Assembly: GCA_043817315.1 (NCBI GenBank)
Contig: JBDRGY010000016.1
Location: 69,445 to 133,444, forward strand
Direction of reading: 5' to 3'
Length of the DNA: 64,000 nt
From: Patescibacteria group bacterium
GTDB lineage: Bacteria > Patescibacteriota > Patescibacteriia > JBDRGY01
The notes under the pieces are model-generated. The model saw nothing but the letters and a program-made list of their open reading frames with translations. It was not told where the DNA came from and did not search any database. Position numbers and translations under genes: made by a program. Within the stretch, counting starts at the first letter, position 1. The number at the start of each line of letters is the position of its first letter. Below are positions 1 through 64,000 of this stretch, piece after piece.

Positions 1-335
1 CGGACATTGGTGTCCCGGCGACAGACGAAGTCGACCACGTCCATGGCCGCCTGGTCATCGATAACTGGGTCACCGATGAAGTCGGCAGCCAGGGTAGCGG
101 CACAGACACCGTTGCGCCTGGCCTCACCACTCTGCGGATGCTCGTCCAGTGGGCCACCACCAAAACCTATGGTGATGGCACCGTCGTCGTAGGCAGCCAT
201 CAGATCGGTCAGATCTGCCGGCTTCATTGGGAAGTCCGTGAACAACCACACGACTGCCGCCTCGTCCAGGTGAGGATCATCGTGGATCTCGGCCACCACA
301 GAGCGACCGGCTATCGTCAGGTTTGTCTGGAACAT
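1..335 (-). CDS. Partial CDS running off the left edge (N-terminal 111 or more aa); hypothetical, possibly a MYG1/UPF0160-like metal-dependent hydrolase
   Basis: Minus-strand translation from the ATG at 335 (MFQTNLTIAGRSVVAEIHDDPHLDEAAVVWLF...IGFGGGPLDEHPQSGE...) is open to position 1. An SD-like GAAGGGGGAC lies 7 nt upstream. GC is about 58% by eye against about 40% for the neighbours. The plus-strand ORFs 7..192 and 138..431 in the track are out-of-frame shadows of this gene. Confidence 0.4.
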   Translation of the reverse strand, partial: MFQTNLTIAGRSVVAEIHDDPHLDEAAVVWLFTDFPMKPADLTDLMAAYDDGAITIGFGGGPLDEHPQSGEARRNGVCAATLAADFIGDPVIDDQAAMDVVDFVCRRDTNV

Positions 336-527
336 TCCGTCGTCCCCCTTCTAAACAGGGTATGGTATGACACTAACCAACTTGCCAAAGAACGTACTAA
401 TTCAGGCGATAATGCCTCCTTGTGTTTTTAGTCTTTCAGTGACTACAGTTTCGTCAAAACACAGAACATGCAATCCTATCACAAAATCATAGTTCTGTCA
501 ATAGTTAATATCCACTGCTATAATACC

Positions 528-2276
528 AATATGCTCAAAAATGCCCAAAAACTGCCCCAAAAACCCGGTGTTTATCTCTATAAAAATAAGGATAAGCAAG
601 TGATATACGTGGGTAAAGCCAAGAATCTACGCAATCGGGTTAAGTCATATTTTCTCAAATCAGCTGATCTGGCTGCTGATAAAAAGCTGATGGTCGAGGA
701 GATCAAAAAGATAGATTACGTGGTTGTTGACAATGAACTGGAAGCTATCTACCTGGAATCCAATTTGATAAAAAAATATCATCCCAAATACAATATTATC
801 TTGCGTGACGATAAATTCTTCGTCTATATTAAAATTCCCAAAGAAGAATATCCCCGCGTTTTATTAACCCGCCGCCTTACCAAAGACAAGGCTCAATACT
901 TCGGTCCCTATCTGTCAGCCAAGCAGGCCAAACGAGTCATCTTCTCTTTACGCAAAATCTTCCCCCATCGCATCTGTAATGTGTTGCCTAAATCAGTCTG
1001 CCTAGAACATCATTTGGGCCATTGCAATGCCCCCTGTATCAAGGCCGTAACCAAGGTTGAATACAATGCAGTGGTTGATAATATCATTAACTTTTTGCGG
1101 GGGCGGTATTCTCCTGTTCTTAAACGTTTGAACAACCAGATGAAAACTTATTCCCAGGCCCAGCAGTATGAAAAAGCAGCCAAGCTGCGTGATCAAGTCG
1201 TGGCCCTGGAAATCATCATTGAAAAACAAAAGATAATATCTCCCCAACAGGAGAATCAAGATGTGATTAGCCTAACTAAAGAAAAGGACTGGGGGGTAAT
1301 TAATCTACTTCAAGTCCGATCGGGAAAACTCATTGATAGTCAAAATTTTATGCTGGACCATTTGGGTCAAAGTGCTAACTCTGAAATTTTAACTTCATTT
1401 GCCAAACAATATTACGCCAATACCGTGGATCATCCCCAGGAGATTGTCGTGGCTCAGCCGGTTGACCAAGTTGAAGTTAATAAGTTGACCAAAGCCAAGG
1501 TTATGGTGACTCAAAAAGGGAGAAAGAAACAGCTAATAAACCTGAGTCAACAGAACTCCAAAGAGTGGCTGCTTAAAAAAGACACTTTTGTCCGCAAAAG
1601 AGAACAAGCGGCCCGGTCAGCACTCAAAGAACTATCCGTCAAATTAAAGATAAAGATTCCGGGGCGCATTGAAGCCTATGACATAGCCAACATTCAAGGG
1701 CAAAATGCTACCGGCTCCATGGTAGTCTTTTGCGACGGTCAAGCGGACAAATCACAATACCGAAAATTCGCCATTAAAACTTTCGATACGGCCAATGACC
1801 CCGGCATGATTAAGGAAGTGCTGACCCGCCGCTTTGCTAAAAAGCACGGTTGGCCCAATCCTCAGCTAATCCTGATTGATGGTGGTAAGCCTCAGCTTAA
1901 TGCTGCCTTGGCAGCTCTAAAAGAAGCCCAAAAGAAAATTCCGATAATCGCTTTGGCCAAAAGACTGGAAGAAGTCTATCTCCCCCTAACCCCCAAACCA
2001 TATATTCTACCCCCAAATTCCCCGGCCCTTTATCTTATCCAAAGGATCAGGGATGAGGCCCACCGTTTTGCCACTGGTTTCTATCAGCAGAAACACCTCA
2101 AGAGAATTATCAGATCGAAGATGGAAGATATTGAAGGATTGGGACCCAAAAGAAGGAAATTACTTAAATCACAATTTGGCTCCCTGAAAAATATTAAACA
2201 GTCTGACCTGCCGGAATTAACCAAACTGGTCGGTCAAAAAACTGCCCGGAATATCATTAAATACCTGGGTAATTGA
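528..2276 (+). CDS. uvrC: Excinuclease ABC subunit C (UvrC)
   Basis: N-terminal GIY-YIG module (PGVYLYKNKDKQVIYVGKAKNLRNRVKSYF) and C-terminal HhH region in a 583-602 aa protein. Start trimmed to the ATG at 528 (MLKNAQKLPQKPGVY) so the N-terminus has the usual length before PGVY. Confidence 0.9.
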   Translation, partial: NMLKNAQKLPQKPGVYLYKNKDKQVIYVGKAKNLRNRVKSYFLKSADLAADKKLMVEEIKKIDYVVVDNELEAIYLESNLIKKYHPKYNIILRDDKFFVYIKIPKEEYPRVLLTRRLTKDKAQYFGPYLSAKQAKRVIFSLRKIFPHRICNVLPKSVCLEHHLGHCNAPCIKAVTKVEYNAVVDNIINFLRGRYSPVLKRLNNQMKTYSQAQQYEKAAKLRDQVVALEIIIEKQKIISPQQENQDVISLTKEKDWGVINLLQVRSGKLIDSQNFMLDHLGQSANSEILTSFAKQYYANTVDHPQEIVVAQPVDQVEVNKLTKAKVMVTQKGRKKQLINLSQQNSKEWLLKKDTFVRKREQAARSALKELSVKLKIKIPGRIEAYDIANIQGQNATGSMVVFCDGQADKSQYRKFAIKTFDTANDPGMIKEVLTRRFAKKHGWPNPQLILIDGGKPQLNAALAALKEAQKKIPIIALAKRLEEVYLPLTPKPYILPPNSPALYLIQRIRDEAHRFATGFYQQKHLKRIIRSKMEDIEGLGPKRRKLLKSQFGSLKNIKQSDLPELTKLVGQKTARNIIKYLGN

Positions 2277-2331
2277 CATTTTAACTGCCCTGTGCTATCC
2301 TGAATACACTTGATTTATACTTTGTTTCAAT

Positions 2332-2556
2332 ATGCAACAATACCTCTACATTGGACAGATAATTGTATCTGCCCTCTTGATCACAATGATTGTGCTGCAA
2401 AATAAAGGCGCCTCGATTGGCGGTCTTTTTGGCGGCGGAGGCGAAGGCAATGTGTATCGCACCAAAAGAGGAGCCGAAAAAATACTTTCAATTTCTACGG
2501 TAGTTTTAGCGATAATTTTTATGGGGCTGGGGTTAGTAAATATTCTAGTCTATTAA
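2332..2556 (+). CDS. secG: Preprotein translocase subunit SecG
   Basis: 74 aa with two TM helices and a central Gly-rich loop (GGLFGGGGEG), typical of SecG. Confidence 0.7.
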   Translation: MQQYLYIGQIIVSALLITMIVLQNKGASIGGLFGGGGEGNVYRTKRGAEKILSISTVVLAIIFMGLGLVNILVY

Positions 2557-2570
2557 ACTAAATAACTGAA

Positions 2571-4382
2571 GTGAACTTGTTTAGGAAGAAGACCTCTTCT
2601 AAAAATTCTAATAACGGCAACCTGAAAAATCGCCTGGTTCAACAAACCAATTTGGACAAGGAGCTGGTTTTCTCGTTGGCCAAAGGGCGTTGGCCCTCTT
2701 GGGGACAGATGAAATTCATTCCTCAATACCTTTCCGGGCTAGAAAAGCAGGTTGTAAGAATCACCGGCCTGGTTGTTGTCCTGGCTGTAATCGCTTTTGG
2801 AATCAGTATCTACCGACAACACGTCACCACAGTGGCTAAAGAGGGCGGCCAATACGTAGAAGGATTAATCGGGGCTCCTCAATTTATCAATCCCATCCTA
2901 GCCCAGGTTAATGATGTTGATATGGATATCAGCCGACTGGTTTTTTCTGGCCTATTGAAAAATGACGCCAATCAGGAATTGGTTCCGGATCTAGCAGAAC
3001 GTTTCGAAATCAGCCAAGATCAAAAAACATTCACTTTTTATTTACGTCAGAACGTCAAATGGCATGACGGGGTAGATTTTACAGTAGACGATGTCATTTT
3101 TACTCTACAAGCTATTCAAGATACAGAATACAACAGTCCCCTGATAACTAGTTTCGCAGGGGTGGGCATCGAGAGAGTAGATGATCACACTCTTACCCTT
3201 ATTCTGGATGAGCCCTTTGCTCCTTTTCTGTCCAGCTTAACTTTTGGCATCCTACCTGTGCACGTCTGGAACGAAATACCGCCCATGAACATCCAATTTA
3301 CGGAATACAATAAGAAGCCAACCGGTACCGGTCCCTATAAGTTCCAGCAGCTGGCTCGCGGCGCCCAGGGCAACATCAAGTCCTACACTTTATCCCGGAA
3401 CGAAGATTTCTATGACCAAAAACCGTATATTGAGGAAATCGTCTTTCGTTTTTATCCTGATTTCGAATCGGCGGTTGGCGCCTGGAACAATAACCGGGTA
3501 GAAGGCATTAGTTATCTGCCTCTTGAGATCAAATCTCTGATAAAAAAGGAAGATAATCTCAACTTCCACTCCATGCGCTTGCCCCAGTATACTGCTATTT
3601 TCTTTAATCAAAAAAATAATACTCTATTACAATCATTCGAGATACGAGAAGCCATGGCTCTGGCCATTGATAAGGCCAAAATCGTTAGTGAAGCTTTGGG
3701 CAATGAAGGAGAAATTATTCACGGACCAATTCTTCCTGGATTTGCCGGTTATCATTCTGATATCAAAAAATACGAATTTGACCCCATTAGGGCTCAAGAA
3801 ATTTTAGACGAAGAAGGATGGGAGTTAGTTGAAGAAAACGGGGAAAGGATTCGCCGAAAGGATGATTCCATCCTGGAGTTTGTACTGACAGTGGTCAATC
3901 AGCCAGAACAGATGAAGGCTGCCGAGGTATTAAAATCACTCTGGGAGAAAATCGGCATCAAAATTGAGATTCACTTAATGAACAACCAAATCGTAGAAAA
4001 TGAGGTGCTAAAACCACGTAACTACCAAATACTGTTGTTCGGCGAAATCGTGGGCATGGACCCTGATCCCTATCCTTTCTGGCATTCCACTCAAGTGGAA
4101 CATCCCGGGCTTAATCTGGCCCAGTTCAAAAACAAAGATGCTGATAAGTTGCTTGAGGAGGCTCGCAAATCTTCGGTTGTCGATGAACGCACCGCAAAAT
4201 ATAAAGAGTTCCAAGACATTCTAGCCGATGAACTCCCTGCCATTTTCCTCTATAATCCATTTTATACCTATAGTGTCTCCCAGAAAGTTAAAGGCATAGA
4301 ATCAATCTATATTACGACACCATCTGATCGTTTTACCAATATTCAAAACTGGTATATCAAAACCAGGAGGGTGTGGCAATAA
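2571..4382 (+). CDS. Extracellular solute-binding protein, family 5 (oligopeptide/nickel-type), with an N-terminal membrane anchor
   Basis: 603 aa; GTG start; single N-terminal TM segment (ITGLVVVLAVIAFGISIY) followed by a large family-5 SBP-like domain (EGLIGAPQFINPILA...WHDGVDFTVDDVIFT...). No permease or ATPase genes are adjacent. Confidence 0.65.
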   Translation: MNLFRKKTSSKNSNNGNLKNRLVQQTNLDKELVFSLAKGRWPSWGQMKFIPQYLSGLEKQVVRITGLVVVLAVIAFGISIYRQHVTTVAKEGGQYVEGLIGAPQFINPILAQVNDVDMDISRLVFSGLLKNDANQELVPDLAERFEISQDQKTFTFYLRQNVKWHDGVDFTVDDVIFTLQAIQDTEYNSPLITSFAGVGIERVDDHTLTLILDEPFAPFLSSLTFGILPVHVWNEIPPMNIQFTEYNKKPTGTGPYKFQQLARGAQGNIKSYTLSRNEDFYDQKPYIEEIVFRFYPDFESAVGAWNNNRVEGISYLPLEIKSLIKKEDNLNFHSMRLPQYTAIFFNQKNNTLLQSFEIREAMALAIDKAKIVSEALGNEGEIIHGPILPGFAGYHSDIKKYEFDPIRAQEILDEEGWELVEENGERIRRKDDSILEFVLTVVNQPEQMKAAEVLKSLWEKIGIKIEIHLMNNQIVENEVLKPRNYQILLFGEIVGMDPDPYPFWHSTQVEHPGLNLAQFKNKDADKLLEEARKSSVVDERTAKYKEFQDILADELPAIFLYNPFYTYSVSQKVKGIESIYITTPSDRFTNIQNWYIKTRRVWQ

Positions 4383-4410
4383 GAATAAACTAATCACCAA
4401 AGAACTCTGG

Positions 4411-4438
4411 ACCAAGAACTAATAGTTTTGTTCTTGGT
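4411..4438 (+). terminator. Hairpin downstream of the SBP gene (weak U tail)
   Basis: ACCAAGAAC...GUUCUUGGU stem, then UCAAAG. Confidence 0.35.
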
Positions 4439-4456
4439 TCAAAGTAAGTTATATTC

Positions 4457-4500
4457 GCCAGAGTGGTGGAACTGGTAGACCCCGTCATAAGGACGGGGCA
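4457..4500 (+). pseudogene. Truncated, degenerate tRNA-Leu(UAA)-like 5' fragment
   Basis: GCCAGAGTGGTGGAACTGGTAGAC is near-identical to the acceptor/D-arm of the downstream tRNA-Leu(CAG), and a CCCGT/ACGGG stem carries the loop CATAAGG (anticodon UAA). There is no T-arm or 3' acceptor strand, the D-stem does not pair, and the stem register is shifted by 2. Confidence 0.4.
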
Positions 4501-4526
4501 GGCAGGCAGCAATTCAATTTAAACGA

Positions 4527-4610
4527 GCTGGAGTGGCGGAACTGGTAGACGCGCACGGTTCAGGTCCGTGTGCCCAATGGGGCGTGGAGGTTCGAGTCCT
4601 CTCTCCAGCA
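4527..4610 (+). tRNA. tRNA-Leu (anticodon CAG)
   Basis: Hand-folded cloverleaf: acceptor GCTGGAG/CTCCAGC, D-stem GCG/CGC, anticodon stem CACGG/CCGTG with loop TTCAGGT (CAG), long variable arm, T-arm GGAGG-TTCGAGT-CCTCT, discriminator A. No CCA is encoded. Confidence 0.85.
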
Positions 4611-4766
4611 TTACAAAAATATGTCCTTGCCCCGCCGTATGGTGGGGTCCCCTCTGGCACCAATATTTGTATCGTGTAATACGTAATGGTTAACGAGAAT
4701 ACCCGTTCCGCGTTACACATTTCCCGTTACTCATTACTTATTAATTACTAATTATTTTATAAAATT

Positions 4767-6485
4767 ATGACAGCTAAACAAGCAAGCTCGAGGAGAACAA
4801 CCGCTAAGAAAAAAAGGTTCGATAAAACTAAATTGAAAATTATTTTCTTGGGCGGTTTAGAAGAAGTCGGCCGTAATATGATGCTGATGGAATACGGATC
4901 GGACATTATTATTATTGATATGGGTTTGCAATTTCCTGAAGAAGACATGCCCGGCATCGACTACATTATCCCTGATATATCATACCTCAAGGGCAAAGAA
5001 AGCTGGATTAGGGGAGTTATTATCACCCATGGCCATTATGATCATATCGGTGGTATTCCTCACTTACTGCCCAGATTGGGCATGCCCCCAATCTATACAG
5101 GCCGCCTCAGCCGGGCCATCATTGAAAAAAGGCAGACCGACTACAACCATTCCAAGAAAATTAAGATAAACACGGTTAACCAAAATGATACTTTGAAATT
5201 AGGCATCTTCAAAGTCGGCTTCTTCCATGTTAATCACAATATCCCCGACTGCTTGGGGGTTTATATCGATACTCCAGTGGGGAGATTCCTGCATACCGGT
5301 GATTTTAAATTTGACCACAGCCCGGTTAATGACCCGCCAGCTGATATCGCCCAAATCGCTAAAATCTGCGAGGGGGGAATCGTAGCCGCCATGGTAGACA
5401 GCACCAACGCCGATCAAGAGGGCAATTCCATTTCCGAAAAAACTATCTTTGATACTTTAGATGGCATATTTGATAAGGCAGACGGCCGCATTATTGCCGC
5501 CACTTTTTCTTCCTTGCTATCACGTATCCAACAGATTTTTACCCTTTCGGAGAAATACGGCCGCAAAGTAATAGTAGAAGGTTATAGCATGAAGACCAAT
5601 GTGGAAATTGCCATCAAGTTAGGCTATCTTAAGGTCGCTAAGAACACCCTGATTTCCATCAAACAGTTGAGAGACTACCCCAATGATAAAATCACCATCA
5701 TGTGTACTGGAGCCCAGGGTGAAGACAACGCAGTGCTGATGAGAATTGCCAACAAGGAGCATCGTCAAATCAGAGTGGATAATGGGGATACCATTATTTT
5801 CTCTTCTTCGGTGGTTCCTGGTAACGAAAGATCAGTTCAGGGGCTAAAAGACGTTTTGTTCAAACAAGGTGCTAAAGTAATTCACTACAAGATGATGGAT
5901 GTTCACACCGGTGGACACGCCAGGCAGGAAGATTTGAAAATGATGTTCCGCTTGATCAACCCCAAATACTACATGCCCATAGAGGGCAACTACTTTATGC
6001 TAAAGATCCACGCCGATCTGATTGCCAGCCTGGGCATGCCTCCAGAGAATATCTTTGTGGCTGAAAACGGCCAAGTGGTTGAAGTCGATAAACAAAAAGC
6101 AGTGCTCACTAAAAAGAAAGTTCCCACTGACTACGTCATGGTCGACGGTCTGGGTGTAGGTGATGTCGGTCATGTTGTTCTTAGAGACCGCCAGATGATG
6201 GCCGCTGATGGTATGTTTGTGGTCATTGCCGTTATCGATAAAAAGAGGGGCGGACTAGCTCGCGATGTGGACGTTATCTCGCGGGGCTTTGTCTATATGA
6301 AGGGCTCTGATCAGTTAATCCAGGAAGCCAAGAAAAAGGCTCGTGAGATTATCAACAGGCACGCTCACGGAGAAGCGCCTAATTGGACCTACATCAGAAA
6401 CCGTCTTAGAGACGATATCGGCCAGTTTCTTTTCAAAAAAACGCAGCGTCGACCCATGGTACTGCCGGTAGTTACCGAGATATAA
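4767..6485 (+). CDS. rnj: Ribonuclease J (metallo-beta-lactamase / beta-CASP RNase)
   Basis: HGHYDH zinc motif, IFLGGLEEVGRNMMLMEY N-terminus and about 570 aa length, typical of RNase J. Confidence 0.9.
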   Translation: MTAKQASSRRTTAKKKRFDKTKLKIIFLGGLEEVGRNMMLMEYGSDIIIIDMGLQFPEEDMPGIDYIIPDISYLKGKESWIRGVIITHGHYDHIGGIPHLLPRLGMPPIYTGRLSRAIIEKRQTDYNHSKKIKINTVNQNDTLKLGIFKVGFFHVNHNIPDCLGVYIDTPVGRFLHTGDFKFDHSPVNDPPADIAQIAKICEGGIVAAMVDSTNADQEGNSISEKTIFDTLDGIFDKADGRIIAATFSSLLSRIQQIFTLSEKYGRKVIVEGYSMKTNVEIAIKLGYLKVAKNTLISIKQLRDYPNDKITIMCTGAQGEDNAVLMRIANKEHRQIRVDNGDTIIFSSSVVPGNERSVQGLKDVLFKQGAKVIHYKMMDVHTGGHARQEDLKMMFRLINPKYYMPIEGNYFMLKIHADLIASLGMPPENIFVAENGQVVEVDKQKAVLTKKKVPTDYVMVDGLGVGDVGHVVLRDRQMMAADGMFVVIAVIDKKRGGLARDVDVISRGFVYMKGSDQLIQEAKKKAREIINRHAHGEAPNWTYIRNRLRDDIGQFLFKKTQRRPMVLPVVTEI

Positions 6486-6514
6486 ATACTTTCTTTCAGG
6501 CCGCCTGGGGGGGG

Positions 6515-6543
6515 TTGACTATTTGCTATTTTTGCGCTATAAT
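6515..6543 (+). promoter_or_regulatory. Near-consensus sigma70 promoter (TTGACT, 17 nt spacer, TATAAT)
   Basis: ttgact (6515-6520), 17-nt spacer, tataat (6538-6543). Confidence 0.6.
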
Positions 6544-6655
6544 ATATATAGTGATAGGTAGAATAATTAACTTAAATTTTTTGTTTTACCGGGAAGCCAA
6601 AACAAAAATAGAATTACCTATTTTTGGGGCTTGTTTTCAGAATATTAAATATAAT

Positions 6656-6678
6656 GACCGTCTGGGACGGTCTTTTTT
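6656..6678 (+). terminator. Intrinsic terminator / attenuator hairpin in the leader of the 1463-aa gene
   Basis: GACCGUC-UGG-GACGGUC followed by UUUUUU. It lies 47 nt upstream of the ATG at 6726 and about 105 nt downstream of the promoter. Confidence 0.6.
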
Positions 6679-6725
6679 ATATATAAATTAAGGTAATATT
6701 AGTTATTAATTAAAGGAGAAAAGCT

Positions 6726-9700
6726 ATGAAGAAACTAAAGAAGACCAAAATAATAGTCAGTACTTTGACTGTTTTGGCTTTAGTGGTCCCTTTGGCTATG
6801 GGTAATTCCATCCAAACCGCCCAAGCGGGGGACGACAGTCGCATTTCAGCTGTAGCTGTGGCTACTGGTTATTCTAAGACGGCCGGCGCCACCACCAGCT
6901 ATACTGTCACTTTCACCGTGCCGTCTGGACATCCAATTAATGTCGGTACCAGCGTCAGTCTGCGTTTTCAGGGATCAGGTTGTCCCTGGGACATTGACTG
7001 GATGCAATGCCAATTTGATTTAGAAAATGCCACTGTTGCTACCGGCAGTTTCACCATTGCCGATCAGTGGTCAGAGGGCAGCGAAGGTATTGGTTTTGCA
7101 GCCAACGCCAAGTTGTCAGCAGGCAGCTACACTGTCACAATCAGTAATGTAGGAAACCCGGCGGTAATCGGAGGACTTTACCAGATCTTTGGCTCGACTC
7201 GAGTCCAAGACGATCCACCCGAAGAAGGAGTAGAACAACCAATGACTCCATCCAACGCTCTGTTGCTGGGCAATGTGATAGTGACCGGTACCGTCTATGA
7301 TACTGATGGCACTACTCCCATGCAGAACGTCTGGGTGCAGCTACACTCTAATGATTGGAGTGTCGATTTTGGCAGCAATACCAACTCCAACGGTCAATAC
7401 GCCTTAATTGGTGCATTGGCTAACGGTACCTATACCATGGAAGCCCATGCCCCCTGGGAAAACACTGATGTCCTCTCGCCTGATCCAAAAACTGTTAACT
7501 ATAGCGGCACTACTTTAACCAGTAACTTCGCCATGATTGCCCCGGTCAAGACTATCAAAGCATATGTAAAGTATAATAACGGTGTTCCCTGCACCTCAGC
7601 CCGGGTAAATGCCAACAAAAGAGACGGTGGTGGTGGCTCAGGAGCAAGAGTTGATGCTAACGGTCTAGCTCAATTCAGCGTCTCCGGCGGCAACTGGGAA
7701 TTAAGACCAGAATGCGGCTGGGATCCGGAAAACAACCAACCGTTAAATTGTAACTGGGCCTTCAACCAACCAGGACAACAGGTCAGTTTCACTAATGACA
7801 GCTCTACAGAAACCAAAACTGTCAATCTGACTGTTCAACAAACCAACGCCAAAATAAAAGGAACCGTTAAGCTGCCCAATGGCACTTTGCTTTCCAACGG
7901 ATTTGTTGATATCAGATCGGGCGGACCAGACGGCGGTGGTGGTAACGGCAGCGGTCTCTGGAACGGTGCATTCGATGCTAACGTCATGGCTGGTAATTAT
8001 AAAGTATCTGTCCATCCTGACGACCAAAATCCTGATCTGGCCAGATATTATTCTGATGAGGTGGATGTCAATGTGGGAGTAGGAGAAACGAAAACTCTCA
8101 ATATCACCATGAAACAAAAGACTTCAAAGATCACCGGTACGGTTAAGAACAAAACTACCGGAGCCGGTGTAGAAGGAGTCTGGCTGAATACTTGGAAAAG
8201 AGAGGGTCAAGGTTGGTCCAATACTCAAAGTGGTGCCAATGGCGCTTTCACCTTCTGGGTATCAGCTGGTGATTGGGAGTTTAATGTTGACACTCATCGC
8301 CGCGACGAAAATCAAGCCACCACCTATATTCCCGCTGACAGTAAAATGCACAGCGTGTCTGTCGGTAACAATGAAACAGTCTCCGGCATGGTCATCAACG
8401 TCCAAGAGGCTGATGCCAACATCAGCGTCAAAGCTGTTGATAAAAATGGTGCCGCCATTACCGAAGATACCTGGGGCTGGGCCTTCTGTCGCAAAAAAGG
8501 CCAAGGCTGGGGCCCTGGTAATGAATTTGGTTCCGGCATGCAGCAAGGAACAGCCAATATTCCTCTAATCGGTGGCTTTACCTACATCTGTGGTATGCAC
8601 AACCCTCCAGATAGTCCTTTTCTTCTAGAAGAGGATAAAGAAGTAACTGTGGCCGCTGGCCAAACAGCTCAAGTCAATCTTACCCTCTTGGAACCAGATT
8701 CAGCCATCATCGGTTGGGTCAAAGACCAACAGGGAAATATAGTAAAAAATATGGGTAACCAGGCTGAAGTGTTTGCGGTGGAAGCTGGCGGAAACTGGGA
8801 ATGGCGACCAGGTAGGCTAAATGATGACGGCAGTTACGAAGTAAATCTCCTGGGTGGCCCTGACAAAATATATATGGTCGGCTTTCGCGTCTGGGGCATG
8901 GAGAAGGGTGAATCGGAATTTGTGGAAACCCATCCTGAACCCGATGACTCAATCAGGGTGCCGGCTAATTCTGAAGTAACCAAGATCATTACTGCCTTTA
9001 GGGCCGACACCTACATCTCCGGTCAAGTGCTAGATCCTAGCGGTAACCCCATGGGTAACGTCTGGGTAGGCGCTGATAACCACCAAGCTATGGAAGGTAA
9101 GATCAAGGGTGATTTTGAAGGCGGTAAAGTGTTCAATACTGGGACTGGAACCAGGCCAGATGGCACCTTTAAGCTCAATATCGTCTCTGGCACTTTTAAT
9201 CTGTATTCCGGTACGCCCCCAGAATTCCAGAATGACTTCATGTCCCCCAGAGAAAGACAAGTTACTGTGACCTCTGCCTCCCCGGCCGAAGGAATCGTTA
9301 TGCAATATCGACAGGCTGACGCCTTTATCACGGCTGCGGCCACTCTGCCTAGTGGTTCTTCTCCGATGTTCGGTTGGTGCCATGCTTGGAATCCGGAAGG
9401 CGGTCATTCCGGCCGAGACATCTTTGACGGCCAACCCGCCAGAATTCCTCTAACTGCTGGCACTTGGTTTGTCGGCTGCGACACTATGGATCCGGAAACC
9501 AACAAATTCTACCGCTCCGAAGAACAAAGAGTCTCTGTAGCAACTGGCGATGACAAGTCATTGTCTTTCAGCATGACCGAAGAATCATATACAATTCCTG
9601 AGCCGTTCAGCCAAACCTTTACTGCTTCTCAGCTCAACGTCTTCACCTTGCCTGACGGTACTACTGTCACTCTGCCGGCCAATGCCGCTGGCAGCGAAGA

Positions 9701-11117
9701 GGGTAACTATCAATTTATGGGCACTCCTGGCACTAACTTCTGGATTACTGAAGATTCTGAACCAGCCTGGTACACTTGGGATTTAGAAATTCTTGACCCC
9801 AACAATCAGGTAGCAGAACAGCTGCAATCCAATGCCACTATCTGCATGCCCTTAAAACAGGACGTTATGGACGAAAAAAGCTTAACTGTTGATGATATCT
9901 TTCCCAAGTATTGGGATACAACCGCTTCCGCCTGGAAAACTCCTGAATCAGCCATTATCAACGAGGCTGAGGGTCAGGCCTGTCTACAGGTATCTCACTT
10001 TACTGAATTCGCTCTAACCACTCAGGCTTCTTTAGCAGGCGCTGGAGGAACAAGCGGTCCAGCTGATATCTTGGCTACCCCGGCTTCCGGCGGTGGTCCT
10101 CAGATCATTATTGCTAATGAAGACGGCAGCACAGTTTCTAACTTCTTCGCCTATGATTCCGGGCTGCGAATTGGTCTAACCGCTGCAACCGCTGATGTCG
10201 ATGCTGACGGCGAGACCGAAATAGTAGTCGCTCCGGGAGCCGGAGCCGGTCCTCAAGTCCGCATCTTCGATCATCAAGGTAATGTAGAAAGACAATTCTT
10301 CGCCTATCCCGAACATATCCGCTCTGGCATCTATGTCACCACCGGTGATGTCAACGGAGACGGCACGGATGATATCATCACCTCCACTCGAGAAGGTGCC
10401 GGACCACAAGTAGCTGTCTTTGACTCTGACGGCAATACCATCTCTCGTTTCTTCGCTTACGCCGAAACCTATCGCAATGGTTTCAGCGTTACCACTGGTG
10501 ATGTTAACGGCGATGGGTCTGATGAAATAGTCGTGGTGCCTGACGGCAGCGCCGGACCGCAAGTCCGCGTCTTCGACTATCAAGGCAATGAATTGGCTTC
10601 TTTCTTCGCCTACGGTGACACTGTCAGAGGTGGTTACAACGCCACCACTGGTGATGTTAACGGCGATGGCGTAGCTGATATCGTCATTACCCCCAAAGCT
10701 GGTCTAGGTCCTCAAGTAGCCATGTTCACCGGCACCGGAACCTTAATTGACCGTTTCTTCGCCTATGCGGAAAGTTTTCGAGGCGGTATTAACGTTTCAG
10801 TCGGTGATACAGATGGTGATGGCAACAATGACATCGTGGCTTGTCCCGAATCAGGTGCTGGCCCCCAAATCAGAGTCTTTGACACTGATGGTTCGGCCAA
10901 ATCACAGTTCTGGGCTTATGCTTCCACCTTACGCGGTAAATTCACCTCATTCGTTGCTGATCTCAACGGAGACGGCACCAATGAAGTGGTAACTGCTCCG
11001 GGTGAAGGTATGGGACCGCAGGTCAGAACTTTTGATAGAAACGGAAATCCTCTATCACAGTTCTTCACTCACCACACCGGCTTTCGAGGTGGCCTCAACA
11101 TGTTCCCGGCTTACTAA
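6726..11117 (+). CDS. Giant secreted surface protein: signal peptide, multiple CarboxypepD_reg/Ig-like beta-sandwich domains, C-terminal array of 8 FG-GAP-like propeller repeats
   Basis: N-terminal Sec signal (MKKLKKTKIIVSTLTVLALVVPLAMG...AQA); RBS AAAGGAG. Repeated G-[TK]-V-x-d-x-G-x-P...NG-x-Y modules. The C-terminal 340 aa or so carries 8 repeats of consensus G-x-GPQVRVFD-x-x-G-N-x(4)-FFAY-x(3)-[FY]RGG-x-x-V-x-x-GDVNGDG-x-D-E-I-V. Confidence 0.8.
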   Translation: MKKLKKTKIIVSTLTVLALVVPLAMGNSIQTAQAGDDSRISAVAVATGYSKTAGATTSYTVTFTVPSGHPINVGTSVSLRFQGSGCPWDIDWMQCQFDLENATVATGSFTIADQWSEGSEGIGFAANAKLSAGSYTVTISNVGNPAVIGGLYQIFGSTRVQDDPPEEGVEQPMTPSNALLLGNVIVTGTVYDTDGTTPMQNVWVQLHSNDWSVDFGSNTNSNGQYALIGALANGTYTMEAHAPWENTDVLSPDPKTVNYSGTTLTSNFAMIAPVKTIKAYVKYNNGVPCTSARVNANKRDGGGGSGARVDANGLAQFSVSGGNWELRPECGWDPENNQPLNCNWAFNQPGQQVSFTNDSSTETKTVNLTVQQTNAKIKGTVKLPNGTLLSNGFVDIRSGGPDGGGGNGSGLWNGAFDANVMAGNYKVSVHPDDQNPDLARYYSDEVDVNVGVGETKTLNITMKQKTSKITGTVKNKTTGAGVEGVWLNTWKREGQGWSNTQSGANGAFTFWVSAGDWEFNVDTHRRDENQATTYIPADSKMHSVSVGNNETVSGMVINVQEADANISVKAVDKNGAAITEDTWGWAFCRKKGQGWGPGNEFGSGMQQGTANIPLIGGFTYICGMHNPPDSPFLLEEDKEVTVAAGQTAQVNLTLLEPDSAIIGWVKDQQGNIVKNMGNQAEVFAVEAGGNWEWRPGRLNDDGSYEVNLLGGPDKIYMVGFRVWGMEKGESEFVETHPEPDDSIRVPANSEVTKIITAFRADTYISGQVLDPSGNPMGNVWVGADNHQAMEGKIKGDFEGGKVFNTGTGTRPDGTFKLNIVSGTFNLYSGTPPEFQNDFMSPRERQVTVTSASPAEGIVMQYRQADAFITAAATLPSGSSPMFGWCHAWNPEGGHSGRDIFDGQPARIPLTAGTWFVGCDTMDPETNKFYRSEEQRVSVATGDDKSLSFSMTEESYTIPEPFSQTFTASQLNVFTLPDGTTVTLPANAAGSEEGNYQFMGTPGTNFWITEDSEPAWYTWDLEILDPNNQVAEQLQSNATICMPLKQDVMDEKSLTVDDIFPKYWDTTASAWKTPESAIINEAEGQACLQVSHFTEFALTTQASLAGAGGTSGPADILATPASGGGPQIIIANEDGSTVSNFFAYDSGLRIGLTAATADVDADGETEIVVAPGAGAGPQVRIFDHQGNVERQFFAYPEHIRSGIYVTTGDVNGDGTDDIITSTREGAGPQVAVFDSDGNTISRFFAYAETYRNGFSVTTGDVNGDGSDEIVVVPDGSAGPQVRVFDYQGNELASFFAYGDTVRGGYNATTGDVNGDGVADIVITPKAGLGPQVAMFTGTGTLIDRFFAYAESFRGGINVSVGDTDGDGNNDIVACPESGAGPQIRVFDTDGSAKSQFWAYASTLRGKFTSFVADLNGDGTNEVVTAPGEGMGPQVRTFDRNGNPLSQFFTHHTGFRGGLNMFPAY

Positions 11118-11137
11118 GACTTACAGAGCTTCAATAG

Positions 11138-11168
11138 AAAACTCCCCGCTGTAGCGGGGAGTTTTCCT
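11138..11168 (+). terminator. Intrinsic terminator after the 1463-aa gene
   Basis: AAAACUCCCCGC-UGUA-GCGGGGAGUUUUCCUUU. Confidence 0.7.
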
Positions 11169-11174
11169 TTGCCC

Positions 11175-11203
11175 TTGAAAAAGAGTCAAAAATGTGCTAT
11201 AAT
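11175..11203 (+). promoter_or_regulatory. Near-consensus sigma70 promoter (TTGAAA, 17 nt spacer, TATAAT)
   Basis: ttgaaa (11175-11180), 17-nt spacer, tataat (11198-11203). Confidence 0.6.
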
Positions 11204-11271
11204 GAGTACATAATAAATCTTCCAGGTCTACATGGAGGAACTTATAACTAAATACCATTCAACAAGATAAC

Positions 11272-11297
11272 ACCACATTTTTGTGGTCTTTTATATT
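11272..11297 (+). promoter_or_regulatory. Terminator-like hairpin inside the 5' leader of the 1725-aa gene (candidate attenuator)
   Basis: ACCACA-UUUU-UGUGGU followed by CUUUUAUAUU, 23 nt upstream of the ATG at 11320. An upstream hairpin CUUCCA-ggucuaca-UGGAGG sequesters a GGAGG motif. Confidence 0.45.
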
Positions 11298-11319
11298 CAA
11301 AAATTAATAATCAATAACT

Positions 11320-14300
11320 ATGTCAATCATTAAAAAAATCGTCTCCATTATCACTGTAATTTCCTTGGTAGCTCTGCTCTATCCCCTGGCTCCTCCTCAG
11401 CCTCAAACGGCCAGAGCAGCCACCCCGGGGAAGTTTACTGATGTATCAGTAACAGCGAGTAATTATACGTACGATGCTGCTGCTAATATTACTTTTACCT
11501 TTACTACAGCCAACTCTCTTACTGCCGAGAATGATGTTATCCGTTTTTATTTTGAGAATTTCAGTGATTGGGCCAACACCTTTACCTTAAGCAGTATTAC
11601 TGACGATGGTGGCTCCATTGATTACATGGAATACAAAAGCACCAATTATATTGAAGTTTACTTAGTTAGCTCCCCTGTTGCAGCCGGTTCAGTGGTTGAA
11701 GCTGTTTTTGCCGTTACTCACAGAGACATTGTTGGTTATGAAAGAGTAGGCATTGTTTCTTTCAGCCCGGACGGTGGGGGCACTGCTTATGAAGGATGTA
11801 CTGATGCCGGAGGGGGTGGTGCTTGGGATGATTGCACCCCTTATTATGTTATAGTGCCGGTTGGTACTCCGGAAGTAAAGGGCCGGGTTTTGGGACCAAT
11901 TGGTACGGCGGATGTCAACAACGGTATTTTTGAAACTAATGTCAATCTCTGGAACAGCGGTGGTTATTGGAATTGGGCCGCTACCGATCATCTCGGTTAT
12001 TTCTATTTCTACCAAGTGCCGACTAGTTCATGCGAGCTGGACTTTAGTAAGCCCTGGGATGCTGGTGTTGCTTACTCTGCTCCTGATAATCAAACTACAA
12101 CAGTAACTAGCGGCTCTACCACTGATATGGGGATTATCAGATACAATCTAGCTTCTGCAACTGGCATCGTAAAAAGAGAAGATAACGGGCAAGCTCTTCA
12201 AGATGTTAATATAAATTTCATGAACATTCCCATGCCCCCTACTAATACCGACGAGAATGGCCGATTCTATCTACCGCGTGTTGATCCGGGAACTTATTAC
12301 GTAATGATCGAAAAACCCTGGGGAGAAGCTGGTGAGGGCTTGGTTAATCCTGAACCTATCTCTGTAACTGTAACGGCCGGCTCTACAACTAATATGGGTA
12401 CCATTTATCTGGAATCAGCCAACAAAACAATCAAAGGTACTGTCAGACATCCTAACGGCAATCCGGTAACCGATGCCCAGATTGGTTGCAACACCCCCAT
12501 GGGCGGCGGTTGGTATTCAGCTACTACCAATGGCGCTGGCTACTATGAATTATTGGTCGGCAAGGGCCACTGGATGTGTTGGGTAGAACATGATTATAGT
12601 ATTCCTGATCACCAATTCAACTGGGTTTATTTTGACATGCCTTCGGGAATAACTTTTTCTGCAGACAATGCAGTAACCGAAACTAAAACTCAAAACTATA
12701 CCGTAACTGCCATTGATTCGACCATCCGTGGGCGAGTATTAAAGCCCAACGGCAGTCCTCTGACGGGCGAACCAGTTAATGTGGAAATCTTTAATCAAAC
12801 CGGTGGCGGTAATTGGATTCAAGTGGATTCAGCTACCGGAGCTTTTTCAGTCGGTGTACCGGCCGGTACTTATCAGGTAATGGTCAACATGTGGAGTGAT
12901 AACTGGGGCGGACCCAGCCCACAAACAGTTACTGTCTCAGCCAATTCTACTTATAATATGGGTAATCTCTATCTTCTGCCAAAAAGTGCCTCTATCTCTG
13001 GTACGGTGTCGGATACAGACAGGGCCGGGCTAAATAATCAATTTGTTGATTGCTGGGTACAGAATGAGTGGGGCAAATGGTCCTCCGGCAACACGAATAG
13101 TAATGGAGACTTCAGCTTTGCTGCCTTTGGTGGTTCTACCTATATGTGCAATCCCATGACCAATATGGGAGGTTGGGGAGGAGAGAATGAAGAGACTTAT
13201 GTTTATTTGGGTGCTCCTCAATCTGTTAATCTTCCTAATGTAACTAGCGCAGCTACCGGCGTAGATTTTGAACTGACCCGAGCTGACGCTACTATTAATG
13301 TAACCGCAGTTGACAGTAACGGAGATCAAATAAACGATATCTGGGGTTACGCTTTTATAGGTATGGGTGACATGATGGGCCCAGGCATGGGTGGCACTCC
13401 AATTGACGGTGGTACCGGTAGCTTCAAAATCCCCTCGGCTCAGTGTCCTGCCAGTTCTCCCTGTTACTTGAGTATTTCTATGCCTCCAGGCCAAGGAGCT
13501 GATTACTCGCCAGCTGGAGCAGTCTCTTTTTCAGTAACAGCTAACGGCACCGCTAATGTAAAAGTAGCTATGGTTCCTAATGATGCCACTCTGACAGGTT
13601 ATATTGTTGACAGTAATGGTGATGCTATAACCGGGGTCAGTGCTGTCGTCTTCGCTGACAAATTCGCAACAATGTCTTTCTTCGAATCTTGGGTAAATAT
13701 TGCTACCGGTCAATACACTATGAATACAGCTCCTGGAACTTATACTCTAGGCTATTTTGTTGATAAATCCACTGGCTATTTAGCCAGTGGGATGACTGAT
13801 AACGAAGTAACTACTGTCTCCGGTCAATCTGTCACCAAGAATTTAACTTTGGCCGAAATCGACTCCTGGATTACCGTTTCCGTCAAGGCACCCAACGGCG
13901 GCCCTATGCCCGGTGCTTTTGTTGACGCCTCGACTCAATCAGGTTTGGGAGAAATTCATGACGGCCCCATGATGGGCCCTGGCATGATGATGGGCCCCAT
14001 GATGGGCCCTGGCATGATGGGTGAAATGACCGGGGCAGATGGTACTGCTACTATTGGTTTGCCCGGCGGATCTACTTATTATGTCTCAGCTTCCCTGCCC
14101 CCTGAAATGAGCTACATCAACCCTGCCAAGCAGGCTGTAACTATAGAATCCGGGGAAACGGCAACCCTTACTTTACAATTCAGAGAATCAGATGCCACTA
14201 TTTATGGCACGGTGACCAAAGATGGCACGGCTACCTATGCCGGTGTCTATGCCTATTCTGATACTGGCGGCTTTACCCAAGATTTTGCCTGGAACGGCGC

Positions 14301-16497
14301 CTATTCTCTAAATGTTACCCAGGGCGATAACTGGCATGTTATTACTAAAGCTCAAGTAGGCAATGATTATTATTCCAGTGGTGAAAAAGTAGTAACAGTC
14401 GATGAGGCCATGGAAACACTTAATTTAGAATTAAGTTTAGCCGTGGCTAATATCCCTGATCCAGTCACTGCTACTTTTACTTGCTCTAATCCGGCGGTAG
14501 TGGCTTTTGCCGACAACAGTGTCACCGTAAACCTACCGGCCGGAGCTCTGTCCGCTAGCCAAGAAGAAACTTGTAAGATTACCCTTACCCCTCAGCCCCT
14601 ACTGCCCGATACTGCCGAAAGAAAAGTATTTAGATTCGGAACAGAAATCGTTGGTTATGTTGAAAATGCAGAAAAGGAAGATCAATTTAATTCCAGTGCT
14701 ACGGTCACTATCTGCTGGAATGCAGAAGCCATGGAAGCACTTGGCTTAACTATAGATAATTTTAATGGTAGTTATTGGGATGAAAGTGCTGCCTCTTGGA
14801 TGGGCACCAATAATTCGACATCGGATGAGGATAATAATTGCATAACCTTCCAAGCTAATCACTTTACTGACTTTGCTATCACTTCAGCTGAAATTTCAGC
14901 TCCCCGGATCACTGTTACTAGTCCAGAGGATGAAACTACAACTATAACGGCAAATTCAATAGTGGTTGAGGGCACGGTTTCTGACGTCAACGCTGATCTG
15001 ACCATCGCCTTGGACGGTACTTCAATTGGCGCAGTATCAATTGACTCTGCCACCGGCGCCTTCTCAGAAACAGTCACAGATCTATCTATCGGCACTAATA
15101 CCATTACAGTTGATGCTGAAAACGGAGTAGGAACGGCTGCTACCGTCTCCAGGACTGTAACTTACGATGCTGCTGGTGAAGGAGATCTGGGCACTGTTAC
15201 CGGCGTTGAATTATCACTGGCTGCCATGCCTTACGGTGACGGAGGCCCTCAAATCAGGCTATTCGACAAAGAGGGCACTGCTATCGGTACCTTCTTCGCT
15301 TATAGTCAAGATCTGGTTGGTCAATTCCAAATGGTCTCGGCCGACTTAGATGGCGATGGAGCCAAAGAGATTATCACCTCAACTGGTGAAGGATTTGGTC
15401 CTCAGATTAGAGTGTTCAAAGCTGACGGCACCTTGCTGGATACTTTCTTTGCCTACCAAGAATCATTCCGAGGTGGTGTTGATCTGGCCTTAGGAGACAT
15501 ATCCGGAGACGGCAACATTGATTTGGTAACCAAGCCGACTCAGGGCGGCGGGCCCAATGTCCGAGTCTACCAATGGGATACCGCTACTCATTCCTTCGAG
15601 CTCCTGGATTGGTTTATGGCCTTTAATGAAGGTTTCCGGGGAGAAATCAACTGGCTACTAACTGATGTGGATAATGATGATGCCGCAGAGATAATCATGG
15701 CTCCCAAATCTCAGGGTGGGCCCAATGTCAGAGTCTACCAGTACAATGGAAATGCCATGGAAGTAAAAGATTGGTTTATGGCTTATGATGAAAATTTCCT
15801 GGGCGGTGTCAATATCCTGGCTGGCGATGTAGATGGAGATAATATTAAAGAAATCATTACCACTCCCCATCAACAAGGCGCCCCCAACGTTAGAATCTAT
15901 CAGTGGAATACCGCTTCCGAACAATATGAAGTGCTCGATTGGTTCTGGGCCTTTCAAAACTCCTTCCGCGGTCAATTCAACACAAAAATTGCCGACGTCA
16001 ACGGTGACGGCAATAAAGACATCATCGTGGCTCCGGCTGAAGCGGGCGGACCCAACGTCAGAGTCTATACCTACAACACAACTGACGAAATTGTTGAGCT
16101 GATTGACTGGTTCTGGGCCTATCAACAGAACTACCTGGGTGGTGTCAATCTGGACATAGCTGATCTGGATGGTGATGGTAATAAAGAAATTATCACTACC
16201 CCCAATGCTAGCGGCGGCCCCAACATCCGGGCCTATGAATACAACCCTGATGATGGAGCTTTTGAAACATTGGATTGGATAATGGCCTATCATGATACTC
16301 ATCGGGGCATGATTGAGACCCAAGTAACTGATTTAGACGGAAACGGTGACAGTGAATTGATAGTTGCACCCTTAACTAATGGTGGTCCCAATGTCAGGAT
16401 CTATAATTATGCTGATGGTGATCTGCAGCTAGACAACTGGTTTTGGGCTTTTGCCGAAACCTTTGAAGGTGGTGTCAACATCCAAACTCTGTATTAA
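11320..16497 (+). CDS. Giant secreted surface protein: signal peptide, several CarboxypepD_reg-like beta-sandwich domains, Met/Gly/Pro-rich low-complexity tracts, C-terminal array of about 9 FG-GAP-like repeats
   Basis: Signal peptide MSIIKKIVSIITVISLVALLYPLAPPQPQTARA. Modules such as GRVLKPNGSPLTGEPVNVEIFNQ...GTYQVMV. Tracts GMGDMMGPGMGG and GPMMGPGMMMGPMMGPGMMGEM. C-terminal repeats GGGPNVRVYQ...DWF[MW]A[FY]...[FL][RG]GG[VI]N...D[VL]DGDG..EII..P, about 58 aa each. Confidence 0.8.
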   Translation: MSIIKKIVSIITVISLVALLYPLAPPQPQTARAATPGKFTDVSVTASNYTYDAAANITFTFTTANSLTAENDVIRFYFENFSDWANTFTLSSITDDGGSIDYMEYKSTNYIEVYLVSSPVAAGSVVEAVFAVTHRDIVGYERVGIVSFSPDGGGTAYEGCTDAGGGGAWDDCTPYYVIVPVGTPEVKGRVLGPIGTADVNNGIFETNVNLWNSGGYWNWAATDHLGYFYFYQVPTSSCELDFSKPWDAGVAYSAPDNQTTTVTSGSTTDMGIIRYNLASATGIVKREDNGQALQDVNINFMNIPMPPTNTDENGRFYLPRVDPGTYYVMIEKPWGEAGEGLVNPEPISVTVTAGSTTNMGTIYLESANKTIKGTVRHPNGNPVTDAQIGCNTPMGGGWYSATTNGAGYYELLVGKGHWMCWVEHDYSIPDHQFNWVYFDMPSGITFSADNAVTETKTQNYTVTAIDSTIRGRVLKPNGSPLTGEPVNVEIFNQTGGGNWIQVDSATGAFSVGVPAGTYQVMVNMWSDNWGGPSPQTVTVSANSTYNMGNLYLLPKSASISGTVSDTDRAGLNNQFVDCWVQNEWGKWSSGNTNSNGDFSFAAFGGSTYMCNPMTNMGGWGGENEETYVYLGAPQSVNLPNVTSAATGVDFELTRADATINVTAVDSNGDQINDIWGYAFIGMGDMMGPGMGGTPIDGGTGSFKIPSAQCPASSPCYLSISMPPGQGADYSPAGAVSFSVTANGTANVKVAMVPNDATLTGYIVDSNGDAITGVSAVVFADKFATMSFFESWVNIATGQYTMNTAPGTYTLGYFVDKSTGYLASGMTDNEVTTVSGQSVTKNLTLAEIDSWITVSVKAPNGGPMPGAFVDASTQSGLGEIHDGPMMGPGMMMGPMMGPGMMGEMTGADGTATIGLPGGSTYYVSASLPPEMSYINPAKQAVTIESGETATLTLQFRESDATIYGTVTKDGTATYAGVYAYSDTGGFTQDFAWNGAYSLNVTQGDNWHVITKAQVGNDYYSSGEKVVTVDEAMETLNLELSLAVANIPDPVTATFTCSNPAVVAFADNSVTVNLPAGALSASQEETCKITLTPQPLLPDTAERKVFRFGTEIVGYVENAEKEDQFNSSATVTICWNAEAMEALGLTIDNFNGSYWDESAASWMGTNNSTSDEDNNCITFQANHFTDFAITSAEISAPRITVTSPEDETTTITANSIVVEGTVSDVNADLTIALDGTSIGAVSIDSATGAFSETVTDLSIGTNTITVDAENGVGTAATVSRTVTYDAAGEGDLGTVTGVELSLAAMPYGDGGPQIRLFDKEGTAIGTFFAYSQDLVGQFQMVSADLDGDGAKEIITSTGEGFGPQIRVFKADGTLLDTFFAYQESFRGGVDLALGDISGDGNIDLVTKPTQGGGPNVRVYQWDTATHSFELLDWFMAFNEGFRGEINWLLTDVDNDDAAEIIMAPKSQGGPNVRVYQYNGNAMEVKDWFMAYDENFLGGVNILAGDVDGDNIKEIITTPHQQGAPNVRIYQWNTASEQYEVLDWFWAFQNSFRGQFNTKIADVNGDGNKDIIVAPAEAGGPNVRVYTYNTTDEIVELIDWFWAYQQNYLGGVNLDIADLDGDGNKEIITTPNASGGPNIRAYEYNPDDGAFETLDWIMAYHDTHRGMIETQVTDLDGNGDSELIVAPLTNGGPNVRIYNYADGDLQLDNWFWAFAETFEGGVNIQTLY

Positions 16498-16511
16498 ATA
16501 TCAGATATAGC

Positions 16512-16540
16512 AAAAACCCCCGCCTAGGGCGGGGGTTTTT
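16512..16540 (+). terminator. Intrinsic terminator (bidirectional shape)
   Basis: AAAAACCCCCGCC-CUAG-GGCGGGGGUUUUU. Confidence 0.75.
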
Positions 16541-16573
16541 GATTAGCCTGAAATATGATAATATATAGGCACT

Positions 16574-17548
16574 ATGACTAAAAGAGTTCTATCTGGTATT
16601 CAACCCACCGGAGTCTTGCACATCGGCAACTACTTGGGCTCGCTAAAACATTTTGTGGAATTACAAAATAAATACGAGTGCTTCTTTTTTATTGCTGATT
16701 ACCATTCCATCACCGAGGATTATAATCCCCAAGAAAAACCCCAGCAGGTTCTTGATTTGGCTATTGATTTTCTGTCAGCCGGCCTGGATCCTCAGAAATG
16801 TACAATATTCGTCCAATCCCAAGTGCCAGAACATTTAGAACTGGCCTGGATTTTTAACACCATCACTCCGGTGTCGGAACTACAAAGAATGACCCAGTAT
16901 AAAGATAAATCCCGACAACAACCGGAAAATATCAACATGGGTTTATTTGACTATCCGGTGCTCCAGGCAGCTGATATCTTAATCTATAAACCACAATTTG
17001 TGCCAGTGGGAATAGACCAGAAGCAGCATGTGGAGCTAACTAGAAAAATCGCCAGGCTTTTTAACAACAAATTTGGCGAAGTGTTTCCTGAACCTGATGT
17101 TTTGCTGACTAAAACTCCCAAAATAATGAGTCTGGCTGACCCCACCAAGAAAATGAGCAAGTCATTTAATCAAAGATCCTACATCGCTCTTAACGATGAG
17201 CCAGCCGCCATAAAAGATAAAATGAAAAGAGCGGTAACTGATACCGGCAAGAGCGAAAAAAGTCCAGGCGTCCAAAATCTATTTATGTTGCTACAACAAT
17301 TTGGTGGTAATGAGATATTTAACCAGTTTGAAAAAGAGCATAGGGCTGGTAAGATCAGTTACCAAAAATTAAAAGAAGCTTTGGCTGATGCTATTGGTAA
17401 TTACTTTGCTGATTTTCGTAGCCAGAAAAAAGAATTATCAAAAGACACTAAAAAGGTCAAGGACATACTGGAGGCAGGAAACAAAAAGGCCAGAGAGATT
17501 GCCATAGAAACTTTAATTGACGTTAAGAAAAAAATTGGATTAACTTAA
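16574..17548 (+). CDS. trpS: Tryptophan--tRNA ligase
   Basis: Class I aaRS motifs HIGNYLG (HIGH) and KMSKS; 324 aa. Confidence 0.9.
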   Translation: MTKRVLSGIQPTGVLHIGNYLGSLKHFVELQNKYECFFFIADYHSITEDYNPQEKPQQVLDLAIDFLSAGLDPQKCTIFVQSQVPEHLELAWIFNTITPVSELQRMTQYKDKSRQQPENINMGLFDYPVLQAADILIYKPQFVPVGIDQKQHVELTRKIARLFNNKFGEVFPEPDVLLTKTPKIMSLADPTKKMSKSFNQRSYIALNDEPAAIKDKMKRAVTDTGKSEKSPGVQNLFMLLQQFGGNEIFNQFEKEHRAGKISYQKLKEALADAIGNYFADFRSQKKELSKDTKKVKDILEAGNKKAREIAIETLIDVKKKIGLT

Positions 17549-17562
17549 TATTGGCACAATCA

Positions 17563-17586
17563 AATCCTGTCCTCAGGATTTTTTTG
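17563..17586 (+). terminator. Intrinsic terminator after trpS
   Basis: AAUCCUG-UCCU-CAGGAUU followed by UUUUUUG. Confidence 0.65.
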
Positions 17587-17645
17587 TTGCCAGATTATTA
17601 CTGATGTTATAAGATGGGACAAGGCTCATTATAGGAGGTATTACC

Positions 17646-18332
17646 GTGCTAAAGAGACTAAACACAGCACTTACTTGGTTGTTGACTGTTCTTTTTCTCA
17701 TCTTCTATTTCATCCTTTTTCGCCTACTCAATCAAATAACAGTGATCGGGTTAGAATCGGTCATCCCCCATCTCAAGAAAGGCAAAGTAATAATCGTTAC
17801 CAACCACCGCAGCATGCTGGACAGTGTTTTTGTAACTTGTACTCTGTATGGTCCCTGGATCTTGTGCCCCACCTTTTTCGATCGTCTGCCCTATCACGCG
17901 GCAGCTGTTGAAAACTACTTTCGTTGGTGGAACGCCTGGTTATATCGACGGGTTAGGGCTCTACCAATAAAGCCCGGTCGTCGTGACACCAGAATTCTAC
18001 TCCAGATGGTTAGGTTACTAACCAAAGGCAAGTCTGTCCACATTTACCCACAGGGGGGCAGGGGTCGAACTGATGAAATAGTCTTTCGAGGCGAAGGAGT
18101 TGGCTATCTGGCCCGTAAGACTGCGGCAACCATTATAGTCGGTCATTTCTGGGGTATGGAGAAAGTGTTGCCTGTTGGTCGCCGCTGGCCCAGGATCGGC
18201 CAGAAGATAACTCTGGTACTAGCCGGACCAATTGATCTCTCTCCCCTTCTGGAACAACCGGACAATCAGGCAACCTGGAAAGCTACTACTCAGCGCATCC
18301 ACCAAGCAATTGTTTCTCTGAAGGCAAAATAA
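17646..18332 (+). CDS. plsC: 1-acyl-sn-glycerol-3-phosphate acyltransferase family protein
   Basis: N-terminal TM segment, HxxxxD acyltransferase motif (NHRSMLD) and PQGGRGR motif. GTG start with RBS AGGAGG. Confidence 0.7.
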   Translation: MLKRLNTALTWLLTVLFLIFYFILFRLLNQITVIGLESVIPHLKKGKVIIVTNHRSMLDSVFVTCTLYGPWILCPTFFDRLPYHAAAVENYFRWWNAWLYRRVRALPIKPGRRDTRILLQMVRLLTKGKSVHIYPQGGRGRTDEIVFRGEGVGYLARKTAATIIVGHFWGMEKVLPVGRRWPRIGQKITLVLAGPIDLSPLLEQPDNQATWKATTQRIHQAIVSLKAK

Positions 18333-18375
18333 AAAGAGCGCTTAACATCTTGGTATGTCATGGCGCTCTTTTCTT
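18333..18375. terminator. Bidirectional terminator between convergent plsC and murI
   Basis: AAAGAGCGC...GCGCUCUUUUCUU with an A-run on one side and a U-run on the other. Confidence 0.55.
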
Positions 18376-19162
18376 ATTCGATATTTATTTCTATTAATTC
18401 AATCTTTCTGCCCAACCAGCTCTGGGCAACGTTCTTATTCTTGGGTGTTATATCAGACACGTAAAACTGGTGTTCTGATCCCTTGATAGTGTTTTGGGCT
18501 ACTTTCTGGTTTTTGGCCAGAAACTCTTTGACTGCCTGGGCTGTTTCATGGGCCGGGTCAATAATGGTCACTCTCTTTCCCATGATTTGAGAGATCATTT
18601 CTTTCAACAAGGGATAGTGGGTACAACCCAGGATTAAAGTATCAATTTGTTTATTTTTTAACGGCTTTAGGTATTTCTTGGCAATCCTTTTAGTTTCTGG
18701 TTTAGTCAACCAATTTTCTTCGACTAAAGGCACTAGCAGTGGGCAAGCTACCGACATGACCTTTATTTTGCTGTCTTCCTGATTGATTAATCTTTCATAA
18801 ATACCTGAAGCAATGGTTGCTTGAGTACCGATAACCCCGACTCTTTTATTGGCGGTAGCGGCAATCGCCTTTCTAACGGCTGGGGTGATCACTTCAAAAA
18901 CGGGTAAGTAGAACTTCTGGCGCAGCTGATCATAAGCCACGGCCGAAGCCGTATTACAGGCAACAATTAATATTTTGGCGCCTTTTTGCACTAAAAATTC
19001 AGCATCCTGCTGGGCGTATTTAACAATCGTCTTGTCCCCTTTGGTGCCGTATGGAGTCCGGGCAGTATCACCAAAATAGGCAATTTGATAATCGGGTAGA
19101 ATATTAAAAACTTCTTTAACTACGGTTAGGCCTCCAATTCCTGAATCAAAAATGCCAATCAT
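18374..19162 (-). CDS. murI: Glutamate racemase
   Basis: MIGIFDSGIGGLTV N-terminus, conserved Cys motifs (VACNTAS, GCTHYP); 262 aa. Confidence 0.9.
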   Translation of the reverse strand: MIGIFDSGIGGLTVVKEVFNILPDYQIAYFGDTARTPYGTKGDKTIVKYAQQDAEFLVQKGAKILIVACNTASAVAYDQLRQKFYLPVFEVITPAVRKAIAATANKRVGVIGTQATIASGIYERLINQEDSKIKVMSVACPLLVPLVEENWLTKPETKRIAKKYLKPLKNKQIDTLILGCTHYPLLKEMISQIMGKRVTIIDPAHETAQAVKEFLAKNQKVAQNTIKGSEHQFYVSDITPKNKNVAQSWLGRKIELIEINIE

Positions 19163-19857
19163 AAGCTTGACTTTATTTTTTTGGTTAAACCTGATAACGC
19201 GAGCTGCACAGCCTTTTTACCTTCTTGTAACTTTATATTACTAACCGGATCGTAGCCATATAGTTGTTTCCAGAGGAGGTTATCATGTTTCATTATAATC
19301 TTTTTCTTCAGATCAGGACGCAGGGCAATTAAAAATGAAGCTTCTAGCTCATCAGCGTGTTTGGCGTTCCTGATTCTTTGTAAATATTGTACCACATTTG
19401 GCTTTATTATTTTTAGCTCCCCTCTTTTGTCGGGCATGCTTCTTAATATCTTTCTTTGAGTGACGCTCCAATGACCCGATAATAGCACCAAGACTCTAAA
19501 TCTTTGCAGCCTTATTTGATTAATGACTTCCAAAAGGGTCTTTTTAAACAACGTGGGGGTTAAGTAATATATACTGCCCGGCAACCGGTGGCCAAATTGA
19601 GCATCCATACCTTGGAATAATCTATTTTTTACTTTATGGGTAGTAGCTGTTCCAAAAAACAACGGCGGCATCACTGTCCCACCTGTTTTTTTAGCCACCT
19701 TTTTACAGATTTCGTAGGCAGTCAAGCCATCGGTCCCTAGGGGCAAGTGATCGCCGTGCCATTCAGTAGTTCCTAAGGGTAAAAAAATTATCGGTTTTTT
19801 GTCAACAATCCGCTCAAAATCTTCCAAAAAAATTTCTTCTAGTCGTACCGTGCCCAT
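19159..19857 (-). CDS. Creatininase-family amidohydrolase
   Basis: TTEWHGDHLPLGTD motif typical of the creatinine amidohydrolase family. A 4-nt overlap with murI suggests operon coupling. Confidence 0.6.
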   Translation of the reverse strand: MGTVRLEEIFLEDFERIVDKKPIIFLPLGTTEWHGDHLPLGTDGLTAYEICKKVAKKTGGTVMPPLFFGTATTHKVKNRLFQGMDAQFGHRLPGSIYYLTPTLFKKTLLEVINQIRLQRFRVLVLLSGHWSVTQRKILRSMPDKRGELKIIKPNVVQYLQRIRNAKHADELEASFLIALRPDLKKKIIMKHDNLLWKQLYGYDPVSNIKLQEGKKAVQLALSGLTKKIKSSL

Positions 19858-19860
19858 ACT

Positions 19861-20502
19861 CTATATTTTTTGAATTAAGTCTAATTTAATATCCGCTAAG
19901 CTATTAACTATGGCATCGGCCCGGTCAAATTTCATTTTGCGGTTTTGGGCGCTGCGGACCACGATACATTTCATGCCGGCCCGTTTGGCTGCCAACATGC
20001 CATTAACTGAATCTTCCAAAACCAGACAATCGGCCGGCCTGACTCCCAGCTTCCTGGCGATAATTTTGTACACTTCGGGATGAGGTTTACCTTTTTTGAC
20101 CATTTCAGCAGTAACTTTTCCATGAAAAAAGGTGAGCAGTTTGTGTTTCTTCAACAGAAATCGTACATTTGCCCGATTGGCAGAAGTGGCCAATCCTCTT
20201 TTCCAGTCTTGTTTTAGAATTACCTTTTTTAATTTGGCGAAACCGGGCATCAGTTTTATACTATGGGCCCGATCCAAGAATTGCCTAGTCATCTTTCGAA
20301 GCATTGTAGGAAGTGGGTCTTGGATTTTATACCTTTTCTTAATAATTTTCAAGATGTCCACATTTCTCAGACCTAAAAAAATACCAGTATCTCCTTTGAA
20401 GGTAACGCCGTATTCTTTCATCAGGGCTAGCGTTGTTCTCTTGGCCACTGGCTCTGAATCAATCAGCAATCCGTCCATATCAAAAATTATCGCTTTGATC
20501 AT
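19861..20502 (-). CDS. HAD-superfamily hydrolase (beta-phosphoglucomutase-like)
   Basis: DxD motif in MIKAIIFDMDGLLIDSE, plus later HAD motifs (KRGLATSA, GKPHPE, LEDSVNG). Confidence 0.75.
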   Translation of the reverse strand: MIKAIIFDMDGLLIDSEPVAKRTTLALMKEYGVTFKGDTGIFLGLRNVDILKIIKKRYKIQDPLPTMLRKMTRQFLDRAHSIKLMPGFAKLKKVILKQDWKRGLATSANRANVRFLLKKHKLLTFFHGKVTAEMVKKGKPHPEVYKIIARKLGVRPADCLVLEDSVNGMLAAKRAGMKCIVVRSAQNRKMKFDRADAIVNSLADIKLDLIQKI

Positions 20503-21854
20503 TTATTGAGACTTTCTACCAGATCAACTAGTTTATTAAAGTTTTTATCAAAAATCTCTTTGGTGTCAGCCTCGGCCGTTACCCTTAAAAGAGGTTCTGT
20601 ATTGGAGGGCCGTACATTAAACCACCAATCGGGGTATGTTATGGTAACTCCGTCCAGTTCATCAATTTGGCCATCATTATATTCCCTCTTAATGGCCTCA
20701 ATAGTTTTGGCGGATTCTTCTACGGGCAAATTGTGTTCGTCGGCCTTGTAATAAGTGGTAAACCCTTGGATCAGCTCTGATAGTGGCTTGTTCTCTTCTG
20801 AGATTATCTGACAACCAATCAACATGGAAATCATCCCGGAATCAGAGAAATAGTTACCCTTGAATGCATAATGAGCGGATAATTCTCCTCCCAAGGGACA
20901 ATCATGTTCAATCATTTTATCCCTGACAAAGGCATACCCCACTCGACAGCGGTAGGCCTGGCCACCCCATTCCTTTACTTTTTCTGCTACTGCCTTGCTA
21001 CAGACTGCGTTGTAAACGATGCCTGCTCCTGGGTTTTTCTTGAGAAAGTATTCAGCCAGCAGAATCAAAGTCATGTCGGCCGGTATGAATTGTCCTTTCT
21101 CGTCAACCAAGAACAGTCTGTCAGTATCCCCGTCAAAGATCAGTCCAAAATCAGCCTGCTCTCGTACCACTGCCTCAGTTATCTGACTACGACTTTCTGG
21201 TAAAAGTGGGTTGGAAGGGTGGGCCGGGAAGTTGCCGTCTAATTCAAAGTTTAGGGGGATGATATGGCCAGGCAATCGTTGGGCTATCTTGGGGATGATT
21301 TTACCGGCCATACCGTTACCTGCATCAACCACTATCTTGAATGGTTTAATCGTGCTCAGGTCAACAAAACTGAAAATATGTTTGAGAAATTCGGGATAGA
21401 CTTCTTTCTGGTCTACCTTGCCTACTGCCGACTGTCGACTGGTATCAACCGTAAATTCTTTAAGGTCCTGGCCCTTGACCACACTGCCGTCTTCTCTGAC
21501 CATCTTGAAACCGTTATACTCTTTGGGGTTGTGAGAGGCAGTAACCATGATACCACCGTCGTATTTATAAAAGCCTCTGGCAAAATAAACCATATCAACC
21601 GGCACCAGGCCGATGTCATCCACCATGACACCTTGCGAGGTCAGCCCTTTAACCAGATGGTAAAAAAGGCCCTCTGAAGATAGTCGCATGTCTCTTCCCA
21701 CCACCACTCGTTTAGCTCCAGTTAACTGAGCATAGGCCTGCCCCACCCAAAAAGCCACCTTTTCATTCACTTGATCAGGAAAAGTACCTCTGATGTCGTA
21801 AGCTTTAAAAATTTTAGGGTTAAACTGCGCCATTACTTCTTGGTCCTTTGCCAT
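20499..21854 (-). CDS. Phosphoglucomutase / phosphomannomutase family protein
   Basis: Active-site Ser motif TASHNPKEYNGFK, metal-binding FDGDTDR, 451 aa. Overlaps the HAD gene by 4 nt. Confidence 0.85.
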   Translation of the reverse strand: MAKDQEVMAQFNPKIFKAYDIRGTFPDQVNEKVAFWVGQAYAQLTGAKRVVVGRDMRLSSEGLFYHLVKGLTSQGVMVDDIGLVPVDMVYFARGFYKYDGGIMVTASHNPKEYNGFKMVREDGSVVKGQDLKEFTVDTSRQSAVGKVDQKEVYPEFLKHIFSFVDLSTIKPFKIVVDAGNGMAGKIIPKIAQRLPGHIIPLNFELDGNFPAHPSNPLLPESRSQITEAVVREQADFGLIFDGDTDRLFLVDEKGQFIPADMTLILLAEYFLKKNPGAGIVYNAVCSKAVAEKVKEWGGQAYRCRVGYAFVRDKMIEHDCPLGGELSAHYAFKGNYFSDSGMISMLIGCQIISEENKPLSELIQGFTTYYKADEHNLPVEESAKTIEAIKREYNDGQIDELDGVTITYPDWWFNVRPSNTEPLLRVTAEADTKEIFDKNFNKLVDLVESLNK

Positions 21855-22984
21855 TTTATTTTTTTGAGTAATTCAGCCATGGCGCCCAATATCCAGATCA
21901 CAGCCACCAAGTGTACCAGCCATCCGATTACTGGGATGCTAACTAATATCAGGTAGAGAAATACTCCCATAATCATGGCCCAGGTTAAAGACACTTCTTT
22001 GTCCTTATTAATACTTTGCAACACCTTTTTTCCAATCAACAATCCGGCGAATATTTGAGTTAGATATAGTACAATTCCATAGAGAAGTCCCGCTATTAGC
22101 GCCAGGGGAATCCCAATAACAGTCAGCAGCAACAAGAAAAGGATAATGGGAATAACTATTAGGTAGACAAGCCCCCAGCCCATGTAAACTGCTGGCTTCT
22201 TCAACATTTCCTCTGTAATTGCATACAATTTCTTGTGGAATAAGGCAATTAACACCAGGCCAACCACCAATAGGCCGAACAGTCGAACTAGCTTGAAAAA
22301 GAAATAAAACCCAGCCCCCCAACCAGCCAGGGCTTTCCAGCTGATACTAGGAAGCTTCTGAACCACGAATTCTTTTTCACCTACAGTGGCCCCTGACTTC
22401 AGAGTCAGTTGGCTGGCCGTCTCACCTTTATAAGTCAGGGTGCCTATAATTTCTGATTCTTCATAGAGGGTTAAGTTTCCGTCATTACTCAAATGAATAG
22501 TGGAGTCTCCTCCCACTTGACCGTAGATTTTGAAATTAACAGCTCCTCCGTCCAGGTGGCCCCCGATTTGGCCGCGCTGGTTGACAGTGGAACCAAAGAT
22601 CAAAGCCGACCAGGCCACACTGGCTTTCTCGCTGATATTTATAGTGTTACCAAAAGCAATTAAATTTTTTCCGACGTTAGCGTCAATTTCCACGTTGTTG
22701 CCAGCCACCCTGACATTGCCCTCGACGCTGCCGGTTATTCTGATGTTATTACCGGCAGCAATAACATCACCCCCCACTCTGCCGGAGATTGTGATTTCGT
22801 TAGCGGCCACAATAACATCACCATCCACTCGCCCCTCGATGGTTACGGTCTGGGCAGCTCTGATTAAGTTGCGGTCCACCACTTCGTTTTTACTTACTGT
22901 CACTTCGGCCTGATAACTCTGGGCCAGAGCTATGGCCGGAATGGTTATAAAGACTGCTAGCGTAAGAAAGATAATTTTCTTCAT
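21833..22984 (-). CDS. Secreted/membrane protein with bactofilin-like (polymer-forming) right-handed beta-helix repeats and a C-terminal polytopic membrane domain
   Basis: Signal peptide, then repeated G-x-V-x-G-D/N-V motifs (GRVDGDVIVAANEITISGRVGGDVIAAGNNIRITGSVEGNVRVAGNNVEID), then about 5 TM helices. Confidence 0.55.
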   Translation of the reverse strand: MKKIIFLTLAVFITIPAIALAQSYQAEVTVSKNEVVDRNLIRAAQTVTIEGRVDGDVIVAANEITISGRVGGDVIAAGNNIRITGSVEGNVRVAGNNVEIDANVGKNLIAFGNTINISEKASVAWSALIFGSTVNQRGQIGGHLDGGAVNFKIYGQVGGDSTIHLSNDGNLTLYEESEIIGTLTYKGETASQLTLKSGATVGEKEFVVQKLPSISWKALAGWGAGFYFFFKLVRLFGLLVVGLVLIALFHKKLYAITEEMLKKPAVYMGWGLVYLIVIPIILFLLLLTVIGIPLALIAGLLYGIVLYLTQIFAGLLIGKKVLQSINKDKEVSLTWAMIMGVFLYLILVSIPVIGWLVHLVAVIWILGAMAELLKKIKWQRTKK

Positions 22985-23043
22985 TGTTCTAAAAAATTAA
23001 TAATTGTCTTAATCATAATAGCATCAACGGGCGGATTTTTCAA

Positions 23044-23763
23044 TCACTGTTTTTGGGCAATCAAACAAAGGTTGTAGGCCTGTTTTTGGTCTGTTTTTTT
23101 GCCTTTCTTGGCGTAAAAAGATTCGATTATCTTGAATTTTTCCGAGCTTACCAATCGTTCTAATTCTACCTGGCCAAAACCGTGTAAATAGCGTTTGGTC
23201 AGAACCTCTCCTTGGGGATTTTTCCAAGGCCTAAAAACGTCTTTTATTTCTTCAGCTTCCCTTCTAATAATATCGTCTGCTGGCAAATTTCTCAGTTGCT
23301 CATTCATCTTGGCCTGAGCAAGGTTCCAGACAGTAATCATTAAATAGCCGCCTGGTTTCAAAACCCGGTAAAAATCTTTAATTACCTGGCCACGGTATCC
23401 CGTCGAGGGAACGTGATGCAGAGTAGCAACTGATAATAAGACATTAAATTGTTGATCAGCTAAGGGCAGGGATAAAATGTCACCAACTTTAAACTTAACT
23501 TTGGGATATTTGCCCTGGGCCTTTCTAATTAGTCTGGGGCTAATGTCGACGCCCGTATAGCTGATCCCCAACCCCTGCAAACTATCATAGAGGCGACCGT
23601 TACCACAGCCGGCATCTAACACTTTATCTCCGGATTTGATATACTTTTTAAAGATAGCAAACTCCGACCAGTCTCGATAACGAGTTTGGCTAAAATGATC
23701 AGCAATAGTTTCATAGTTGTCTTTAACCTGTTTCAAAATTTTATCGGCTTGTCGTTTATCCAT
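23044..23763 (-). CDS. Class I SAM-dependent methyltransferase
   Basis: Motif I VLDAGCGNGRL. Start trimmed to MDKRQADK (ATG at 23763) to avoid overlapping the divergent gene. Confidence 0.65.
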   Translation of the reverse strand: MDKRQADKILKQVKDNYETIADHFSQTRYRDWSEFAIFKKYIKSGDKVLDAGCGNGRLYDSLQGLGISYTGVDISPRLIRKAQGKYPKVKFKVGDILSLPLADQQFNVLLSVATLHHVPSTGYRGQVIKDFYRVLKPGGYLMITVWNLAQAKMNEQLRNLPADDIIRREAEEIKDVFRPWKNPQGEVLTKRYLHGFGQVELERLVSSEKFKIIESFYAKKGKKTDQKQAYNLCLIAQKQ

Positions 23764-25326
23764 ATGACCCAGAATCAAATAATCGAAAAGTTGGTTAGAA
23801 AAGCAATTAGAGATAAAGTTGGCGATCAAGCTCAACTAAAATTGCTCAAGTATTATATTTCTAAAAAATATAAGGTTCCCCTTATCACCAATGTCTCTAT
23901 TTTACAGGTTTATCGGCAAATGCTCAAAGCCAAAAGGATAAAGAAATCAGTAAAGCTGGAACGAGCCCTAAAGATAAGAAGTATTCGCACCCTGTCTGGT
24001 GTTGCCGTAGTTGCCGTCCTAACCAAGCCCTATCCCTGCCCGGGACGTTGTGCCTACTGCCCAACTGAAAACAAAATGCCCAAATCATACCTTTCTAATG
24101 AGCCAGCAGTAATGCGAGCAGTGCTTAATCACTTCGATCCTTTCAGGCAGGTTAAGATGAGGATCAAAGCTTTGCAGAATAACGGTCATCCTACTGATAA
24201 AATCGAATTAATCGTTATCGGCGGTACTTGGTCCTATTTACCGGATAAATATCAAACTAGGTTTATAAAAAGATGTTTCGATGCTTGTAATAATTCTCCA
24301 AGCAAAACTTTGATTCAAGCTCAGCAGAAAAACGAAAAAGCCCAGCATCGGATTATCGGACTGACTTTAGAGACCAGACCGGATTACATCGACGCCGAAG
24401 AAATTGCCAAGATGAGAAAATATGGTTGTACTCGGGTAGAAATTGGTATTCAGCATTTGGACGATAAGGTTTTAAAGCTTAACCGCCGAGGGCACGGAAT
24501 AAAAGAGAGCGTTAAGGCTACCCAGTTGCTGAAAGATGCTGGTTTTAAAATCTGCTACCACTTAATGCCTAACTTGCCCGGCTCTACTCCTCAAAAGGAT
24601 TTTACGATGATAAAGAAGGTGTTTTCTGATTCTCGTTTCCGACCAGACATGGTTAAGATTTATCCTTGTTTAGTTACCAAAAACTCTCTGCTCTACACTT
24701 GGTACAAAAAAGGCCAGCACCAGCCATATTCTGACAAACAACTAGCCAACTTGCTAATCAAAGTAAAAGAACAGGTCATCCCCCATTACGTTCGGATCAA
24801 TCGCTTAATCCGCGATATCCCAACCGCCAGCATTGTGGCCGGTAATAAAGTTACCAACTTACGGCAACTGCTGCATAGGCAGGGGGTCAACTGTAAATGT
24901 ATTCGCTGCCGGGAAGCTAGATCTAAAAAGATTGACCCTAAAAATCTTAAACTATTCATCGATAAGTATGCGGCCTCCGAGGGTACTGAATACTTTTTGA
25001 GTTATGAAGATAAAAAACGACAAACTTTATACGCCTTTCTGCGCTTACGCATTCCTTCCCGGCAAAAACCGGTCTTCGATGTCTTTATAAATGCAGCCAT
25101 TGTCCGCGAAATACATACTTATGGCCAACTGATTCCGCTGCAGGGTAAAAGGACCGCCGTGCAACACACTGGCCTGGGTAAAAAGTTGATGGCCGAGGGA
25201 GCAAAACTCGCCAAAAAGCATAAAGTTAAACAAATTGCTGTCATTTCCGGAGTGGGAGTTAGAGAATATTATCGTAAATTGGGCTATCGGCTTCAGGACA
25301 GCTACATGGTTAAGAATCTTGTCTAG
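23764..25326 (+). CDS. Elp3-like radical-SAM + GNAT acetyltransferase (tRNA wobble-uridine modification family)
   Basis: IRTLSGVAVVAVLTKPYPCPGRCAYCP (radical SAM Cys cluster region) and a C-terminal GNAT-like segment; about 520 aa, as for Elp3. Start set at MTQNQII (23764); the track ORF start at 23686 would overlap the divergent methyltransferase. Confidence 0.6.
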   Translation: MTQNQIIEKLVRKAIRDKVGDQAQLKLLKYYISKKYKVPLITNVSILQVYRQMLKAKRIKKSVKLERALKIRSIRTLSGVAVVAVLTKPYPCPGRCAYCPTENKMPKSYLSNEPAVMRAVLNHFDPFRQVKMRIKALQNNGHPTDKIELIVIGGTWSYLPDKYQTRFIKRCFDACNNSPSKTLIQAQQKNEKAQHRIIGLTLETRPDYIDAEEIAKMRKYGCTRVEIGIQHLDDKVLKLNRRGHGIKESVKATQLLKDAGFKICYHLMPNLPGSTPQKDFTMIKKVFSDSRFRPDMVKIYPCLVTKNSLLYTWYKKGQHQPYSDKQLANLLIKVKEQVIPHYVRINRLIRDIPTASIVAGNKVTNLRQLLHRQGVNCKCIRCREARSKKIDPKNLKLFIDKYAASEGTEYFLSYEDKKRQTLYAFLRLRIPSRQKPVFDVFINAAIVREIHTYGQLIPLQGKRTAVQHTGLGKKLMAEGAKLAKKHKVKQIAVISGVGVREYYRKLGYRLQDSYMVKNLV

Positions 25327-25369
25327 GCAACATTATTGGCCATTCGTCAAGACTGTTGCGATTTTTTTT
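25327..25369 (+). terminator. Intrinsic terminator after the Elp3-like gene
   Basis: GCAACA...UGUUGC stem followed by GAUUUUUUUU. Confidence 0.5.
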
Positions 25370-25387
25370 ATGTGATAGAATTAATTT

Positions 25388-25771
25388 ATGAAATGTGAAA
25401 TTGTTTCTGGGCCAGTCATCGTTGAAAAAGATAAAGTACTGTTGGTTAAAGAGGGCAATGATAGAATCTGGAAATTCCCGGGAGGTAAAGTAAAAAGCGG
25501 TGAAAGCTTGGAGGAAACTTGTCGCAGAGAGGTTAAAGAAGAACTGGGTGTTAATTTGAAAATCATTAAACCGCTAAAGCCGCTACTGGTTTACCGAAAG
25601 GCCAAGACTATTTTTTCTATTACCTATCTGGCTAAACGCCTGGGCAAAATAAAACCGGGTCAACAGATCAAAGAATATAAATGGTTTGATTTAAACAAAC
25701 TACCCCCCGAAGCTGGTGAAAATATTAAACCAGTAATCAAGGCCTACATAAAACATGCAAAAACTAAATAA
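25388..25771 (+). CDS. NUDIX hydrolase
   Basis: Nudix box GGKVKSGESLEETCRREVKEELGV. Confidence 0.8.
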   Translation: MKCEIVSGPVIVEKDKVLLVKEGNDRIWKFPGGKVKSGESLEETCRREVKEELGVNLKIIKPLKPLLVYRKAKTIFSITYLAKRLGKIKPGQQIKEYKWFDLNKLPPEAGENIKPVIKAYIKHAKTK

Positions 25772-26999
25772 ACAAGACCCTAAAGTAGCCGAAGCCATCA
25801 AGGCAGAGATAAGGCGCCAAAGAGAAGGTCTTGAACTAATTCCTTCAGAAAACTTTGTGTCCCTGGCTGTTTTAGAGGCTTTAGGCAGTGTCTTGACCAA
25901 TAAATATTCAGAGGGTTATCCGGGCAAAAGATATTACGGCGGGACGGCCAATGTCGATACCACTGAACAGTTGGCCATTGATCGGGCCAAACAATTATTC
26001 GGCGCCGAGCACGTTAACGTCCAGCCCCTATCCGGAGCTCCGGCCAATGTAGCGGTTTATTCTGCTGTTTTAAAACCAGGTGATACTGTCTTGGGAATGG
26101 ATTTGTCCCACGGGGGACATTTAACCCATGGTCATCCCATTACCTGGATGGCGCAGATTTTTAACTTTGTTCGCTACAAAACCAAAGAAGACGGTCAGAT
26201 TGATTACGATCAAGTCCGGCAAATGGCCCAAGAATATAAGCCCAAGATTGTCCTTTGCGGCTATTCTGCCTACTCCCGTGATCTGGATTATCAGAAATTT
26301 AAAGCCATCGCTGACGAAGTGGGTGCCCTGACCATGGCCGATGTAGCCCATATTGCCGGTTTAATTGCCGCTGATGAGATGAACGATCCGGTTCCTTACT
26401 TTGACATTATTACCACTACTACCCACAAAACTTTGCGCGGACCGCGGGGCGGCATGATTATGTGCAAAAAGGAATTGGCTGCCCAGATTGATAAAGCTGT
26501 TTTTCCCGGTTTTCAGGGTGGGCCCCATGAACACAATATTGCCGCTAAAGCCGTGGCCTTTGGTGAAGACCTTAAGCCGGAATTTAAAGAATATATAAAG
26601 CAAGTTAAACAGAACGCCAAGGCATTGTGTGACACCTTAAAAGAAGAAGGCTTTAAGATCTGCTTTGGTGATACGGAGAATCATTTGATTTTAACTGATG
26701 TTACCCCCCTGGGCTTGGCTGGCAAGCAGGCCCAGGAGTTACTCGATGAGGTCAAAATAACCTGCAATAAGAATATGATTCCTGATGATAAAAGAAAGCC
26801 CCTAGACCCCTCTGGAATCCGCTTGGGCAGTCCAGCCCTTACTACCAGGGGGTTTCAAGAAAATGATATGAACATTATCGGGCAATTAATTGCCAAAAGG
26901 TTAAAAAACCCCGATAATGAAAGTGTTAAACAAGAGGTTTTAGATAAAGTTAAGGAACTTACTGATCAATATCCCCTTTATCCGGAATTAGCCATATAA
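25755..26999 (+). CDS. glyA: Serine hydroxymethyltransferase
   Basis: PLP-lysine region TTTTHKTLRGPRGG; 414 aa. Confidence 0.9.
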   Translation: MQKLNKQDPKVAEAIKAEIRRQREGLELIPSENFVSLAVLEALGSVLTNKYSEGYPGKRYYGGTANVDTTEQLAIDRAKQLFGAEHVNVQPLSGAPANVAVYSAVLKPGDTVLGMDLSHGGHLTHGHPITWMAQIFNFVRYKTKEDGQIDYDQVRQMAQEYKPKIVLCGYSAYSRDLDYQKFKAIADEVGALTMADVAHIAGLIAADEMNDPVPYFDIITTTTHKTLRGPRGGMIMCKKELAAQIDKAVFPGFQGGPHEHNIAAKAVAFGEDLKPEFKEYIKQVKQNAKALCDTLKEEGFKICFGDTENHLILTDVTPLGLAGKQAQELLDEVKITCNKNMIPDDKRKPLDPSGIRLGSPALTTRGFQENDMNIIGQLIAKRLKNPDNESVKQEVLDKVKELTDQYPLYPELAI

Positions 27000-27001
27000 T
27001 T

Positions 27002-27841
27002 ATGCCAGAAATTATCGACGGCAAAAAAATTTCCCAAACTATTCTCAGGGAACTAAAAAAGAAAGTTAGCCAACTGGGAGCCCAGCCCGGTTTAGCCGTC
27101 ATTTTAGTGGGTAATGATAAATCCTCGGAGCTTTACGTGTCTCTCAAAGAAAAGGCTTGTCAAAGAGCAGGCATTCATTTTGTTAAACACCTTTTTGCCA
27201 AAAACACCAAGCAGTCAGAGATTATTAAGAAAATCAAAGAGTTAAATCAAGATAAAGGTATCCACGGCATTTTGGTTCAACTACCACTACCCCGGCAGTT
27301 AAACGAAAACCATATTATTGAGGCTATTGATCCTGACAAAGACGTCGACGGCTTTCACCCGGTTAATCTGTACAATTTAATAACTGACGATTTAGATGAC
27401 CGGCTTATTCCTTGTGTGGCCCAGGGTGTAATGAAACTACTGGAAACTACACAGCAGCCGTTAATTAATAAAAAGGCAGTAATCGTTTCCAATTCTCAAA
27501 TCTTCGCCATTCCAATTCTGCAACTGCTACATCGTGAGGGTATTTATGCAATCCGAGTGGCCCCTGACGATCCTCACCTGTCGTTTGAAACTGCCAGAGG
27601 CGATATCTTAATCGTCGCAGTGGGCCAGCCCAACTTTATAAAATCAGACATGATCCGATTTGGTGCCACCATTATTGATGTGGGTTGCAATAGGTTTGAT
27701 AATAGAACCAGTGGGGATGTGGACTTTGAAAATACAAAAAATCAGGCTACTTATATCACACCCGTCCCCGGTGGAGTCGGCCCCATGACCATTGCCTTGC
27801 TGTTAACTAATGTGGTGGCTGCTTTTGACCGCCAAAATTAA
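27002..27841 (+). CDS. folD: Bifunctional methylenetetrahydrofolate dehydrogenase / methenyl-THF cyclohydrolase
   Basis: FolD motifs (VILVGNDKSSELYV, TPVPGGVGPMT); 279 aa; 2 nt after glyA. Confidence 0.85.
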   Translation: MPEIIDGKKISQTILRELKKKVSQLGAQPGLAVILVGNDKSSELYVSLKEKACQRAGIHFVKHLFAKNTKQSEIIKKIKELNQDKGIHGILVQLPLPRQLNENHIIEAIDPDKDVDGFHPVNLYNLITDDLDDRLIPCVAQGVMKLLETTQQPLINKKAVIVSNSQIFAIPILQLLHREGIYAIRVAPDDPHLSFETARGDILIVAVGQPNFIKSDMIRFGATIIDVGCNRFDNRTSGDVDFENTKNQATYITPVPGGVGPMTIALLLTNVVAAFDRQN

Positions 27842-27843
27842 GC

Positions 27844-27882
27844 AATAATAAAACTTACTTTAATCAAGTAAGTTTTATTATT
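27844..27882. terminator. Bidirectional terminator (perfect 17-bp palindrome) between folD and the PIN gene
   Basis: AATAATAAAACTTACTT-taatca-AGTAAGTTTTATTATT. Confidence 0.6.
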
Positions 27883-27884
27883 AA

Positions 27885-28289
27885 CTATTTCTTCTTTACC
27901 ATTCTCAAGAAATCTTTGGGTGTGACAATCTCAGTGCGAAAAAACTTCTGCAGTTTCAATAGATTTTTATCTTCGGTCACTAAATAATCAGCTTGTGAGG
28001 CTAAGGCACATTGGATGTACTTAGCGCTGGCAGCGTTCATTTTAACCTCGACAATGTCATAATCTGCCTTGATAATCTCGGCAATGGCGAAATAGTCTTC
28101 CAAGACATCCTGCCATTCCGGTTCAACATCCTTTTTTCCCAATAAATCAACACACTCTTTAAGCACATTTTGACTAATAACAGGCTGCCAATCACCAGCC
28201 AGACACTGCTCAACTATTTTATTAACAGGACCAGTCTTTTTCTGGATTTTTTTGATTAATAGGTCACTATCGAATATTAGCTTCTTCAT
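27885..28289 (-). CDS. PIN-domain protein (putative toxin-type ribonuclease), no adjacent antitoxin
   Basis: 134 aa; acidic residues at PIN-like positions (IFDSDLLI..., LVTEDKNLL). Confidence 0.45.
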   Translation of the reverse strand: MKKLIFDSDLLIKKIQKKTGPVNKIVEQCLAGDWQPVISQNVLKECVDLLGKKDVEPEWQDVLEDYFAIAEIIKADYDIVEVKMNAASAKYIQCALASQADYLVTEDKNLLKLQKFFRTEIVTPKDFLRMVKKK

Positions 28290-28349
28290 ACCTCAATTAT
28301 ATACCGCCTGATTTAAAAATCAAACTTATTCTGGTAGAATAAAAGCATT

Positions 28350-29411
28350 ATGTCATTTTCTGTTGGTATCATCGGTCTGCCCAATGTGGGCAAATCCACC
28401 CTATTTAAAGCCCTGACCAAAAAACAGGTGGATATTTCTAATTACCCCTTTACCACCATTGAACCCAATGTGGGAGTAGTGGCCGTGCCTGATCAACGTT
28501 TGGATAGGCTGGCTGAACTTTTTAAGCCGGATAAGGTGTTACCGACCCATATTGAATTCGTAGACATTGCCGGGCTAGTAAAAAACGCTCACCAAGGAGA
28601 GGGATTGGGCAATCAATTTCTGGCTCAGATCAGAGAGGTAAAAGCCATTGCTCATCTGGTCCGTGTATTTTCCGATAAAAATGTGGCTCATGTCACCGGC
28701 CGAATCCGACCCGAAGACGACATTGCCACAGTCAACCTTGAACTAATCATGGCTGATCTTGATACGGTCGATAAAAGGCTAGAAGAGGTTAACCCCAAGG
28801 CTAATTCCGGGGAGAAAGAAGCCTTAGGCCAAAAACCAGTTCTAGACAAGATAAAGGCTCATTTGGACGATGGCAATCTAGTAAACACTTTGGAGCTAGC
28901 GGGAGAGGAGTTGGAGCTGATTCAAGATCTCCATCTGTTGACCGCCAAACCGATGCTCTATGTTCTAAATGTCGAAGAAGAGCGGCGCCATCAAGATTTC
29001 CAAATAAAAACCAACCATCCCGTTAACCTAGTAACTCTGTCCGCCAAGCTGGAGGCAGAACTAGTCGATCTGTCTGACCAGGAAGTCAAAGAACTGGGTT
29101 ATCAGGAAACCGGTCTAGATAAATTAATCAGCGGTGCTTACCAACTGCTAAATCTTATCACCTTTTTTACGGCGCAAAGTAATATTCTACAAGCCTGGAC
29201 CATTCCCAAGGGCGCCTCCGCTCAAGATGCAGCCGGTCAAATCCACACTGACTTTGCCGAAGGATTTATCAGAGCAGATATCATCAATTGGCAGGACTTG
29301 ATAAAAGCTGGCTCGGAGAAATTGGCCCATGACCAGGGGAAAATAAAAACTGTAGGCAAAGAACATCTTATCCAAGACGGTGACGTGATTAAGTTTAAAA
29401 TTGATAAATAA
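28350..29411 (+). CDS. ychF: Ribosome-binding ATPase YchF (Obg-family GTPase)
   Basis: G1 motif GIIGLPNVGKSTLF; 353 aa with TGS-like C-terminus. Confidence 0.9.
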   Translation: MSFSVGIIGLPNVGKSTLFKALTKKQVDISNYPFTTIEPNVGVVAVPDQRLDRLAELFKPDKVLPTHIEFVDIAGLVKNAHQGEGLGNQFLAQIREVKAIAHLVRVFSDKNVAHVTGRIRPEDDIATVNLELIMADLDTVDKRLEEVNPKANSGEKEALGQKPVLDKIKAHLDDGNLVNTLELAGEELELIQDLHLLTAKPMLYVLNVEEERRHQDFQIKTNHPVNLVTLSAKLEAELVDLSDQEVKELGYQETGLDKLISGAYQLLNLITFFTAQSNILQAWTIPKGASAQDAAGQIHTDFAEGFIRADIINWQDLIKAGSEKLAHDQGKIKTVGKEHLIQDGDVIKFKIDK

Positions 29412-29415
29412 TATT

Positions 29416-29449
29416 AAAAAAGCAAACAGGAGATTGTTTGCCTTTTTTT
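29416..29449. terminator. Bidirectional terminator between ychF and the subtilase gene
   Basis: AAAAAAGCAAACA-ggaga-UGUUUGCCUUUUUUU. Confidence 0.7.
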
Positions 29450-29462
29450 ATTCAATATTTTC

Positions 29463-32400
29463 TTAAAAAAAGCCAGCCGCTATAGTAACTCCGCCTGTAT
29501 AGGAGACGTCATAGGCCAAAAATTCTGGCGACAATAACCGTCCTTCCTGGTTGTAGATCCTGATATAGGAAGCCCCTGAGCCCCCGACCCCCGTAATGAT
29601 CTCATCGTAGCCATTTCCGTTGGTGTCAACGGCCGTAACCGACACACCACCCCTTGAAGCCTCATCAAAGGCCATAAAACCAGGACTTAGTATTTCATAG
29701 GCCTGACTACGTCCCACCCCGAATATTCTGACATGGGGTCCGCCACTGCTGACAATTCCCGTTATGGTCTCTTGCTTGCCATCGTTATTGACGTCACCGG
29801 CACAAGAAGTGATGCCGCCTCTAAAACTTTCCTCATAGGCCATAATTCCTAAAGTAACTGGTGTATAGCGCCCTTCCCTCATGCCAAATATCCTGATATG
29901 AGGACCACCTCGGCTAGTGGGCGTAGTTATCAATTCGCTGATACCGTCACCATCCACGTCAGCAATGGAGACAGCAATTCCACCTCGAAAATTTACATCG
30001 TAAGCCATAAAATTCTCAGTGGTCGGAACTATCTCTCCGTTTCTCAGGCCGAATATTCTGACATTGGGACTGCCGCCACTGATTGGAGCCACTGCTATTT
30101 CATAGAGACCATCGCCTTCAATATCACCCACCCCGATATTGATACCGCCTTTAAAATTGGCGTCATAAGCGTCAAAATCCCAACCCAGATTGTTGCCGTC
30201 AACATCAAAAACCTTGATAGTAGGAACACCGCCCTCTCTGGTACTGGTAATTATTTCTGAAATTCCGTCACCATTGATGTCTCCTACAGCCACATTGATT
30301 CCTCCCCAAAAATCCATATCATAAGCGTAGAAATAATTTACCATCGTACCGTCAGTATTTAAAACACCAACTAGTGATTGACCATTTGACTTGGGGCCAG
30401 TAACAATGTAACGGTTGAGGGTATAAATATAAGTAAAGTAGGTGCCGTCAGAAATGTTATCCAGATCATCTACTGATTTTAGATGCAAATAGTAGGTGCC
30501 GTTGGCCGTCAGGGTAGGGACACTGAAATTAGTTCCAGTCTGGAAGGAACCGTCTTCGGCATCGGCAGTCAAGTCAGTTGATAGGTTCACATAATAACCT
30601 TTAATATCACTGGCAGCATCTACCGCCGCACTCCAGGTAAAGTAGGGTTGGGGGTGGCGATAGGAAACAGTGGCGGGATCAGACAACGCCTCCGTAGCTG
30701 TGCTGCTTGAGTAAACAGAATAAGTGGTAGGATCGGTAGGGCCTGTTTTGTCGATATTGGCGACTGTGGCTGTTGCACTTCCCGGGTTGCCGATTGAGTC
30801 AGCAAATTCAAAGGTGAAGCTGCCGTTTGCGGTAAATGTATATGTGGTAGCACCACTGTTGTTGGTTACAGTAACAGTTTCACTGGGCACTAAAGTGGCC
30901 ACCACGCTTTGATTAGTCGCGGCAGTGGTCGAATAGCTAATGGTGGCAGTGGGGGCTGTGGCATCGGTCTGGCTAAGCGCGTTATTGGCGTTGATCCGAC
31001 CACCGGTTTTAACTTTTCCGGTTAATGAGCTTTTGGTTTCAACATTATCGAGAATGGCATCTTTTATACCGGCATAGGTGTAATTGGGATTATATGACTT
31101 TAGTAAAGCAGCTAATCCGGCTACGTGCGGTGCTGCCATCGAAGTCCCGTTCATGTATGCATAGTTCTGTAGAGCAACAGTCGGATAGATAATCCTAATG
31201 TCATCAATTGCCGCTCCAAAATAATTGCTGTCTGATCCATTGGTCTCCCAGGTAAATCTCACTTTCATATTGCTATCTTTGTAGCTGGAAACATTAAATC
31301 CGCCAGTCCCCGATGTGGCTGAGCCGCAATAATATCCTAGTTCGGTCCAAGAACTACCGTTATAAACATCAGCCGACAGATAATCATTAAAGCATAGGGT
31401 TGAATCCTCTGCTTCCACATAATAATAGTATTGAAAAATAACGGTACTTTGTCCGGCAGTGTTAATGGCATCCGAGGTTAATACCCCGTCAGAGCTAGTC
31501 TGATAGGGGGAATAAGAAGTGTCACCATAAGCCCAGACATTGCCACTGGCAGTATCGGTCATCCAATAGTTATTGGTGCCGCTGCTGGTAAAATCCGTGC
31601 CATTAAAGCCCGGCTGGACGGCATTTTCGAACCCTTCATCGAATTCAAAATAAGGCACGGTGCTATATATATTAACTCCAGGAGCAGCCACATCAACTGA
31701 GGTGGTGCCATAATTGGAAAAGCCGGCCAAACTATCGTTTTGATCGGTGGCGGCCACTGAAATTATATTATCCAGATCATAATCAGAGGGATATTGATGA
31801 GTTCCTCCATCGTTGTTAGTAGCGTCATTGCCAGCTGCTGCCACTATCAAACAGTCGTAAGTAGTCATACCCTCCTCTATGGCGTCATACATGGCCTGCG
31901 AATAGCCAGATCCCCCTAGGCTCATGTTGATAACATCAGCTCCTTGGTCATAGGCTTCGTAAATTCCAGAAACGATATCAGCGTTCGTCCCGAAACCCGT
32001 CAGCCCCAATACCCTGATTGGCACAATTTTGATATCCGATCCAAATCCGGCAATCCCCTGTCCGTTATCAGCTACGGCCGCAATCACCCCGGCAACGTGA
32101 GTGCCGTGATCCAGAAAATCGTAGGCATTGGCATCGTCATCTACAAAGTCATATCCTTGTTCAATTTGAGAACTCAATTCGGGGTGGTATAGAGCTACTC
32201 CGCTATCAATCACGGCTACTGTTGCTTCGGAAGTACTGGCACCGGCCACAACATCCCAGGCGGCCGGCATGTCAATATCGGCATCGGCAGTGCCGGCGGT
32301 ACCGTTGACGGTCTGTCCTGTATTGTGTAGGCCCCACTGAACACCGTAATAGGTGTCGTTGGGGGTACTGGAGGCTTGATAAATATAATTAGGCTCTACA

Positions 32401-32747
32401 TACTCGACAAGCGGATTATCAATTAGGCCCTCGACAAGCTGCTGGGTGGTTTGACTATCAGATTTTAGTAAAGTAATGTTTTGTCTGGCTAATCTGGTTT
32501 TTTCCGTAAGATTTTCGCCCCGAGCCAGTGCTGTCATTTTATTTATTCCCCGGGACTGATTGAGGTCCAGATCGCTTTTCTTAAATTTCACCAGCACTTC
32601 TCCCTCTATATAGTCAGCCTTTTGTCTGTCGAACTCGGGCAATCGACCAACGCTGGAGCTGGCCGTTAATCGAGGAAATAAAATTAAAACAGCTATCCCA
32701 AAAATTAGAATAGCCCCAAGTCGTTTTATTTTTTTTGAGATAACCAT
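29463..32747 (-). CDS. Secreted subtilisin-like serine protease (peptidase S8) fused to a C-terminal array of about 7 FG-GAP-like propeller repeats
   Basis: Catalytic triad motifs AVIDSGV (Asp), HGTHVAGVIAA (His), GTSMAAPHVAGLAALL (Ser). N-terminal signal/anchor and an I9-like propeptide. C-terminal repeats GG-x-P-x-[IV]R[IV]FG...[FM]AYD...FRGG[IV]...[GA]D[VI][DN]GDG..E[IL]IT homologous to those of the other three large proteins. Own promoter (TTGTCA, 17 nt, TATAAT) at 32780-32809 on the minus strand. Confidence 0.85.
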   Translation of the reverse strand: MVISKKIKRLGAILIFGIAVLILFPRLTASSSVGRLPEFDRQKADYIEGEVLVKFKKSDLDLNQSRGINKMTALARGENLTEKTRLARQNITLLKSDSQTTQQLVEGLIDNPLVEYVEPNYIYQASSTPNDTYYGVQWGLHNTGQTVNGTAGTADADIDMPAAWDVVAGASTSEATVAVIDSGVALYHPELSSQIEQGYDFVDDDANAYDFLDHGTHVAGVIAAVADNGQGIAGFGSDIKIVPIRVLGLTGFGTNADIVSGIYEAYDQGADVINMSLGGSGYSQAMYDAIEEGMTTYDCLIVAAAGNDATNNDGGTHQYPSDYDLDNIISVAATDQNDSLAGFSNYGTTSVDVAAPGVNIYSTVPYFEFDEGFENAVQPGFNGTDFTSSGTNNYWMTDTASGNVWAYGDTSYSPYQTSSDGVLTSDAINTAGQSTVIFQYYYYVEAEDSTLCFNDYLSADVYNGSSWTELGYYCGSATSGTGGFNVSSYKDSNMKVRFTWETNGSDSNYFGAAIDDIRIIYPTVALQNYAYMNGTSMAAPHVAGLAALLKSYNPNYTYAGIKDAILDNVETKSSLTGKVKTGGRINANNALSQTDATAPTATISYSTTAATNQSVVATLVPSETVTVTNNSGATTYTFTANGSFTFEFADSIGNPGSATATVANIDKTGPTDPTTYSVYSSSTATEALSDPATVSYRHPQPYFTWSAAVDAASDIKGYYVNLSTDLTADAEDGSFQTGTNFSVPTLTANGTYYLHLKSVDDLDNISDGTYFTYIYTLNRYIVTGPKSNGQSLVGVLNTDGTMVNYFYAYDMDFWGGINVAVGDINGDGISEIITSTREGGVPTIKVFDVDGNNLGWDFDAYDANFKGGINIGVGDIEGDGLYEIAVAPISGGSPNVRIFGLRNGEIVPTTENFMAYDVNFRGGIAVSIADVDGDGISELITTPTSRGGPHIRIFGMREGRYTPVTLGIMAYEESFRGGITSCAGDVNNDGKQETITGIVSSGGPHVRIFGVGRSQAYEILSPGFMAFDEASRGGVSVTAVDTNGNGYDEIITGVGGSGASYIRIYNQEGRLLSPEFLAYDVSYTGGVTIAAGFF

Positions 32748-32828
32748 GTGTTGTAATTGGTTACTTTCTTATAGTCAATATTATAACTCGGTTTGACCAA
32801 AATTGACAATTGTCTAGTAGCATATACT

Positions 32829-33893
32829 CTACAAATCAATGGTGGTTTGATCCACGATTAACCTGGCTAAAACATTTTCTTGGATTGTTTTATCTCCCCA
32901 GGTTGGTTGGTGATAATCAACAATTTTAATTGGTTTAAATTCAATATTGCTGATATTTTTATCCTGAAGAGTCACTTTAACCACTACTCCTTCAGTGGTG
33001 GGGACAGACCATTCCTGGTCAAATACAAAATTGCCTAAACTATAAAATATATGGCCTCCCTCATATTGTTCATAAGTCTGTACCACATGGGGGTGATGAC
33101 CGATCACTAAATCGGCTCCGGCATCTATGGCCGCTCGGGCAAAATCAATTTGTTGTTGGCCGGGTGTATAAACATACTCGGCCCCAGAGTGCATAGAAAC
33201 AATTACCAGGTCAGCCTGTTGCCCGGCTCTATTTACGTCGTCGATCATTATATCAATGTCCATATTATTGGTACCCATTTTAGTGGTACTGGCCAAATTT
33301 GAATTGGGATAGGCATAGCCAAGATAAGCGAATTTTAGGCCATTCCTCTCAATACTTACCGCATGATGAGATTGATCGCTGTCAAAACCAGCGCCACAAT
33401 ATTCGATATTGTTGTCACTCAAGATATTCATAGTGTATTCCATACCAGCCGTTCCTTGATCACCGAAATGATTGTTGGCTAAGGTTACGATGTCGATTCC
33501 GGCCAGATTTATCCCTTCGATTGTCTGGGGCAGGGCTCGAAAAACGACACTGCCGTTGGGAGTGGCGCTACCTCCGTCATACAGGGGAGATTCCAAATTG
33601 ATAAAGGCTATATCCGCTTGAGAGAATTGTTCGGCTATTTCTAAAAACGGTCTAGTCCAGTCTTGATATTTCAGCATTTTCTGCTCTACTGTCCTGGCCA
33701 ACATTACATCACCCCCAAATATTAGACTGGTCTGGACCGGATCAGTATTTGTAATCGTCTCAGAATAATAGTCTTCAACCTTCCATCCTTCCAAGCTTCT
33801 GTCATTGGGGAATAAAATAAAAGCAATTACGCTCAGGGCACCAATACCAATTGCAATAATAATGTTTAGGTTATTTTTCATCTTTTGCGCCAA
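32829..33893 (-). CDS. CapA-family (PGA_cap) metallophosphatase-like protein, membrane-anchored
   Basis: N-terminal TM segment plus a CapA/PgsA-like metallophosphoesterase core (GGDVMLAR..., HPHVVQ, GNFVFDQ). Confidence 0.7.
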   Translation of the reverse strand: MAQKMKNNLNIIIAIGIGALSVIAFILFPNDRSLEGWKVEDYYSETITNTDPVQTSLIFGGDVMLARTVEQKMLKYQDWTRPFLEIAEQFSQADIAFINLESPLYDGGSATPNGSVVFRALPQTIEGINLAGIDIVTLANNHFGDQGTAGMEYTMNILSDNNIEYCGAGFDSDQSHHAVSIERNGLKFAYLGYAYPNSNLASTTKMGTNNMDIDIMIDDVNRAGQQADLVIVSMHSGAEYVYTPGQQQIDFARAAIDAGADLVIGHHPHVVQTYEQYEGGHIFYSLGNFVFDQEWSVPTTEGVVVKVTLQDKNISNIEFKPIKIVDYHQPTWGDKTIQENVLARLIVDQTTIDL

Positions 33894-35041
33894 ACAAATA
33901 TTTGTCTTAATACTTTTTGCCTGGGCCGCTCGTAAATTATTGAATTACTATTATTCTTTCCTGGGGCCAGACACTCGGCCCTAAAACCGATTTCCTCAAC
34001 TTGCTTGGCAATAGGAAGGTGTAGTAATCTTGTGCCAACCCTCCAAACAGGGAAGATTACCACCAAGGGTGTTCCCGAGGCAACTACTTGACTGGCCGCC
34101 CGGAAAAAACCAAGATATAGACGGCTTAATTCTCTGATTATGTCTGGCAGTTGATTTTCTTGCCAGCGGGAAGGGCCCAGATAGGGTTCAGTAATAATGG
34201 AGTCGGGCTTTGGTATTTGATCATAAATCACCCGACTATCAGATTCTATCAATTTGTAGTTGGCCCGGAGGGAATATTCTTGGAGAAGCCATTTTAGATT
34301 ATCTTTGGTATCACTTATTGCCTTCTTAGAAATATCTGAGCCAACTAAATTCTGATAACCCATTAATATGGCCTCTTGCAATATGGTGCCAGAGCCGCAA
34401 AAGGGGTCAAGCAACAATGCTTCTTTCTTTGTTTGGGCCAGATTAATCATCATCTTGGCCAGTTTGGGTGGCAACATACCAGATCGGCTATCACGACTGG
34501 GGCGACCGTAGTCGCGTCGGCTGTACTCTTCAAATTCTTGGACCACTTCGGTCAGACCAACGATGATATCTTGGTTATCGGGCAATAAGACGAACTCTGC
34601 GCCTTTTTTGATCAGCTTATTTTTGGCTACAACCACGCTGGAAAGAACTGGTTCCTTGGACACAACAAATCGTGAGCTTTTTCCTTTCCCCTTCAGCCTT
34701 TTCTTGATCTGCAATCCAAGATTTCGCACTTGCTGCCTGGTCTTCCGGTCACTCCCGTAGTAGCTTATACCAAAGATTGGTCGATCTTGCTCCGATAGAC
34801 CTTTTTCCCAAAAGGGGTTCGTTAATATCTGTTCGGCACTAATCCTGGCAATAACCTTGCCAATCTTGATAGTGCCCCCCAATTGCCTGATAACCTTTAC
34901 AGAATCAATTTGGCTATCCGGCTGGACCACTAAGTACTCCATGTCGTATTGGTACGATTTTGAAGTCAGCCCCAGATAGCTGATTATCTCCCAGGCAGAA
35001 AGTTGGGGTACCTTTCCTAGGATAAAAAAATACTGTGACAT
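33878..35041 (-). CDS. THUMP-domain class I SAM-dependent RNA methyltransferase
   Basis: MTase motif I LLDPFCGSGTILQEA and DPPY-like EPYLGP. Overlaps the capA-like gene by 16 nt. Confidence 0.65.
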   Translation of the reverse strand: MSQYFFILGKVPQLSAWEIISYLGLTSKSYQYDMEYLVVQPDSQIDSVKVIRQLGGTIKIGKVIARISAEQILTNPFWEKGLSEQDRPIFGISYYGSDRKTRQQVRNLGLQIKKRLKGKGKSSRFVVSKEPVLSSVVVAKNKLIKKGAEFVLLPDNQDIIVGLTEVVQEFEEYSRRDYGRPSRDSRSGMLPPKLAKMMINLAQTKKEALLLDPFCGSGTILQEAILMGYQNLVGSDISKKAISDTKDNLKWLLQEYSLRANYKLIESDSRVIYDQIPKPDSIITEPYLGPSRWQENQLPDIIRELSRLYLGFFRAASQVVASGTPLVVIFPVWRVGTRLLHLPIAKQVEEIGFRAECLAPGKNNSNSIIYERPRQKVLRQIFVWRKR

Positions 35042-35152
35042 ACCTATATATTAGCGGTATTTTAGACTCTTGTCATTTCCAGGAGGCTGTGATAAACTGA
35101 TTTTACTAGCCAATTTGGCATTTTTTAATAAATAATATCCGCCAAGGTAATC

Positions 35153-35596
35153 ATGACAAACTACGAATTACTGTTTATTGTTCCAGCCAAAATATCAGAT
35201 AAAGAGATCTCCCAGGTAGCTGAGAAGGTGGCCAAAATCATTGCCGAAGAAGGGGGGTCTATCACCAAGGAAGACAACCTGGGAAGGTTTAAATTATCTT
35301 ACCCCATTAAGAAAAATGATGTGGGTACCTATTTACTTTTTCAATTTGATGGCGATAACAGTATAGTCGCCAAGTTAGAAAAGATTTTCAAACTTACCCC
35401 TGAGCTGCTGCGCTATATTATTACTATTACTCCCCCGTTTAGAGAAAAAGCAGTCAGGGAGCCCAGGACGCCTGAATTGACCCAAAAGCCCAAGGATAGC
35501 AAAACCAAGCGGACCGCTAAGACCAAGACCAAAATTAGTCTCGAAGACCTGGAAGAAAAACTGGATACTATTTTAGATGATGATATACTAAAATAA
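35153..35596 (+). CDS. rpsF: 30S ribosomal protein S6 (with a basic C-terminal extension)
   Basis: [26 protein letters not shown]. Sits in the conserved rpsF-ssb-rpsR arrangement. Confidence 0.8.
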
Positions 35597-35618
35597 TTTA
35601 CTATTAATATATAAAAAG

Positions 35619-36041
35619 ATGAATTTGAATAAAGCCATGATCATCGGCAATCTGACCCGGGACCCCGAAACCCGCAATTTGCCATCTGGTCAAAATGTTG
35701 CTTCTTTTTCTGTAGCCACCAATCGTCGCTGGAAAGACGGAAAAACCGGAGAAGCAAAAGAGGCCGCTGAGTTTCATAACATTGTGGCCTGGGGAAAATT
35801 AGCTGACATATGCGGCCAGTACCTAAAAAAGGGCAGCAAGGTTTACCTTGAAGGGAGATTACAGACTCGTTCTTGGGACGATCAAAGCGGCAATAAGAAG
35901 TACCGCACCGAAATCGTTGCTGAAAACATGATTATGCTGGATCGAGCCGGATCAGTGCCGGAGATGAAGGATTCTCCCAAGCCTGCCAAGGGTGATGAGC
36001 CCAAAGAAGAAGAAATTAGCGTAGAGGATATCCCTTTCTAA
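35619..36041 (+). CDS. ssb: Single-stranded DNA-binding protein
   Basis: OB fold ([19 protein letters not shown]...) and an acidic C-terminal tail ending DIPF. Confidence 0.85.
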
Positions 36042-36042
36042 T

Positions 36043-36264
36043 ATGCCAAAACCACCACCGAAAAACCGAGAGTGTCATTTCTGTTCTCTGGGAGAGAAAG
36101 AAATAGATTACAAGGACATCAAAACCTTGCAACGTTATACTTCTTCCTATGGCAAGATTCTTCCCCGAAAAAAAAGCGGGATCTGTGCCAAGCATCAGAG
36201 AAAATTAGCTCAAGCTATTAAAAGAGCTCGCTATATGGCTCTTTTGCCTTTTACTACCAGGTAA
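36043..36264 (+). CDS. rpsR: 30S ribosomal protein S18
   Basis: CHFC...[12 protein letters not shown]...[18 protein letters not shown]; 73 aa. Confidence 0.85.
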
Positions 36265-36308
36265 TTTTTTAGCAATAAGAACAGTTCTTATTTTTTTATT
36301 GGCCGAAT

Positions 36309-36869
36309 ATGCTGTCCATGAACGATCTAAAAGTAAGTAGTATTATCGCGGTTGACGATCAGCCCTATGTTGTTTTATCTGCCCAACACGTCCAGATGGG
36401 AAGGGGCGGTGCAATCCTAAGAACTAAAATAAAAAACCTGATTAGCGGACAAGTTCTGGAAAAGACCTATAAATCAGGAGATAAAATTGACCAGGCAGAT
36501 TTAACCTTTCGGCAGTCTAGTTTTCTTTATAAAGAGGATGACCAATACTATTTTATGGACACGGAAAGCTATGAGCAATTCTTTTTGGCTGAGAAGGTAA
36601 TCGGTGATTATCGTAACTTTCTAAATGAAGGTCTAGTGCTAAAAACCATGCTTTTTCAGGACAAGCCTGTGTCCATAGAGTTGCCTAGGAAGGTTAAGCT
36701 CAAGGTAATCCAAACTGAGCCCGGAACCAGGGGCGACACTGCTCAGGGTTCAGTCACTAAACCGGCCACTCTGGAAACTGGCTATATATTAGGTGTGCCT
36801 CTTTTCGTCAATCAAGACGACACTATAGTGGTCAATACCGAAAGTGGACAGTACGTAGAAAGAGGATAA
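36309..36869 (+). CDS. efp: Elongation factor P
   Basis: 186 aa; KOW-like N-terminus with the lysine-loop region (HVQMGRGGAILRTKIKNL). Confidence 0.85.
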   Translation: MLSMNDLKVSSIIAVDDQPYVVLSAQHVQMGRGGAILRTKIKNLISGQVLEKTYKSGDKIDQADLTFRQSSFLYKEDDQYYFMDTESYEQFFLAEKVIGDYRNFLNEGLVLKTMLFQDKPVSIELPRKVKLKVIQTEPGTRGDTAQGSVTKPATLETGYILGVPLFVNQDDTIVVNTESGQYVERG

Positions 36870-36878
36870 AGATAATAC

Positions 36879-36916
36879 AAAAAGGTAGATGGTTTAACTG
36901 ACATCTACCTTTTATA
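36879..36916. terminator. Bidirectional terminator between efp and recA
   Basis: AAAAGGUAGAU...AUCUACCUUUUAUAUUU. Confidence 0.65.
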
Positions 36917-36921
36917 TTTGA

Positions 36922-37944
36922 TTATTCCTTTATTTCACTAACAGCCTTTACTATATCATCTCTAATTGCCTTTTGTAGTTTTTTATCTTCTTTCAGTCTC
37001 GCCTTGGCTGCTTCACGCCCTACGCCCAATTTATTCTCTTGATAGGTAAAGGTATTGCCTGATTTATTTATTATTTCGTATTGAACACCCGTATCTAACA
37101 AATCACCCGAAATGGAAATACCTTCATTGTACATAATGTCAAATTCAGTGGTTCTAAATGGTGCAGACACCTTATTCTTAACCACTTTACACTTGACCCT
37201 ATTGCCTACCACTATGTCACCCTTCTTGATCTGGGCAGAACGTCTAACTTCGATACGAACCGAGGAATAGAATTTCAGGGCAGTTCCGCCTGTGGTAGTT
37301 TCGGGATTTCCGAAGTAAACTCCAATCTTCATTCGAGTTTGATTGATAAAGATAACTACTGTTTTAGTTTTGCTGACTACCCCGGTCAGTTTGCGCAAGG
37401 CTTGGCTCATCAATCTGGCCTGCAGGGCCATGTGCTGATCTCCCATCTCGCCTTCAATCTCAGCCCTAGGTGTCAGGGCAGCTACCGAGTCAACTACCGC
37501 CACATCTACCGCATTGGAGCGAACCAGGGTTTCTAATATCTCTAGGGCTTGCTCCCCAGTATCCGGCTGAGAGAGTAATAGCTCATCTACCTTGACCCCG
37601 ATTTTCTTGGCATAAGCCGGATCTAAGGCGTGTTCGGCGTCAATAAAGGCGGCAGTTCCTTTTAGCTTTTGTACTTCGGCTACTATGTGCTGAGCCAAAG
37701 TAGTTTTGCCAGAAGCCTCTGGGCCGAATATTTCTATCACTCGACCACGCGGTACTCCGCCCACGCCCAAGGCTATATCCAATGACAGGCAACCGGTAGG
37801 CACCACATCTACATCCGACCTTCTGGCTTCGCCTAGTAGCATTATGGAACCATCGCCAAATCTTTCTTTGATTTGTTCAATGGCGGCTTGAGCTGCTTTG
37901 TTTTTTTCGTCGAGTTGACTTCGATTTTCCTCTTTAGTACTCAT
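36922..37944 (-). CDS. recA: Recombinase RecA
   Basis: Walker [11 protein letters not shown]1/L2 region; 340 aa. Only 10 nt separate it from the upstream RodZ-like gene. Confidence 0.95.
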
Positions 37945-37954
37945 ATTAATATAT

Positions 37955-38632
37955 TTAATTATTATTCCCGTCTTCTTTTTTGTAGAGAATTTGTCTGGTT
38001 ACGACCCTTTCTTGACTGCGTTCTTTGGATACAACAATGGTAATGGTATTAACCCCTTCTTGTAAATCGACAGTTTTTTCAAAGTGACCAGCTGGGTCGG
38101 CTAATACTGTTTGTCCGTTGATAACAATAATTGCCTCTGCCTCGGTCTGGCCAGCTACTATCACTTCAGCTTGATTAATTGTCAGATTGTCGGGCGGGCT
38201 CTCAAGGATTAGCTCGGGGGGGACAAAAATCATCTTAATCTGCAGTCCCAGATAGATCAATATGGCAACTACTATGACCATGATGACTGAGTTGCGGATT
38301 GTTTTGGGAGTAATTATGGATTTCGGCATTTCTTCGGATTTCCGTGGTTTTTTTACTCTGGTTACAATATTACTTTCTTTCTGATACAGACCTAAAACCA
38401 TATCTGGATTAACTTGCATATATTCGGCGTATTTTTTCAAAAAACTTTTAGTATAAATTTCACCAGGCAATCGGTTGTATTCACCTCTTTCTAAAAATTC
38501 AATATACTTTTTTTGAATTCCAAGTTCTTCTTCGATCTGCTCTAAAGAAACATTGGCCTCTTGGCGCATGCGGGCCAACCGCTCCCCCAAAGTAGTACTG
38601 CCGATTACCCTTTTACCACTAAAATCTTTCAT
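37955..38632 (-). CDS. RodZ-like protein (XRE-type HTH, single TM helix, C-terminal beta domain)
   Basis: HTH ([25 protein letters not shown]), one TM helix, C-terminal DUF4115-like region. Confidence 0.55.
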
Positions 38633-38638
38633 ACTCCT

Positions 38639-40894
38639 TTATTCAAACTTTTCTTCAGTCTTTTCTTCTGTTTCTTCTTCAGTCTCCTCTGCCTGGTTGT
38701 TATTCTCTTCTACTTCCTCGGCAGGGCTGGCTTTTTTTTCCCAAGCTTCTTCTAATATTTCACGCGGTTTGGCACCGTCAGCCGGACCAATAAAACCATG
38801 TTCTTCTAATATATCCAAAACTCTAGCGGCCCTTGCGTAGCCGATTCTCAAGCGGCGTTGCAGCAGAGAGGCCGAAGCCTTTCCAGCTCGCAAGATTACG
38901 TCTTTGGCTTCTTGTAGCAATTCCTCATCTTCTTCTAAATCAAAGTCTTCACTGGATTCGGCCGGGCCTTCTTTTTTGAGTACCTCTTCGTGAAAATCTG
39001 GCTTGGCGCGCTCTGAAATATATTCTACTACTTTTCTAATTTCTTCGTCCGCTAAAAATGCTCCTTGATACCTTCTTGGTTGCGAAATATCCGAAGAGCT
39101 GTAAAGCATGTCTCCACGACCCAGAAGTTTCTCTGCCCCGGAGTGGTCTAAGATAGTCCTGGAGTCAACTAATGAGGCTACGCTAAAAGCTATGCGGGCC
39201 GTAATATTGGCCTTAATCAACCCCGTTATTACATCTACTGACGGTCTCTGGGTGGCAACTATTAAATGAATACCAACTGCTCTGGCCATCTGAGCCAGTC
39301 TGGTTATGGCTGCCTCTACTTCATTGGCTGCTACACTCATCAAATCAGCTAATTCATCGATAACCAACACAATAAAAGGCATTTTCTCCTTGCTGGTGGC
39401 GTTGTAAGAATGGATGTTCCTTTTACCAGCATCTGATAATACTCGGAAACGATTGTCCATCTCTCTGACAATCCATTTTAAAGCATTAACGGTCTTGTCT
39501 GTTTCCGTGATAACCGGGGTCAATAAGTGGGGAAGTTTATTATAAACTGTAAATTCTACTCTCTTGGGATCAACCAGAATGAGTCTCAAGTCATTAGGAC
39601 TGTTTTGATAGAGAAGGCTGATAATAACGGCATTGATGCACACCGACTTTCCGGAACCTGTGGCGCCAGCAATCAAAAGGTGAGGCATGGAATCTAAATT
39701 GGCCATCCGGGACTTACCGGAAACATCTTTACCCAAAGGAATCATCAAACTTGATTTCCTCTTTTTAAAATCCTCTCCTACTAAAACCTCTCTCAGGCCG
39801 ACAATGGCTACTGTCTGGTTGGGGACTTCAATGCCCACTAACGATTTGCCGGGAATGGGCGCTTCTATCCTAAGCGGGTGGGCAGCCAAGGCCAGAGACA
39901 GGTCATTTTGCAAGGTGGTAATCTGCGACAATTTAATTCCCTGGGAGGGCCTTAGAGTATATTGAGTTACAGTCGGACCAACATTAACATCTCCCATCTC
40001 TACTGGTATACCAAAGTTTTCTAGGGTGCGTTTTATTTTTTCTAGATTGGCCCTGATATCACCGCTAGTCGGTTTGGAACCATTACTGTTTAACAAGTGA
40101 ATGGGCAAATCAATCTTGCCAATTTTGTGCTTGTCCCCCGGAAAAATCGCCATTTGTCCCTCGTCATTTTTTTCTTCGGCCACAATAATCGGGCCCTCTT
40201 TTTCCGCCCCATTCTCTGATCCTGCCATCTCTTTTTTCTGAAATTCTGGTTCTGATATACCTTCCCCCTCTTGGGGTAGTTCATCTTTTTTAAACCGGGT
40301 GCTATATCTGATACGGTTAATAAAATCACTAAGGCGGTTAAAAAAGTTTTTTAGAACTCCACCCTTGGCTAAACGGGCTAAGGTGGTATTAAACATGACT
40401 AACAGCGCAATGATCAAAAGTGCGATTAGGACAACCAAGGTGGCCCAACCGCCCATCATCTTCTGCAGAGGCCAAGCCAGAATTAAGCCGAAATAACCGC
40501 CCCCCTTACCCGAGGATATAGCTTCAAGACTCTCTTCGGGCCTATAGGTTAAATGCATCAAGCCAGAATAACTAAGCACCAGCAGGAACAATCCGATATA
40601 ATTTGATGTCCTAACTTGATATTTTTCCGGAAAAAGTAACAAATAGCCCAAAACAGCCAAAAGAATAGGTATAAACACTTTTCCCCAGCCGAAAAGATAA
40701 CGTAAACCGGTATCAATAAAATCCCCCACGCTGCCCGCCACATCCAAGAGACTCAGGAAAAAAATAAATGCCAAGGCGAAAAGGATTATTACGGCAATTC
40801 CTTTTTTGGTTTCAGCTTGTAAGAAAAATTTATCCTCCTTGGGGGAAGATTCATCTGATTTAGGGCGACGTTTTCTGGTGCCTTTTTGGGCCAT
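38639..40894 (-). CDS. ftsK: DNA translocase FtsK/SpoIIIE
   Basis: N-terminal 4-5 TM helices, motor domain with Walker A GATGSGKS, C-terminal gamma winged-helix (LLQRRLRIGYARAARVLD). Confidence 0.9.
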   Translation of the reverse strand: MAQKGTRKRRPKSDESSPKEDKFFLQAETKKGIAVIILFALAFIFFLSLLDVAGSVGDFIDTGLRYLFGWGKVFIPILLAVLGYLLLFPEKYQVRTSNYIGLFLLVLSYSGLMHLTYRPEESLEAISSGKGGGYFGLILAWPLQKMMGGWATLVVLIALLIIALLVMFNTTLARLAKGGVLKNFFNRLSDFINRIRYSTRFKKDELPQEGEGISEPEFQKKEMAGSENGAEKEGPIIVAEEKNDEGQMAIFPGDKHKIGKIDLPIHLLNSNGSKPTSGDIRANLEKIKRTLENFGIPVEMGDVNVGPTVTQYTLRPSQGIKLSQITTLQNDLSLALAAHPLRIEAPIPGKSLVGIEVPNQTVAIVGLREVLVGEDFKKRKSSLMIPLGKDVSGKSRMANLDSMPHLLIAGATGSGKSVCINAVIISLLYQNSPNDLRLILVDPKRVEFTVYNKLPHLLTPVITETDKTVNALKWIVREMDNRFRVLSDAGKRNIHSYNATSKEKMPFIVLVIDELADLMSVAANEVEAAITRLAQMARAVGIHLIVATQRPSVDVITGLIKANITARIAFSVASLVDSRTILDHSGAEKLLGRGDMLYSSSDISQPRRYQGAFLADEEIRKVVEYISERAKPDFHEEVLKKEGPAESSEDFDLEEDEELLQEAKDVILRAGKASASLLQRRLRIGYARAARVLDILEEHGFIGPADGAKPREILEEAWEKKASPAEEVEENNNQAEETEEETEEKTEEKFE

Positions 40895-40957
40895 AGTTCT
40901 AATATTAAGTTACTACATTTTAGCATTTTTGGTTGCTTTTAGCAAGGTGAAAACAGC

Positions 40958-40987
40958 CAAAAAAGACGGGTCTACCCCGTCTTTTTT
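40958..40987. terminator. Bidirectional terminator; left boundary of the GC-rich island
   Basis: AAAAAAGACGGG-ucuac-CCCGUCUUUUUU. Confidence 0.7.
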
Positions 40988-41003
40988 GGCTACTTACTGC
41001 TTT

Positions 41004-41216
41004 TTACCCGCCGGGCGGACCAACCGCTTGGTCAGGTTTGTCCTCGGTGCAGCAAGAATGAGGATGATCTGACCAGCAGGTTTTTATCTGTCCCCAGGTG
41101 GTACAAGTACCGTATCTAACTGGTCTAGCATCAGCCGCTTGAATTTGCAGGGCGACAACTGCGACTATGGCCACCAATAAGCAGGAGGCCATAATAACGA
41201 CATTTCTTTTGCTCAT
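41004..41216 (-). CDS. Small Sec-secreted 4-cysteine peptide, paralog 1 (mature about 39 aa)
   Basis: Signal peptide with A-D-A cleavage site, then RPVRYGTCTTWGQIKTCWSDHPHSCCTEDKPDQAVGPPGG. Strong RBS AGAGGGGGUGAG 5 nt upstream. Confidence 0.6.
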   Translation of the reverse strand: MSKRNVVIMASCLLVAIVAVVALQIQAADARPVRYGTCTTWGQIKTCWSDHPHSCCTEDKPDQAVGPPGG

Positions 41217-41268
41217 AATCTCACCCCCTCTCCTAAGAGGTTAATATTTAATAATTCACTTAATAAAT

Positions 41269-41469
41269 TTATTGAGGGTCGCCTACCTGGCTTTTAGGCT
41301 CTCCGCAGCAGGTGGCTGGGTTAGAGCCAAAACAGGATTTTATCTCCCCCCAGGTATCACAAGGCCCTTGTGTTTGTGCCCCTCCTCGGGCCTCGGCCAT
41401 CTTAACTCCAACCCCAGTGGCGATTAAAAGTAATGCCAGGCATACGCCCAGAATTATCATTTTTCTCAT
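41269..41469 (-). CDS. Small Sec-secreted 4-cysteine peptide, paralog 2
   Basis: Signal peptide (A-E-A site), then RGGAQTQGPCDTWGEIKSCFGSNPATCCGEPKSQVGDPQ. Same RBS AAAGGGGGUGAG. Confidence 0.6.
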   Translation of the reverse strand: MRKMIILGVCLALLLIATGVGVKMAEARGGAQTQGPCDTWGEIKSCFGSNPATCCGEPKSQVGDPQ

Positions 41470-41509
41470 AGACTCACCCCCTTTCTTTGAATCTTTTTAA
41501 TAACTATTT

Positions 41510-41719
41510 TCATTGTGGCTGCTCAATTTCGTCGACTATATGCTGGCAACACGGGTGATCGTTGCCTGGGTCTGCATCAAAACATTTCTTTAGTTCTGAC
41601 CAGGGGATATAACATCCATCAAGGTTATTTATCCTGGCTTCTGAAGTTTTTATTTTTACCCCCAAAATAACCATAGCAATTAGCAAAAAACAAGCGCTAA
41701 TAATAACTGTTTTTTTCAT
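41510..41719 (-). CDS. Small Sec-secreted 4-cysteine peptide, paralog 3
   Basis: Signal peptide (S-E-A site), then RINNLDGCYIPWSELKKCFDADPGNDHPCCQHIVDEIEQPQ. Same RBS AAAGGGGGUGAG. Confidence 0.6.
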   Translation of the reverse strand: MKKTVIISACFLLIAMVILGVKIKTSEARINNLDGCYIPWSELKKCFDADPGNDHPCCQHIVDEIEQPQ

Positions 41720-41831
41720 AAGCTCACCCCCTTTCGGTAGTCATTTAATGGTAAAACCTCCAATAAGGGCCGCTTGGCGATGAACGTATCACCACCAAGC
41801 GGGACCAATGAAGGTTCTACTCACAAGCTGG

Positions 41832-44753
41832 CTACTTGAGAAGCACCATCTTGCGCGAAGAACACTGTTGCCCTGTCTCCAGCCTATAGAAGTAAACGCC
41901 GGAGGCAACGGCTCTTCCATGGTTATCCCGACCTTGCCAGACCGCAGCCTGCTGACCAGCTTCCTGCTCTTCGTCAACAAGGTTGCAGACCAGTCGGCCC
42001 GCCACATCATAGACATAGAGCTGAACTGGGCCAGCTTGGCTAAGGCTGTAGGCGATGGTGGTAGTCGGATTGAAAGGATTGGGATGGTTGGGCAGCAACC
42101 GGAATGAGAACCCAGCTTCGGTGGCTTCCGCAACCCCGGTAGCGATGTCTTGCCAGCCAATCGGCAGAGTAGGATCACCCAGGATCGAGTACATCCGGAT
42201 CTGGTTATGAGTCTGAGGACACTCCTCGTAGGCCAGCTGCTTTGCTGCCAGCGTGGCCTCACCTAGTGTAGTTTCGTTCCCCATGTAGAGCTCACCCGCC
42301 AGATAACTGAAGATTTTGGAGTTGGTGTACTGATCTGAGATATCTGTAGGCCCCATCCAGGCCCTGGCTCCCTTGCCAGGTGCTGTCAGGAAGTCAGTAG
42401 CCATGTCCAGGCCCCAGCTGGATTCACCTCTGGTGAAATCAGCCATGCCGCAGCAGAAGCCGAAAACGATAGGACTGGTCCAGTTTTCTACCAAGTAAGT
42501 CATGTCGAAGTAGTTATTCCACTTGGTCAGAATAGACCCGTTGCTGATCCGGTTGGCCAAAGTGCTGAAGTAGAACTTGTAGTCGATTCCCGCATTCTGG
42601 ATAGCACAATCTGCATCCCGCCTGGCGGAATAGGAGAAAGGGTCATCCGAATAACGGTAAATCGTGGTACTGGCAGCCAGCTGCGGATCAAACTGACCAT
42701 AGATACTCATGGCCAGCGTCTCGGCATAGGCACCGCGGCAGCCTGACAGATTCCAGTTGCCAATCATCAGACCAGCCTGACAACGACCAGAGCGATCAAG
42801 ATGCCATTCTACAAACTTGTCGGCAACGATCCACAGCTCCTGGAGAGTATTGATTGGCACGCGGCCTACGGCTATGTTTTCTTGTCCATCACCGTCGGTA
42901 TCTCCGTACCAACCATCCCAGGCATAGAGATCATCGTCGCTGTAGTAACAACCGTCCCAGAGTACGTAGTAGCTTTGAATCAGATTCTGCCCTGGGAGCA
43001 GTCGATTGGCATCACCCCACAAAACAACGTGGGTAGGCAAGGGGTCCATAGCCAGAATGTAGTCTTTGATGTCCTGCGGCTGAGAAGTGGTCCCGAAATC
43101 TTCCAGGGCCACGAACTGAACCAGATGACCTTCTAGATACTCCAGGGTATAAACCCAGTAGTCCAAATGGTCAATCCAATCCGCCGGGCAGACACAGAGC
43201 ACATCCGGGTCAGTCAGCCCCCCATCCTTAGGTTCGCCATCTGGTTGCGGAGGTGTCTGATACTTGGGCTGGTAGACAACCGGCTCCACAAGTTCTGGTG
43301 GTTCCGGCCAGCTAGACAGTACCTCGGTGGAAAGATGCTCCAAGACATTCCCGCTTATCTCCATCTCAACAATCTGATAGAGAAAGTCGGGCTGTCCAAC
43401 AACATCACTCCAGTAATACTGGGCCCCTTGACCATCACTGCCCTGATGCCAGATCGGTTCACTGACTGTCTGCCAGGTAAATCCATCATCGAAAGAGCAT
43501 TTAACCTGGAAGTAGTCAGTGTCCTTTTCTGACTCAGTTTCCCAGTAGACGATTACCTGCCCACCTTCTTCTACGGCAGTCACTCCCAGCACTGATGCAG
43601 CTGGCGGTTCACCGTATTCGGAATAGTAGGCGGTTACGTAATCGTCATGGCTGGGGGGTCGGCAGTTTTTGCCGCTGTAAAACGGCGGTTGACCAAGGGG
43701 GTCAGTGTTGCCGTTAAGATAGCGGTCTTCACTATTTCTGCCTTTGACCTTGTCCCAGTTGACCCAACGAGGAAACTCACCGTAGGCGTGTACCCGGATG
43801 TCGTATTCCAGCTTGGTGTCGGAGTCTTTCAGCTCAATGTTTTCCAGCTCGGCATAGATTGAGGGCATACCAAGGATATCTTCTATGTTATCCTCTGCCT
43901 CAATCGGCGTGTCGAACTCGACATAGGCATCGTTGAAGCTGGATGACTGAAAGACGTAACCGGAATCCGGATAAACCGCACAAACAGCTGGAAACAACAC
44001 TGTATTGTCGTGGCCAACTATAGACCAGGCACCGTTGGTAGAAAACATGTGCTGATAGCCATGTTGAACCGTTCTTTTGGTCCGTCCTCGCTCGGCATTG
44101 AGATAGGTACAGAAGGTATCAATGCTAGCAAAGGCTTGAGTGTTAATCAGCTCTGGACAGTGACCAATGGCAGTGCCTGCTCCCCATTCATCCAGCCAGA
44201 GAGCACTAAAACAGTATTCGGCCAAGACAATAGACCGTTCATCCCCGGCAAAATCCCGACAGATATGAGGCCTAACTCCAATGCCATAATATCCTGTATA
44301 CCCGAAGTAGGCAGGATAAATGTCATCGGGGTAGCTGTATTGACCCCTTCTGACGTAGCGAATCAGGGCAGAGTCCCGGTCAGCCGAATGTCTGTAGGCT
44401 TCGATCATTAAACCATCAGGGCCATTGGCATCATTCTCGGTGCCGTGTGAAGAGATGGCCAGAATGGAAATCCCAGGCGTGCTGATCACGCTTCTGAAAT
44501 CAGCGATGGAGAACCGGGGAATGGTGTCAGGAGCCGGAGAGGTAACGTAGTACTTTTCCATGTCCAGATGGCTTTCTGTTTCCATCCGGTCAAAGGGAGC
44601 ACTATCGTCACCAAACTGAAACTCCCAAAGCAACAGATTAACCACTGTGCTGGTGTGCACTGTCCGATACTGATCAATGCGCTGCCAGGCTACATTGACC
44701 ACGGGTATCAGTAGCAGTCCTACCAACATGATTGTTGTGATTCTCTCTTTCAT
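41832..44753 (-). CDS. Large secreted protein with a T9SS-type C-terminal sorting domain (Por_Secre_tail-like) and a putative clan-CD (gingipain/C25-like) cysteine-peptidase region
   Basis: N-terminal signal peptide. The C-terminal 85 aa or so, FSFRLLPNHPNPFNPTTTIAYSLSQAGPVQLYVYDVAGRLVCNLVDEE...AVWQGRDNHGRAVASGVYFYRLETG...RKMVLLK, matches the type-A T9SS CTD pattern (NPFNP-x-T-x-I-x-Y-x-L, YD-x-x-GR-x-V, W-x-G-x-D-x-x-G-x-x-V-x-SG-V-Y-F-Y-R-L, K-[ML]-x-L-[LI]-K). An H-G dyad (ISSHGTEND) and a hydrophobic-strand Cys (IVLAEYCFS) suggest a caspase-fold protease. Real start is the ATG at 44753 (RBS AGGGGGG 8 nt upstream); the track ORF begins at an in-frame GTG. GC clearly higher than flanks. Confidence 0.6.
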   Translation of the reverse strand: MKERITTIMLVGLLLIPVVNVAWQRIDQYRTVHTSTVVNLLLWEFQFGDDSAPFDRMETESHLDMEKYYVTSPAPDTIPRFSIADFRSVISTPGISILAISSHGTENDANGPDGLMIEAYRHSADRDSALIRYVRRGQYSYPDDIYPAYFGYTGYYGIGVRPHICRDFAGDERSIVLAEYCFSALWLDEWGAGTAIGHCPELINTQAFASIDTFCTYLNAERGRTKRTVQHGYQHMFSTNGAWSIVGHDNTVLFPAVCAVYPDSGYVFQSSSFNDAYVEFDTPIEAEDNIEDILGMPSIYAELENIELKDSDTKLEYDIRVHAYGEFPRWVNWDKVKGRNSEDRYLNGNTDPLGQPPFYSGKNCRPPSHDDYVTAYYSEYGEPPAASVLGVTAVEEGGQVIVYWETESEKDTDYFQVKCSFDDGFTWQTVSEPIWHQGSDGQGAQYYWSDVVGQPDFLYQIVEMEISGNVLEHLSTEVLSSWPEPPELVEPVVYQPKYQTPPQPDGEPKDGGLTDPDVLCVCPADWIDHLDYWVYTLEYLEGHLVQFVALEDFGTTSQPQDIKDYILAMDPLPTHVVLWGDANRLLPGQNLIQSYYVLWDGCYYSDDDLYAWDGWYGDTDGDGQENIAVGRVPINTLQELWIVADKFVEWHLDRSGRCQAGLMIGNWNLSGCRGAYAETLAMSIYGQFDPQLAASTTIYRYSDDPFSYSARRDADCAIQNAGIDYKFYFSTLANRISNGSILTKWNNYFDMTYLVENWTSPIVFGFCCGMADFTRGESSWGLDMATDFLTAPGKGARAWMGPTDISDQYTNSKIFSYLAGELYMGNETTLGEATLAAKQLAYEECPQTHNQIRMYSILGDPTLPIGWQDIATGVAEATEAGFSFRLLPNHPNPFNPTTTIAYSLSQAGPVQLYVYDVAGRLVCNLVDEEQEAGQQAAVWQGRDNHGRAVASGVYFYRLETGQQCSSRKMVLLK

Positions 44754-44766
44754 GGCATCCACCCCC

Positions 44767-45387
44767 CTAATTCGAAGAGTTGGATGGCTGCTCAGTTGCC
44801 TTCTCGGTCACGATCAAGCCGTCCTGGTAGTACACTCTGCGACCTTGCTGCAACAAGCGAGCCAACAACGCCATGCGAGATTTGGCCATAGCTTCGTCTG
44901 TTCTAGTCGGACTAGTCCTGGCCTGGAACACCTTGAGCTTGGGAATAGGAAAGTCCCGTTCCTTAACCTGGATACTTCCATTGTCCAAGACCTTAACCCA
45001 CTCGTAGATGTCAGGGTGCTGGCCATACACTGCGTCAGCAACCTGCTGGGTAATTTCTTTCTTGTCACGACCAGGTTCTGCATCGACCAGCTGCTGGAAC
45101 AGGCTATAGGCCTGATCATCCAGCTGATCCTTGATGTTGACTGAATCGGGCTGTTGCATCTTGGTGTCGCCAAGGGTCGGGTAAATCCTGACTCCATTGA
45201 CGAAGGCCTCGCTCCCCACAACCTTAAGGAAGTAGGGGCCAAGCACTTCCTGCTCACCCTCTTCATCAACTACCACGAACTGACCCGTCTCTATCAAGAG
45301 ACTGTCAGGCAGCGCGGGCGTGTCGTTGGCTACTACAGTCACGGCCATCAGGGCCACGATCATCATTGCGAGACTAAGGTGTCTCAT
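44767..45387 (-). CDS. Secreted hypothetical protein (206 aa), first gene of the island operon
   Basis: Start trimmed to MRHLSLAMMIVALMAVTVVA (ATG at 45387, RBS AAAGGAG). Signal peptide. Its stop TAG overlaps the RBS of the 976-aa gene. Confidence 0.5.
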   Translation of the reverse strand: MRHLSLAMMIVALMAVTVVANDTPALPDSLLIETGQFVVVDEEGEQEVLGPYFLKVVGSEAFVNGVRIYPTLGDTKMQQPDSVNIKDQLDDQAYSLFQQLVDAEPGRDKKEITQQVADAVYGQHPDIYEWVKVLDNGSIQVKERDFPIPKLKVFQARTSPTRTDEAMAKSRMALLARLLQQGRRVYYQDGLIVTEKATEQPSNSSN

Positions 45388-45532
45388 GGTGGTCACGCTC
45401 CTTTCAGGATTACTCCAACTGCCAATTGACCAATCGATCTGTTGCGGCAAGAAAACACCTCCTCTCAACCACGTTAGACGTTTACTGCGCTTTCCTTTCT
45501 TAGAAAACCATGGATTTTCAAGGTACGTATCC

Positions 45533-45552
45533 AAAAAAAACCTCATATGAGG
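45533..45552 (-). terminator. Intrinsic terminator on the minus strand about 200 nt downstream of rpoC; right boundary of the island
   Basis: Minus strand reads GAAAG-CCUCAUAUGAGG-UUUUUUUU. Confidence 0.65.
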
Positions 45553-45752
45553 CTTTCAAGCTATAGTCCGTCTATAACAAGACGTGCCGGTTTCGCTACT
45601 AGCTCCCTGCAGTTCAAGCGACCAGATACAAACTACAGTTCTTAGCCTCACCTTTTGTTTCCGTCGGAATAGCACTTCTGTCAATAGAACTTATCCACAG
45701 GGGTAACAAAAAACCCGATTTCTTAGCACTTTTATCAGGTTTCTTGACTATT

Positions 45753-48700
45753 TTAGGTTGGTTTATAGCCTGTTCCAGCTGGTATTTGACGACCAATAAT
45801 AACATTTTCCTTAAGGCCTCTTAGCCTATCAACTTTGCCTGAAACAGCTGCGTCAATCAGCACCCTGGCTGTCTCCTGGAAAGAGGCGGCAGACAGAAAA
45901 CTCTCGGTTGATAACGAAGCCTTGGTTATGCCCAGCAATAAATTGTCAGCTACTGCTTCTTTCTTATTATCTTTCTGTGCCTTGGCATTGGCAATGACAA
46001 ACTGGGAGCGTTCAACAACTTCTCCAGACAATAATTCAGTTTCGCCGGCATCCCGAATGTAAAAGCGGGAAAACATTTTTCGTATTATTATCTCAATGTG
46101 TTTATCGTTTAACTTCTGTCCTTGGGAAGAATAGATGTATTGAATCTCTTTGATAACGTATTTTTCTACTGCCCCTCTGCCCCTGAGACGATATAAATTG
46201 TGTACATCGATACTGCCTTCGGTTAATTGATCACCGATGTTAACTAGATCACCCTCATTTACCCAGACAGTAAACCTGGTGGGCACCAAACATTCGTTTA
46301 TCTTTTCTTTTTCAATAATTATTTCCAATGAGTTATCTTTTATCTTGACCACACCGCCTGCCTTGGCCACTACTTTTTGATCTTTGGTCTCGTATAGCAA
46401 GTCGTCTTTTTTGACTTCTTGTTTATCTTTTACCCTGAGATTCTTTTTAGCACTCTCCTTTAGCGGATATTGATCTCTGTCAACTTGGGTGTGCCGGATC
46501 TTTATCAGTTTCTGTCTGGTTTTTCCATCTTTGGCTGTTGTTTCTTCGATCGATTCAACTTTGCCATCAACTTCCGAAAGCACGGCTGATTTTTTTACAG
46601 GACGCGCTTCAAATAATTCTTCCACTCGGGGCAAACCTTGGGTAATATCCAAACCTGCTACTCCGCCAGTATGAAAAGTTCTCATGGTCAATTGGGTCCC
46701 TGGTTCTCCAATACTCTGCGCCGCGATAATGCCTACGGCAGCTCCTAGCTCTACCAACTTGTTATAAGCCAAGTCATGCCCGTAGCATTGACGACAGATT
46801 CCTCTTTGAGCCTGACAAGTTAAAACATTGCGGGCTCTGACTTCTTGGGGATCTATTTTCGTTAATTCTTCAGCTATCTTTTCGGTAATCAACTGATTCT
46901 TGTCTACTATCGTTTTCTTGGTTTTGGGGTTAACTATTTTTTCCAGACAAACTCGGCCCACTACCCTCTTTACCAGATTTTCACCCATTTCCTCACTTTC
47001 TTTTTTAGTAAAGACCACCCCTTCTCTATCACCGCAATCATCCAAAGAAATTACCATGTCTTGGGCCACATCAACCAGCCTTCTGGTCAGATAGCCGGCG
47101 TTAGCAGTTCGTAGGGCGGTATCAGCCAATCCTTTTCGGGCTCCATGGGTAGAGATAAAATATTCTAAAACATCAAATCCTTCTTTGAAACTTCCTTTAA
47201 CGGGCAGCTCAATGGTTTCTCCGGCCGGGTTAGTCACCAATCCTTTCATTCCCATCATCTGGGTAATTTGCGGCCAAGAACCTCTGGAACCAGATTCTAC
47301 CATTTGATAAACAGAACCCGATGAATCAAGGGCATTCTTGCTAAGTTGGGTAATCTGGTCTTTGACGGCGGCCCAAACTTCTACTATTTTAATATGTCTC
47401 TCCTCTGCGGTCAGCAGGCCAGTCTCAAAATGACTGTTGATTTCATCAACTTTTTTGTCGCCTTCTTCGACCAGTTTTTTCTTTATTTCCAGGGGGGGTA
47501 AGTCATCCATGCCCCAACTGATACCTGATAGGGTAAGAAATTCCAAACTGACTCTCTTGATCTGGTCCAGAAATTCAGCTGTCTCGGCAGAACTCCATTC
47601 TTGTAAAGTGCGACTAATAATGTCTTTCAGAATCTTTTTATTCATCACCTCATTAATATAGCCAAAAAATGGCGGCAAAATTCTATTGATCAGGACCCTA
47701 CCGCAATTAGTTTCTACTAATTTACCGTTTATTCTAACTTTAATTTTTTGCTGGATAGTTATCTGGCCCAAACGATAAGCCATAATTACTTCGTCAAAAG
47801 AAACAAAGTGTTTAAGCTTATCCTGGTCTCCTTCTTGCAATATAGTCATATTATAACAACCTAAAACAATGTCCTGAGAAGGTGTGGTTACCGGTTCGCC
47901 GGTAGCTGGTTTCAGAAGGTTGTTGGATGATAGCATAATGGTGGCGGCTTCTTTCTTGGCTTCTTCGGTCAGGGGCAGATGCACAGCCATTTGGTCACCA
48001 TCGAAATCGGCATTAAATGGAGCACATATTAGTGGATGAATCTGGATGGCCTTGCCTTCAATCAAAACTGGCTGGAAAGCTTGGATTCCCAAACGATGAA
48101 GGGTGGGGGCCCTATTAAGCAGCACATGAGAGCCTTTGGTTATTTGTTCTAGAATATCCCATACTTCCGGCCGGCCCGATTCGATCAATCTGGTGGCCGA
48201 ACGAACATTGTGAACGAATTCATCTTTGATCAGTCTGCTTATTACAAATGGTTTAAAAAGTTCCAGGGCCATTGTCTTGGGAATGCCGCATTGTCCGATC
48301 TTCAAATAGGGGCCAATAACAATGACAGAACGACCGGAATAATCAACACGCTTACCCAGTAAGTTTTGGCGGAATCTACCTTGTTTGCCTTTTAACATGT
48401 CAGCTAGGGATTTAAGCTGTCTCTTCTGTCCTGTGGAAGCGGTAACTGTTTTACCGTGACGGGCTCCGTTATCAATAAGAGCATCCACTGCCTCCTGCAA
48501 CATTCTCTTTTCATTACGGGTAATAACCTCAGGAGCATTAAGCTCCTTGAGGCGTTTAAGACGATTGTTTCGATTAATAACTCTTCTATACAAATCGTTC
48601 AAATCCGAAGCAGCAAAACGTCCGCCGTCCAGCTGGACCATGGGGCGCAAATCGGGTGGAATAACAGGAACGGTTGTCAAAATCATCCACTCCGGCTTGA

Positions 48701-49628
48701 TGTTGTTAGCCTTCAGGTTGGACACTAGTTTTTGACGACGCAGTATTTTTCTTTTACGATTTTTATTTGAAGAAGCAACTTTCTTCTTTGACTCGGTAAT
48801 CTCTTTTTCTAGATTTATCGATCTCAGCAATTTGTGTATGGCCTCTGCTCCAATGCCCGCTTCAAAAACATGTCCGTATTTTAGGGACAAATCCTGATAA
48901 GTATTTTCAGAAATTATCTGGAGCGGTTTAAGGTTGCGTAATTCTTTCTTGGCTAAATCAGCTGCCTCTTCCAGTTCTTTCAGTTCTTCCTCTTTTTGGC
49001 GAGCGTTGTTTACTAATTCCTGATCAGCCCAGGCTTCAGTTTCTTTCTTGTTTTTGTCATCCTTGGCTTTTCCTAATTTTTGGGTTTTCTGCTGTTTGAC
49101 CGAACTTACTTTTTGGTTAAAGCTATTGTCGATATTTTTCTTCTTTGAATGAACCTCTTGGTCGATCTGTTTTAAGGTTTCTTCCCGTAGTTCCTCATCA
49201 ACAGCTATAATAATAAAACTGGCAAAGTAGATAACCTTTTCTAGGCTTTGCACTGAAAGGCCCAGGATTAATCCAATTTTTGAGGGCACTCCGCGCAAAA
49301 ACCAGATATGGGAAACTGGAGCGGCCAGATCAATGTGACCCATTCTTTCTCGACGCACAATAGAACGAGTTACTTCAACTCCGCACTTATCACAAATAAT
49401 ACCTTTATAGCGAATGCGTTTGTATTTTCCGCAGTAACACTCCCAGTCCTTGGAGGGGCCGAAAATTCTTTCACAAAACAGGCCATCTTTCTCTGGTCTT
49501 TGGGTACGATAATTAATCGTTTCCGGCTTGGTTATTTCCCCATTGGACCATTTATGGATAACATCCGGGGAAGCCAGTTTTAGCTTGATGGCATCGAAAT
49601 TGATGTTTCTTTCGTTGTCTTGTGCCAT
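45753..49628 (-). CDS. rpoC: DNA-directed RNA polymerase subunit beta'
   Basis: Zn finger CYCGKYKRIRYKGIICDKCG, catalytic NADFDGD, 1291 aa; 2 nt after rpoB. Confidence 0.97.
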   Translation of the reverse strand: MAQDNERNINFDAIKLKLASPDVIHKWSNGEITKPETINYRTQRPEKDGLFCERIFGPSKDWECYCGKYKRIRYKGIICDKCGVEVTRSIVRRERMGHIDLAAPVSHIWFLRGVPSKIGLILGLSVQSLEKVIYFASFIIIAVDEELREETLKQIDQEVHSKKKNIDNSFNQKVSSVKQQKTQKLGKAKDDKNKKETEAWADQELVNNARQKEEELKELEEAADLAKKELRNLKPLQIISENTYQDLSLKYGHVFEAGIGAEAIHKLLRSINLEKEITESKKKVASSNKNRKRKILRRQKLVSNLKANNIKPEWMILTTVPVIPPDLRPMVQLDGGRFAASDLNDLYRRVINRNNRLKRLKELNAPEVITRNEKRMLQEAVDALIDNGARHGKTVTASTGQKRQLKSLADMLKGKQGRFRQNLLGKRVDYSGRSVIVIGPYLKIGQCGIPKTMALELFKPFVISRLIKDEFVHNVRSATRLIESGRPEVWDILEQITKGSHVLLNRAPTLHRLGIQAFQPVLIEGKAIQIHPLICAPFNADFDGDQMAVHLPLTEEAKKEAATIMLSSNNLLKPATGEPVTTPSQDIVLGCYNMTILQEGDQDKLKHFVSFDEVIMAYRLGQITIQQKIKVRINGKLVETNCGRVLINRILPPFFGYINEVMNKKILKDIISRTLQEWSSAETAEFLDQIKRVSLEFLTLSGISWGMDDLPPLEIKKKLVEEGDKKVDEINSHFETGLLTAEERHIKIVEVWAAVKDQITQLSKNALDSSGSVYQMVESGSRGSWPQITQMMGMKGLVTNPAGETIELPVKGSFKEGFDVLEYFISTHGARKGLADTALRTANAGYLTRRLVDVAQDMVISLDDCGDREGVVFTKKESEEMGENLVKRVVGRVCLEKIVNPKTKKTIVDKNQLITEKIAEELTKIDPQEVRARNVLTCQAQRGICRQCYGHDLAYNKLVELGAAVGIIAAQSIGEPGTQLTMRTFHTGGVAGLDITQGLPRVEELFEARPVKKSAVLSEVDGKVESIEETTAKDGKTRQKLIKIRHTQVDRDQYPLKESAKKNLRVKDKQEVKKDDLLYETKDQKVVAKAGGVVKIKDNSLEIIIEKEKINECLVPTRFTVWVNEGDLVNIGDQLTEGSIDVHNLYRLRGRGAVEKYVIKEIQYIYSSQGQKLNDKHIEIIIRKMFSRFYIRDAGETELLSGEVVERSQFVIANAKAQKDNKKEAVADNLLLGITKASLSTESFLSAASFQETARVLIDAAVSGKVDRLRGLKENVIIGRQIPAGTGYKPT

Positions 49629-49630
49629 AT

Positions 49631-52600
49631 CTATTTCTTAGTCTTATCTTTTTTAGTAGTTTTCCTGGCTACAGTCTCTATCTTCTCCTCTTTCTTTTCT
49701 TTTATATCTTCTTTTTTGGCTGCCGGCTCCTTTTTCTCGGGAGCTTCTTTGACACTTTCTTTGTTTCCCGCCTTCTCGTTTAGCAGCTCCACATCTAAAC
49801 ACAGACCTTTTAGTTCTCTAACTAAAACATTAAATGATTCTGGAATATTAAGTCGCCTTATTGGTTCTCCTTTGATAATGGCTTCGTAGGCTTTAGAACG
49901 TCCGGCTACATCATCAGATTTGATAGTTAAAATTTCCTGCAGGGTATTGGCTGCGCCGTATGCTTCTAGTGCCCAAACTTCCATCTCGCCAAACCTTTGA
50001 CCACCAAATTGAGCCTTACCGCCCAGGGGTTGCTGGGTTACTAACGAGTAAGGACCGATTGAGCGCTGATGGATTTTATCTTCAACCAAGTGGTTGAGTT
50101 TTAACATGTAAATGATGCCTACGGTCACCGGCTGATTGAAGGGGTCACCAGTTCTGCCGTCGTAAAGAATAACTTTACCGTCTTCAGGCCAGCCTACCTT
50201 TTTCAATTCCTGTTTAATAATTTCTTCGTCTACTCCGTCTAGGACCGGGCTGACAGCTTTATACCCCTGCTTGACTGCCGCGATGCCCAGATGAGTTTCT
50301 AAAATCTGACCGATATTCATACGAGAAGCAACTCCTAGCGGATTCAGAATAATATCAACCGGAGTTCCATCTGCCAAGAAGGGCATGTCCTCTTGCGGAA
50401 TAATTCTAGAGATGACTCCTTTGTTCCCATGGCGTCCCGCCATCTTGTCACCCACTTGGACTTTGCGAAGCTGGGCTACGCTAACCTGGAATGATTTAAT
50501 AACGCCGGAGGGAAGTTTGTCTCCGTTTTCTCTGGAAAATATTTTTATGTCCACTACCTTACCGTGCTCACCGTGTTCTAAATATAGCGAACTGTCTTTT
50601 ACGTCTTTAGCTTTTTCTCCAAAAATTGCTCTCAATAGTTTTTCTTCGGCTGATAATTCTGTTTCGCCTTTAGGGGTGATTTTTCCGACCAAGATATCGC
50701 CAGAAGAAACTTGGGCTCCGATCCTGACCACTCCTTCTTCATCCAGGTCTTTCAGTTTCTCTTCAGAGATATTGGGAATGTCTCTGGTAATTACTTCTGG
50801 GCCCAATTTGGTGTCTCGAATATCAACTGAGTAGTCTTCGATGTGAATTGAGGTATACATATCTTTATGCACCAGTCGCTCTGAAATCAAAATAGCGTCT
50901 TCGAAATTACCGCCCTCCCAGGGCATAAAGGCAACCATGATATTTTGTCCTAGTGCTAACTCTCCACTTTCTGTGGCTGCTCCGTCGGCCAATAGATCGC
51001 CTTTCTTTACCTTGTCTCCTCTTCTGACCCTGGGCCTTTGATTCATGCAAGTTGAAGCGTTGGATCTCTTAAACTTTCCCAGCTGATACTCTTGAAGGTT
51101 GCCACCACTTTCCAGCACTGCGATGTGATCAGAATCACATTCAACAACTTTACCATCTTTGGCGCAAATAATGGTATGTCCGGAATCATAAGCCGCCCTT
51201 CTTTCTACACCAGTGCCCACTACCGGTGCCTGGGGATTAACCAGGGGAACTGCTTGCCGTTGCATATTGGTACCCATCAGGGCCCGAACAGCATCATCAT
51301 GTTCTAAAAAAGGAATTAGAGAGGTAGAAACCGAGACGATTTGGGACGGAGAAACATCCATGAAATCTACTTTAGATACACTTTCTAGGGTTGGTTCTCC
51401 TCGTTTCCTGACCTCAGCTTTATCTTCAATAAAATATCCGTTGTCATCAATCGGGGTAGTAGCTGCAGTGGTAATATTACGCTCTCCACCGGCTGCATCC
51501 AAATAAACTATTTCGTCGGTAACTCGGGGCTTTATCGGTATGTTGGTAATGGCCTTGTGTTTGGCCAGTTCTTTGGCCAGTTCTTTGGTTATTTTATCTC
51601 CTACTTTAGCTATTGAACTTTTGCTTTCAGGGTCAATTATGTCTTCACGCAATATTTCACCCTCAGTTACCTTGGGATCGTTGGCTAAATCATGGATAAC
51701 TTTTCGCATGGGGGTTTCAATAAACCCATACTCATTAACCCGGGCATGAGAAGCAAGGTGGCCCACCAGACCAATATTGGGACCTTCCGGGGTGGCAATG
51801 GGGCAGATACGTCCGTAATGAGTGCGGTGAACATCACGCACATCAAATCCGGCCCGTTCCCTCGAAAGCCCGCCAGGGCCCATGGCAGATAATCTTCTCT
51901 TGTGTTCCAGCTCGGCCAAAGGATTAGTCTGGTCCATAAACTGAGAAAGTTGAGAAGACATAAAAAATTCTTTCACCGCTCCGATAACCGGTCGGGCATT
52001 GACCAACTGGTTGGGGGTAAGAGTATCGATATCTTTGGTGCTCATCCTGTCACGAACAATCCTTTCCATGCGAGCTAGGCCCACTCTGAATTTATTTTGT
52101 ATCAACTCGCCAATGGCCCTAACTCGACGGTTTCCCAAATGATCAATGTCATCTGGTGCTTCTTGAGTATTGTTGAGACGGATAATTTCTTGGATGATAG
52201 CCACCAGGTCTTCTTTCTGCAAAACCCTGGTTTCTTTATTGACCGGCATCTTGAAACCGAAACGTTGATTCAGTTTATAGCGACCGACCCGGCCAAAGTC
52301 ATAACGATCAAAATTGAAGAACATGGAAAATATTAATGACCTGGCATTATCAACCGTGGCCAGGTCACCGGGTCTAATTCTTTTATAAACTTCCTTCAGT
52401 CCTTCTGCCTCGGACTTGGCGATATCTTTATCGATAGTGTTCTGGATATATTTCACATCGGGGTCGGTATCTGTTTCTTTAAATAAATTCACAATATCTT
52501 CATCAGAAGAATAGCCAAAAGCTCGGAGCAGACTGGATACGGCCACTTTTCTTTTGCGATCAATTTTTACGTAGATTACTCCCGTTCCATCGGTTTCCAT

Positions 52601-53098
52601 CTCCAGCCAGGCTCCCCGGTTAGGAATTATCTTGGCTCCATAGCAGCGTCGGCCTCGAAAAAGTTCAGATGTAAAAAAAACACCAGCTGATCTGATTAGC
52701 TGGCTAACTACTACTCTTTCAATTCCGTTTATAATAAAAGTCCCTCTGTCTGTCATCAAGGGAAAATCACCAAGGTAAATTTCTTGTTCCTTGGCGTCAT
52801 TATTTTTTTTGTTAACAAGCTTGGCCCTTACTCGAATTGCTGCTTCGTAGGTCAGGTTCTTTTTCTTGGAAGTATTTTCGTCAAAGCGCGGATCATCAAA
52901 ATAATGATCGCCGAAATATAATTCCAGCTGCCTAGCGTAATCACGAATAGGAGATATCTCCTCTAACAGTTCCTTAAGCCCGTTTTTTAAGAACCAATCG
53001 TAAGAAGTCTTTTGGATCTCGATCAGGTCAGGTAAAGGAATGGCTTCGTGCAGCTTAGTAAAGTACCGACGCCCCTCTCTCTCGGTCTGAAATGACAT
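49631..53098 (-). CDS. rpoB: DNA-directed RNA polymerase subunit beta
   Basis: 1155 aa; conserved beta-subunit blocks ([13 protein letters not shown], rif-cluster region). Confidence 0.97.
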
Positions 53099-53333
53099 AA
53101 AAAATTCACTCCTTTTCTTAAGTAATCTTCTGAAAAGGAGAATAAGACTTTATTAAAGTCCTTAATTAGCAATATATATGCAATGTTGATAATAACAGAA
53201 TTACAAGGACTGTCAAGGGAATATTTTAGTAATTGAGTAAAGATTGCTAACCTTAGCTAAAAAAGGACAGTTTATTACTATTGTTTTGCTAAAATTAGCC
53301 AAATTACTAACAGGATATCCACATGGATATACC

Positions 53334-54629
53334 CTATTCTTTAAGCAGTTCTCTGGCTGCCCGCCTATCATCCCAGGAAATCCTCTCTCCTCTTCTGCCC
53401 ATAATACATTGTTCCGCTCCTTTACCGGTAATAATCACCAAATCGTCCTTTTGAGCCAGGGAAAGCGCCTTATTAATCGCCTTTCTTCTGTCTAATATTT
53501 TAAAAAGGTTCTTGTCTAATTCCTTGCCGTTCTTGATCGCCCCCTCTGCTACCTGCTCGATAATGGTCATGGGGTCTTCATCGTAGGGATCTTCGTTAGT
53601 CACAATCACAATATCAGTGTATTGAGCAGCCAATTTCCCCAGAATGGGACGACGGGCTTTGTCCCGCCCCCCACCACAGGATCCCAAGACAGCAATAGTC
53701 CGGCCCAGAGTGGTTGGCTTAAGGGCTTGATAAACACTTTCTAGAGAACGAGGTTCGTGCGCATAGTCAACGATCACCTTAAAGTCCTGACCTTCTTCAA
53801 TTTCTTCTAGTCGGCCCTCGATCTTCTCAACGCCTTCTAATCCCCCTTTGATCGTCTCTAGGTCAAGACCTAGTCCCAGCCCTACGCAGATGGTGGCCAG
53901 TGCATTGTAAACATTAAATAGTCCAACCAGATTGAAGTTGACCTGATGGCCGTTAACCAAAAACTTGGAGCCCCATGACTCCAGGCTAATGTTTTCAGCA
54001 ATAACGTTATTATAGTTTCCAGCTCTTAGTTTTTTATTGGTGCTGAAGCCCCACTTTTCGTCAGCCCAAAACTTTAAAAAGTAATCAGCTTGTTGGTCGT
54101 CAAGGTTGACCACGCTGATTTTTTTGGCTTTTCTTTTGTTCTTTATTAAAGACTTAAACAGTTTGCCTTTAGCTTCTTTGTAATTGGCAAAGGAACCGTG
54201 TGACTCGATGTGCTCCGGAGATAGGTTGGTAAAAACCGCTACATCATAATCAATCCCCAGATGACGGTACTGGGCGATGCCCTCTGACGAAGTTTCAATT
54301 ACAGCATATTGGCATCCGGCCCGGACCATCTCTTTCATGATTTTCTGTAAACCAAAGCGTCCCGGCATAGTCATCTTGGTATCATTGATTTGTTCCTGAT
54401 CGCCGACTTTGTAATTAAAGGTAGAAGTCAGGCCGACTTTATTCCCGGCTTGCTCCAGAATCTTGGCTATCAGATTAACGGTTGTTGATTTGCCGGTGGT
54501 ACCGGTCACTCCAATAATTGTCATTTTCTTGGAAGGGTGGCCATAGATAATATTGGCCAGTTTAGCTAATTTCCAATGATAAAAATTTAGCAATGGTTTG
54601 GGAATAATTTTTCTGATGAGCTTTTTCAT
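53334..54629 (-). CDS. murE: Mur ligase family protein, MurE-like (lacks the usual N-terminal domain)
   Basis: ATP-binding GVTGTTGKSTT, TNLSPEHIESHG, DYAHEP, C-terminal GKGAEQ...ISWDDR, resembling MurE. It is 431 aa and starts almost directly at the P-loop. Its start overlaps the stop of the CaCA gene by 1 nt. Confidence 0.55.
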   Translation of the reverse strand: MKKLIRKIIPKPLLNFYHWKLAKLANIIYGHPSKKMTIIGVTGTTGKSTTVNLIAKILEQAGNKVGLTSTFNYKVGDQEQINDTKMTMPGRFGLQKIMKEMVRAGCQYAVIETSSEGIAQYRHLGIDYDVAVFTNLSPEHIESHGSFANYKEAKGKLFKSLIKNKRKAKKISVVNLDDQQADYFLKFWADEKWGFSTNKKLRAGNYNNVIAENISLESWGSKFLVNGHQVNFNLVGLFNVYNALATICVGLGLGLDLETIKGGLEGVEKIEGRLEEIEEGQDFKVIVDYAHEPRSLESVYQALKPTTLGRTIAVLGSCGGGRDKARRPILGKLAAQYTDIVIVTNEDPYDEDPMTIIEQVAEGAIKNGKELDKNLFKILDRRKAINKALSLAQKDDLVIITGKGAEQCIMGRRGERISWDDRRAARELLKE

Positions 54630-55558
54630 TATATAAAACTGAAAAGCTTACCAATAAACAACAGGTAGATTAGGATCATTAATAACCCTTCGGCTCGATT
54701 AATCTTTCTGTCATGGCTAACCACCCAGTACAGAATACTAACGGCCAGGATAAAGGGAATGATTAAGGTGACAACTACCTGAGGAACCACTAGGGTTGTA
54801 ATCAGGCCGGAGGCTCCCAGAATGACGAATATATCAAAAATGTTGGAACCGATGATGTTGCCAATTAACAAATCATGGTTGCCCCTTCTTACAGCTGTTA
54901 TGGCTACGGCAATCTCCGGTAAAGAGGTGCCTACAGCTATCAGGCTAGCCGCCAAAACTGAAGTGCCAAAACCCAGTAATCCAGCAATTTCAATAATCGA
55001 TTTGATAATCCAGTGCGAGGAAAGGGCAATAATTGCCAGGCTGATAACAAGCCCCCAGATAATTTTCCAGGAAAAAGGCTGCCGGGAGCTTTCTTTACTG
55101 TCTCGATGAACAATGCGGGAATAAGACAAATAAACAATAAAACCCAATAGAAACAGCAGGGCTTCTCTAGGGGTCAAATTTCCGTCCATCATAGTAAAGA
55201 AGACCAATAAAATGGCTCCTATAAATATGGGAAAGTCACCCTGAAAGATATCGTGTTTTATCTTGATTATCTTTTTGCTAAAAATTGCCGCCAGTCCTAA
55301 GCCCAGCAGAATATTGGCAATAACCGTTCCTAAAACATTGCCGGAGACCATTCCGGTTTCTCTCTGAATAACTGACGACAAAGAAGTAGCCAGTTCCGGC
55401 AAGGAGGTGCCTATCGCCACTATGACCACCCCTACAATAAACTGAGACATGCCCAAAACATGACCCAGTTTTTCGGCATAACGCGTAAAAATATTGGCTG
55501 ATTTAACCAGGGCCAATAGCGTGACAAAAAATAGCAGAAACCACAGTAACAAATTCAT
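54629..55558 (-). CDS. Ca2+/cation antiporter (CaCA/NCX family, YrbG-like), paralog A
   Basis: Two alpha-repeat regions (GTSLPELATS... and GTSLPEIAV...); 10 TM helices. Confidence 0.8.
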   Translation of the reverse strand: MNLLLWFLLFFVTLLALVKSANIFTRYAEKLGHVLGMSQFIVGVVIVAIGTSLPELATSLSSVIQRETGMVSGNVLGTVIANILLGLGLAAIFSKKIIKIKHDIFQGDFPIFIGAILLVFFTMMDGNLTPREALLFLLGFIVYLSYSRIVHRDSKESSRQPFSWKIIWGLVISLAIIALSSHWIIKSIIEIAGLLGFGTSVLAASLIAVGTSLPEIAVAITAVRRGNHDLLIGNIIGSNIFDIFVILGASGLITTLVVPQVVVTLIIPFILAVSILYWVVSHDRKINRAEGLLMILIYLLFIGKLFSFI

Positions 55559-55561
55559 TTT

Positions 55562-56551
55562 TTAAAATAGATTAAACATTTTGGCTATGAACAGGGCATA
55601 GATTAACAGATACATGGCCCCTTCGTAGTGAAAAACTTTACCGGAAATGCCCGAAAAGGCATACAGCAAAGTGGCCACCACCAAAAAGGGAATGCCAACG
55701 ACGATCATGATCTGGGGCACAACCAGGGTCTTGACCAAAGAGCTGCCGCCGACTACCAGGAGAACATTAAAGATATTGGAACCGAAGACGTTGCCAATTG
55801 CGATTTCGAACTTTCCCTTTCGGGCTGATTGAATAGAAACCACTAGTTCCGGCAAAGAGGTGCCGATAGCTACCGCCGTAACAGCTAATACTGTTGAGCT
55901 GATGTTAAATATCTCGCCCAAGTTGATGACCGCATCTATGGTGAAACGAGCACCCAAATACATCAGGGCCCCGAATATTATTAAAAGAAAAACCTGCTTA
56001 GCGTGGAAATCAAAATTCCCTTTTCTCAAGAAACGGAAAAAATGCGGCTTATCCCTTATGTCTTCTGTCACATCAATCCTCTCCCTGTCATGCTCTGATA
56101 AACTGTATTTCAAATAAACGGCGTAGCCAACTACCAGGATCAGTCCCTCCAGCCATGTAATTTTGCCATCCATCATCACTAACACCAGTAAGCCGGTCGA
56201 CAAAAGAAGCAAGGGAACGTCGAGTTCAATCAAACTTCTTTTTACCTCTAGTTTCTTGGCAAAAATAGCGGCCAAACCAACAATTAATAAAATGTTGACA
56301 ACATTGGACCCCAAATTGTTGCTGACTACCATAGCAGTGGTATCAACCGCTGCCGTGCTTTTAAAAACAGCCACCAGGCTGGTTAACAGTTCGGGCAAAG
56401 AAGTACCGATACTAACAATGGTCACTCCGATCAAGAATGAGGGCATGCCCAAGGCTAAGCCTAATTTTTCCGCTGATGCCGTAAATTTGTCTGCGGCCAA
56501 AACTAATAACGCTATACTGACAAAAAATACAAAAATCCAAAGTAAGGTCAT
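55562..56551 (-). CDS. Ca2+/cation antiporter (CaCA/NCX family), paralog B
   Basis: GTSLPELLTS and GTSLPELVVS alpha-repeats; tandem with paralog A. Confidence 0.8.
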   Translation of the reverse strand: MTLLWIFVFFVSIALLVLAADKFTASAEKLGLALGMPSFLIGVTIVSIGTSLPELLTSLVAVFKSTAAVDTTAMVVSNNLGSNVVNILLIVGLAAIFAKKLEVKRSLIELDVPLLLLSTGLLVLVMMDGKITWLEGLILVVGYAVYLKYSLSEHDRERIDVTEDIRDKPHFFRFLRKGNFDFHAKQVFLLIIFGALMYLGARFTIDAVINLGEIFNISSTVLAVTAVAIGTSLPELVVSIQSARKGKFEIAIGNVFGSNIFNVLLVVGGSSLVKTLVVPQIMIVVGIPFLVVATLLYAFSGISGKVFHYEGAMYLLIYALFIAKMFNLF

Positions 56552-56554
56552 AGG

Positions 56555-56902
56555 TTATTCAGCCTGGAGTAAATTACAATTAGGATCTAATTCTATAAAG
56601 TGATTAACTGTTCCGTTTTGATAGGCAGAGCACAGGTTCTCCGGATAGTTGTCCAGCACCTGCCTGGGGTCATGGGCAATGTCACAAGCCCAATCGGGTT
56701 GCACTGAATTATTCAAACAGGGACCGCTTCCATAGTCTTCAATTTCTTTTCTCCTGCGGCACTCTATCTGGCAGGAAGTAATGGCTCTGTCCCTTTTGGT
56801 GCTGTCGATAAAACCCTCTCCTTCTGCTTGGTCCTGATGGAAGCAACCGGGCAAAGAAAGGGCTATAAATACTATAACTATGCTAATAATTGATTTTTTC
56901 AT
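56555..56902 (-). CDS. Small cysteine-rich lipoprotein (about 8 Cys)
   Basis: Signal peptide ending in a lipobox-like LSLPGC; mature region rich in Cys, Asp, Glu and Asn. Confidence 0.5.
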   Translation of the reverse strand: MKKSIISIVIVFIALSLPGCFHQDQAEGEGFIDSTKRDRAITSCQIECRRRKEIEDYGSGPCLNNSVQPDWACDIAHDPRQVLDNYPENLCSAYQNGTVNHFIELDPNCNLLQAE

Positions 56903-56920
56903 AAATTAGAGTGGAACTCT

Positions 56921-59461
56921 CTATAGATTAACCCCGTTGAGGTAGCCCTTGGGATAGGCAATAAATTCATTGAGCAATAAAGTGCCCCGCCAATTGTATA
57001 CTCTGACCTTAGCTACGTCGCCACTTTCTATTGCTGTCACTATTTCAGCCTGGCCGTCACTATCCAGGTCAGCACTGGCCACATTGACTCCGCCCTGAAA
57101 GGAAGAATCAAAAGCCATGAAACCAGGGTTTAATAAACTGATGGTACTTTGTCTGTTGCGGCCAAATACTCTGATATGCGGTCCTCCAGCGGACACTACT
57201 CCGGTGATAATTTCATCAGCTCCATCGCTGTTTAGATCGCCGCAGGCTAAATTAATACCGCCCCGGAAACTTTCCTCGTAGGCCATCAAGCCCAGGATAA
57301 CCGGGCGATAGACGCCATTACGATAACCAAAGATTCGTAAATGAGGCCCCCCCTGAGATTTTGGGGCAGTTATGATTTCTGACAAACCGTCTCCTTCCAG
57401 ATCGCCGACAGCCAGATTGACCCCGCCGCGAAATCCTGAATCATAAGCCATGAAATTCTCGGTGGTCGGCAAATACTGTCCGTTGCGATAACCGAAAATT
57501 CGAATATTGGGACCGCCTCCGGAAAGTGGAGCCACTACTATTTCAGCCAAGCCACTGCCGTCCAAGTCACCGGTAGCCAGGGCTAACCCTCCTTGAAAGT
57601 TGCTATCAAAAGCCAGTACCACTTTTTCCAGAGTTCCCTGGGTATTAAATATCCTGATTTCGCCCCGACGGCCCGGGCCGGAAGCTGTAATAATTTCTTG
57701 ATTACCATCGCCATCCACGTCAGCTTTAGCCACCTTAACACCGCCACGGAAACTTTCTTCAAAAGCCATGAATTGGCTGACTAAATTTCCGTACTGATCC
57801 AATATTCTGACCTGGGGACCTCCTCCCTGTTTGGTGCCAGTAATAATCTGGTTGGTTACTTGAAAAGGCTCAAAGTCAGTTTGTAACGTATAAGTAGCCG
57901 AATCTTGATTGCCCAACCAATAGGCTTGGTTGAAGTCAGTAATGTCTAAGAAATGATATTCCATTTGTCCTGCTGCGGCCAGGCGAACGACCAGCCCCGT
58001 ATCAAACATACGATCAGTCGGATATGGAATAGCAGTATGGCCGGCAACTATGCCCTGGCTGTGATCATGGAGATCGGCGTAGCTAAACGGGTTTCTGGTT
58101 TCCATGAACATCCCCCAATAGGTAGAGGCCGTCTCTGAAGGGATTGTCCAAAGGCCCGAACTGTTAGTACCTCCGGAATACTTAATCATGTCTTCAAAGC
58201 CATAGGCTGATTCCTGAAAAATGGCAATTCCTGCTTGGGGCAAAGGATCGCCGTTTTTGTCCAAAACCTTTATCTTATTTTGAGCTGGAATATCTTTTAA
58301 ATACTCCCCGGGTATGCCCCTCCGCTTGGGCAGTCCCCTTCTATCTCCTGAGATGTCAGTGTAATAATTGTTAAAACGGATCAGGGCCAATATGGAATAT
58401 TCGGAAAAATACTGCTCGTTGATACTGTTTAAGAGGCCCGAGTGTCTGTTTTTATAAACATAGTCAGTCTCCACCTCGAGCATGCCCAGTCCACCACCTA
58501 CTGTGGCTCCATCCTCATCAGTAATATGAACATCAGAAGTATAAATAGATAGCTTAGACAAATCGACTAAGCCCAGGGTGTTAATGGCTAGGTTGCGCAA
58601 TAAATTCCAGTCAGTCGTTTTGGCATAAGCATTAACATAATCAGGGTCAGCGCACCAAATTCCCCGGTCCAGACAATCGTTGTCATCATAATCCCAAGCA
58701 ATATTCCAAGAACCATCGTACAGCCAATCCTCGGACCCAGTGCTACTGTCTATCTCACCATTGGCATGAATGTAAATATTATCAATTCGGACCCGTAGAT
58801 TAGCGCCGCTTGAAGTAGTAGAGCCCGTGGCACCGGTTAGGGCTTGATTCAAAATTTCATTGAAGGCACTGACTTGCTGCTGCAGCCAGTCTTCACAAGA
58901 ATAGGACCCTGCGCTGTTTTTCTGGTAATCAAAAGCGGAACAAAAGCCTTCCTCGACATGAAATATTAAGGAGAGGGTGTTGGTCTTTTCGGTCAATAAG
59001 TTATTCTGTTCTGATATTTCTTCAATGGTACCCTCGGGGTCAACCTGGAATTTGATGGTGTGGGTCCCGTCCACCCAGCGCCACAAATAGTCTTGAGTGG
59101 TGTAAGAGCCAGGGTTGAGATTGCTAATGGTTCCCGACGAAACTTCGACACCGTCAACGTACCATTTAAAACCAAACTCCCCTGAGATAACATTGCCCTG
59201 ATTGGTAATCTGAGCAGTGAATGTAACCATCTCTTCTTCTTCGGGCCAGCGCTGCCAGAATTCAGTACCAGTTTTCAGACGATACTGGCCATTCAATCCT
59301 CTTTCGGTGTGATATTTTTCATAGCGAGGTGTCCTGGAAATAAAGGTAACGTCCAAATCGGCCAGTTCACTCTCGTCTGTTGTCGCTTCTGTCTTCTCAA
59401 CCAAAAAGAAGCCGGAGATTATTAGGGCTAAAATGACTAGATAATATTTTTTCTTAACCAT
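56921..59461 (-). CDS. Secreted 846-aa protein with a C-terminal array of about 6 FG-GAP-like propeller repeats
   Basis: Signal peptide MVKKKYYLVILALIISGFFLVEKTEA. N-terminal beta-sandwich, then an unassigned middle domain. C-terminal repeats GGGPQVRILDQYGNLVSQFMAFEESFRGGVKVAKADVDGDGNQEIIT... homologous to those in the 1463-aa, 1725-aa and S8 proteins. Overlaps cutA by 25 nt. Confidence 0.75.
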   Translation of the reverse strand: MVKKKYYLVILALIISGFFLVEKTEATTDESELADLDVTFISRTPRYEKYHTERGLNGQYRLKTGTEFWQRWPEEEEMVTFTAQITNQGNVISGEFGFKWYVDGVEVSSGTISNLNPGSYTTQDYLWRWVDGTHTIKFQVDPEGTIEEISEQNNLLTEKTNTLSLIFHVEEGFCSAFDYQKNSAGSYSCEDWLQQQVSAFNEILNQALTGATGSTTSSGANLRVRIDNIYIHANGEIDSSTGSEDWLYDGSWNIAWDYDDNDCLDRGIWCADPDYVNAYAKTTDWNLLRNLAINTLGLVDLSKLSIYTSDVHITDEDGATVGGGLGMLEVETDYVYKNRHSGLLNSINEQYFSEYSILALIRFNNYYTDISGDRRGLPKRRGIPGEYLKDIPAQNKIKVLDKNGDPLPQAGIAIFQESAYGFEDMIKYSGGTNSSGLWTIPSETASTYWGMFMETRNPFSYADLHDHSQGIVAGHTAIPYPTDRMFDTGLVVRLAAAGQMEYHFLDITDFNQAYWLGNQDSATYTLQTDFEPFQVTNQIITGTKQGGGPQVRILDQYGNLVSQFMAFEESFRGGVKVAKADVDGDGNQEIITASGPGRRGEIRIFNTQGTLEKVVLAFDSNFQGGLALATGDLDGSGLAEIVVAPLSGGGPNIRIFGYRNGQYLPTTENFMAYDSGFRGGVNLAVGDLEGDGLSEIITAPKSQGGPHLRIFGYRNGVYRPVILGLMAYEESFRGGINLACGDLNSDGADEIITGVVSAGGPHIRVFGRNRQSTISLLNPGFMAFDSSFQGGVNVASADLDSDGQAEIVTAIESGDVAKVRVYNWRGTLLLNEFIAYPKGYLNGVNL

Positions 59462-59742
59462 AAATTATATTTCTTATCAACTTGGTTAGCTGCCAGAGAA
59501 AAGATAGCCGGTGCCTGGTAGCTGTGAAGTTTTTTAACTTCTATTTTGATCTTACTGAAATTCTTTTTAATTGTTTTTAAAATCAGTACCACTTCTTTGT
59601 CTGAAACTAACTTGCCCTGCCACCAGTACGTAGAGCTAATGGGAAAAATGTTGGCACAAACCGCCAGGTGTTTTTTTAAAACTGCTCTGGCAATTTTGTC
59701 GGCTTCCTTTTTATTGCCACAAACAATGTAAATCAGAATCAT
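59437..59742 (-). CDS. cutA: Divalent-cation tolerance protein CutA
   Basis: CutA1-like: LAVCANIFPISSTYWWQGKLVSDKEVVLILKT and C-terminal YNLWL; 101 aa. Confidence 0.8.
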   Translation of the reverse strand: MILIYIVCGNKKEADKIARAVLKKHLAVCANIFPISSTYWWQGKLVSDKEVVLILKTIKKNFSKIKIEVKKLHSYQAPAIFSLAANQVDKKYNLWLRKNII

Positions 59743-59743
59743 A

Positions 59744-59998
59744 TTACTCTACTACTTTAAAAACTTCGTCATGCTCTCTAACCGGTTGGTCCACTTTGGT
59801 TCCGACACTGTCTCCTTTCTTGGCTTCTGGCACATCTTGATGTTCCACCTGCATGGAAGCCACTTCCTGTTCAAAATCAGTGGCATGTCCCTTGATGTGG
59901 ATCTTGTCTCCTACTTTAAGCTCGTCTGATAGTTCAATAATGCCCACACTGATTTTGTTGAAAAAGTGTGAGATTTTGCCTACTGGTTTTTCTTCCAT
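59744..59998 (-). CDS. Small EF-Tu-domain-2-like (beta-barrel) protein
   Basis: 84 aa, GKISHFFNKISVGIIELSDELKVGDKIHIKGHATDFEQ...; resembles the 'translation elongation factor-like' small-protein family. Confidence 0.45.
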   Translation of the reverse strand: MEEKPVGKISHFFNKISVGIIELSDELKVGDKIHIKGHATDFEQEVASMQVEHQDVPEAKKGDSVGTKVDQPVREHDEVFKVVE

Positions 59999-60065
59999 AA
60001 CCCACCTCCTTCCTTAATAATTTCACTTCTAATTCTACTCTTTTTCTTATTATTTTTCAATAAAA

Positions 60066-60312
60066 AGAGCCCCTCGTCATCCAGGCTCTAGGTGCTGCTG
60101 ATTCAGTGATGCAAATGAAGTAACGAGGGGCGTATAGTAGTCCCGATTCCAGCTTCCACTCACAAGGCTGTGCTCGCTTTACGCGGCTGACGCGTTGTCT
60201 TGCCCTGGTACCAAGGGCGCCGGAATCGGGATCATCTAAAAATGAGCGTGAACTACTATCCTACACCAACTAAAAAAACTGTCAAGCCTTGCCGACAGCT
60301 TCGGTTTTTTTA
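60066..60312 (+). ncRNA. Candidate structured ncRNA of about 245 nt, GC-rich, with its own intrinsic terminator (unidentified family)
   Basis: No ORF of 60 aa or more. GC about 50% against AT-rich flanks. Nested helices: GCCCCUCGU...ACGAGGGGC; UAGUCCCGAUUCC...GGAAUCGGGAUCAUCUA; GCCCU-GGUACCA-AGGGC; CGCG-GCUGA-CGCG. Plus-strand terminator CCGA-CAGCU-UCGG then UUUUUUU at about 60290-60312. Strand inferred from the terminator; the minus strand also has a hairpin followed by UCUUUUUAUU at the 5' end. Confidence 0.35.
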
Positions 60313-60328
60313 GCTAAATCAAGCCAAA

Positions 60329-61225
60329 TCAACCTACTTGGGATTCCGTGTATTTAAGCGCTTCTGGTAAATAGTTTATGACATCTGTCGCCATCACTGA
60401 CCGTTCGCCTATCTCCTTGGTGGCCAGATCCCCGGCCAAACCGTGCAGGTATACGGAAGTAGCTGCCGCCTCAAACAGTTTCTCCTGGTTTTGGGCACCA
60501 AGCGTGGCTATGATCCCGGATAAAACATCACCAGAGCCAGCCGTGGCTAAGCCGGGTCCCCCTGATTTATTTATTACTTGCTTACCAGCCGGTTCTGTAA
60601 TTAACGTCTCCTGCCCTTTCAATACTAAGGTCAAATTCCATTCCCGGGCATAGCGCTCTGATAATTTGTACTTATTATCTTCGATCTCTTTGGGGGACAA
60701 TTTAATCAGCCGGCCCATTTCTCCATAATGGGGTGTGATAATAGTTCGATTGGGTCGGTTGCTAAATATCTCGTCGGGGTTTCCTTCAGAAATTGCATTC
60801 AAACCATCGGCATCTATTATTAACGGTTTATCAATCTTGGCAACAACCTGCTGGATTAGAGAAACCGTTTCTGAATTACGAGTCAGACCAGGACCCAGAA
60901 CTACCATATCAACATCTTCGGATCCTTTAACAATTTCTTCCAGCGCCTTGAGTGATAAGCTGCCAGCTGGTGTCTCTGGCAAAATCAGGCTCATCATTTC
61001 CGGCAGCACTTTACGATAAACATCTTTTAGACTTTCCGGGTAGCCAAAGACAATCAGGCCGATTCCTGTCCGAAAAGCCGCTTCTGCGGTCAGCAGACCT
61101 GCTCCGGACATTCCTTTGGATCCAGCAATGATTAAAATCTTGCCAGCCTGCCGTTTATGAATATTCTGGGGCCGTTGCCAGATTATCTCGGGAAAGATGA
61201 TTTTGTCTTGGATTAGGCGTTCCAT
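60329..61225 (-). CDS. ADP-dependent NAD(P)H-hydrate dehydratase (YjeF C-terminal domain / carbohydrate-kinase fold)
   Basis: GGPGLATAGSGDVLSGIIA motif. Start trimmed to MERLIQDK (ATG 61225). A TATAAT lies 6 nt upstream, suggesting a leaderless transcript. Confidence 0.7.
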   Translation of the reverse strand: MERLIQDKIIFPEIIWQRPQNIHKRQAGKILIIAGSKGMSGAGLLTAEAAFRTGIGLIVFGYPESLKDVYRKVLPEMMSLILPETPAGSLSLKALEEIVKGSEDVDMVVLGPGLTRNSETVSLIQQVVAKIDKPLIIDADGLNAISEGNPDEIFSNRPNRTIITPHYGEMGRLIKLSPKEIEDNKYKLSERYAREWNLTLVLKGQETLITEPAGKQVINKSGGPGLATAGSGDVLSGIIATLGAQNQEKLFEAAATSVYLHGLAGDLATKEIGERSVMATDVINYLPEALKYTESQVG

Positions 61226-61272
61226 GGGTTTATTATACCAACTATATATAATAAATAATATTCTTCGAGTGA

Positions 61273-61330
61273 CCCCGCGCCGCGGGGGAATCGAGAAGTG
61301 CCCCAATAGTTCTCGATGCGCCCTTCGGGC
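61273..61330. repeat. GC-rich triple-hairpin element between dinB and the nnr-like gene
   Basis: CCCCGCG-cc-GCGGGG; UCGAGAA-gugccccaauag-UUCUCGA; GCCC-UUCG-GGC. No U tail. Confidence 0.3.
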
Positions 61331-61347
61331 TTACTCGAACAATAATT

Positions 61348-62589
61348 TTATTCTAAGGTTAATCTATTTCTGTCTAAAAACTTAACCTGTTCACTTTTGC
61401 GAAAGCCGATCCTGTCATGAGCTTGTTTGTCTAAGCCATGCATCGAACCATACATTATGGAATATTCACCGTACTTATCATTGATTCGGTCCATGGCTTG
61501 GGCAATCTTTTTGGGCTTTAGGATGTCTTCCCAAAAAGCAATCTGGGCTTGCAGGGGAATCAGGTTGCTGACTGAAATGGCTAGAAAGCTAACCTTGTCC
61601 AGCAACTTAAAAGAGTTAAAGATGCCTGAGGCTGCTTTAAAAATACTTCTGGTGTCAAAAACAGGTTTAACTAATTTCTTGTGTTTGTACATCCCCCCGC
61701 CTGATACATAGCCCCAGCCCACATAAATATTTTTAGCTTCTAAATCTTGAATGCGCAGCCGTCTCCCGGTTTTCTCGCACAATTTTAATAAGATAGAATT
61801 CAAATACTTTTTATCAGTGGTCCGCTTGGGCAGACAATAAGAATGGCCGATTGATTTGGGTTTTCTGCCTTCACCTTCTTTAACTCCGGTTAATTCAATG
61901 CCATTAACATTGGCCCATAAATAATAGCCATTCTTGCCTAGGGCCTGCATTAAATTGGTCACCGAATAGTTTTTCAAGTCATTAAGATCATAGATGCCCA
62001 AAGCGTTTAACCTGGCTTCCGTCCGGTGATTAATGCCCCAGGCATCGGTTAATTTTACTTTATCGAAAACCTTGGGCAGTTCTTCTTTTTTAATAATCAA
62101 CAATTGATCGTTGCTGGCAATATCGGAACCAAACTTAGCCAACCATCTGGTCTCGGCCAGGCCCATGCAGCTTTTCAGCCATTCGCCAATTTCCTGCTTG
62201 ATTCTTTTCTTGATCTTGAACCCGACGATCTTGGCTTGTTCTAAATTATCAACGTGGCCGGTCAAATCCAAAAAGGCTTCATCAATGCTATAGGGCTCCA
62301 CCTCGTCGGTATAATCAGCCAAAATAGAAAAAATCCGGCGGGTGATGGTCCGGTACTTGGCTGGTTCGTTTTGGAGCAACACAATATCCGGACACAAAAC
62401 CAGCGCCTCCTTGACCCGGCAGCCTGTTTTTACTCCCTGCTGTTTGGCCTCAATGGAGGAAGCAATGATGCAACCGTTCTGGGAAAGATAAGCACAGACC
62501 CCCACTGGCTTGCCACGCAGGTGGGGATTGGCCTGCTGCTCGCAGGAAGCAAAATAGGAATTCATATCGATGTGAGCGATGATAGACAT
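61348..62589 (-). CDS. dinB: DNA polymerase IV (Y-family translesion polymerase)
   Basis: MSIIAHIDMNSYFASCEQQANPHLRGKPV (catalytic DxD/SYF region), SIDEAFLDL motif; 413 aa. Confidence 0.9.
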   Translation of the reverse strand: MSIIAHIDMNSYFASCEQQANPHLRGKPVGVCAYLSQNGCIIASSIEAKQQGVKTGCRVKEALVLCPDIVLLQNEPAKYRTITRRIFSILADYTDEVEPYSIDEAFLDLTGHVDNLEQAKIVGFKIKKRIKQEIGEWLKSCMGLAETRWLAKFGSDIASNDQLLIIKKEELPKVFDKVKLTDAWGINHRTEARLNALGIYDLNDLKNYSVTNLMQALGKNGYYLWANVNGIELTGVKEGEGRKPKSIGHSYCLPKRTTDKKYLNSILLKLCEKTGRRLRIQDLEAKNIYVGWGYVSGGGMYKHKKLVKPVFDTRSIFKAASGIFNSFKLLDKVSFLAISVSNLIPLQAQIAFWEDILKPKKIAQAMDRINDKYGEYSIMYGSMHGLDKQAHDRIGFRKSEQVKFLDRNRLTLE

Positions 62590-62590
62590 A

Positions 62591-62839
62591 TTACCCGTCG
62601 TAATAAAGCTCCTCTAACTGCCAGTTAAAATCCCTGGTGTTAAAACTTAATTTAAAATAATTGGCTTCATCAGAAACCGAGAAGTGATACAGCTTGTCAT
62701 TACCCGCCTTCTGACAATGAACCAGGTTAACTTTGTTAACGATGTACCGCTTGCCGCGCCATTCAAAAACCAGCGGCCTCATTTTATTTAGACCAAAAGA
62801 TACCAATACCTTAATTGGCTCGTTAATCGTTTCGTACAT
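62591..62839 (-). CDS. Conserved small protein (82 aa) translationally coupled between lexA and dinB (possible YolD-like polymerase accessory factor)
   Basis: ATG overlaps the lexA stop (TAATG); its own stop lies 1 nt before the dinB ATG. No recognisable catalytic motif. Confidence 0.45.
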   Translation of the reverse strand: MYETINEPIKVLVSFGLNKMRPLVFEWRGKRYIVNKVNLVHCQKAGNDKLYHFSVSDEANYFKLSFNTRDFNWQLEELYYDG

Positions 62840-63447
62840 TAAACCTGGCTAAACTTTCTAAAGATCCCCCGAACGATTCCCTGGATCGATGGATTCTTGG
62901 CAAAGATCGGTTTCATCTTTTTGTTGGCCGGTTGTAATCTGATTCGATTCTTTTCCCGAAAATACTTTTTCAGAGTAGCGTAAGTATTGTCCAGCAGGGC
63001 CACCACCACATCTCCATTTTGGGGATAATAATTCTGCTCCACAATCACGTAGTCTCCGTCTAGGATTCCTTCGTCAATCATAGATTCACCTTTGACCTTC
63101 AAAACAAACGAGCTATGATTTCTCACCAGATCAGCCGGCACTGTAATTATTTCCTGTTCTTCTATGGCTTCAATGGGCTCACCAGCTGTAATCAAGCCAG
63201 CCAAGGGCAGCTGAATGGCTGATCCTTTTTTAAACACTTTGGTTGACAACCTGATGGATCGCGGCGAAGAAGTGCTGCTTAAATAACCCTTCTGCTTTAA
63301 ATGCCGCAAATGAGCGTGAATAGTGGCCGGGGAAGTCAGGCCAAAATTAGCCCCGATTTCCCGAAGCGACGGGGGGTAGTCATGAGTATTAATATACTCC
63401 ACCAGGTAATTAAGGATTTCAGCTTGTTTTTTAGTCAGATTAGCCAT
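62839..63447 (-). CDS. lexA: LexA repressor
   Basis: N-terminal winged HTH (LREIGANFGLTSPATIHAHLRHLKQKGYL), Ala-Gly cleavage site (ITAGEP), S24 peptidase Ser (VKGESM) and Lys (TLKK). Confidence 0.9.
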   Translation of the reverse strand: MANLTKKQAEILNYLVEYINTHDYPPSLREIGANFGLTSPATIHAHLRHLKQKGYLSSTSSPRSIRLSTKVFKKGSAIQLPLAGLITAGEPIEAIEEQEIITVPADLVRNHSSFVLKVKGESMIDEGILDGDYVIVEQNYYPQNGDVVVALLDNTYATLKKYFREKNRIRLQPANKKMKPIFAKNPSIQGIVRGIFRKFSQV

Positions 63448-63459
63448 ATTTTAGTCTCC

Positions 63460-63500
63460 TTTATTTAATTATCCACATCTATTATATATTATACACGAAC
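63460..63500 (-). promoter_or_regulatory. lexA promoter with an embedded GTTC-N7-GTTC direct repeat (candidate LexA operator)
   Basis: Minus strand: TTGATG-ttcgctttttgttcgtg-TATAAT. The 17-nt spacer contains GTTCgctttttGTTC. Confidence 0.4.
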
Positions 63501-63562
63501 AAAAAGCGAACATCAAGGGGTAAATAAAAAACCCCCGCCGGGGCACCCCCCCTGTCGCTTTT

Positions 63563-64000
63563 TTAGCTCAGCTTCCCTATTTCATAAATTATCTGATAAA
63601 TAATGCCCACCAGTAACAGAACAATCAAAGTGTAGCTAGCCCAATTGGGAATCTTTACTTCGTAAGCCGGCTTAAGTTTGCCCTTGGTCTTGGCTTTCAA
63701 AAAAATCAGAATAACCACAATCGCTTCCACGGCCAACATGATAGCTCCAATAATGGCAATGATATTAATAAAGTTTTTTAGACCCATGAAAAACATGGCC
63801 AGAGGGACAAAAACGGTGATGGCCCAGGATAAAAGATGGGGTATTTTAAAATCGTACCAAAAAACTTTTTTCAGGGTCAGACCCAAAGTCAGAAAAGAAG
63901 TAAAAGTCGTCAACAAACCAAAAATAAAACCCAGATAAATTATCCGGCCGCCCCAGACATTTTGCAATCCGGAAATAGCTTCCTCTGTTGTGGCCTCCCC
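63563..64000 (-). CDS. Polytopic membrane protein, C-terminal part (the reading frame stays open to the window edge)
   Basis: Four or more TM helices (LGFIFGLLTTFTSFLTLGL...). The minus-strand frame has no stop between the listed Met and position 64000. A hairpin plus U-run terminator sits at about 63510-63550. Confidence 0.5.
   Translation of the reverse strand, partial: GEATTEEAISGLQNVWGGRIIYLGFIFGLLTTFTSFLTLGLTLKKVFWYDFKIPHLLSWAITVFVPLAMFFMGLKNFINIIAIIGAIMLAVEAIVVILIFLKAKTKGKLKPAYEVKIPNWASYTLIVLLLVGIIYQIIYEIGKLS

Follow-up and report, generated by a model that had tools for sequence, protein, structure and literature searches.

WGxIK-motif peptides encoded beside C25-like proteins in a Patescibacteria cassette preceded by a c-di-GMP-II riboswitch: candidate ligands of an exported partner

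Gene organization of the cassette

The window analyzed here, a 64-kb stretch of DNA from a Patescibacteria metagenome-assembled genome (MAG), contains between rpoC and ftsK a minus-strand cassette that ends in three small peptide genes: pepA (41510..41719, minus strand), encoding 69 aa made up of a leader, CYIPWSELKKCFDADPGNDHPCC, and the tail IVDEIEQPQ; pepB (41269..41469, minus strand), encoding 66 aa in which the leader is followed by CDTWGEIKSCFGSNPATCC and the tail GEPKSQVGDPQ; and pepC (41004..41216, minus strand), encoding 70 aa with CTTWGQIKTCWSDHPHSCC and the tail TEDKPDQAVGPPGG after the leader. The three adjacent paralogs reported in a first-pass annotation of this DNA are thus matched exactly in position and length. 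In the alignment of the three products the columns M1, I8, C12, C38, W41, K45, C47, P52, C55, C56, and P68 are invariant, the common cysteine framework being, in order, C, W, K, C, P, and CC; so that the conserved cysteine spacing and tryptophan described in that annotation hold within the three peptides at C38, W41, C47, C55, and C56. The same is true of the RBS, since the alignment of the DNA revealed an invariant block, GA.AGGGGGTGAG, located 5–6 nt 5' of each of the three ATGs. The dN/dS of an orthologous peptide pair was 0.23, with 0.11 for the C25-like gene described below and 0.05 for ftsK. We conclude that these small cysteine-rich genes are genuine and under purifying selection.

The reported tandem triplication stands as to the existence of three paralogs; these are, for their part, only 26–39% identical, with saturated synonymous sites, which values indicate that the triplication is old and not recent. 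The nearest relative of pepA is P0004, and a variant differing in one residue (H to Y) is present on the ENA contigs L001 and L002; pepC corresponds at the NCBI to the hypothetical protein ABIB97_06110 of a Patescibacteria group bacterium.

The pepA gene starts 112 nt 3' of a gene for a C25-like protein of 976 aa (41832..44762, minus strand), and the cassette begins with a gene for an exported protein of about 206 aa (44767..45387, minus strand), delimited from its ORF and from the start and RBS read in the sequence: the probable start is the ATG at 45387, with the RBS AAAGGAG, while the mechanically called ORF reaches 45546. This first gene product matched no Pfam or NCBIfam model, and its upstream counterparts in other cassettes resemble it weakly, albeit significantly (E 4e-10 for L025 and 2e-5 for L023).

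Regulatory elements

Between the rpoC stop codon (45753) and the first cassette gene lies a c-di-GMP-II riboswitch aptamer (45576..45659, minus strand), which matched the full Rfam model RF01786 (positions 1–84) at 69.0 bits (gathering score 53.5; E 2.5e-13). The same model was matched 5' of the cassettes of two related Patescibacteria contigs (L003, 56.2 bits; L006, 54.8 bits), and neither L023, the closest relative, nor any of the non-Patescibacteria loci has the riboswitch. An intrinsic terminator read from the sequence (GAAAGCCUCAUAUGAGGUUUUUUUU; 45533..45557, minus strand) sits 19 nt 3' of the aptamer and is the probable expression platform. The L003 and L006 leaders have conserved its 5' half, UUGAAAGCCUCA, which pairs with GUGAGGCU of the aptamer when the window and L003 are folded without ligand (MFE), a terminator/antiterminator arrangement that is likewise conserved. 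We predict that the riboswitch is an OFF switch.

Two other structures border the peptide genes. Between the C25-like gene and pepA a strong stem-loop with a perfect stem of 14 bp (41770..41802, minus strand) is nested in a longer helix (41748–41824), the fold of the 116-nt spacer having an energy of −50.9 kcal/mol (z −5.5), a stability that none of 200 shuffled sequences attained; and G+C-rich hairpins, some with U-tracts, occur at the same place in L023, L003, L006, and L026. On the other side a rho-independent terminator with a 17-bp stem and a U-tract (40954..40992, minus strand; −32.7 kcal/mol, z −6.0) closes the peptide cluster before ftsK. The three peptide genes are probably co-transcribed; but the strong hairpin or terminator that separates them from the C25-like gene suggests that they may be transcribed separately from the latter and so escape the riboswitch control.

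In other organisms c-di-GMP governs attachment versus motility. The position of the riboswitch and its terminator before the cassette would tie the cassette's output to this second messenger; among the larger ORFs of the window there were no GGDEF, EAL, or PilZ genes, and our literature search found no paper tying c-di-GMP riboswitches to the Patescibacteria/CPR. The c-di-GMP riboswitches typically govern adhesins, pili, and surface proteases (PMC6366702), and the presence of one before the cassette points to a surface or lifestyle biology rather than to chemical warfare.

The C25-like protein

The 976-aa product, recognized through the Pfam and NCBIfam profiles as an exported gingipain/PorU-like protein, contains the Pfam domain Peptidase_C25 (PF01364) at residues 522–867 (87.7 bits against a gathering score of 23), an FN3-like middle domain, and a T9SS-type Ig-like C-terminal domain. 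The protein matched the T9SS sorting domain TIGR04183 (Por_Secre_tail) at 36.8 bits (cut-off 23), and the placing of the peptide genes just downstream of a T9SS-CTD protein, as originally annotated, was correct. The PorU equivalog NF033707 gave 51.5 bits against the required 420, and its best-scoring stretch was the C-terminal tail. No known domain was found in the N-terminal 500 aa, approximately; we considered an N-terminal region of about 180 aa as a second clan-CD domain with an intact His-Cys dyad ('SHG…C'), and rejected that reading because two homologs have D or F in place of the His and the region had no Pfam or PDB match.

The profile of the C25-like proteins aligned to RgpB (1cvr/4ief; E 1e-14) and to PorU (6za2; E 7e-10). 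The 'ACVNGDF' of RgpB, which contains Cys244, corresponds to 'ASCGIGDF', the catalytic Cys being C771, which residue is invariant in the 11 homologs; whereas the 'TGHGS' of RgpB, which contains His211, corresponds to 'GTSST' ('STLAN' in the window), and no invariant His is present anywhere in the C25-like domain of these 11 proteins. In the HMMER alignment to RgpB no S1-pocket acidic residue could be assigned. The AlphaFold2 model, obtained from an alignment of 5 sequences, was poor (pLDDT 49.7), and Foldseek returned for this low-confidence model RgpB (E 6e-13) and otherwise FlgD-Ig and FN3 only. In comparison with the gingipains and PorU (MEROPS C25), the protein thus has in common the alignable C25 domain, the nucleophile Cys in 'ACxxGxF', and the T9SS-type Ig-like tail; but differs in the replacement of the His of GHG by Thr or Ser in all 11 homologs, in the additional N-terminal region of about 500 aa, and in its host, a Patescibacteria MAG.

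Recurrence of the cassette

In all 14 of the distinct loci with readable downstream DNA a partner gene directly follows a Peptidase_C25-like gene of 930–1030 aa, whose product has a T9SS-type Ig tail, with an exported protein of about 200–270 aa being encoded upstream; whether the peptide homologs always co-occur with the 976-aa protein, as the first-pass annotation had asked, is hence answered affirmatively for every one of these loci. The look-ups that started from the peptide (L003/L004, L005, L006, L007, L008-10, L011-13) located its gene 40–130 nt 3' of a gene for a C25 protein of about 930–976 aa with FlgD_ig/Por_Secre_tail, and the searches that started from the protease, blind to the peptide, recovered the same order in a Krumholzibacteriia MAG, in a UBP1 MAG, and in the metagenome loci L018–L022 and L023–L027. 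At L017, the lone apparent exception, a group II intron is inserted just after the C25 gene, and the contig stops there. In one locus type a gene for a TPR-Redoxin protein lies 3' of the 6-Cys gene. No C25 relative was found in viral contigs, and the back-translated scans of GTDB genomes for the peptide found nothing. The literature searches on the WGxIK motif of the partner proteins and on C25 in the Patescibacteria gave nothing relevant, and a small partner of this kind is described for neither the gingipains nor PorU.

The island formed by the C25-like gene and its upstream gene has a GC content of 52–53%, versus approximately 42–43% in the flanks, a contrast that might be taken to mean that the island was an assembly chimera, or that the small genes were chance reading frames. 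Such an explanation is already refuted by the conserved RBS and the purifying selection referred to above, by homologs of the peptides with E values down to 2.6e-20, and by the recurrence of the rpoC–cassette–ftsK synteny, GC contrast included, in other samples, on the independent contigs L003, L006, L007, and L023. A recent horizontal transfer as the origin of the GC-rich island was likewise discarded, because both the contrast and the synteny are repeated in five divergent contigs.

The WGxIK motif and the cysteines

Word-indexed homology searching with the peptides returned nothing but the three themselves. The 3-sequence profile, in an HMMER search of 1.84 billion proteins, retrieved independent homologs at E 2.6e-20, 1.1e-12, and 1.3e-11; and such profile searching, which the first-pass annotation had proposed, rendered when exhaustive about 20 further members, none of which places the peptides in a characterized family. 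In those members C, W, K, C, and CC are invariant and P is near-invariant. With no match in Pfam, NCBIfam, or the PDB, the peptides are members of an undescribed family, in keeping with the initial failure to recognize them. Seven FG-GAP repeat proteins (P0007, P0011, P0016, P0024, P0026-28) were set aside as spurious, for they matched only through 'NWGQVKK' repeats devoid of cysteines.

The sole universal element of the partner proteins is [ST]-W-[GS]-x-[IL]-K-x-x-[YF]. When the six-frame translations of all the loci and of the 64-kb window were scanned with the expression [STCN]W[GSAT]x[IVLM][KR]xx[YFW], the matches were confined to the genes downstream of the C25-like genes. Around the motif, size and architecture vary: there are peptides of 56–72 aa; chains with tandem modules, of which P0017 has three and P0025 two; forms of 116–120 aa with a second, Cys-less copy of the motif at the C-terminus (TWGAIKSLF); and long forms of 377–432 aa in which the module is joined to a T9SS-tailed protein of 300 aa, the sorting domain (TIGR04183/PF18962) being found in the long members P0021 and P0022 and in the L018 protein, and absent from the three window peptides. 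Nor are the C-termini simply diverged, as had been stated, since a Patescibacteria subgroup has in common a tail resembling K-[DES]-[EQ]-[IMV]-x-x-P (TPKDEMNQQ, TPKDEINQP, FKEEIEQPN, IVDEIEQPQ).

The cysteine framework is kept in many homologs, but Cys-less forms were also found (SWGALKTGYRE, TWSKLKSRYRE), which finding speaks in part against the first-pass annotation, since the latter had named a lack of the conserved Cys framework among homologs as grounds for refuting it. It is the WGxIKxx[YF] motif, and not the cysteine framework, that is conserved as a unit. The modules have 0, 4, 6, or 8 cysteines, seven copies of the motif being without any; the CxxC and CCxC elements occur together in 14 of 14 modules and are both missing in 16 of 16, while an additional Cys pair co-occurs in both of the modules concerned. 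This strictly pairwise gain and loss points to disulfide staples, and disulfide formation is accordingly predicted for the window peptides.

Leaders and the possibility of a membrane anchor

By eye, each of the leaders has a K/R-rich N-terminus followed by a hydrophobic stretch of 18–19 residues and an A-x-A site (ADA|R, AEA|R, SEA|R), after which a predicted cleavage would release mature peptides of 39–41 aa beginning with Arg. A lipoprotein reading of the leader Cys was rejected, inasmuch as this residue is only some 10 residues from the N-terminus and the hydrophobic stretch goes on past it. Hydrophobic stretches of 18–22 residues are long enough for the leaders to be, instead, uncleaved membrane anchors, in which circumstance the peptides would be single-pass membrane proteins, each holding the secreted C25-like protein at the cell surface by means of a WGxIK knob exposed outside the cell. 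The AlphaFold2 model of pepC (pLDDT 70), which had no fold neighbor in the PDB, fits such a signal-anchor in showing one long helix at residues 3–28, followed by a short helix at 41–46 over WGQIKT; and so does the strict gene pairing. Neither an outer membrane nor a T9SS, moreover, is known in the Patescibacteria, so that a T9SS-tailed protein would need another form of attachment. We nevertheless consider the tether unlikely: the small-x-small sites past the hydrophobic stretch are conserved in nearly all the members of the family, and the long forms bear the motif right at the C-terminus or on cargo with a T9SS tail, an arrangement unlike that of a membrane-proximal tether.

Antimicrobial peptides, inhibitors, or ligands

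The first-pass annotation had seen in the peptides an antimicrobial or signaling logic of the defensin, conotoxin, or bacteriocin kind; and, by comparison with lactococcin 972, the class II bacteriocins, the defensin-like peptides, and the canonical mini protease inhibitors, they do have the size, the export leader, the even number of cysteines, the paralog expansion, and the occasional tandem modules of small disulfide-rich secreted peptides. If they were of that nature, the C25-like protein would serve at most to mature them, by trimming off the acidic tail after the post-CC Lys, a residue conserved 2–6 positions past the CC in most members, and the multi-module P0017 and P0025 would recall multi-core precursors. 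The similarity to lactococcin 972 is, however, weak (E 0.028): the model TIGR01653 did not match pepA or pepB and scored pepC at 14.7 bits, below the cut-off of 32.1. The leaders are Sec-like and not of the double-glycine type characteristic of class II bacteriocins, and neither the window cassette nor the homologous loci contain an ABC transporter or immunity-like gene; no RiPP modification enzymes occur either, the cluster consisting of only the protein of about 200 aa, the C25-like protein, and the peptides, and the nearest radical-SAM gene lies some 16 kb away amid housekeeping genes. This lack of transporter, immunity, and modification genes at any locus; the presence of the same module at the head of the T9SS-tailed proteins of 377–432 aa, in tandem, and without cysteines; the want of any sequence or fold match; the linkage to a C25-like gene whose domain has lost the catalytic His; the c-di-GMP control, suggestive of surface biology; and a dN/dS of 0.23, with no sign of diversifying selection, all speak against the antimicrobial or signaling proposal, which we hold to be quite unlikely.

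The peptides could also be cognate exported inhibitors, or safety catches, of the C25-like peptidase, being disulfide-rich and sometimes multi-headed, with the Lys as a P1 mimic. A protease gene followed by that of its inhibitor is a known arrangement, as exemplified by staphopain and staphostatin; and the strict adjacency to a protease-like gene, the invariant Lys/Arg beside a Cys that is presumably disulfide-bonded, and the tandem modules, as in multi-headed inhibitors, would all accord with it. A domain without the catalytic His may nonetheless have no activity to inhibit, while inhibitors do not typically come in versions that lack cysteines and look unstructured, or fused to large T9SS-tailed proteins, and no similarity to any inhibitor family of Pfam or the PDB was detected. 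An inhibitory role is consequently, in our opinion, decidedly improbable.

We propose instead, with a probability of roughly 0.55, that the C25-like surface protein encoded next to the peptides has in them its exported ligands or substrates, stapled by disulfides, the whole forming a surface cassette under c-di-GMP control. The functional core would be a module of about 20–25 residues built on [ST]-W-[GS]-x-[IL]-K-x-C-[YFW], whose WGxIK core, modeled as a short helix, would be stapled in the window by two disulfides. The cassette has three parts—the exported protein of about 200 aa, the C25-like protein with its T9SS-type Ig tail, and, as the third and variable component, one to three WGxIK proteins—and occupies in this Patescibacteria lineage a fixed slot between rpoC and ftsK. 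The module would most likely be a ligand, or a partner resembling a substrate, that is dedicated to the C25-like protein, docking on a conserved cleft around the retained Cys. The C25 enzymes cut after Lys or Arg, a specificity that has its counterpart in the invariant Lys/Arg of the partner motif, which residue would suit the basic-P1 preference typical of these peptidases; both the physical interaction and the role of the motif Lys are predictions. Because the canonical catalytic His is missing, binding or capture may be involved rather than ordinary proteolysis, and the substrate half of this proposal is weak.

The proposed pairing has partial parallels. As in sortase–LPXTG, exosortase–PEP-CTERM, and PorU–CTD, a protease-fold gene lies beside proteins that are alike in a short motif only, with length and copy number free; but the WGxIK motif mostly lies toward the N-terminus of the mature protein and not at the C-terminus, is often disulfide-stapled, and has no transmembrane segment after it. 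In Clostridioides difficile, c-di-GMP riboswitches with terminator platforms control a releasing protease of the surface, ZmpI/PPEP-1, and its short-motif targets, the adhesins CD2831 and CD3246 (PMC6366702); there the protease is a metalloprotease and the class II switches are ON, whereas here a His-less C25 protein is paired with mini-proteins as its putative targets and a single class II switch, predicted to be OFF, precedes the whole cassette.

A further-reaching and doubtful extension is that the module and the His-less C25-like protein constitute an unrecognized surface ligand–receptor or non-canonical Cys-dependent capture/transpeptidation system, exchanged horizontally between FCB-type candidate phyla and the Patescibacteria and, in the latter, wired to c-di-GMP by the class II riboswitch so that these episymbionts can attach to the host cell or be released from it; with the catalytic His missing, no transpeptidation chemistry can be deduced for the C25-like protein. 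The C25/gingipain-like proteins are otherwise Arg/Lys-specific proteases and the T9SS sortase. Should the pairing be functional, the peptides would constitute both a new small domain and a new class of partner for such proteins, and the cassette a second-messenger-regulated surface module in the Patescibacteria, whose attachment biology is poorly understood.

It is a compact cassette, in which one riboswitch is combined with three kinds of protein and a motif of 9 residues.

Linkage of the peptide genes to the C25-like gene

The central result of our analysis is a gene linkage. The three small peptide genes pepA (41719–41510, 69 aa), pepB (41469–41269, 66 aa) and pepC (41216–41004, 70 aa) are adjacent minus-strand ORFs, with coordinates exactly as in the first-pass annotation, and lie beside the gene of a 976-aa gingipain/PorU-like protein, the C25-like protein (41832–44762, minus strand). 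When look-ups were started from the peptides, a family gene was found to follow, in the same orientation and after a gap of 40–130 nt, a gene for a ~930–976 aa Peptidase_C25 protein with FlgD_ig/Por_Secre_tail: on an 86-kb JGI contig (L003/L004), on a transposase-rich contig (L005), in rpoC/ftsK-type contexts (L006, L007), at loci where a TPR-Redoxin gene comes after (L008–L010), and on short contigs (L011–L013). The pairing reappeared when searches were started from the protease, with no knowledge of the peptide built in: in both GTDB matches, one a Candidatus Krumholzibacteriia MAG and the other a UBP1 MAG, a gene for a 117-aa module protein lies 30–40 nt past the C25-like gene; the metagenomic loci L018–L022 have the same C25-then-module arrangement; and a final protein search added four more C25 homologues, through which L023/L024 (with a tandem pair of 4-Cys peptides), L025 and L026/L027 were reached. 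L028 is a truncated locus. As to whether homologs of the peptides always co-occur with the 976-aa protein, a point raised in the first-pass annotation, L017 was the sole locus without a partner gene; there, a group II intron (8819–8958; RF02003, 78.8 bits) lies 30 nt past the C25 stop, where the partner would be expected, and the contig ends inside the intron.

The cassette—the genes for an exported ~200-aa protein, the C25-like protein and one or more module proteins—occupies a slot between rpoB-rpoC and ftsK-HTH-recA that is common to the window and four other contigs (L003, L006, L007, L023/L024). An HTH_25 plus Glucodextran_B-like protein, perhaps of RodZ-like architecture, always comes after ftsK (37955–38632 in the window), being kept in L003, L006, L007 and L023. 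The earlier suggestion of antimicrobial or signalling peptides is borne out in part: the cysteine-containing peptides and their family proved real, but the antimicrobial reading in particular finds no backing in the gene context, and we regard an antimicrobial or signalling role as less well supported than a partnership with the C25-like protein.

The peptide family and its conserved motif

The family is real and undescribed, and none of Pfam, NCBIfam and the PDB contains it: no Pfam or NCBIfam model scored above threshold (the best, lactococcin 972, reached 14.7 bits where 32.1 are required), a profile search of the PDB came back empty, a word-indexed search of 5.8 billion proteins returned solely the query peptides, and no description came up in the literature searched. 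When 1.84 billion cluster representatives were searched exhaustively with HMMER, 28 matches came up, some 20 of them with the same framework; the remainder were FG-GAP repeat proteins matched through 'NWGQVKK' alone, and were treated as spurious.

All three peptides have a K/R-rich N-terminus, a hydrophobic stretch of 18–19 residues, and A-x-A followed by Arg; an RBS block, GA.AGGGGGTGAG, is invariant ahead of each ATG, and pepC is followed by a canonical terminator (17-bp stem plus U-tract, z −6.0). The mutual identity of 26–39% and the saturation of synonymous sites indicate that the triplication is old. In pepC numbering, C38, W41, K45, C47, P52, C55 and C56 are invariant among the three, and in the 21-sequence family alignment the C, W, K, C and CC remain invariant and the P nearly so. 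Two short ENA contigs carry copies 99.8–99.9% identical, and in one of them pepA has an H-to-Y substitution; in the low-coverage contig L002, nt 1–130 have no match to the window and the other 1140 nt are 99.9% identical, a mismatch explained either by chimeric assembly or by a strain in which the C25-like gene is rearranged internally.

Family members include peptides of 56–72 aa, proteins of 108–129 aa, chains of two or three modules (P0025, P0017), and a 315–432 aa class (P0021, P0022) that carries the module at the start of the mature protein and ends in a T9SS-type tail. In the WGxIK module, a core of ~20–25 residues, the universal element is a nine-residue motif, since the expression [STCN]W[GSAT]x[IVLM][KR]xx[YFW] matched downstream partner genes only (six-frame translations of all loci and the 64-kb window). 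The L026/L027 partner is Cys-less (67 aa, …ATRVSWGALKTGYRENS… plus a Pro-rich tail), the 114-aa L025 protein ends in …TWSKLKSRYREGNDKQEG, and the 116–120 aa forms carry at their C-terminus a further copy of the motif that has no Cys (TWGAIKSLF). AlphaFold2 rendered the motif as a short helix (residues 41–46; model pLDDT 70).

The cysteines are an elaboration of this motif. Modules have 0, 4, 6 or 8 of them; CxxC and CCxC, which form the outer pair, occur jointly in 14/14 modules and are jointly missing from 16/16, and the additional pair co-occurs in 2/2, a strictly pairwise gain and loss that matches the prediction for disulfide staples. Directly 3' of the 6-Cys family gene in L008 (also in L009 and L010) lies the gene of a 431-aa TPR plus Redoxin/thioredoxin-like protein (3370–4665), which might act on the module as an extracytoplasmic thiol-disulfide oxidoreductase.

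The C25-like protein and its putative partnership

Two models match the 976-aa protein, Peptidase_C25 (87.7 bits) and a T9SS sorting domain at its Ig-like C-terminal tail; the protein comes from a Patescibacteria MAG, and this group is not known to have an outer membrane or a T9SS. Its family profile aligns to RgpB (E 1e-14) and PorU (E 7e-10). As in those proteins, the nucleophile Cys is retained (the invariant C771, counterpart of that in RgpB 'ACVNGDF'), but at the place of their catalytic His (within 'TGHGS' of RgpB and 'AGHGG' of PorU) the family has Thr/Ser ('GTSST'; 'STLAN' in the window), and the 11-sequence alignment contains no invariant His, so that this C25-fold protein is unlikely to be a conventional His/Cys protease. 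An N-terminal 'SHG' motif is not universal among the homologues; the N-terminal half (~500 aa) has no detectable relatives, and the structure model was poor and added nothing.

The evidence supports a reading in which the peptides would be exported, disulfide-stapled mini-proteins serving as dedicated partners of the adjacent His-less surface protein, in a cassette that, in this lineage, would be tied to c-di-GMP. C25 enzymes prefer a basic P1, which preference the invariant Lys/Arg of the motif fits. The His loss argues for binding or non-canonical chemistry over simple cleavage. That the peptides might instead be a cognate inhibitor of the C25-like protein, or a membrane tether, is less well supported than such a partnership. 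The closest resemblance is to sorting-enzyme/substrate or receptor/ligand pairs; here the pairing would join a protease-fold protein, encoded next door, to a dedicated partner whose short motif is invariant while the proteins bearing it vary freely.

Riboswitch and transcription

Directly past rpoC, between it and the first cassette gene (ATG 45387, minus strand; ~206 aa, exported, no known domain), sits the aptamer of a c-di-GMP-II riboswitch (45659–45576, minus strand; RF01786, 69 bits, gathering score 53.5), followed by a terminator (45533–45557, minus strand). Homologous aptamers precede the L003 and L006 cassettes, and after each of the three aptamers comes a terminator whose conserved 5' half (UUGAAAGCCUCA) is complementary to the aptamer segment GUGAGGCU. 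When folded ligand-free (MFE), the window and L003 leaders adopt the UUGAAAGCCUCA/GUGAGGCU antiterminator, which hints at a possible OFF switch. The L023 leader has no aptamer, though the promoter-like TTGACAGAAGTG is kept, nor do the non-Patescibacteria loci have one. In the window a strong hairpin (z −5.5) stands between the C25-like gene and the peptide genes, and L023, L003, L006 and L026 have hairpins at the matching place, so the peptide genes may or may not share the riboswitch-controlled transcript. The larger ORFs of the window include no GGDEF, EAL or PilZ genes, and our literature search found no paper linking c-di-GMP riboswitches to CPR/Patescibacteria. The usual targets of such riboswitches are adhesins, pili and surface proteases; one example is the C. 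difficile CD2831/CD3246-ZmpI module (PMC6366702). A bolder reading, in which the cassette would serve episymbiotic Patescibacteria for attachment under c-di-GMP control, with a non-canonical C25 protein as its basis, we consider rather improbable.

Evolution of the cassette

The cassette is fast-evolving: between the window and L023, identity is 79% for rpoC and 76% for ftsK versus 36% for the C25-like and 25% for the upstream protein; with L003 the values are 70, 63 and 27%, the upstream protein going undetected, and across cassettes the conservation of that protein is weak but significant. For L003/L007 orthologues, dN/dS is 0.23 (peptide), 0.11 (C25) and 0.05 (ftsK). C25 similarity does not track that of rpoC/ftsK, the L003 protein being closer to its L017 and L005 counterparts and the L006 protein having its nearest counterpart in L025, a GC-rich locus of non-CPR appearance. 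GC content of the upstream and C25-like genes is 49–57% in each of the five Patescibacteria contigs, versus 39–47% in the flanks (52–53 versus 42–43% for 41750–45500 of the window, some 10 points richer), and the peptide genes have host-like GC; this recurrence rules out an assembly artefact. The GC contrast, shared with four related contigs, and the discordant C25 similarities suggest cassette replacement at a fixed rpoC/ftsK slot, probably by exchange between lineages. In L005 (20 kb) the pair lies amid several rve-type integrase/transposase genes and an IS91-type transposase gene, surroundings consistent with mobility.

Giant exported proteins are abundant in the window, which encodes four very large predicted surface proteins with FG-GAP repeats (6726–16497, 29463–32747, 56921–59461): two, of 1463 and 1725 aa, with CarboxypepD_reg domains, an S8 subtilase of 1094 aa with a fervidolysin-like prodomain, and a CARDB protein of 846 aa.

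Follow-up and report, generated by a model that had tools for sequence, protein, structure and literature searches.

The 330-nt gap at positions 59999 to 60328 of the window (the whole 64,000-nt stretch of DNA that was analysed) probably encodes an independent, structured small RNA (sRNA) of ~190 nt, transcribed from the minus strand from ~60250 to ~60060; from sequence comparison and modelled folds, the probability of this reading is put at roughly 0.6. The putative RNA is new and lineage-restricted, belongs to no curated family, and has the predicted layout of a classical trans-encoded sRNA unit. The gap separates a gene for an 84-aa protein from an ORF of the Carb_kinase/Nnr type (nnr; 60329–61306, minus strand), and, as the first-pass annotation had described, it is free of ORFs of at least 40 aa. 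The higher GC content described there amounts to a modest enrichment, with 0.53–0.57 at 60100–60250 vs 0.32–0.45 in both flanks. All neighbouring genes lie on the minus strand, in the order lexA, an 82-aa ORF, a dinB-type gene, nnr, the gap, the 84-aa gene, cutA, and a gene for an 846-aa CARDB/FG-GAP protein, the first two genes after the gap being:

59744–59998, minus strand: 84-aa gene, product weakly similar to an EF-Tu domain 2/U32-C-like beta-barrel (Pfam and NCBIfam)
59437–59742, minus strand: cutA, the next gene after the 84-aa gene in the window

Several other features of the window were recorded. Directly upstream of nnr lies an SOS-type cluster (61348–63447, minus strand) comprising lexA, with an S24 peptidase and a LexA DNA-binding domain, the 82-aa ORF, which has no family, and a polymerase gene of the dinB/IMS family. 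A full-length c-di-GMP-II riboswitch aptamer (45576–45659, minus strand; 69 bits, E = 2e-13) is located ~30 nt upstream of a 259-aa ORF (44767–45546, minus strand) and implies c-di-GMP signalling in a Patescibacteria-type genome. The sole tRNA of the window is a tRNA-Leu(CAG) with a long variable arm (4527–4610, plus strand).

Contigs encoding the 84-aa protein or close relatives were fetched, and their loci are referred to here by L-numbers. The features assigned to the gap, read along the minus strand, are as follows:

60275–60302, minus strand: intrinsic terminator of the nnr-like gene, GAAGCUGUCGGCAAGGCUUGACAG followed by U7 (terminator scan; 11-bp hairpin)
60258–60285, minus strand: sigma-70-type promoter of the RNA, TTGACA (60285–60280), a 16-nt T-rich spacer, and TAGGAT (60263–60258) (consensus scan)
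60238–60253, minus strand: conserved 5′ end of the transcript, GUUCACGCUCAUUUUU (11-mer identity and partition-function folding)
60141–60231, minus strand: stalk domain of ~90 nt (folds and homologs aligned to a covariance model)
60059–60131, minus strand: large 3′ hairpin, the intrinsic terminator of the RNA (fold and conservation)
60032–60060, minus strand: second promoter, for the 84-aa gene and cutA, TTGAAA (60060–60055), a 17-nt spacer, and TAGAAT (60037–60032) (scan)

The order on the minus strand is promoter, ~190 nt of structured RNA, terminator, second promoter, and 84-aa gene, so that an own promoter, an own Rho-independent terminator, and a separate downstream promoter, as in an independent sRNA gene, can all be read in the sequence. 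The RNA promoter, whose −35 box is contained in the 3′ arm of the nnr terminator, scored 10/12 in the consensus scan, and its boxes, CTTGAC(A/T) and TAnnAT/TATAAT, are kept at the same spacing in L001, L002, L004, L089, L093, and L094. The RNA terminator has an 11-bp base formed by GCCCCUCGUUA (60131–60121) and UGACGAGGGGC (60079–60069), encloses inner helices, and is followed by UCUUUUUAUU (60068–60059); stem and U-tract are kept in L001, L002, L088, L089, and L093. This hairpin is unusually large (~65 nt), and it was missed by a simple terminator scan because its loop exceeds 8 nt. The second promoter overlaps the end of the U-tract and is kept in every homologous locus as TTGA(A/T)A-17-TA(G/A)(A/G)AT, and the sequence 3′ of it diverges quickly, up to the Shine-Dalgarno sequence. 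In L094, ~150 nt separate the RNA terminator from the second promoter, which is therefore not merely part of the terminator. Because this conserved promoter stands between the terminator and the 84-aa gene, the putative RNA is most likely an independent transcription unit, separate from the gene downstream.

The first-pass annotation had placed the RNA on the plus strand (60066–60312) with a terminator that it took to be independent of the flanking genes. A hairpin with T7 does occur on the plus strand at 60291–60312; it is the other face of the nnr terminator, whose 11-bp hairpin and T7 on the minus strand (60302–60275) come directly after the nnr stop codon (60329–60331), and L093 keeps the minus-strand hairpin (CUGUCA...UGACAG and U7) and does not keep the plus-strand hairpin CCGACAGCTTCGG. 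The 9-bp helix GCCCCUCGU/ACGAGGGGC quoted in the same annotation lengthens to 11 bp on the minus strand and runs into the U-tract there, and together with it forms the actual terminator. What survives of the earlier proposal is a structured non-coding locus with a terminator of its own, conserved and showing compensatory changes; its strand, its boundaries, and the terminator assigned to it were mistaken. The locus illustrates that a helix-based reading of raw sequence can choose the wrong strand, and that a “terminator on the empty strand” beside a convergent-looking gap is usually the other face of a neighbour’s bidirectional terminator. As a separate observation, a hairpin with a T-tract reaches into or borders the −35 box of the RNA in L089 (~655–705, CAAGGUU-AUCCCCAAG-AACCUUG) and L002 (AGGGUU-AUCCCCA-AACCCU), and it is kept with compensatory changes in L089 and L001/L002 though the divergent upstream gene there needs no terminator on the strand of the RNA.

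All lineages whose 84-aa protein shares at least 76% identity with that of the window have the element upstream of the gene, namely L004–L007 (same species), L093 (90%), L001 and L002/L003/L008 (90%), L088 (81%; locus cut at its 5′ end), and L089 (76%). Across L001, L002, L004, L088, L089, L093, and L094 the 84-aa gene is always the next gene after the RNA, and the two adjoin even where the upstream neighbour differs. L094 (81%) shares the promoter and the first 19 nt, GTAGTTCACGCTCATTTTT, but joins them to a different body. In that body (L094 317–650) TAGTGGTAATT is repeated six times in tandem, and the 3′ end is a similar terminator, GCCCCC...GGGGGGC and U7, amounting to a modular swap of the middle of the RNA; in L089 (860–1000), a hairpin domain of ~130 nt (GUCCCGACUG ... 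CAGUUGGGAC) is inserted between stalk and terminator. No element was detected where the 84-aa protein is at most 75% identical (L090, L091, L095–L097), nor, by nhmmer and two covariance models, in 80 loci of more distant 84-aa homologs from many phyla; the one extra match among the latter, in L068, proved to be only a generic terminator. On these comparisons, the predicted RNA family is restricted to a small clade of Patescibacteria with an 84-aa protein at least 76% identical.

A pattern scan of metagenomes gave three matches, two of them coding false positives and the third L098, a GC-rich JGI contig with HigBA-like genes beside the match. Beyond the degenerate pattern, L098 shares CAAGCGUCAG and CUCGUUACAUUCAAUUGCACUGA with the window RNA, and its 3′ part was attained by 1 of 2,000 shuffles; it was not recovered by the covariance models and does not adjoin an 84-aa-type gene. 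It is a probable distant relative of the window RNA. Upstream of this probable homolog, L098 (115–180) also carries two near-perfect, operator-like palindromes, TTGTGCC(G/A)CGTGGCACAA, on the same contig as the HigB- and HigA-like genes. Scans of viral contigs returned chance matches only, and BLAST against phage and plasmid records returned none. One of the close homologs, L002, is the same as L008 (JAIWBS010000089.1), a 3.9-kb contig deposited as part of a “Pirellulales bacterium” MAG; it has the order nnr, RNA, 84-aa gene and a protein 90% identical, and is probably a binning contaminant.

The strict adjacency to the 84-aa gene would also fit a cis-acting or protein-partner role, and it counts to that extent against a stand-alone sRNA acting in trans. 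The element could be a cis-regulatory leader (riboswitch or attenuator) of the 84-aa gene/cutA operon, with the stalk sensing a ligand or protein and controlling read-through of the GCCCCUCGU/ACGAGGGGC terminator, although we consider this unlikely. Its position directly upstream of and co-oriented with the 84-aa gene, even with another upstream neighbour, agrees with such a leader, as does a structured domain followed by an intrinsic terminator, which is the layout of a transcriptional riboswitch; the domain also contains a conserved block, GCGUCAGCC, and the downstream genes (cutA, plus Na_Ca_ex in L001) are ion-related ones typical of metal riboswitch regulons. However, a conserved −35/−10 promoter with 17-nt spacing stands between terminator and gene in all loci, and comparison of the homologs by eye revealed no conserved antiterminator pairing with either terminator arm; manual inspection of five sequence types for mutually exclusive terminator and antiterminator pairings yielded only non-conserved alternatives of 4–6 bp. 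Moreover, L094 retains promoter, 5′ end, and terminator but swaps the whole “aptamer,” the 130-nt hairpin of L089 between domain and terminator would uncouple a switch, and the probable relative in L098 is not beside an 84-aa-type gene.

Transcription is inferred to start at about 60250 ± 4. The conserved 5′ end reads RTTCACGCTCATTTTT, with a diverged form, AATCGCACCTTAT, in L001/L002 (L001-type seed, AAUCGCACCUUAU), and an 11-mer of it is identical in L004–L007, L089, L093, and L094. Partition-function folding of five homologs gave a mean probability of being unpaired of 0.77–0.96 for the first 16 nt, vs ~0.42 for the whole RNA, so that a conserved, predicted single-stranded region lies at the 5′ end, as in seed-type sRNAs. 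The 5′ end is kept in lineages whose bodies differ, that is, in L094 with its other body and in L089 with its 130-nt insertion. Predicted accessibility and retention despite a body swap are the pattern expected of a seed or recognition element, for which the 5′ end is a candidate. Within the 64-kb window, the complement of the 5′ end, AAAAAUGAGCGUGAA, occurs at no gene or translation start, and an RNAduplex scan of 93 ORF starts produced no outlier, the adjacent gene ranking 19th. A LexA box of the Cheo type (GAAC-N4-GTTC) is absent from the RNA start. Separately, a 13-nt stretch, TTCACGCTCATTT, inside lexA (62839–63447) at 63308–63320 (minus strand) matches the RNA 5′ end letter for letter in the same orientation; there it codes for VHAHL, part of the DNA-binding helix, its chance occurrence in 64 kb was estimated post hoc at ~0.002–0.008, and it may reflect coincidence, shared recognition, or the origin of the seed.

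If base pairing were not involved, the RNA might instead be dedicated to a protein partner, such as the adjacent EF-Tu-domain-2-like beta-barrel, and serve as a scaffold, decoy, or RNP component; this we regard as rather improbable. The invariant linkage to the 84-aa gene speaks for it, GCGUCAGCC and the 5′ end, which are conserved without being helical, might serve for protein recognition, and no mRNA target emerged among the 93 ORF starts of the window. Proteins that handle RNA are known to contain EF-Tu domain 2 and U32 C-terminal barrels, which also favours a partnership. Yet the 84-aa family is widespread across bacteria and archaea while the RNA was found in 0 of the 80 more distant loci, the 84-aa protein has only weak Pfam and PDB similarity and no known RNA-binding activity, and the idea is entirely circumstantial. 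A Patescibacteria-group MAG carries an annotated protein identical to the window’s 84-aa protein.

The predicted fold of the putative sRNA consists of two side-by-side hairpin domains and a free 5′ end. Both long helices quoted in the first-pass annotation, GCCCCTCGT (60069–60077) with ACGAGGGGC (60123–60131) and TAGTCCCGATTCC (60138–60150) with GGAATCGGGATC (60222–60233), are present; they form adjacent domains and are not nested as had been stated. The first domain is the ~90-nt stalk, CCCGAUUCC/GGAAUCGGG plus extensions, in which helix P2 pairs UCCCGAUUCCGGC (60231–60219) with GCUGGAAUCGGGA (60153–60141), and the cap is made of P3 (60205–60202/60168–60165), the hairpin P4 (60187–60183/60177–60172), and the conserved block GCGUCAGCC (60193–60185). 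Folds of single homologs share one architecture of P2, a one-base bulge, a continuation, P3, and P4. The stalk strands CCCGRUUY and GCURRRAUCGGG and the block GCGUCAGCC are conserved across lineages, and the continuation of P2 differs by lineage (GGC/GCU in the window, GCGG/CCGC in L088, GCGAC/GUCGC in L089, UUGGCG/CGCUGA in L001). P3 occurs as GGGC/GCCU, GGGU/GCCC, or GGGU/ACCC, and P4, a hairpin with a 5-nt loop, as CGC/GCG, GCC/GGC, or GCCG/CGGC. The two small hairpins of the first-pass annotation are kept less consistently among homologs (GCCCU/AGGGC in 17 of 27 cells, CGCG/CGCG in 19 of 30) than P3 and P4, and the alternative pairings fare better (GGGY/RCCY in 22 of 22 cells, CGC/GCG with a 5-nt loop in 17 of 18), a comparison that leans toward the alternatives in that the alignment had been fitted to them.

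Three further candidates were discarded. A helix P1 (GUAGU/ACUAC) appears in the minimum free energy (MFE) fold, but neither L093 nor L001 keeps it, and it coincides in part with the probable transcription start. A plus-strand ORF beginning MSVNYYPTPTKK (60242–60313) varies from 11 to >26 aa and lacks a Shine-Dalgarno sequence, and the promoter boxes of the opposite strand account for its conservation; an 18-aa ORF on the minus strand has no ATG in L093, and neither ORF is coding. On either strand, neither presence nor length of the mini-ORFs is conserved.

Compensatory changes were counted on an alignment for which a covariance model was built from the three closest sequences and a hand-drawn structure, and the other homologs were aligned to it. 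In this alignment, 94.8% of 250 cells were paired and 16 of 45 pairs had changed on both sides; sliding the registers by 1–3 columns lowered these values to 35–47% and at most three double-change pairs, and none of 500 shuffles attained the observed values. By helix, the figures were 92.8% paired with four double changes for helix 1 (17 pairs), 100% with three for P3, 96% with two for P4, and 96.5% with four for helix 4, the terminator. This alignment is fitted to the structure, and the count was repeated on a structure-blind MAFFT alignment with visible one-base misalignments, where 76.9% of cells were paired (36–52% when slid) and 10 pairs showed double changes (1–5 when slid). About half of the paired columns never vary, and the homologs number six to seven distinct sequences, all close relatives, which makes covariation statistics weak. 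Base pairs appear to be kept by compensatory substitutions above the control level, which for six close sequences is supportive, not decisive.

The same properties give some room to the view that there is no functional RNA at all, and that the gap consists of conserved DNA-level signals (two promoters, two terminators, operator-like repeats) with neutral sequence between them in closely related genomes. In its support, the homologs are a small set of near relatives, roughly half of the paired columns are invariant, and promoter and terminator elements account for part of the conservation. Such a view is nevertheless quite improbable: the central 90-nt stalk lies outside any promoter or terminator and its pairing is kept through double substitutions and indels, divergence is much faster in the intergenic stretch beyond the second −10 box, and a promoter firing into a terminator 190 nt away would be purposeless unless the transcript matters.

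The direction of the putative sRNA was examined by folding and by wobble pairs. Against dinucleotide shuffles, both strands of the gap fold better than expected (z = −2.85 for plus, −4.48 for minus), and the exact minus-strand RNA has z = −3.87. The modelled helices contain 26 G.U cells vs 8 A.C cells, giving 94.8% paired cells on the minus strand vs 87.6% if read on the plus strand. In L001, L002, L004, L088, L089, and L093 the element is always in the orientation of the 84-aa gene, corresponding to the minus strand of the window. The excess of G.U pairs, the promoter, the U-tract, and the invariant orientation therefore settle the strand of the predicted RNA as minus, from ~60250 to ~60060. 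The original model of a ~245-nt plus-strand RNA (60066–60312) ending at CCGACAGCUUCGG and U7 is very improbable. In its favour, the plus strand also folds better than its shuffles and carries a 5-bp hairpin followed by T7, and Watson-Crick covariation cannot separate the strands. Its z-score is, however, the weaker of the two, and the scan detected no promoter on that strand 5′ of 60066. In all homologs it is the minus strand that keeps the promoter boxes and the U-tract behind the large hairpin; read on the plus strand, the 26 G.U cells would turn into A.C mismatches, with only 8 cells going the other way. The plus-strand terminator hairpin has disappeared in L093 and is missing from L001 and L089, where the minus-strand signals persist.

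Comparison with known RNA families bears out the earlier impression, gained by eye, that the locus matches none of tmRNA, RNase P, SRP, or 6S RNA. The Rfam search that had been proposed as a check was run, and in the window Rfam 15 cmscan recovered only the c-di-GMP-II riboswitch and the tRNA, both elsewhere; at the element there was no match at the gathering threshold, and at E ≤ 10 the interval 59950–60400 gave only two chance eukaryotic matches. Six homologous loci searched at E ≤ 1 gave nothing at the element. ARAGORN, searching for tmRNA and tRNA-like structures, found only the tRNA-Leu at 4527–4610 in the window and nothing in L001, L089, L094, or L098. By eye, GUCAGCCGC-GUAAA-GCGAGCAC resembles SRP helix 8 (GUCAGGUCC-GGAA-GGAAGCAGC); this SRP-like reading was rejected, as the register of the hairpin is not constant among homologs, L001 has ACAC in place of the AGCA side, and no Rfam SRP match exists. 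A 6S-like fold was likewise rejected, since it would require paired ends and a central bubble, neither of which is seen in the fold.

Taken as a stand-alone sRNA, the locus might work as follows. The sigma-70-type promoter inside the nnr terminator would fire and yield a transcript of ~190 nt, which would terminate Rho-independently at the U-tract after the 3′ hairpin and be released. The sRNA would then act in trans, most likely by means of the conserved 5′ end, which is predicted to be accessible and could pair with an mRNA or be recognised by a protein, and the structured body and terminator hairpin may provide stability or a protein-binding scaffold. The 84-aa gene would be driven by the separate promoter right after the RNA terminator. 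More tentatively, and with the odds against it, the RNA could be the first known representative of a modular sRNA family confined to a small Patescibacteria clade (Candidate Phyla Radiation, CPR), with a fixed 5′ end and terminator, an exchangeable body (a stalk here, tandem repeats in L094), and a tie to a beta-barrel as possible partner; if so, few regulatory RNAs would have been proposed earlier for these episymbiotic bacteria with their reduced genomes.

Patescibacteria/CPR have tiny genomes and few classical regulators. Their regulatory RNAs are essentially uncharted, and a literature search on CPR sRNAs or this motif found nothing relevant. A conserved, stand-alone structured RNA would offer a concrete object for asking how CPR organisms regulate their genes. 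As a candidate for a first regulatory sRNA in a CPR clade the element is plausible, with a narrow distribution and limited immediate impact.

Several known systems resemble the predicted RNA in part. Riboswitch-derived sRNAs are exemplified by SreA/SreB of Listeria, which are SAM riboswitches that also act in trans. Like these and transcriptional riboswitches in general, the element has a structured domain directly before an intrinsic terminator and is upstream of, and co-oriented with, a conserved gene; unlike them, it has a promoter between terminator and gene, no antiterminator found in the homologs compared, a domain that is replaceable (L094) and separable (L089), and no Rfam riboswitch match. 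With 6S RNA (RF00013 and relatives) it shares a size of ~190 nt and the form of a stand-alone RNA gene of the abundant type with its own promoter and terminator, whereas the window RNA lacks the rod-like fold with paired ends and has no Rfam match to 6S RNA even at E ≤ 10. The enterobacterial OmrA/OmrB pair and RybB are examples of trans-encoded sRNAs that carry a conserved seed at the 5′ end and terminate Rho-independently. The window RNA differs from these in having no sequence or Rfam relationship to them and in its ~90-nt covarying stalk, which is larger than usual for seed-type sRNAs, and no chaperone is known from this lineage. It resembles them in its sigma-70-type promoter, its length in the range of 100–200 nt, its conserved accessible 5′ end, and its 3′ terminator hairpin with U-tract, all of them predicted here, and, as with OmrA/OmrB, related loci (the window type and the L094 type) have their 5′ and 3′ ends in common and differ in the middle.
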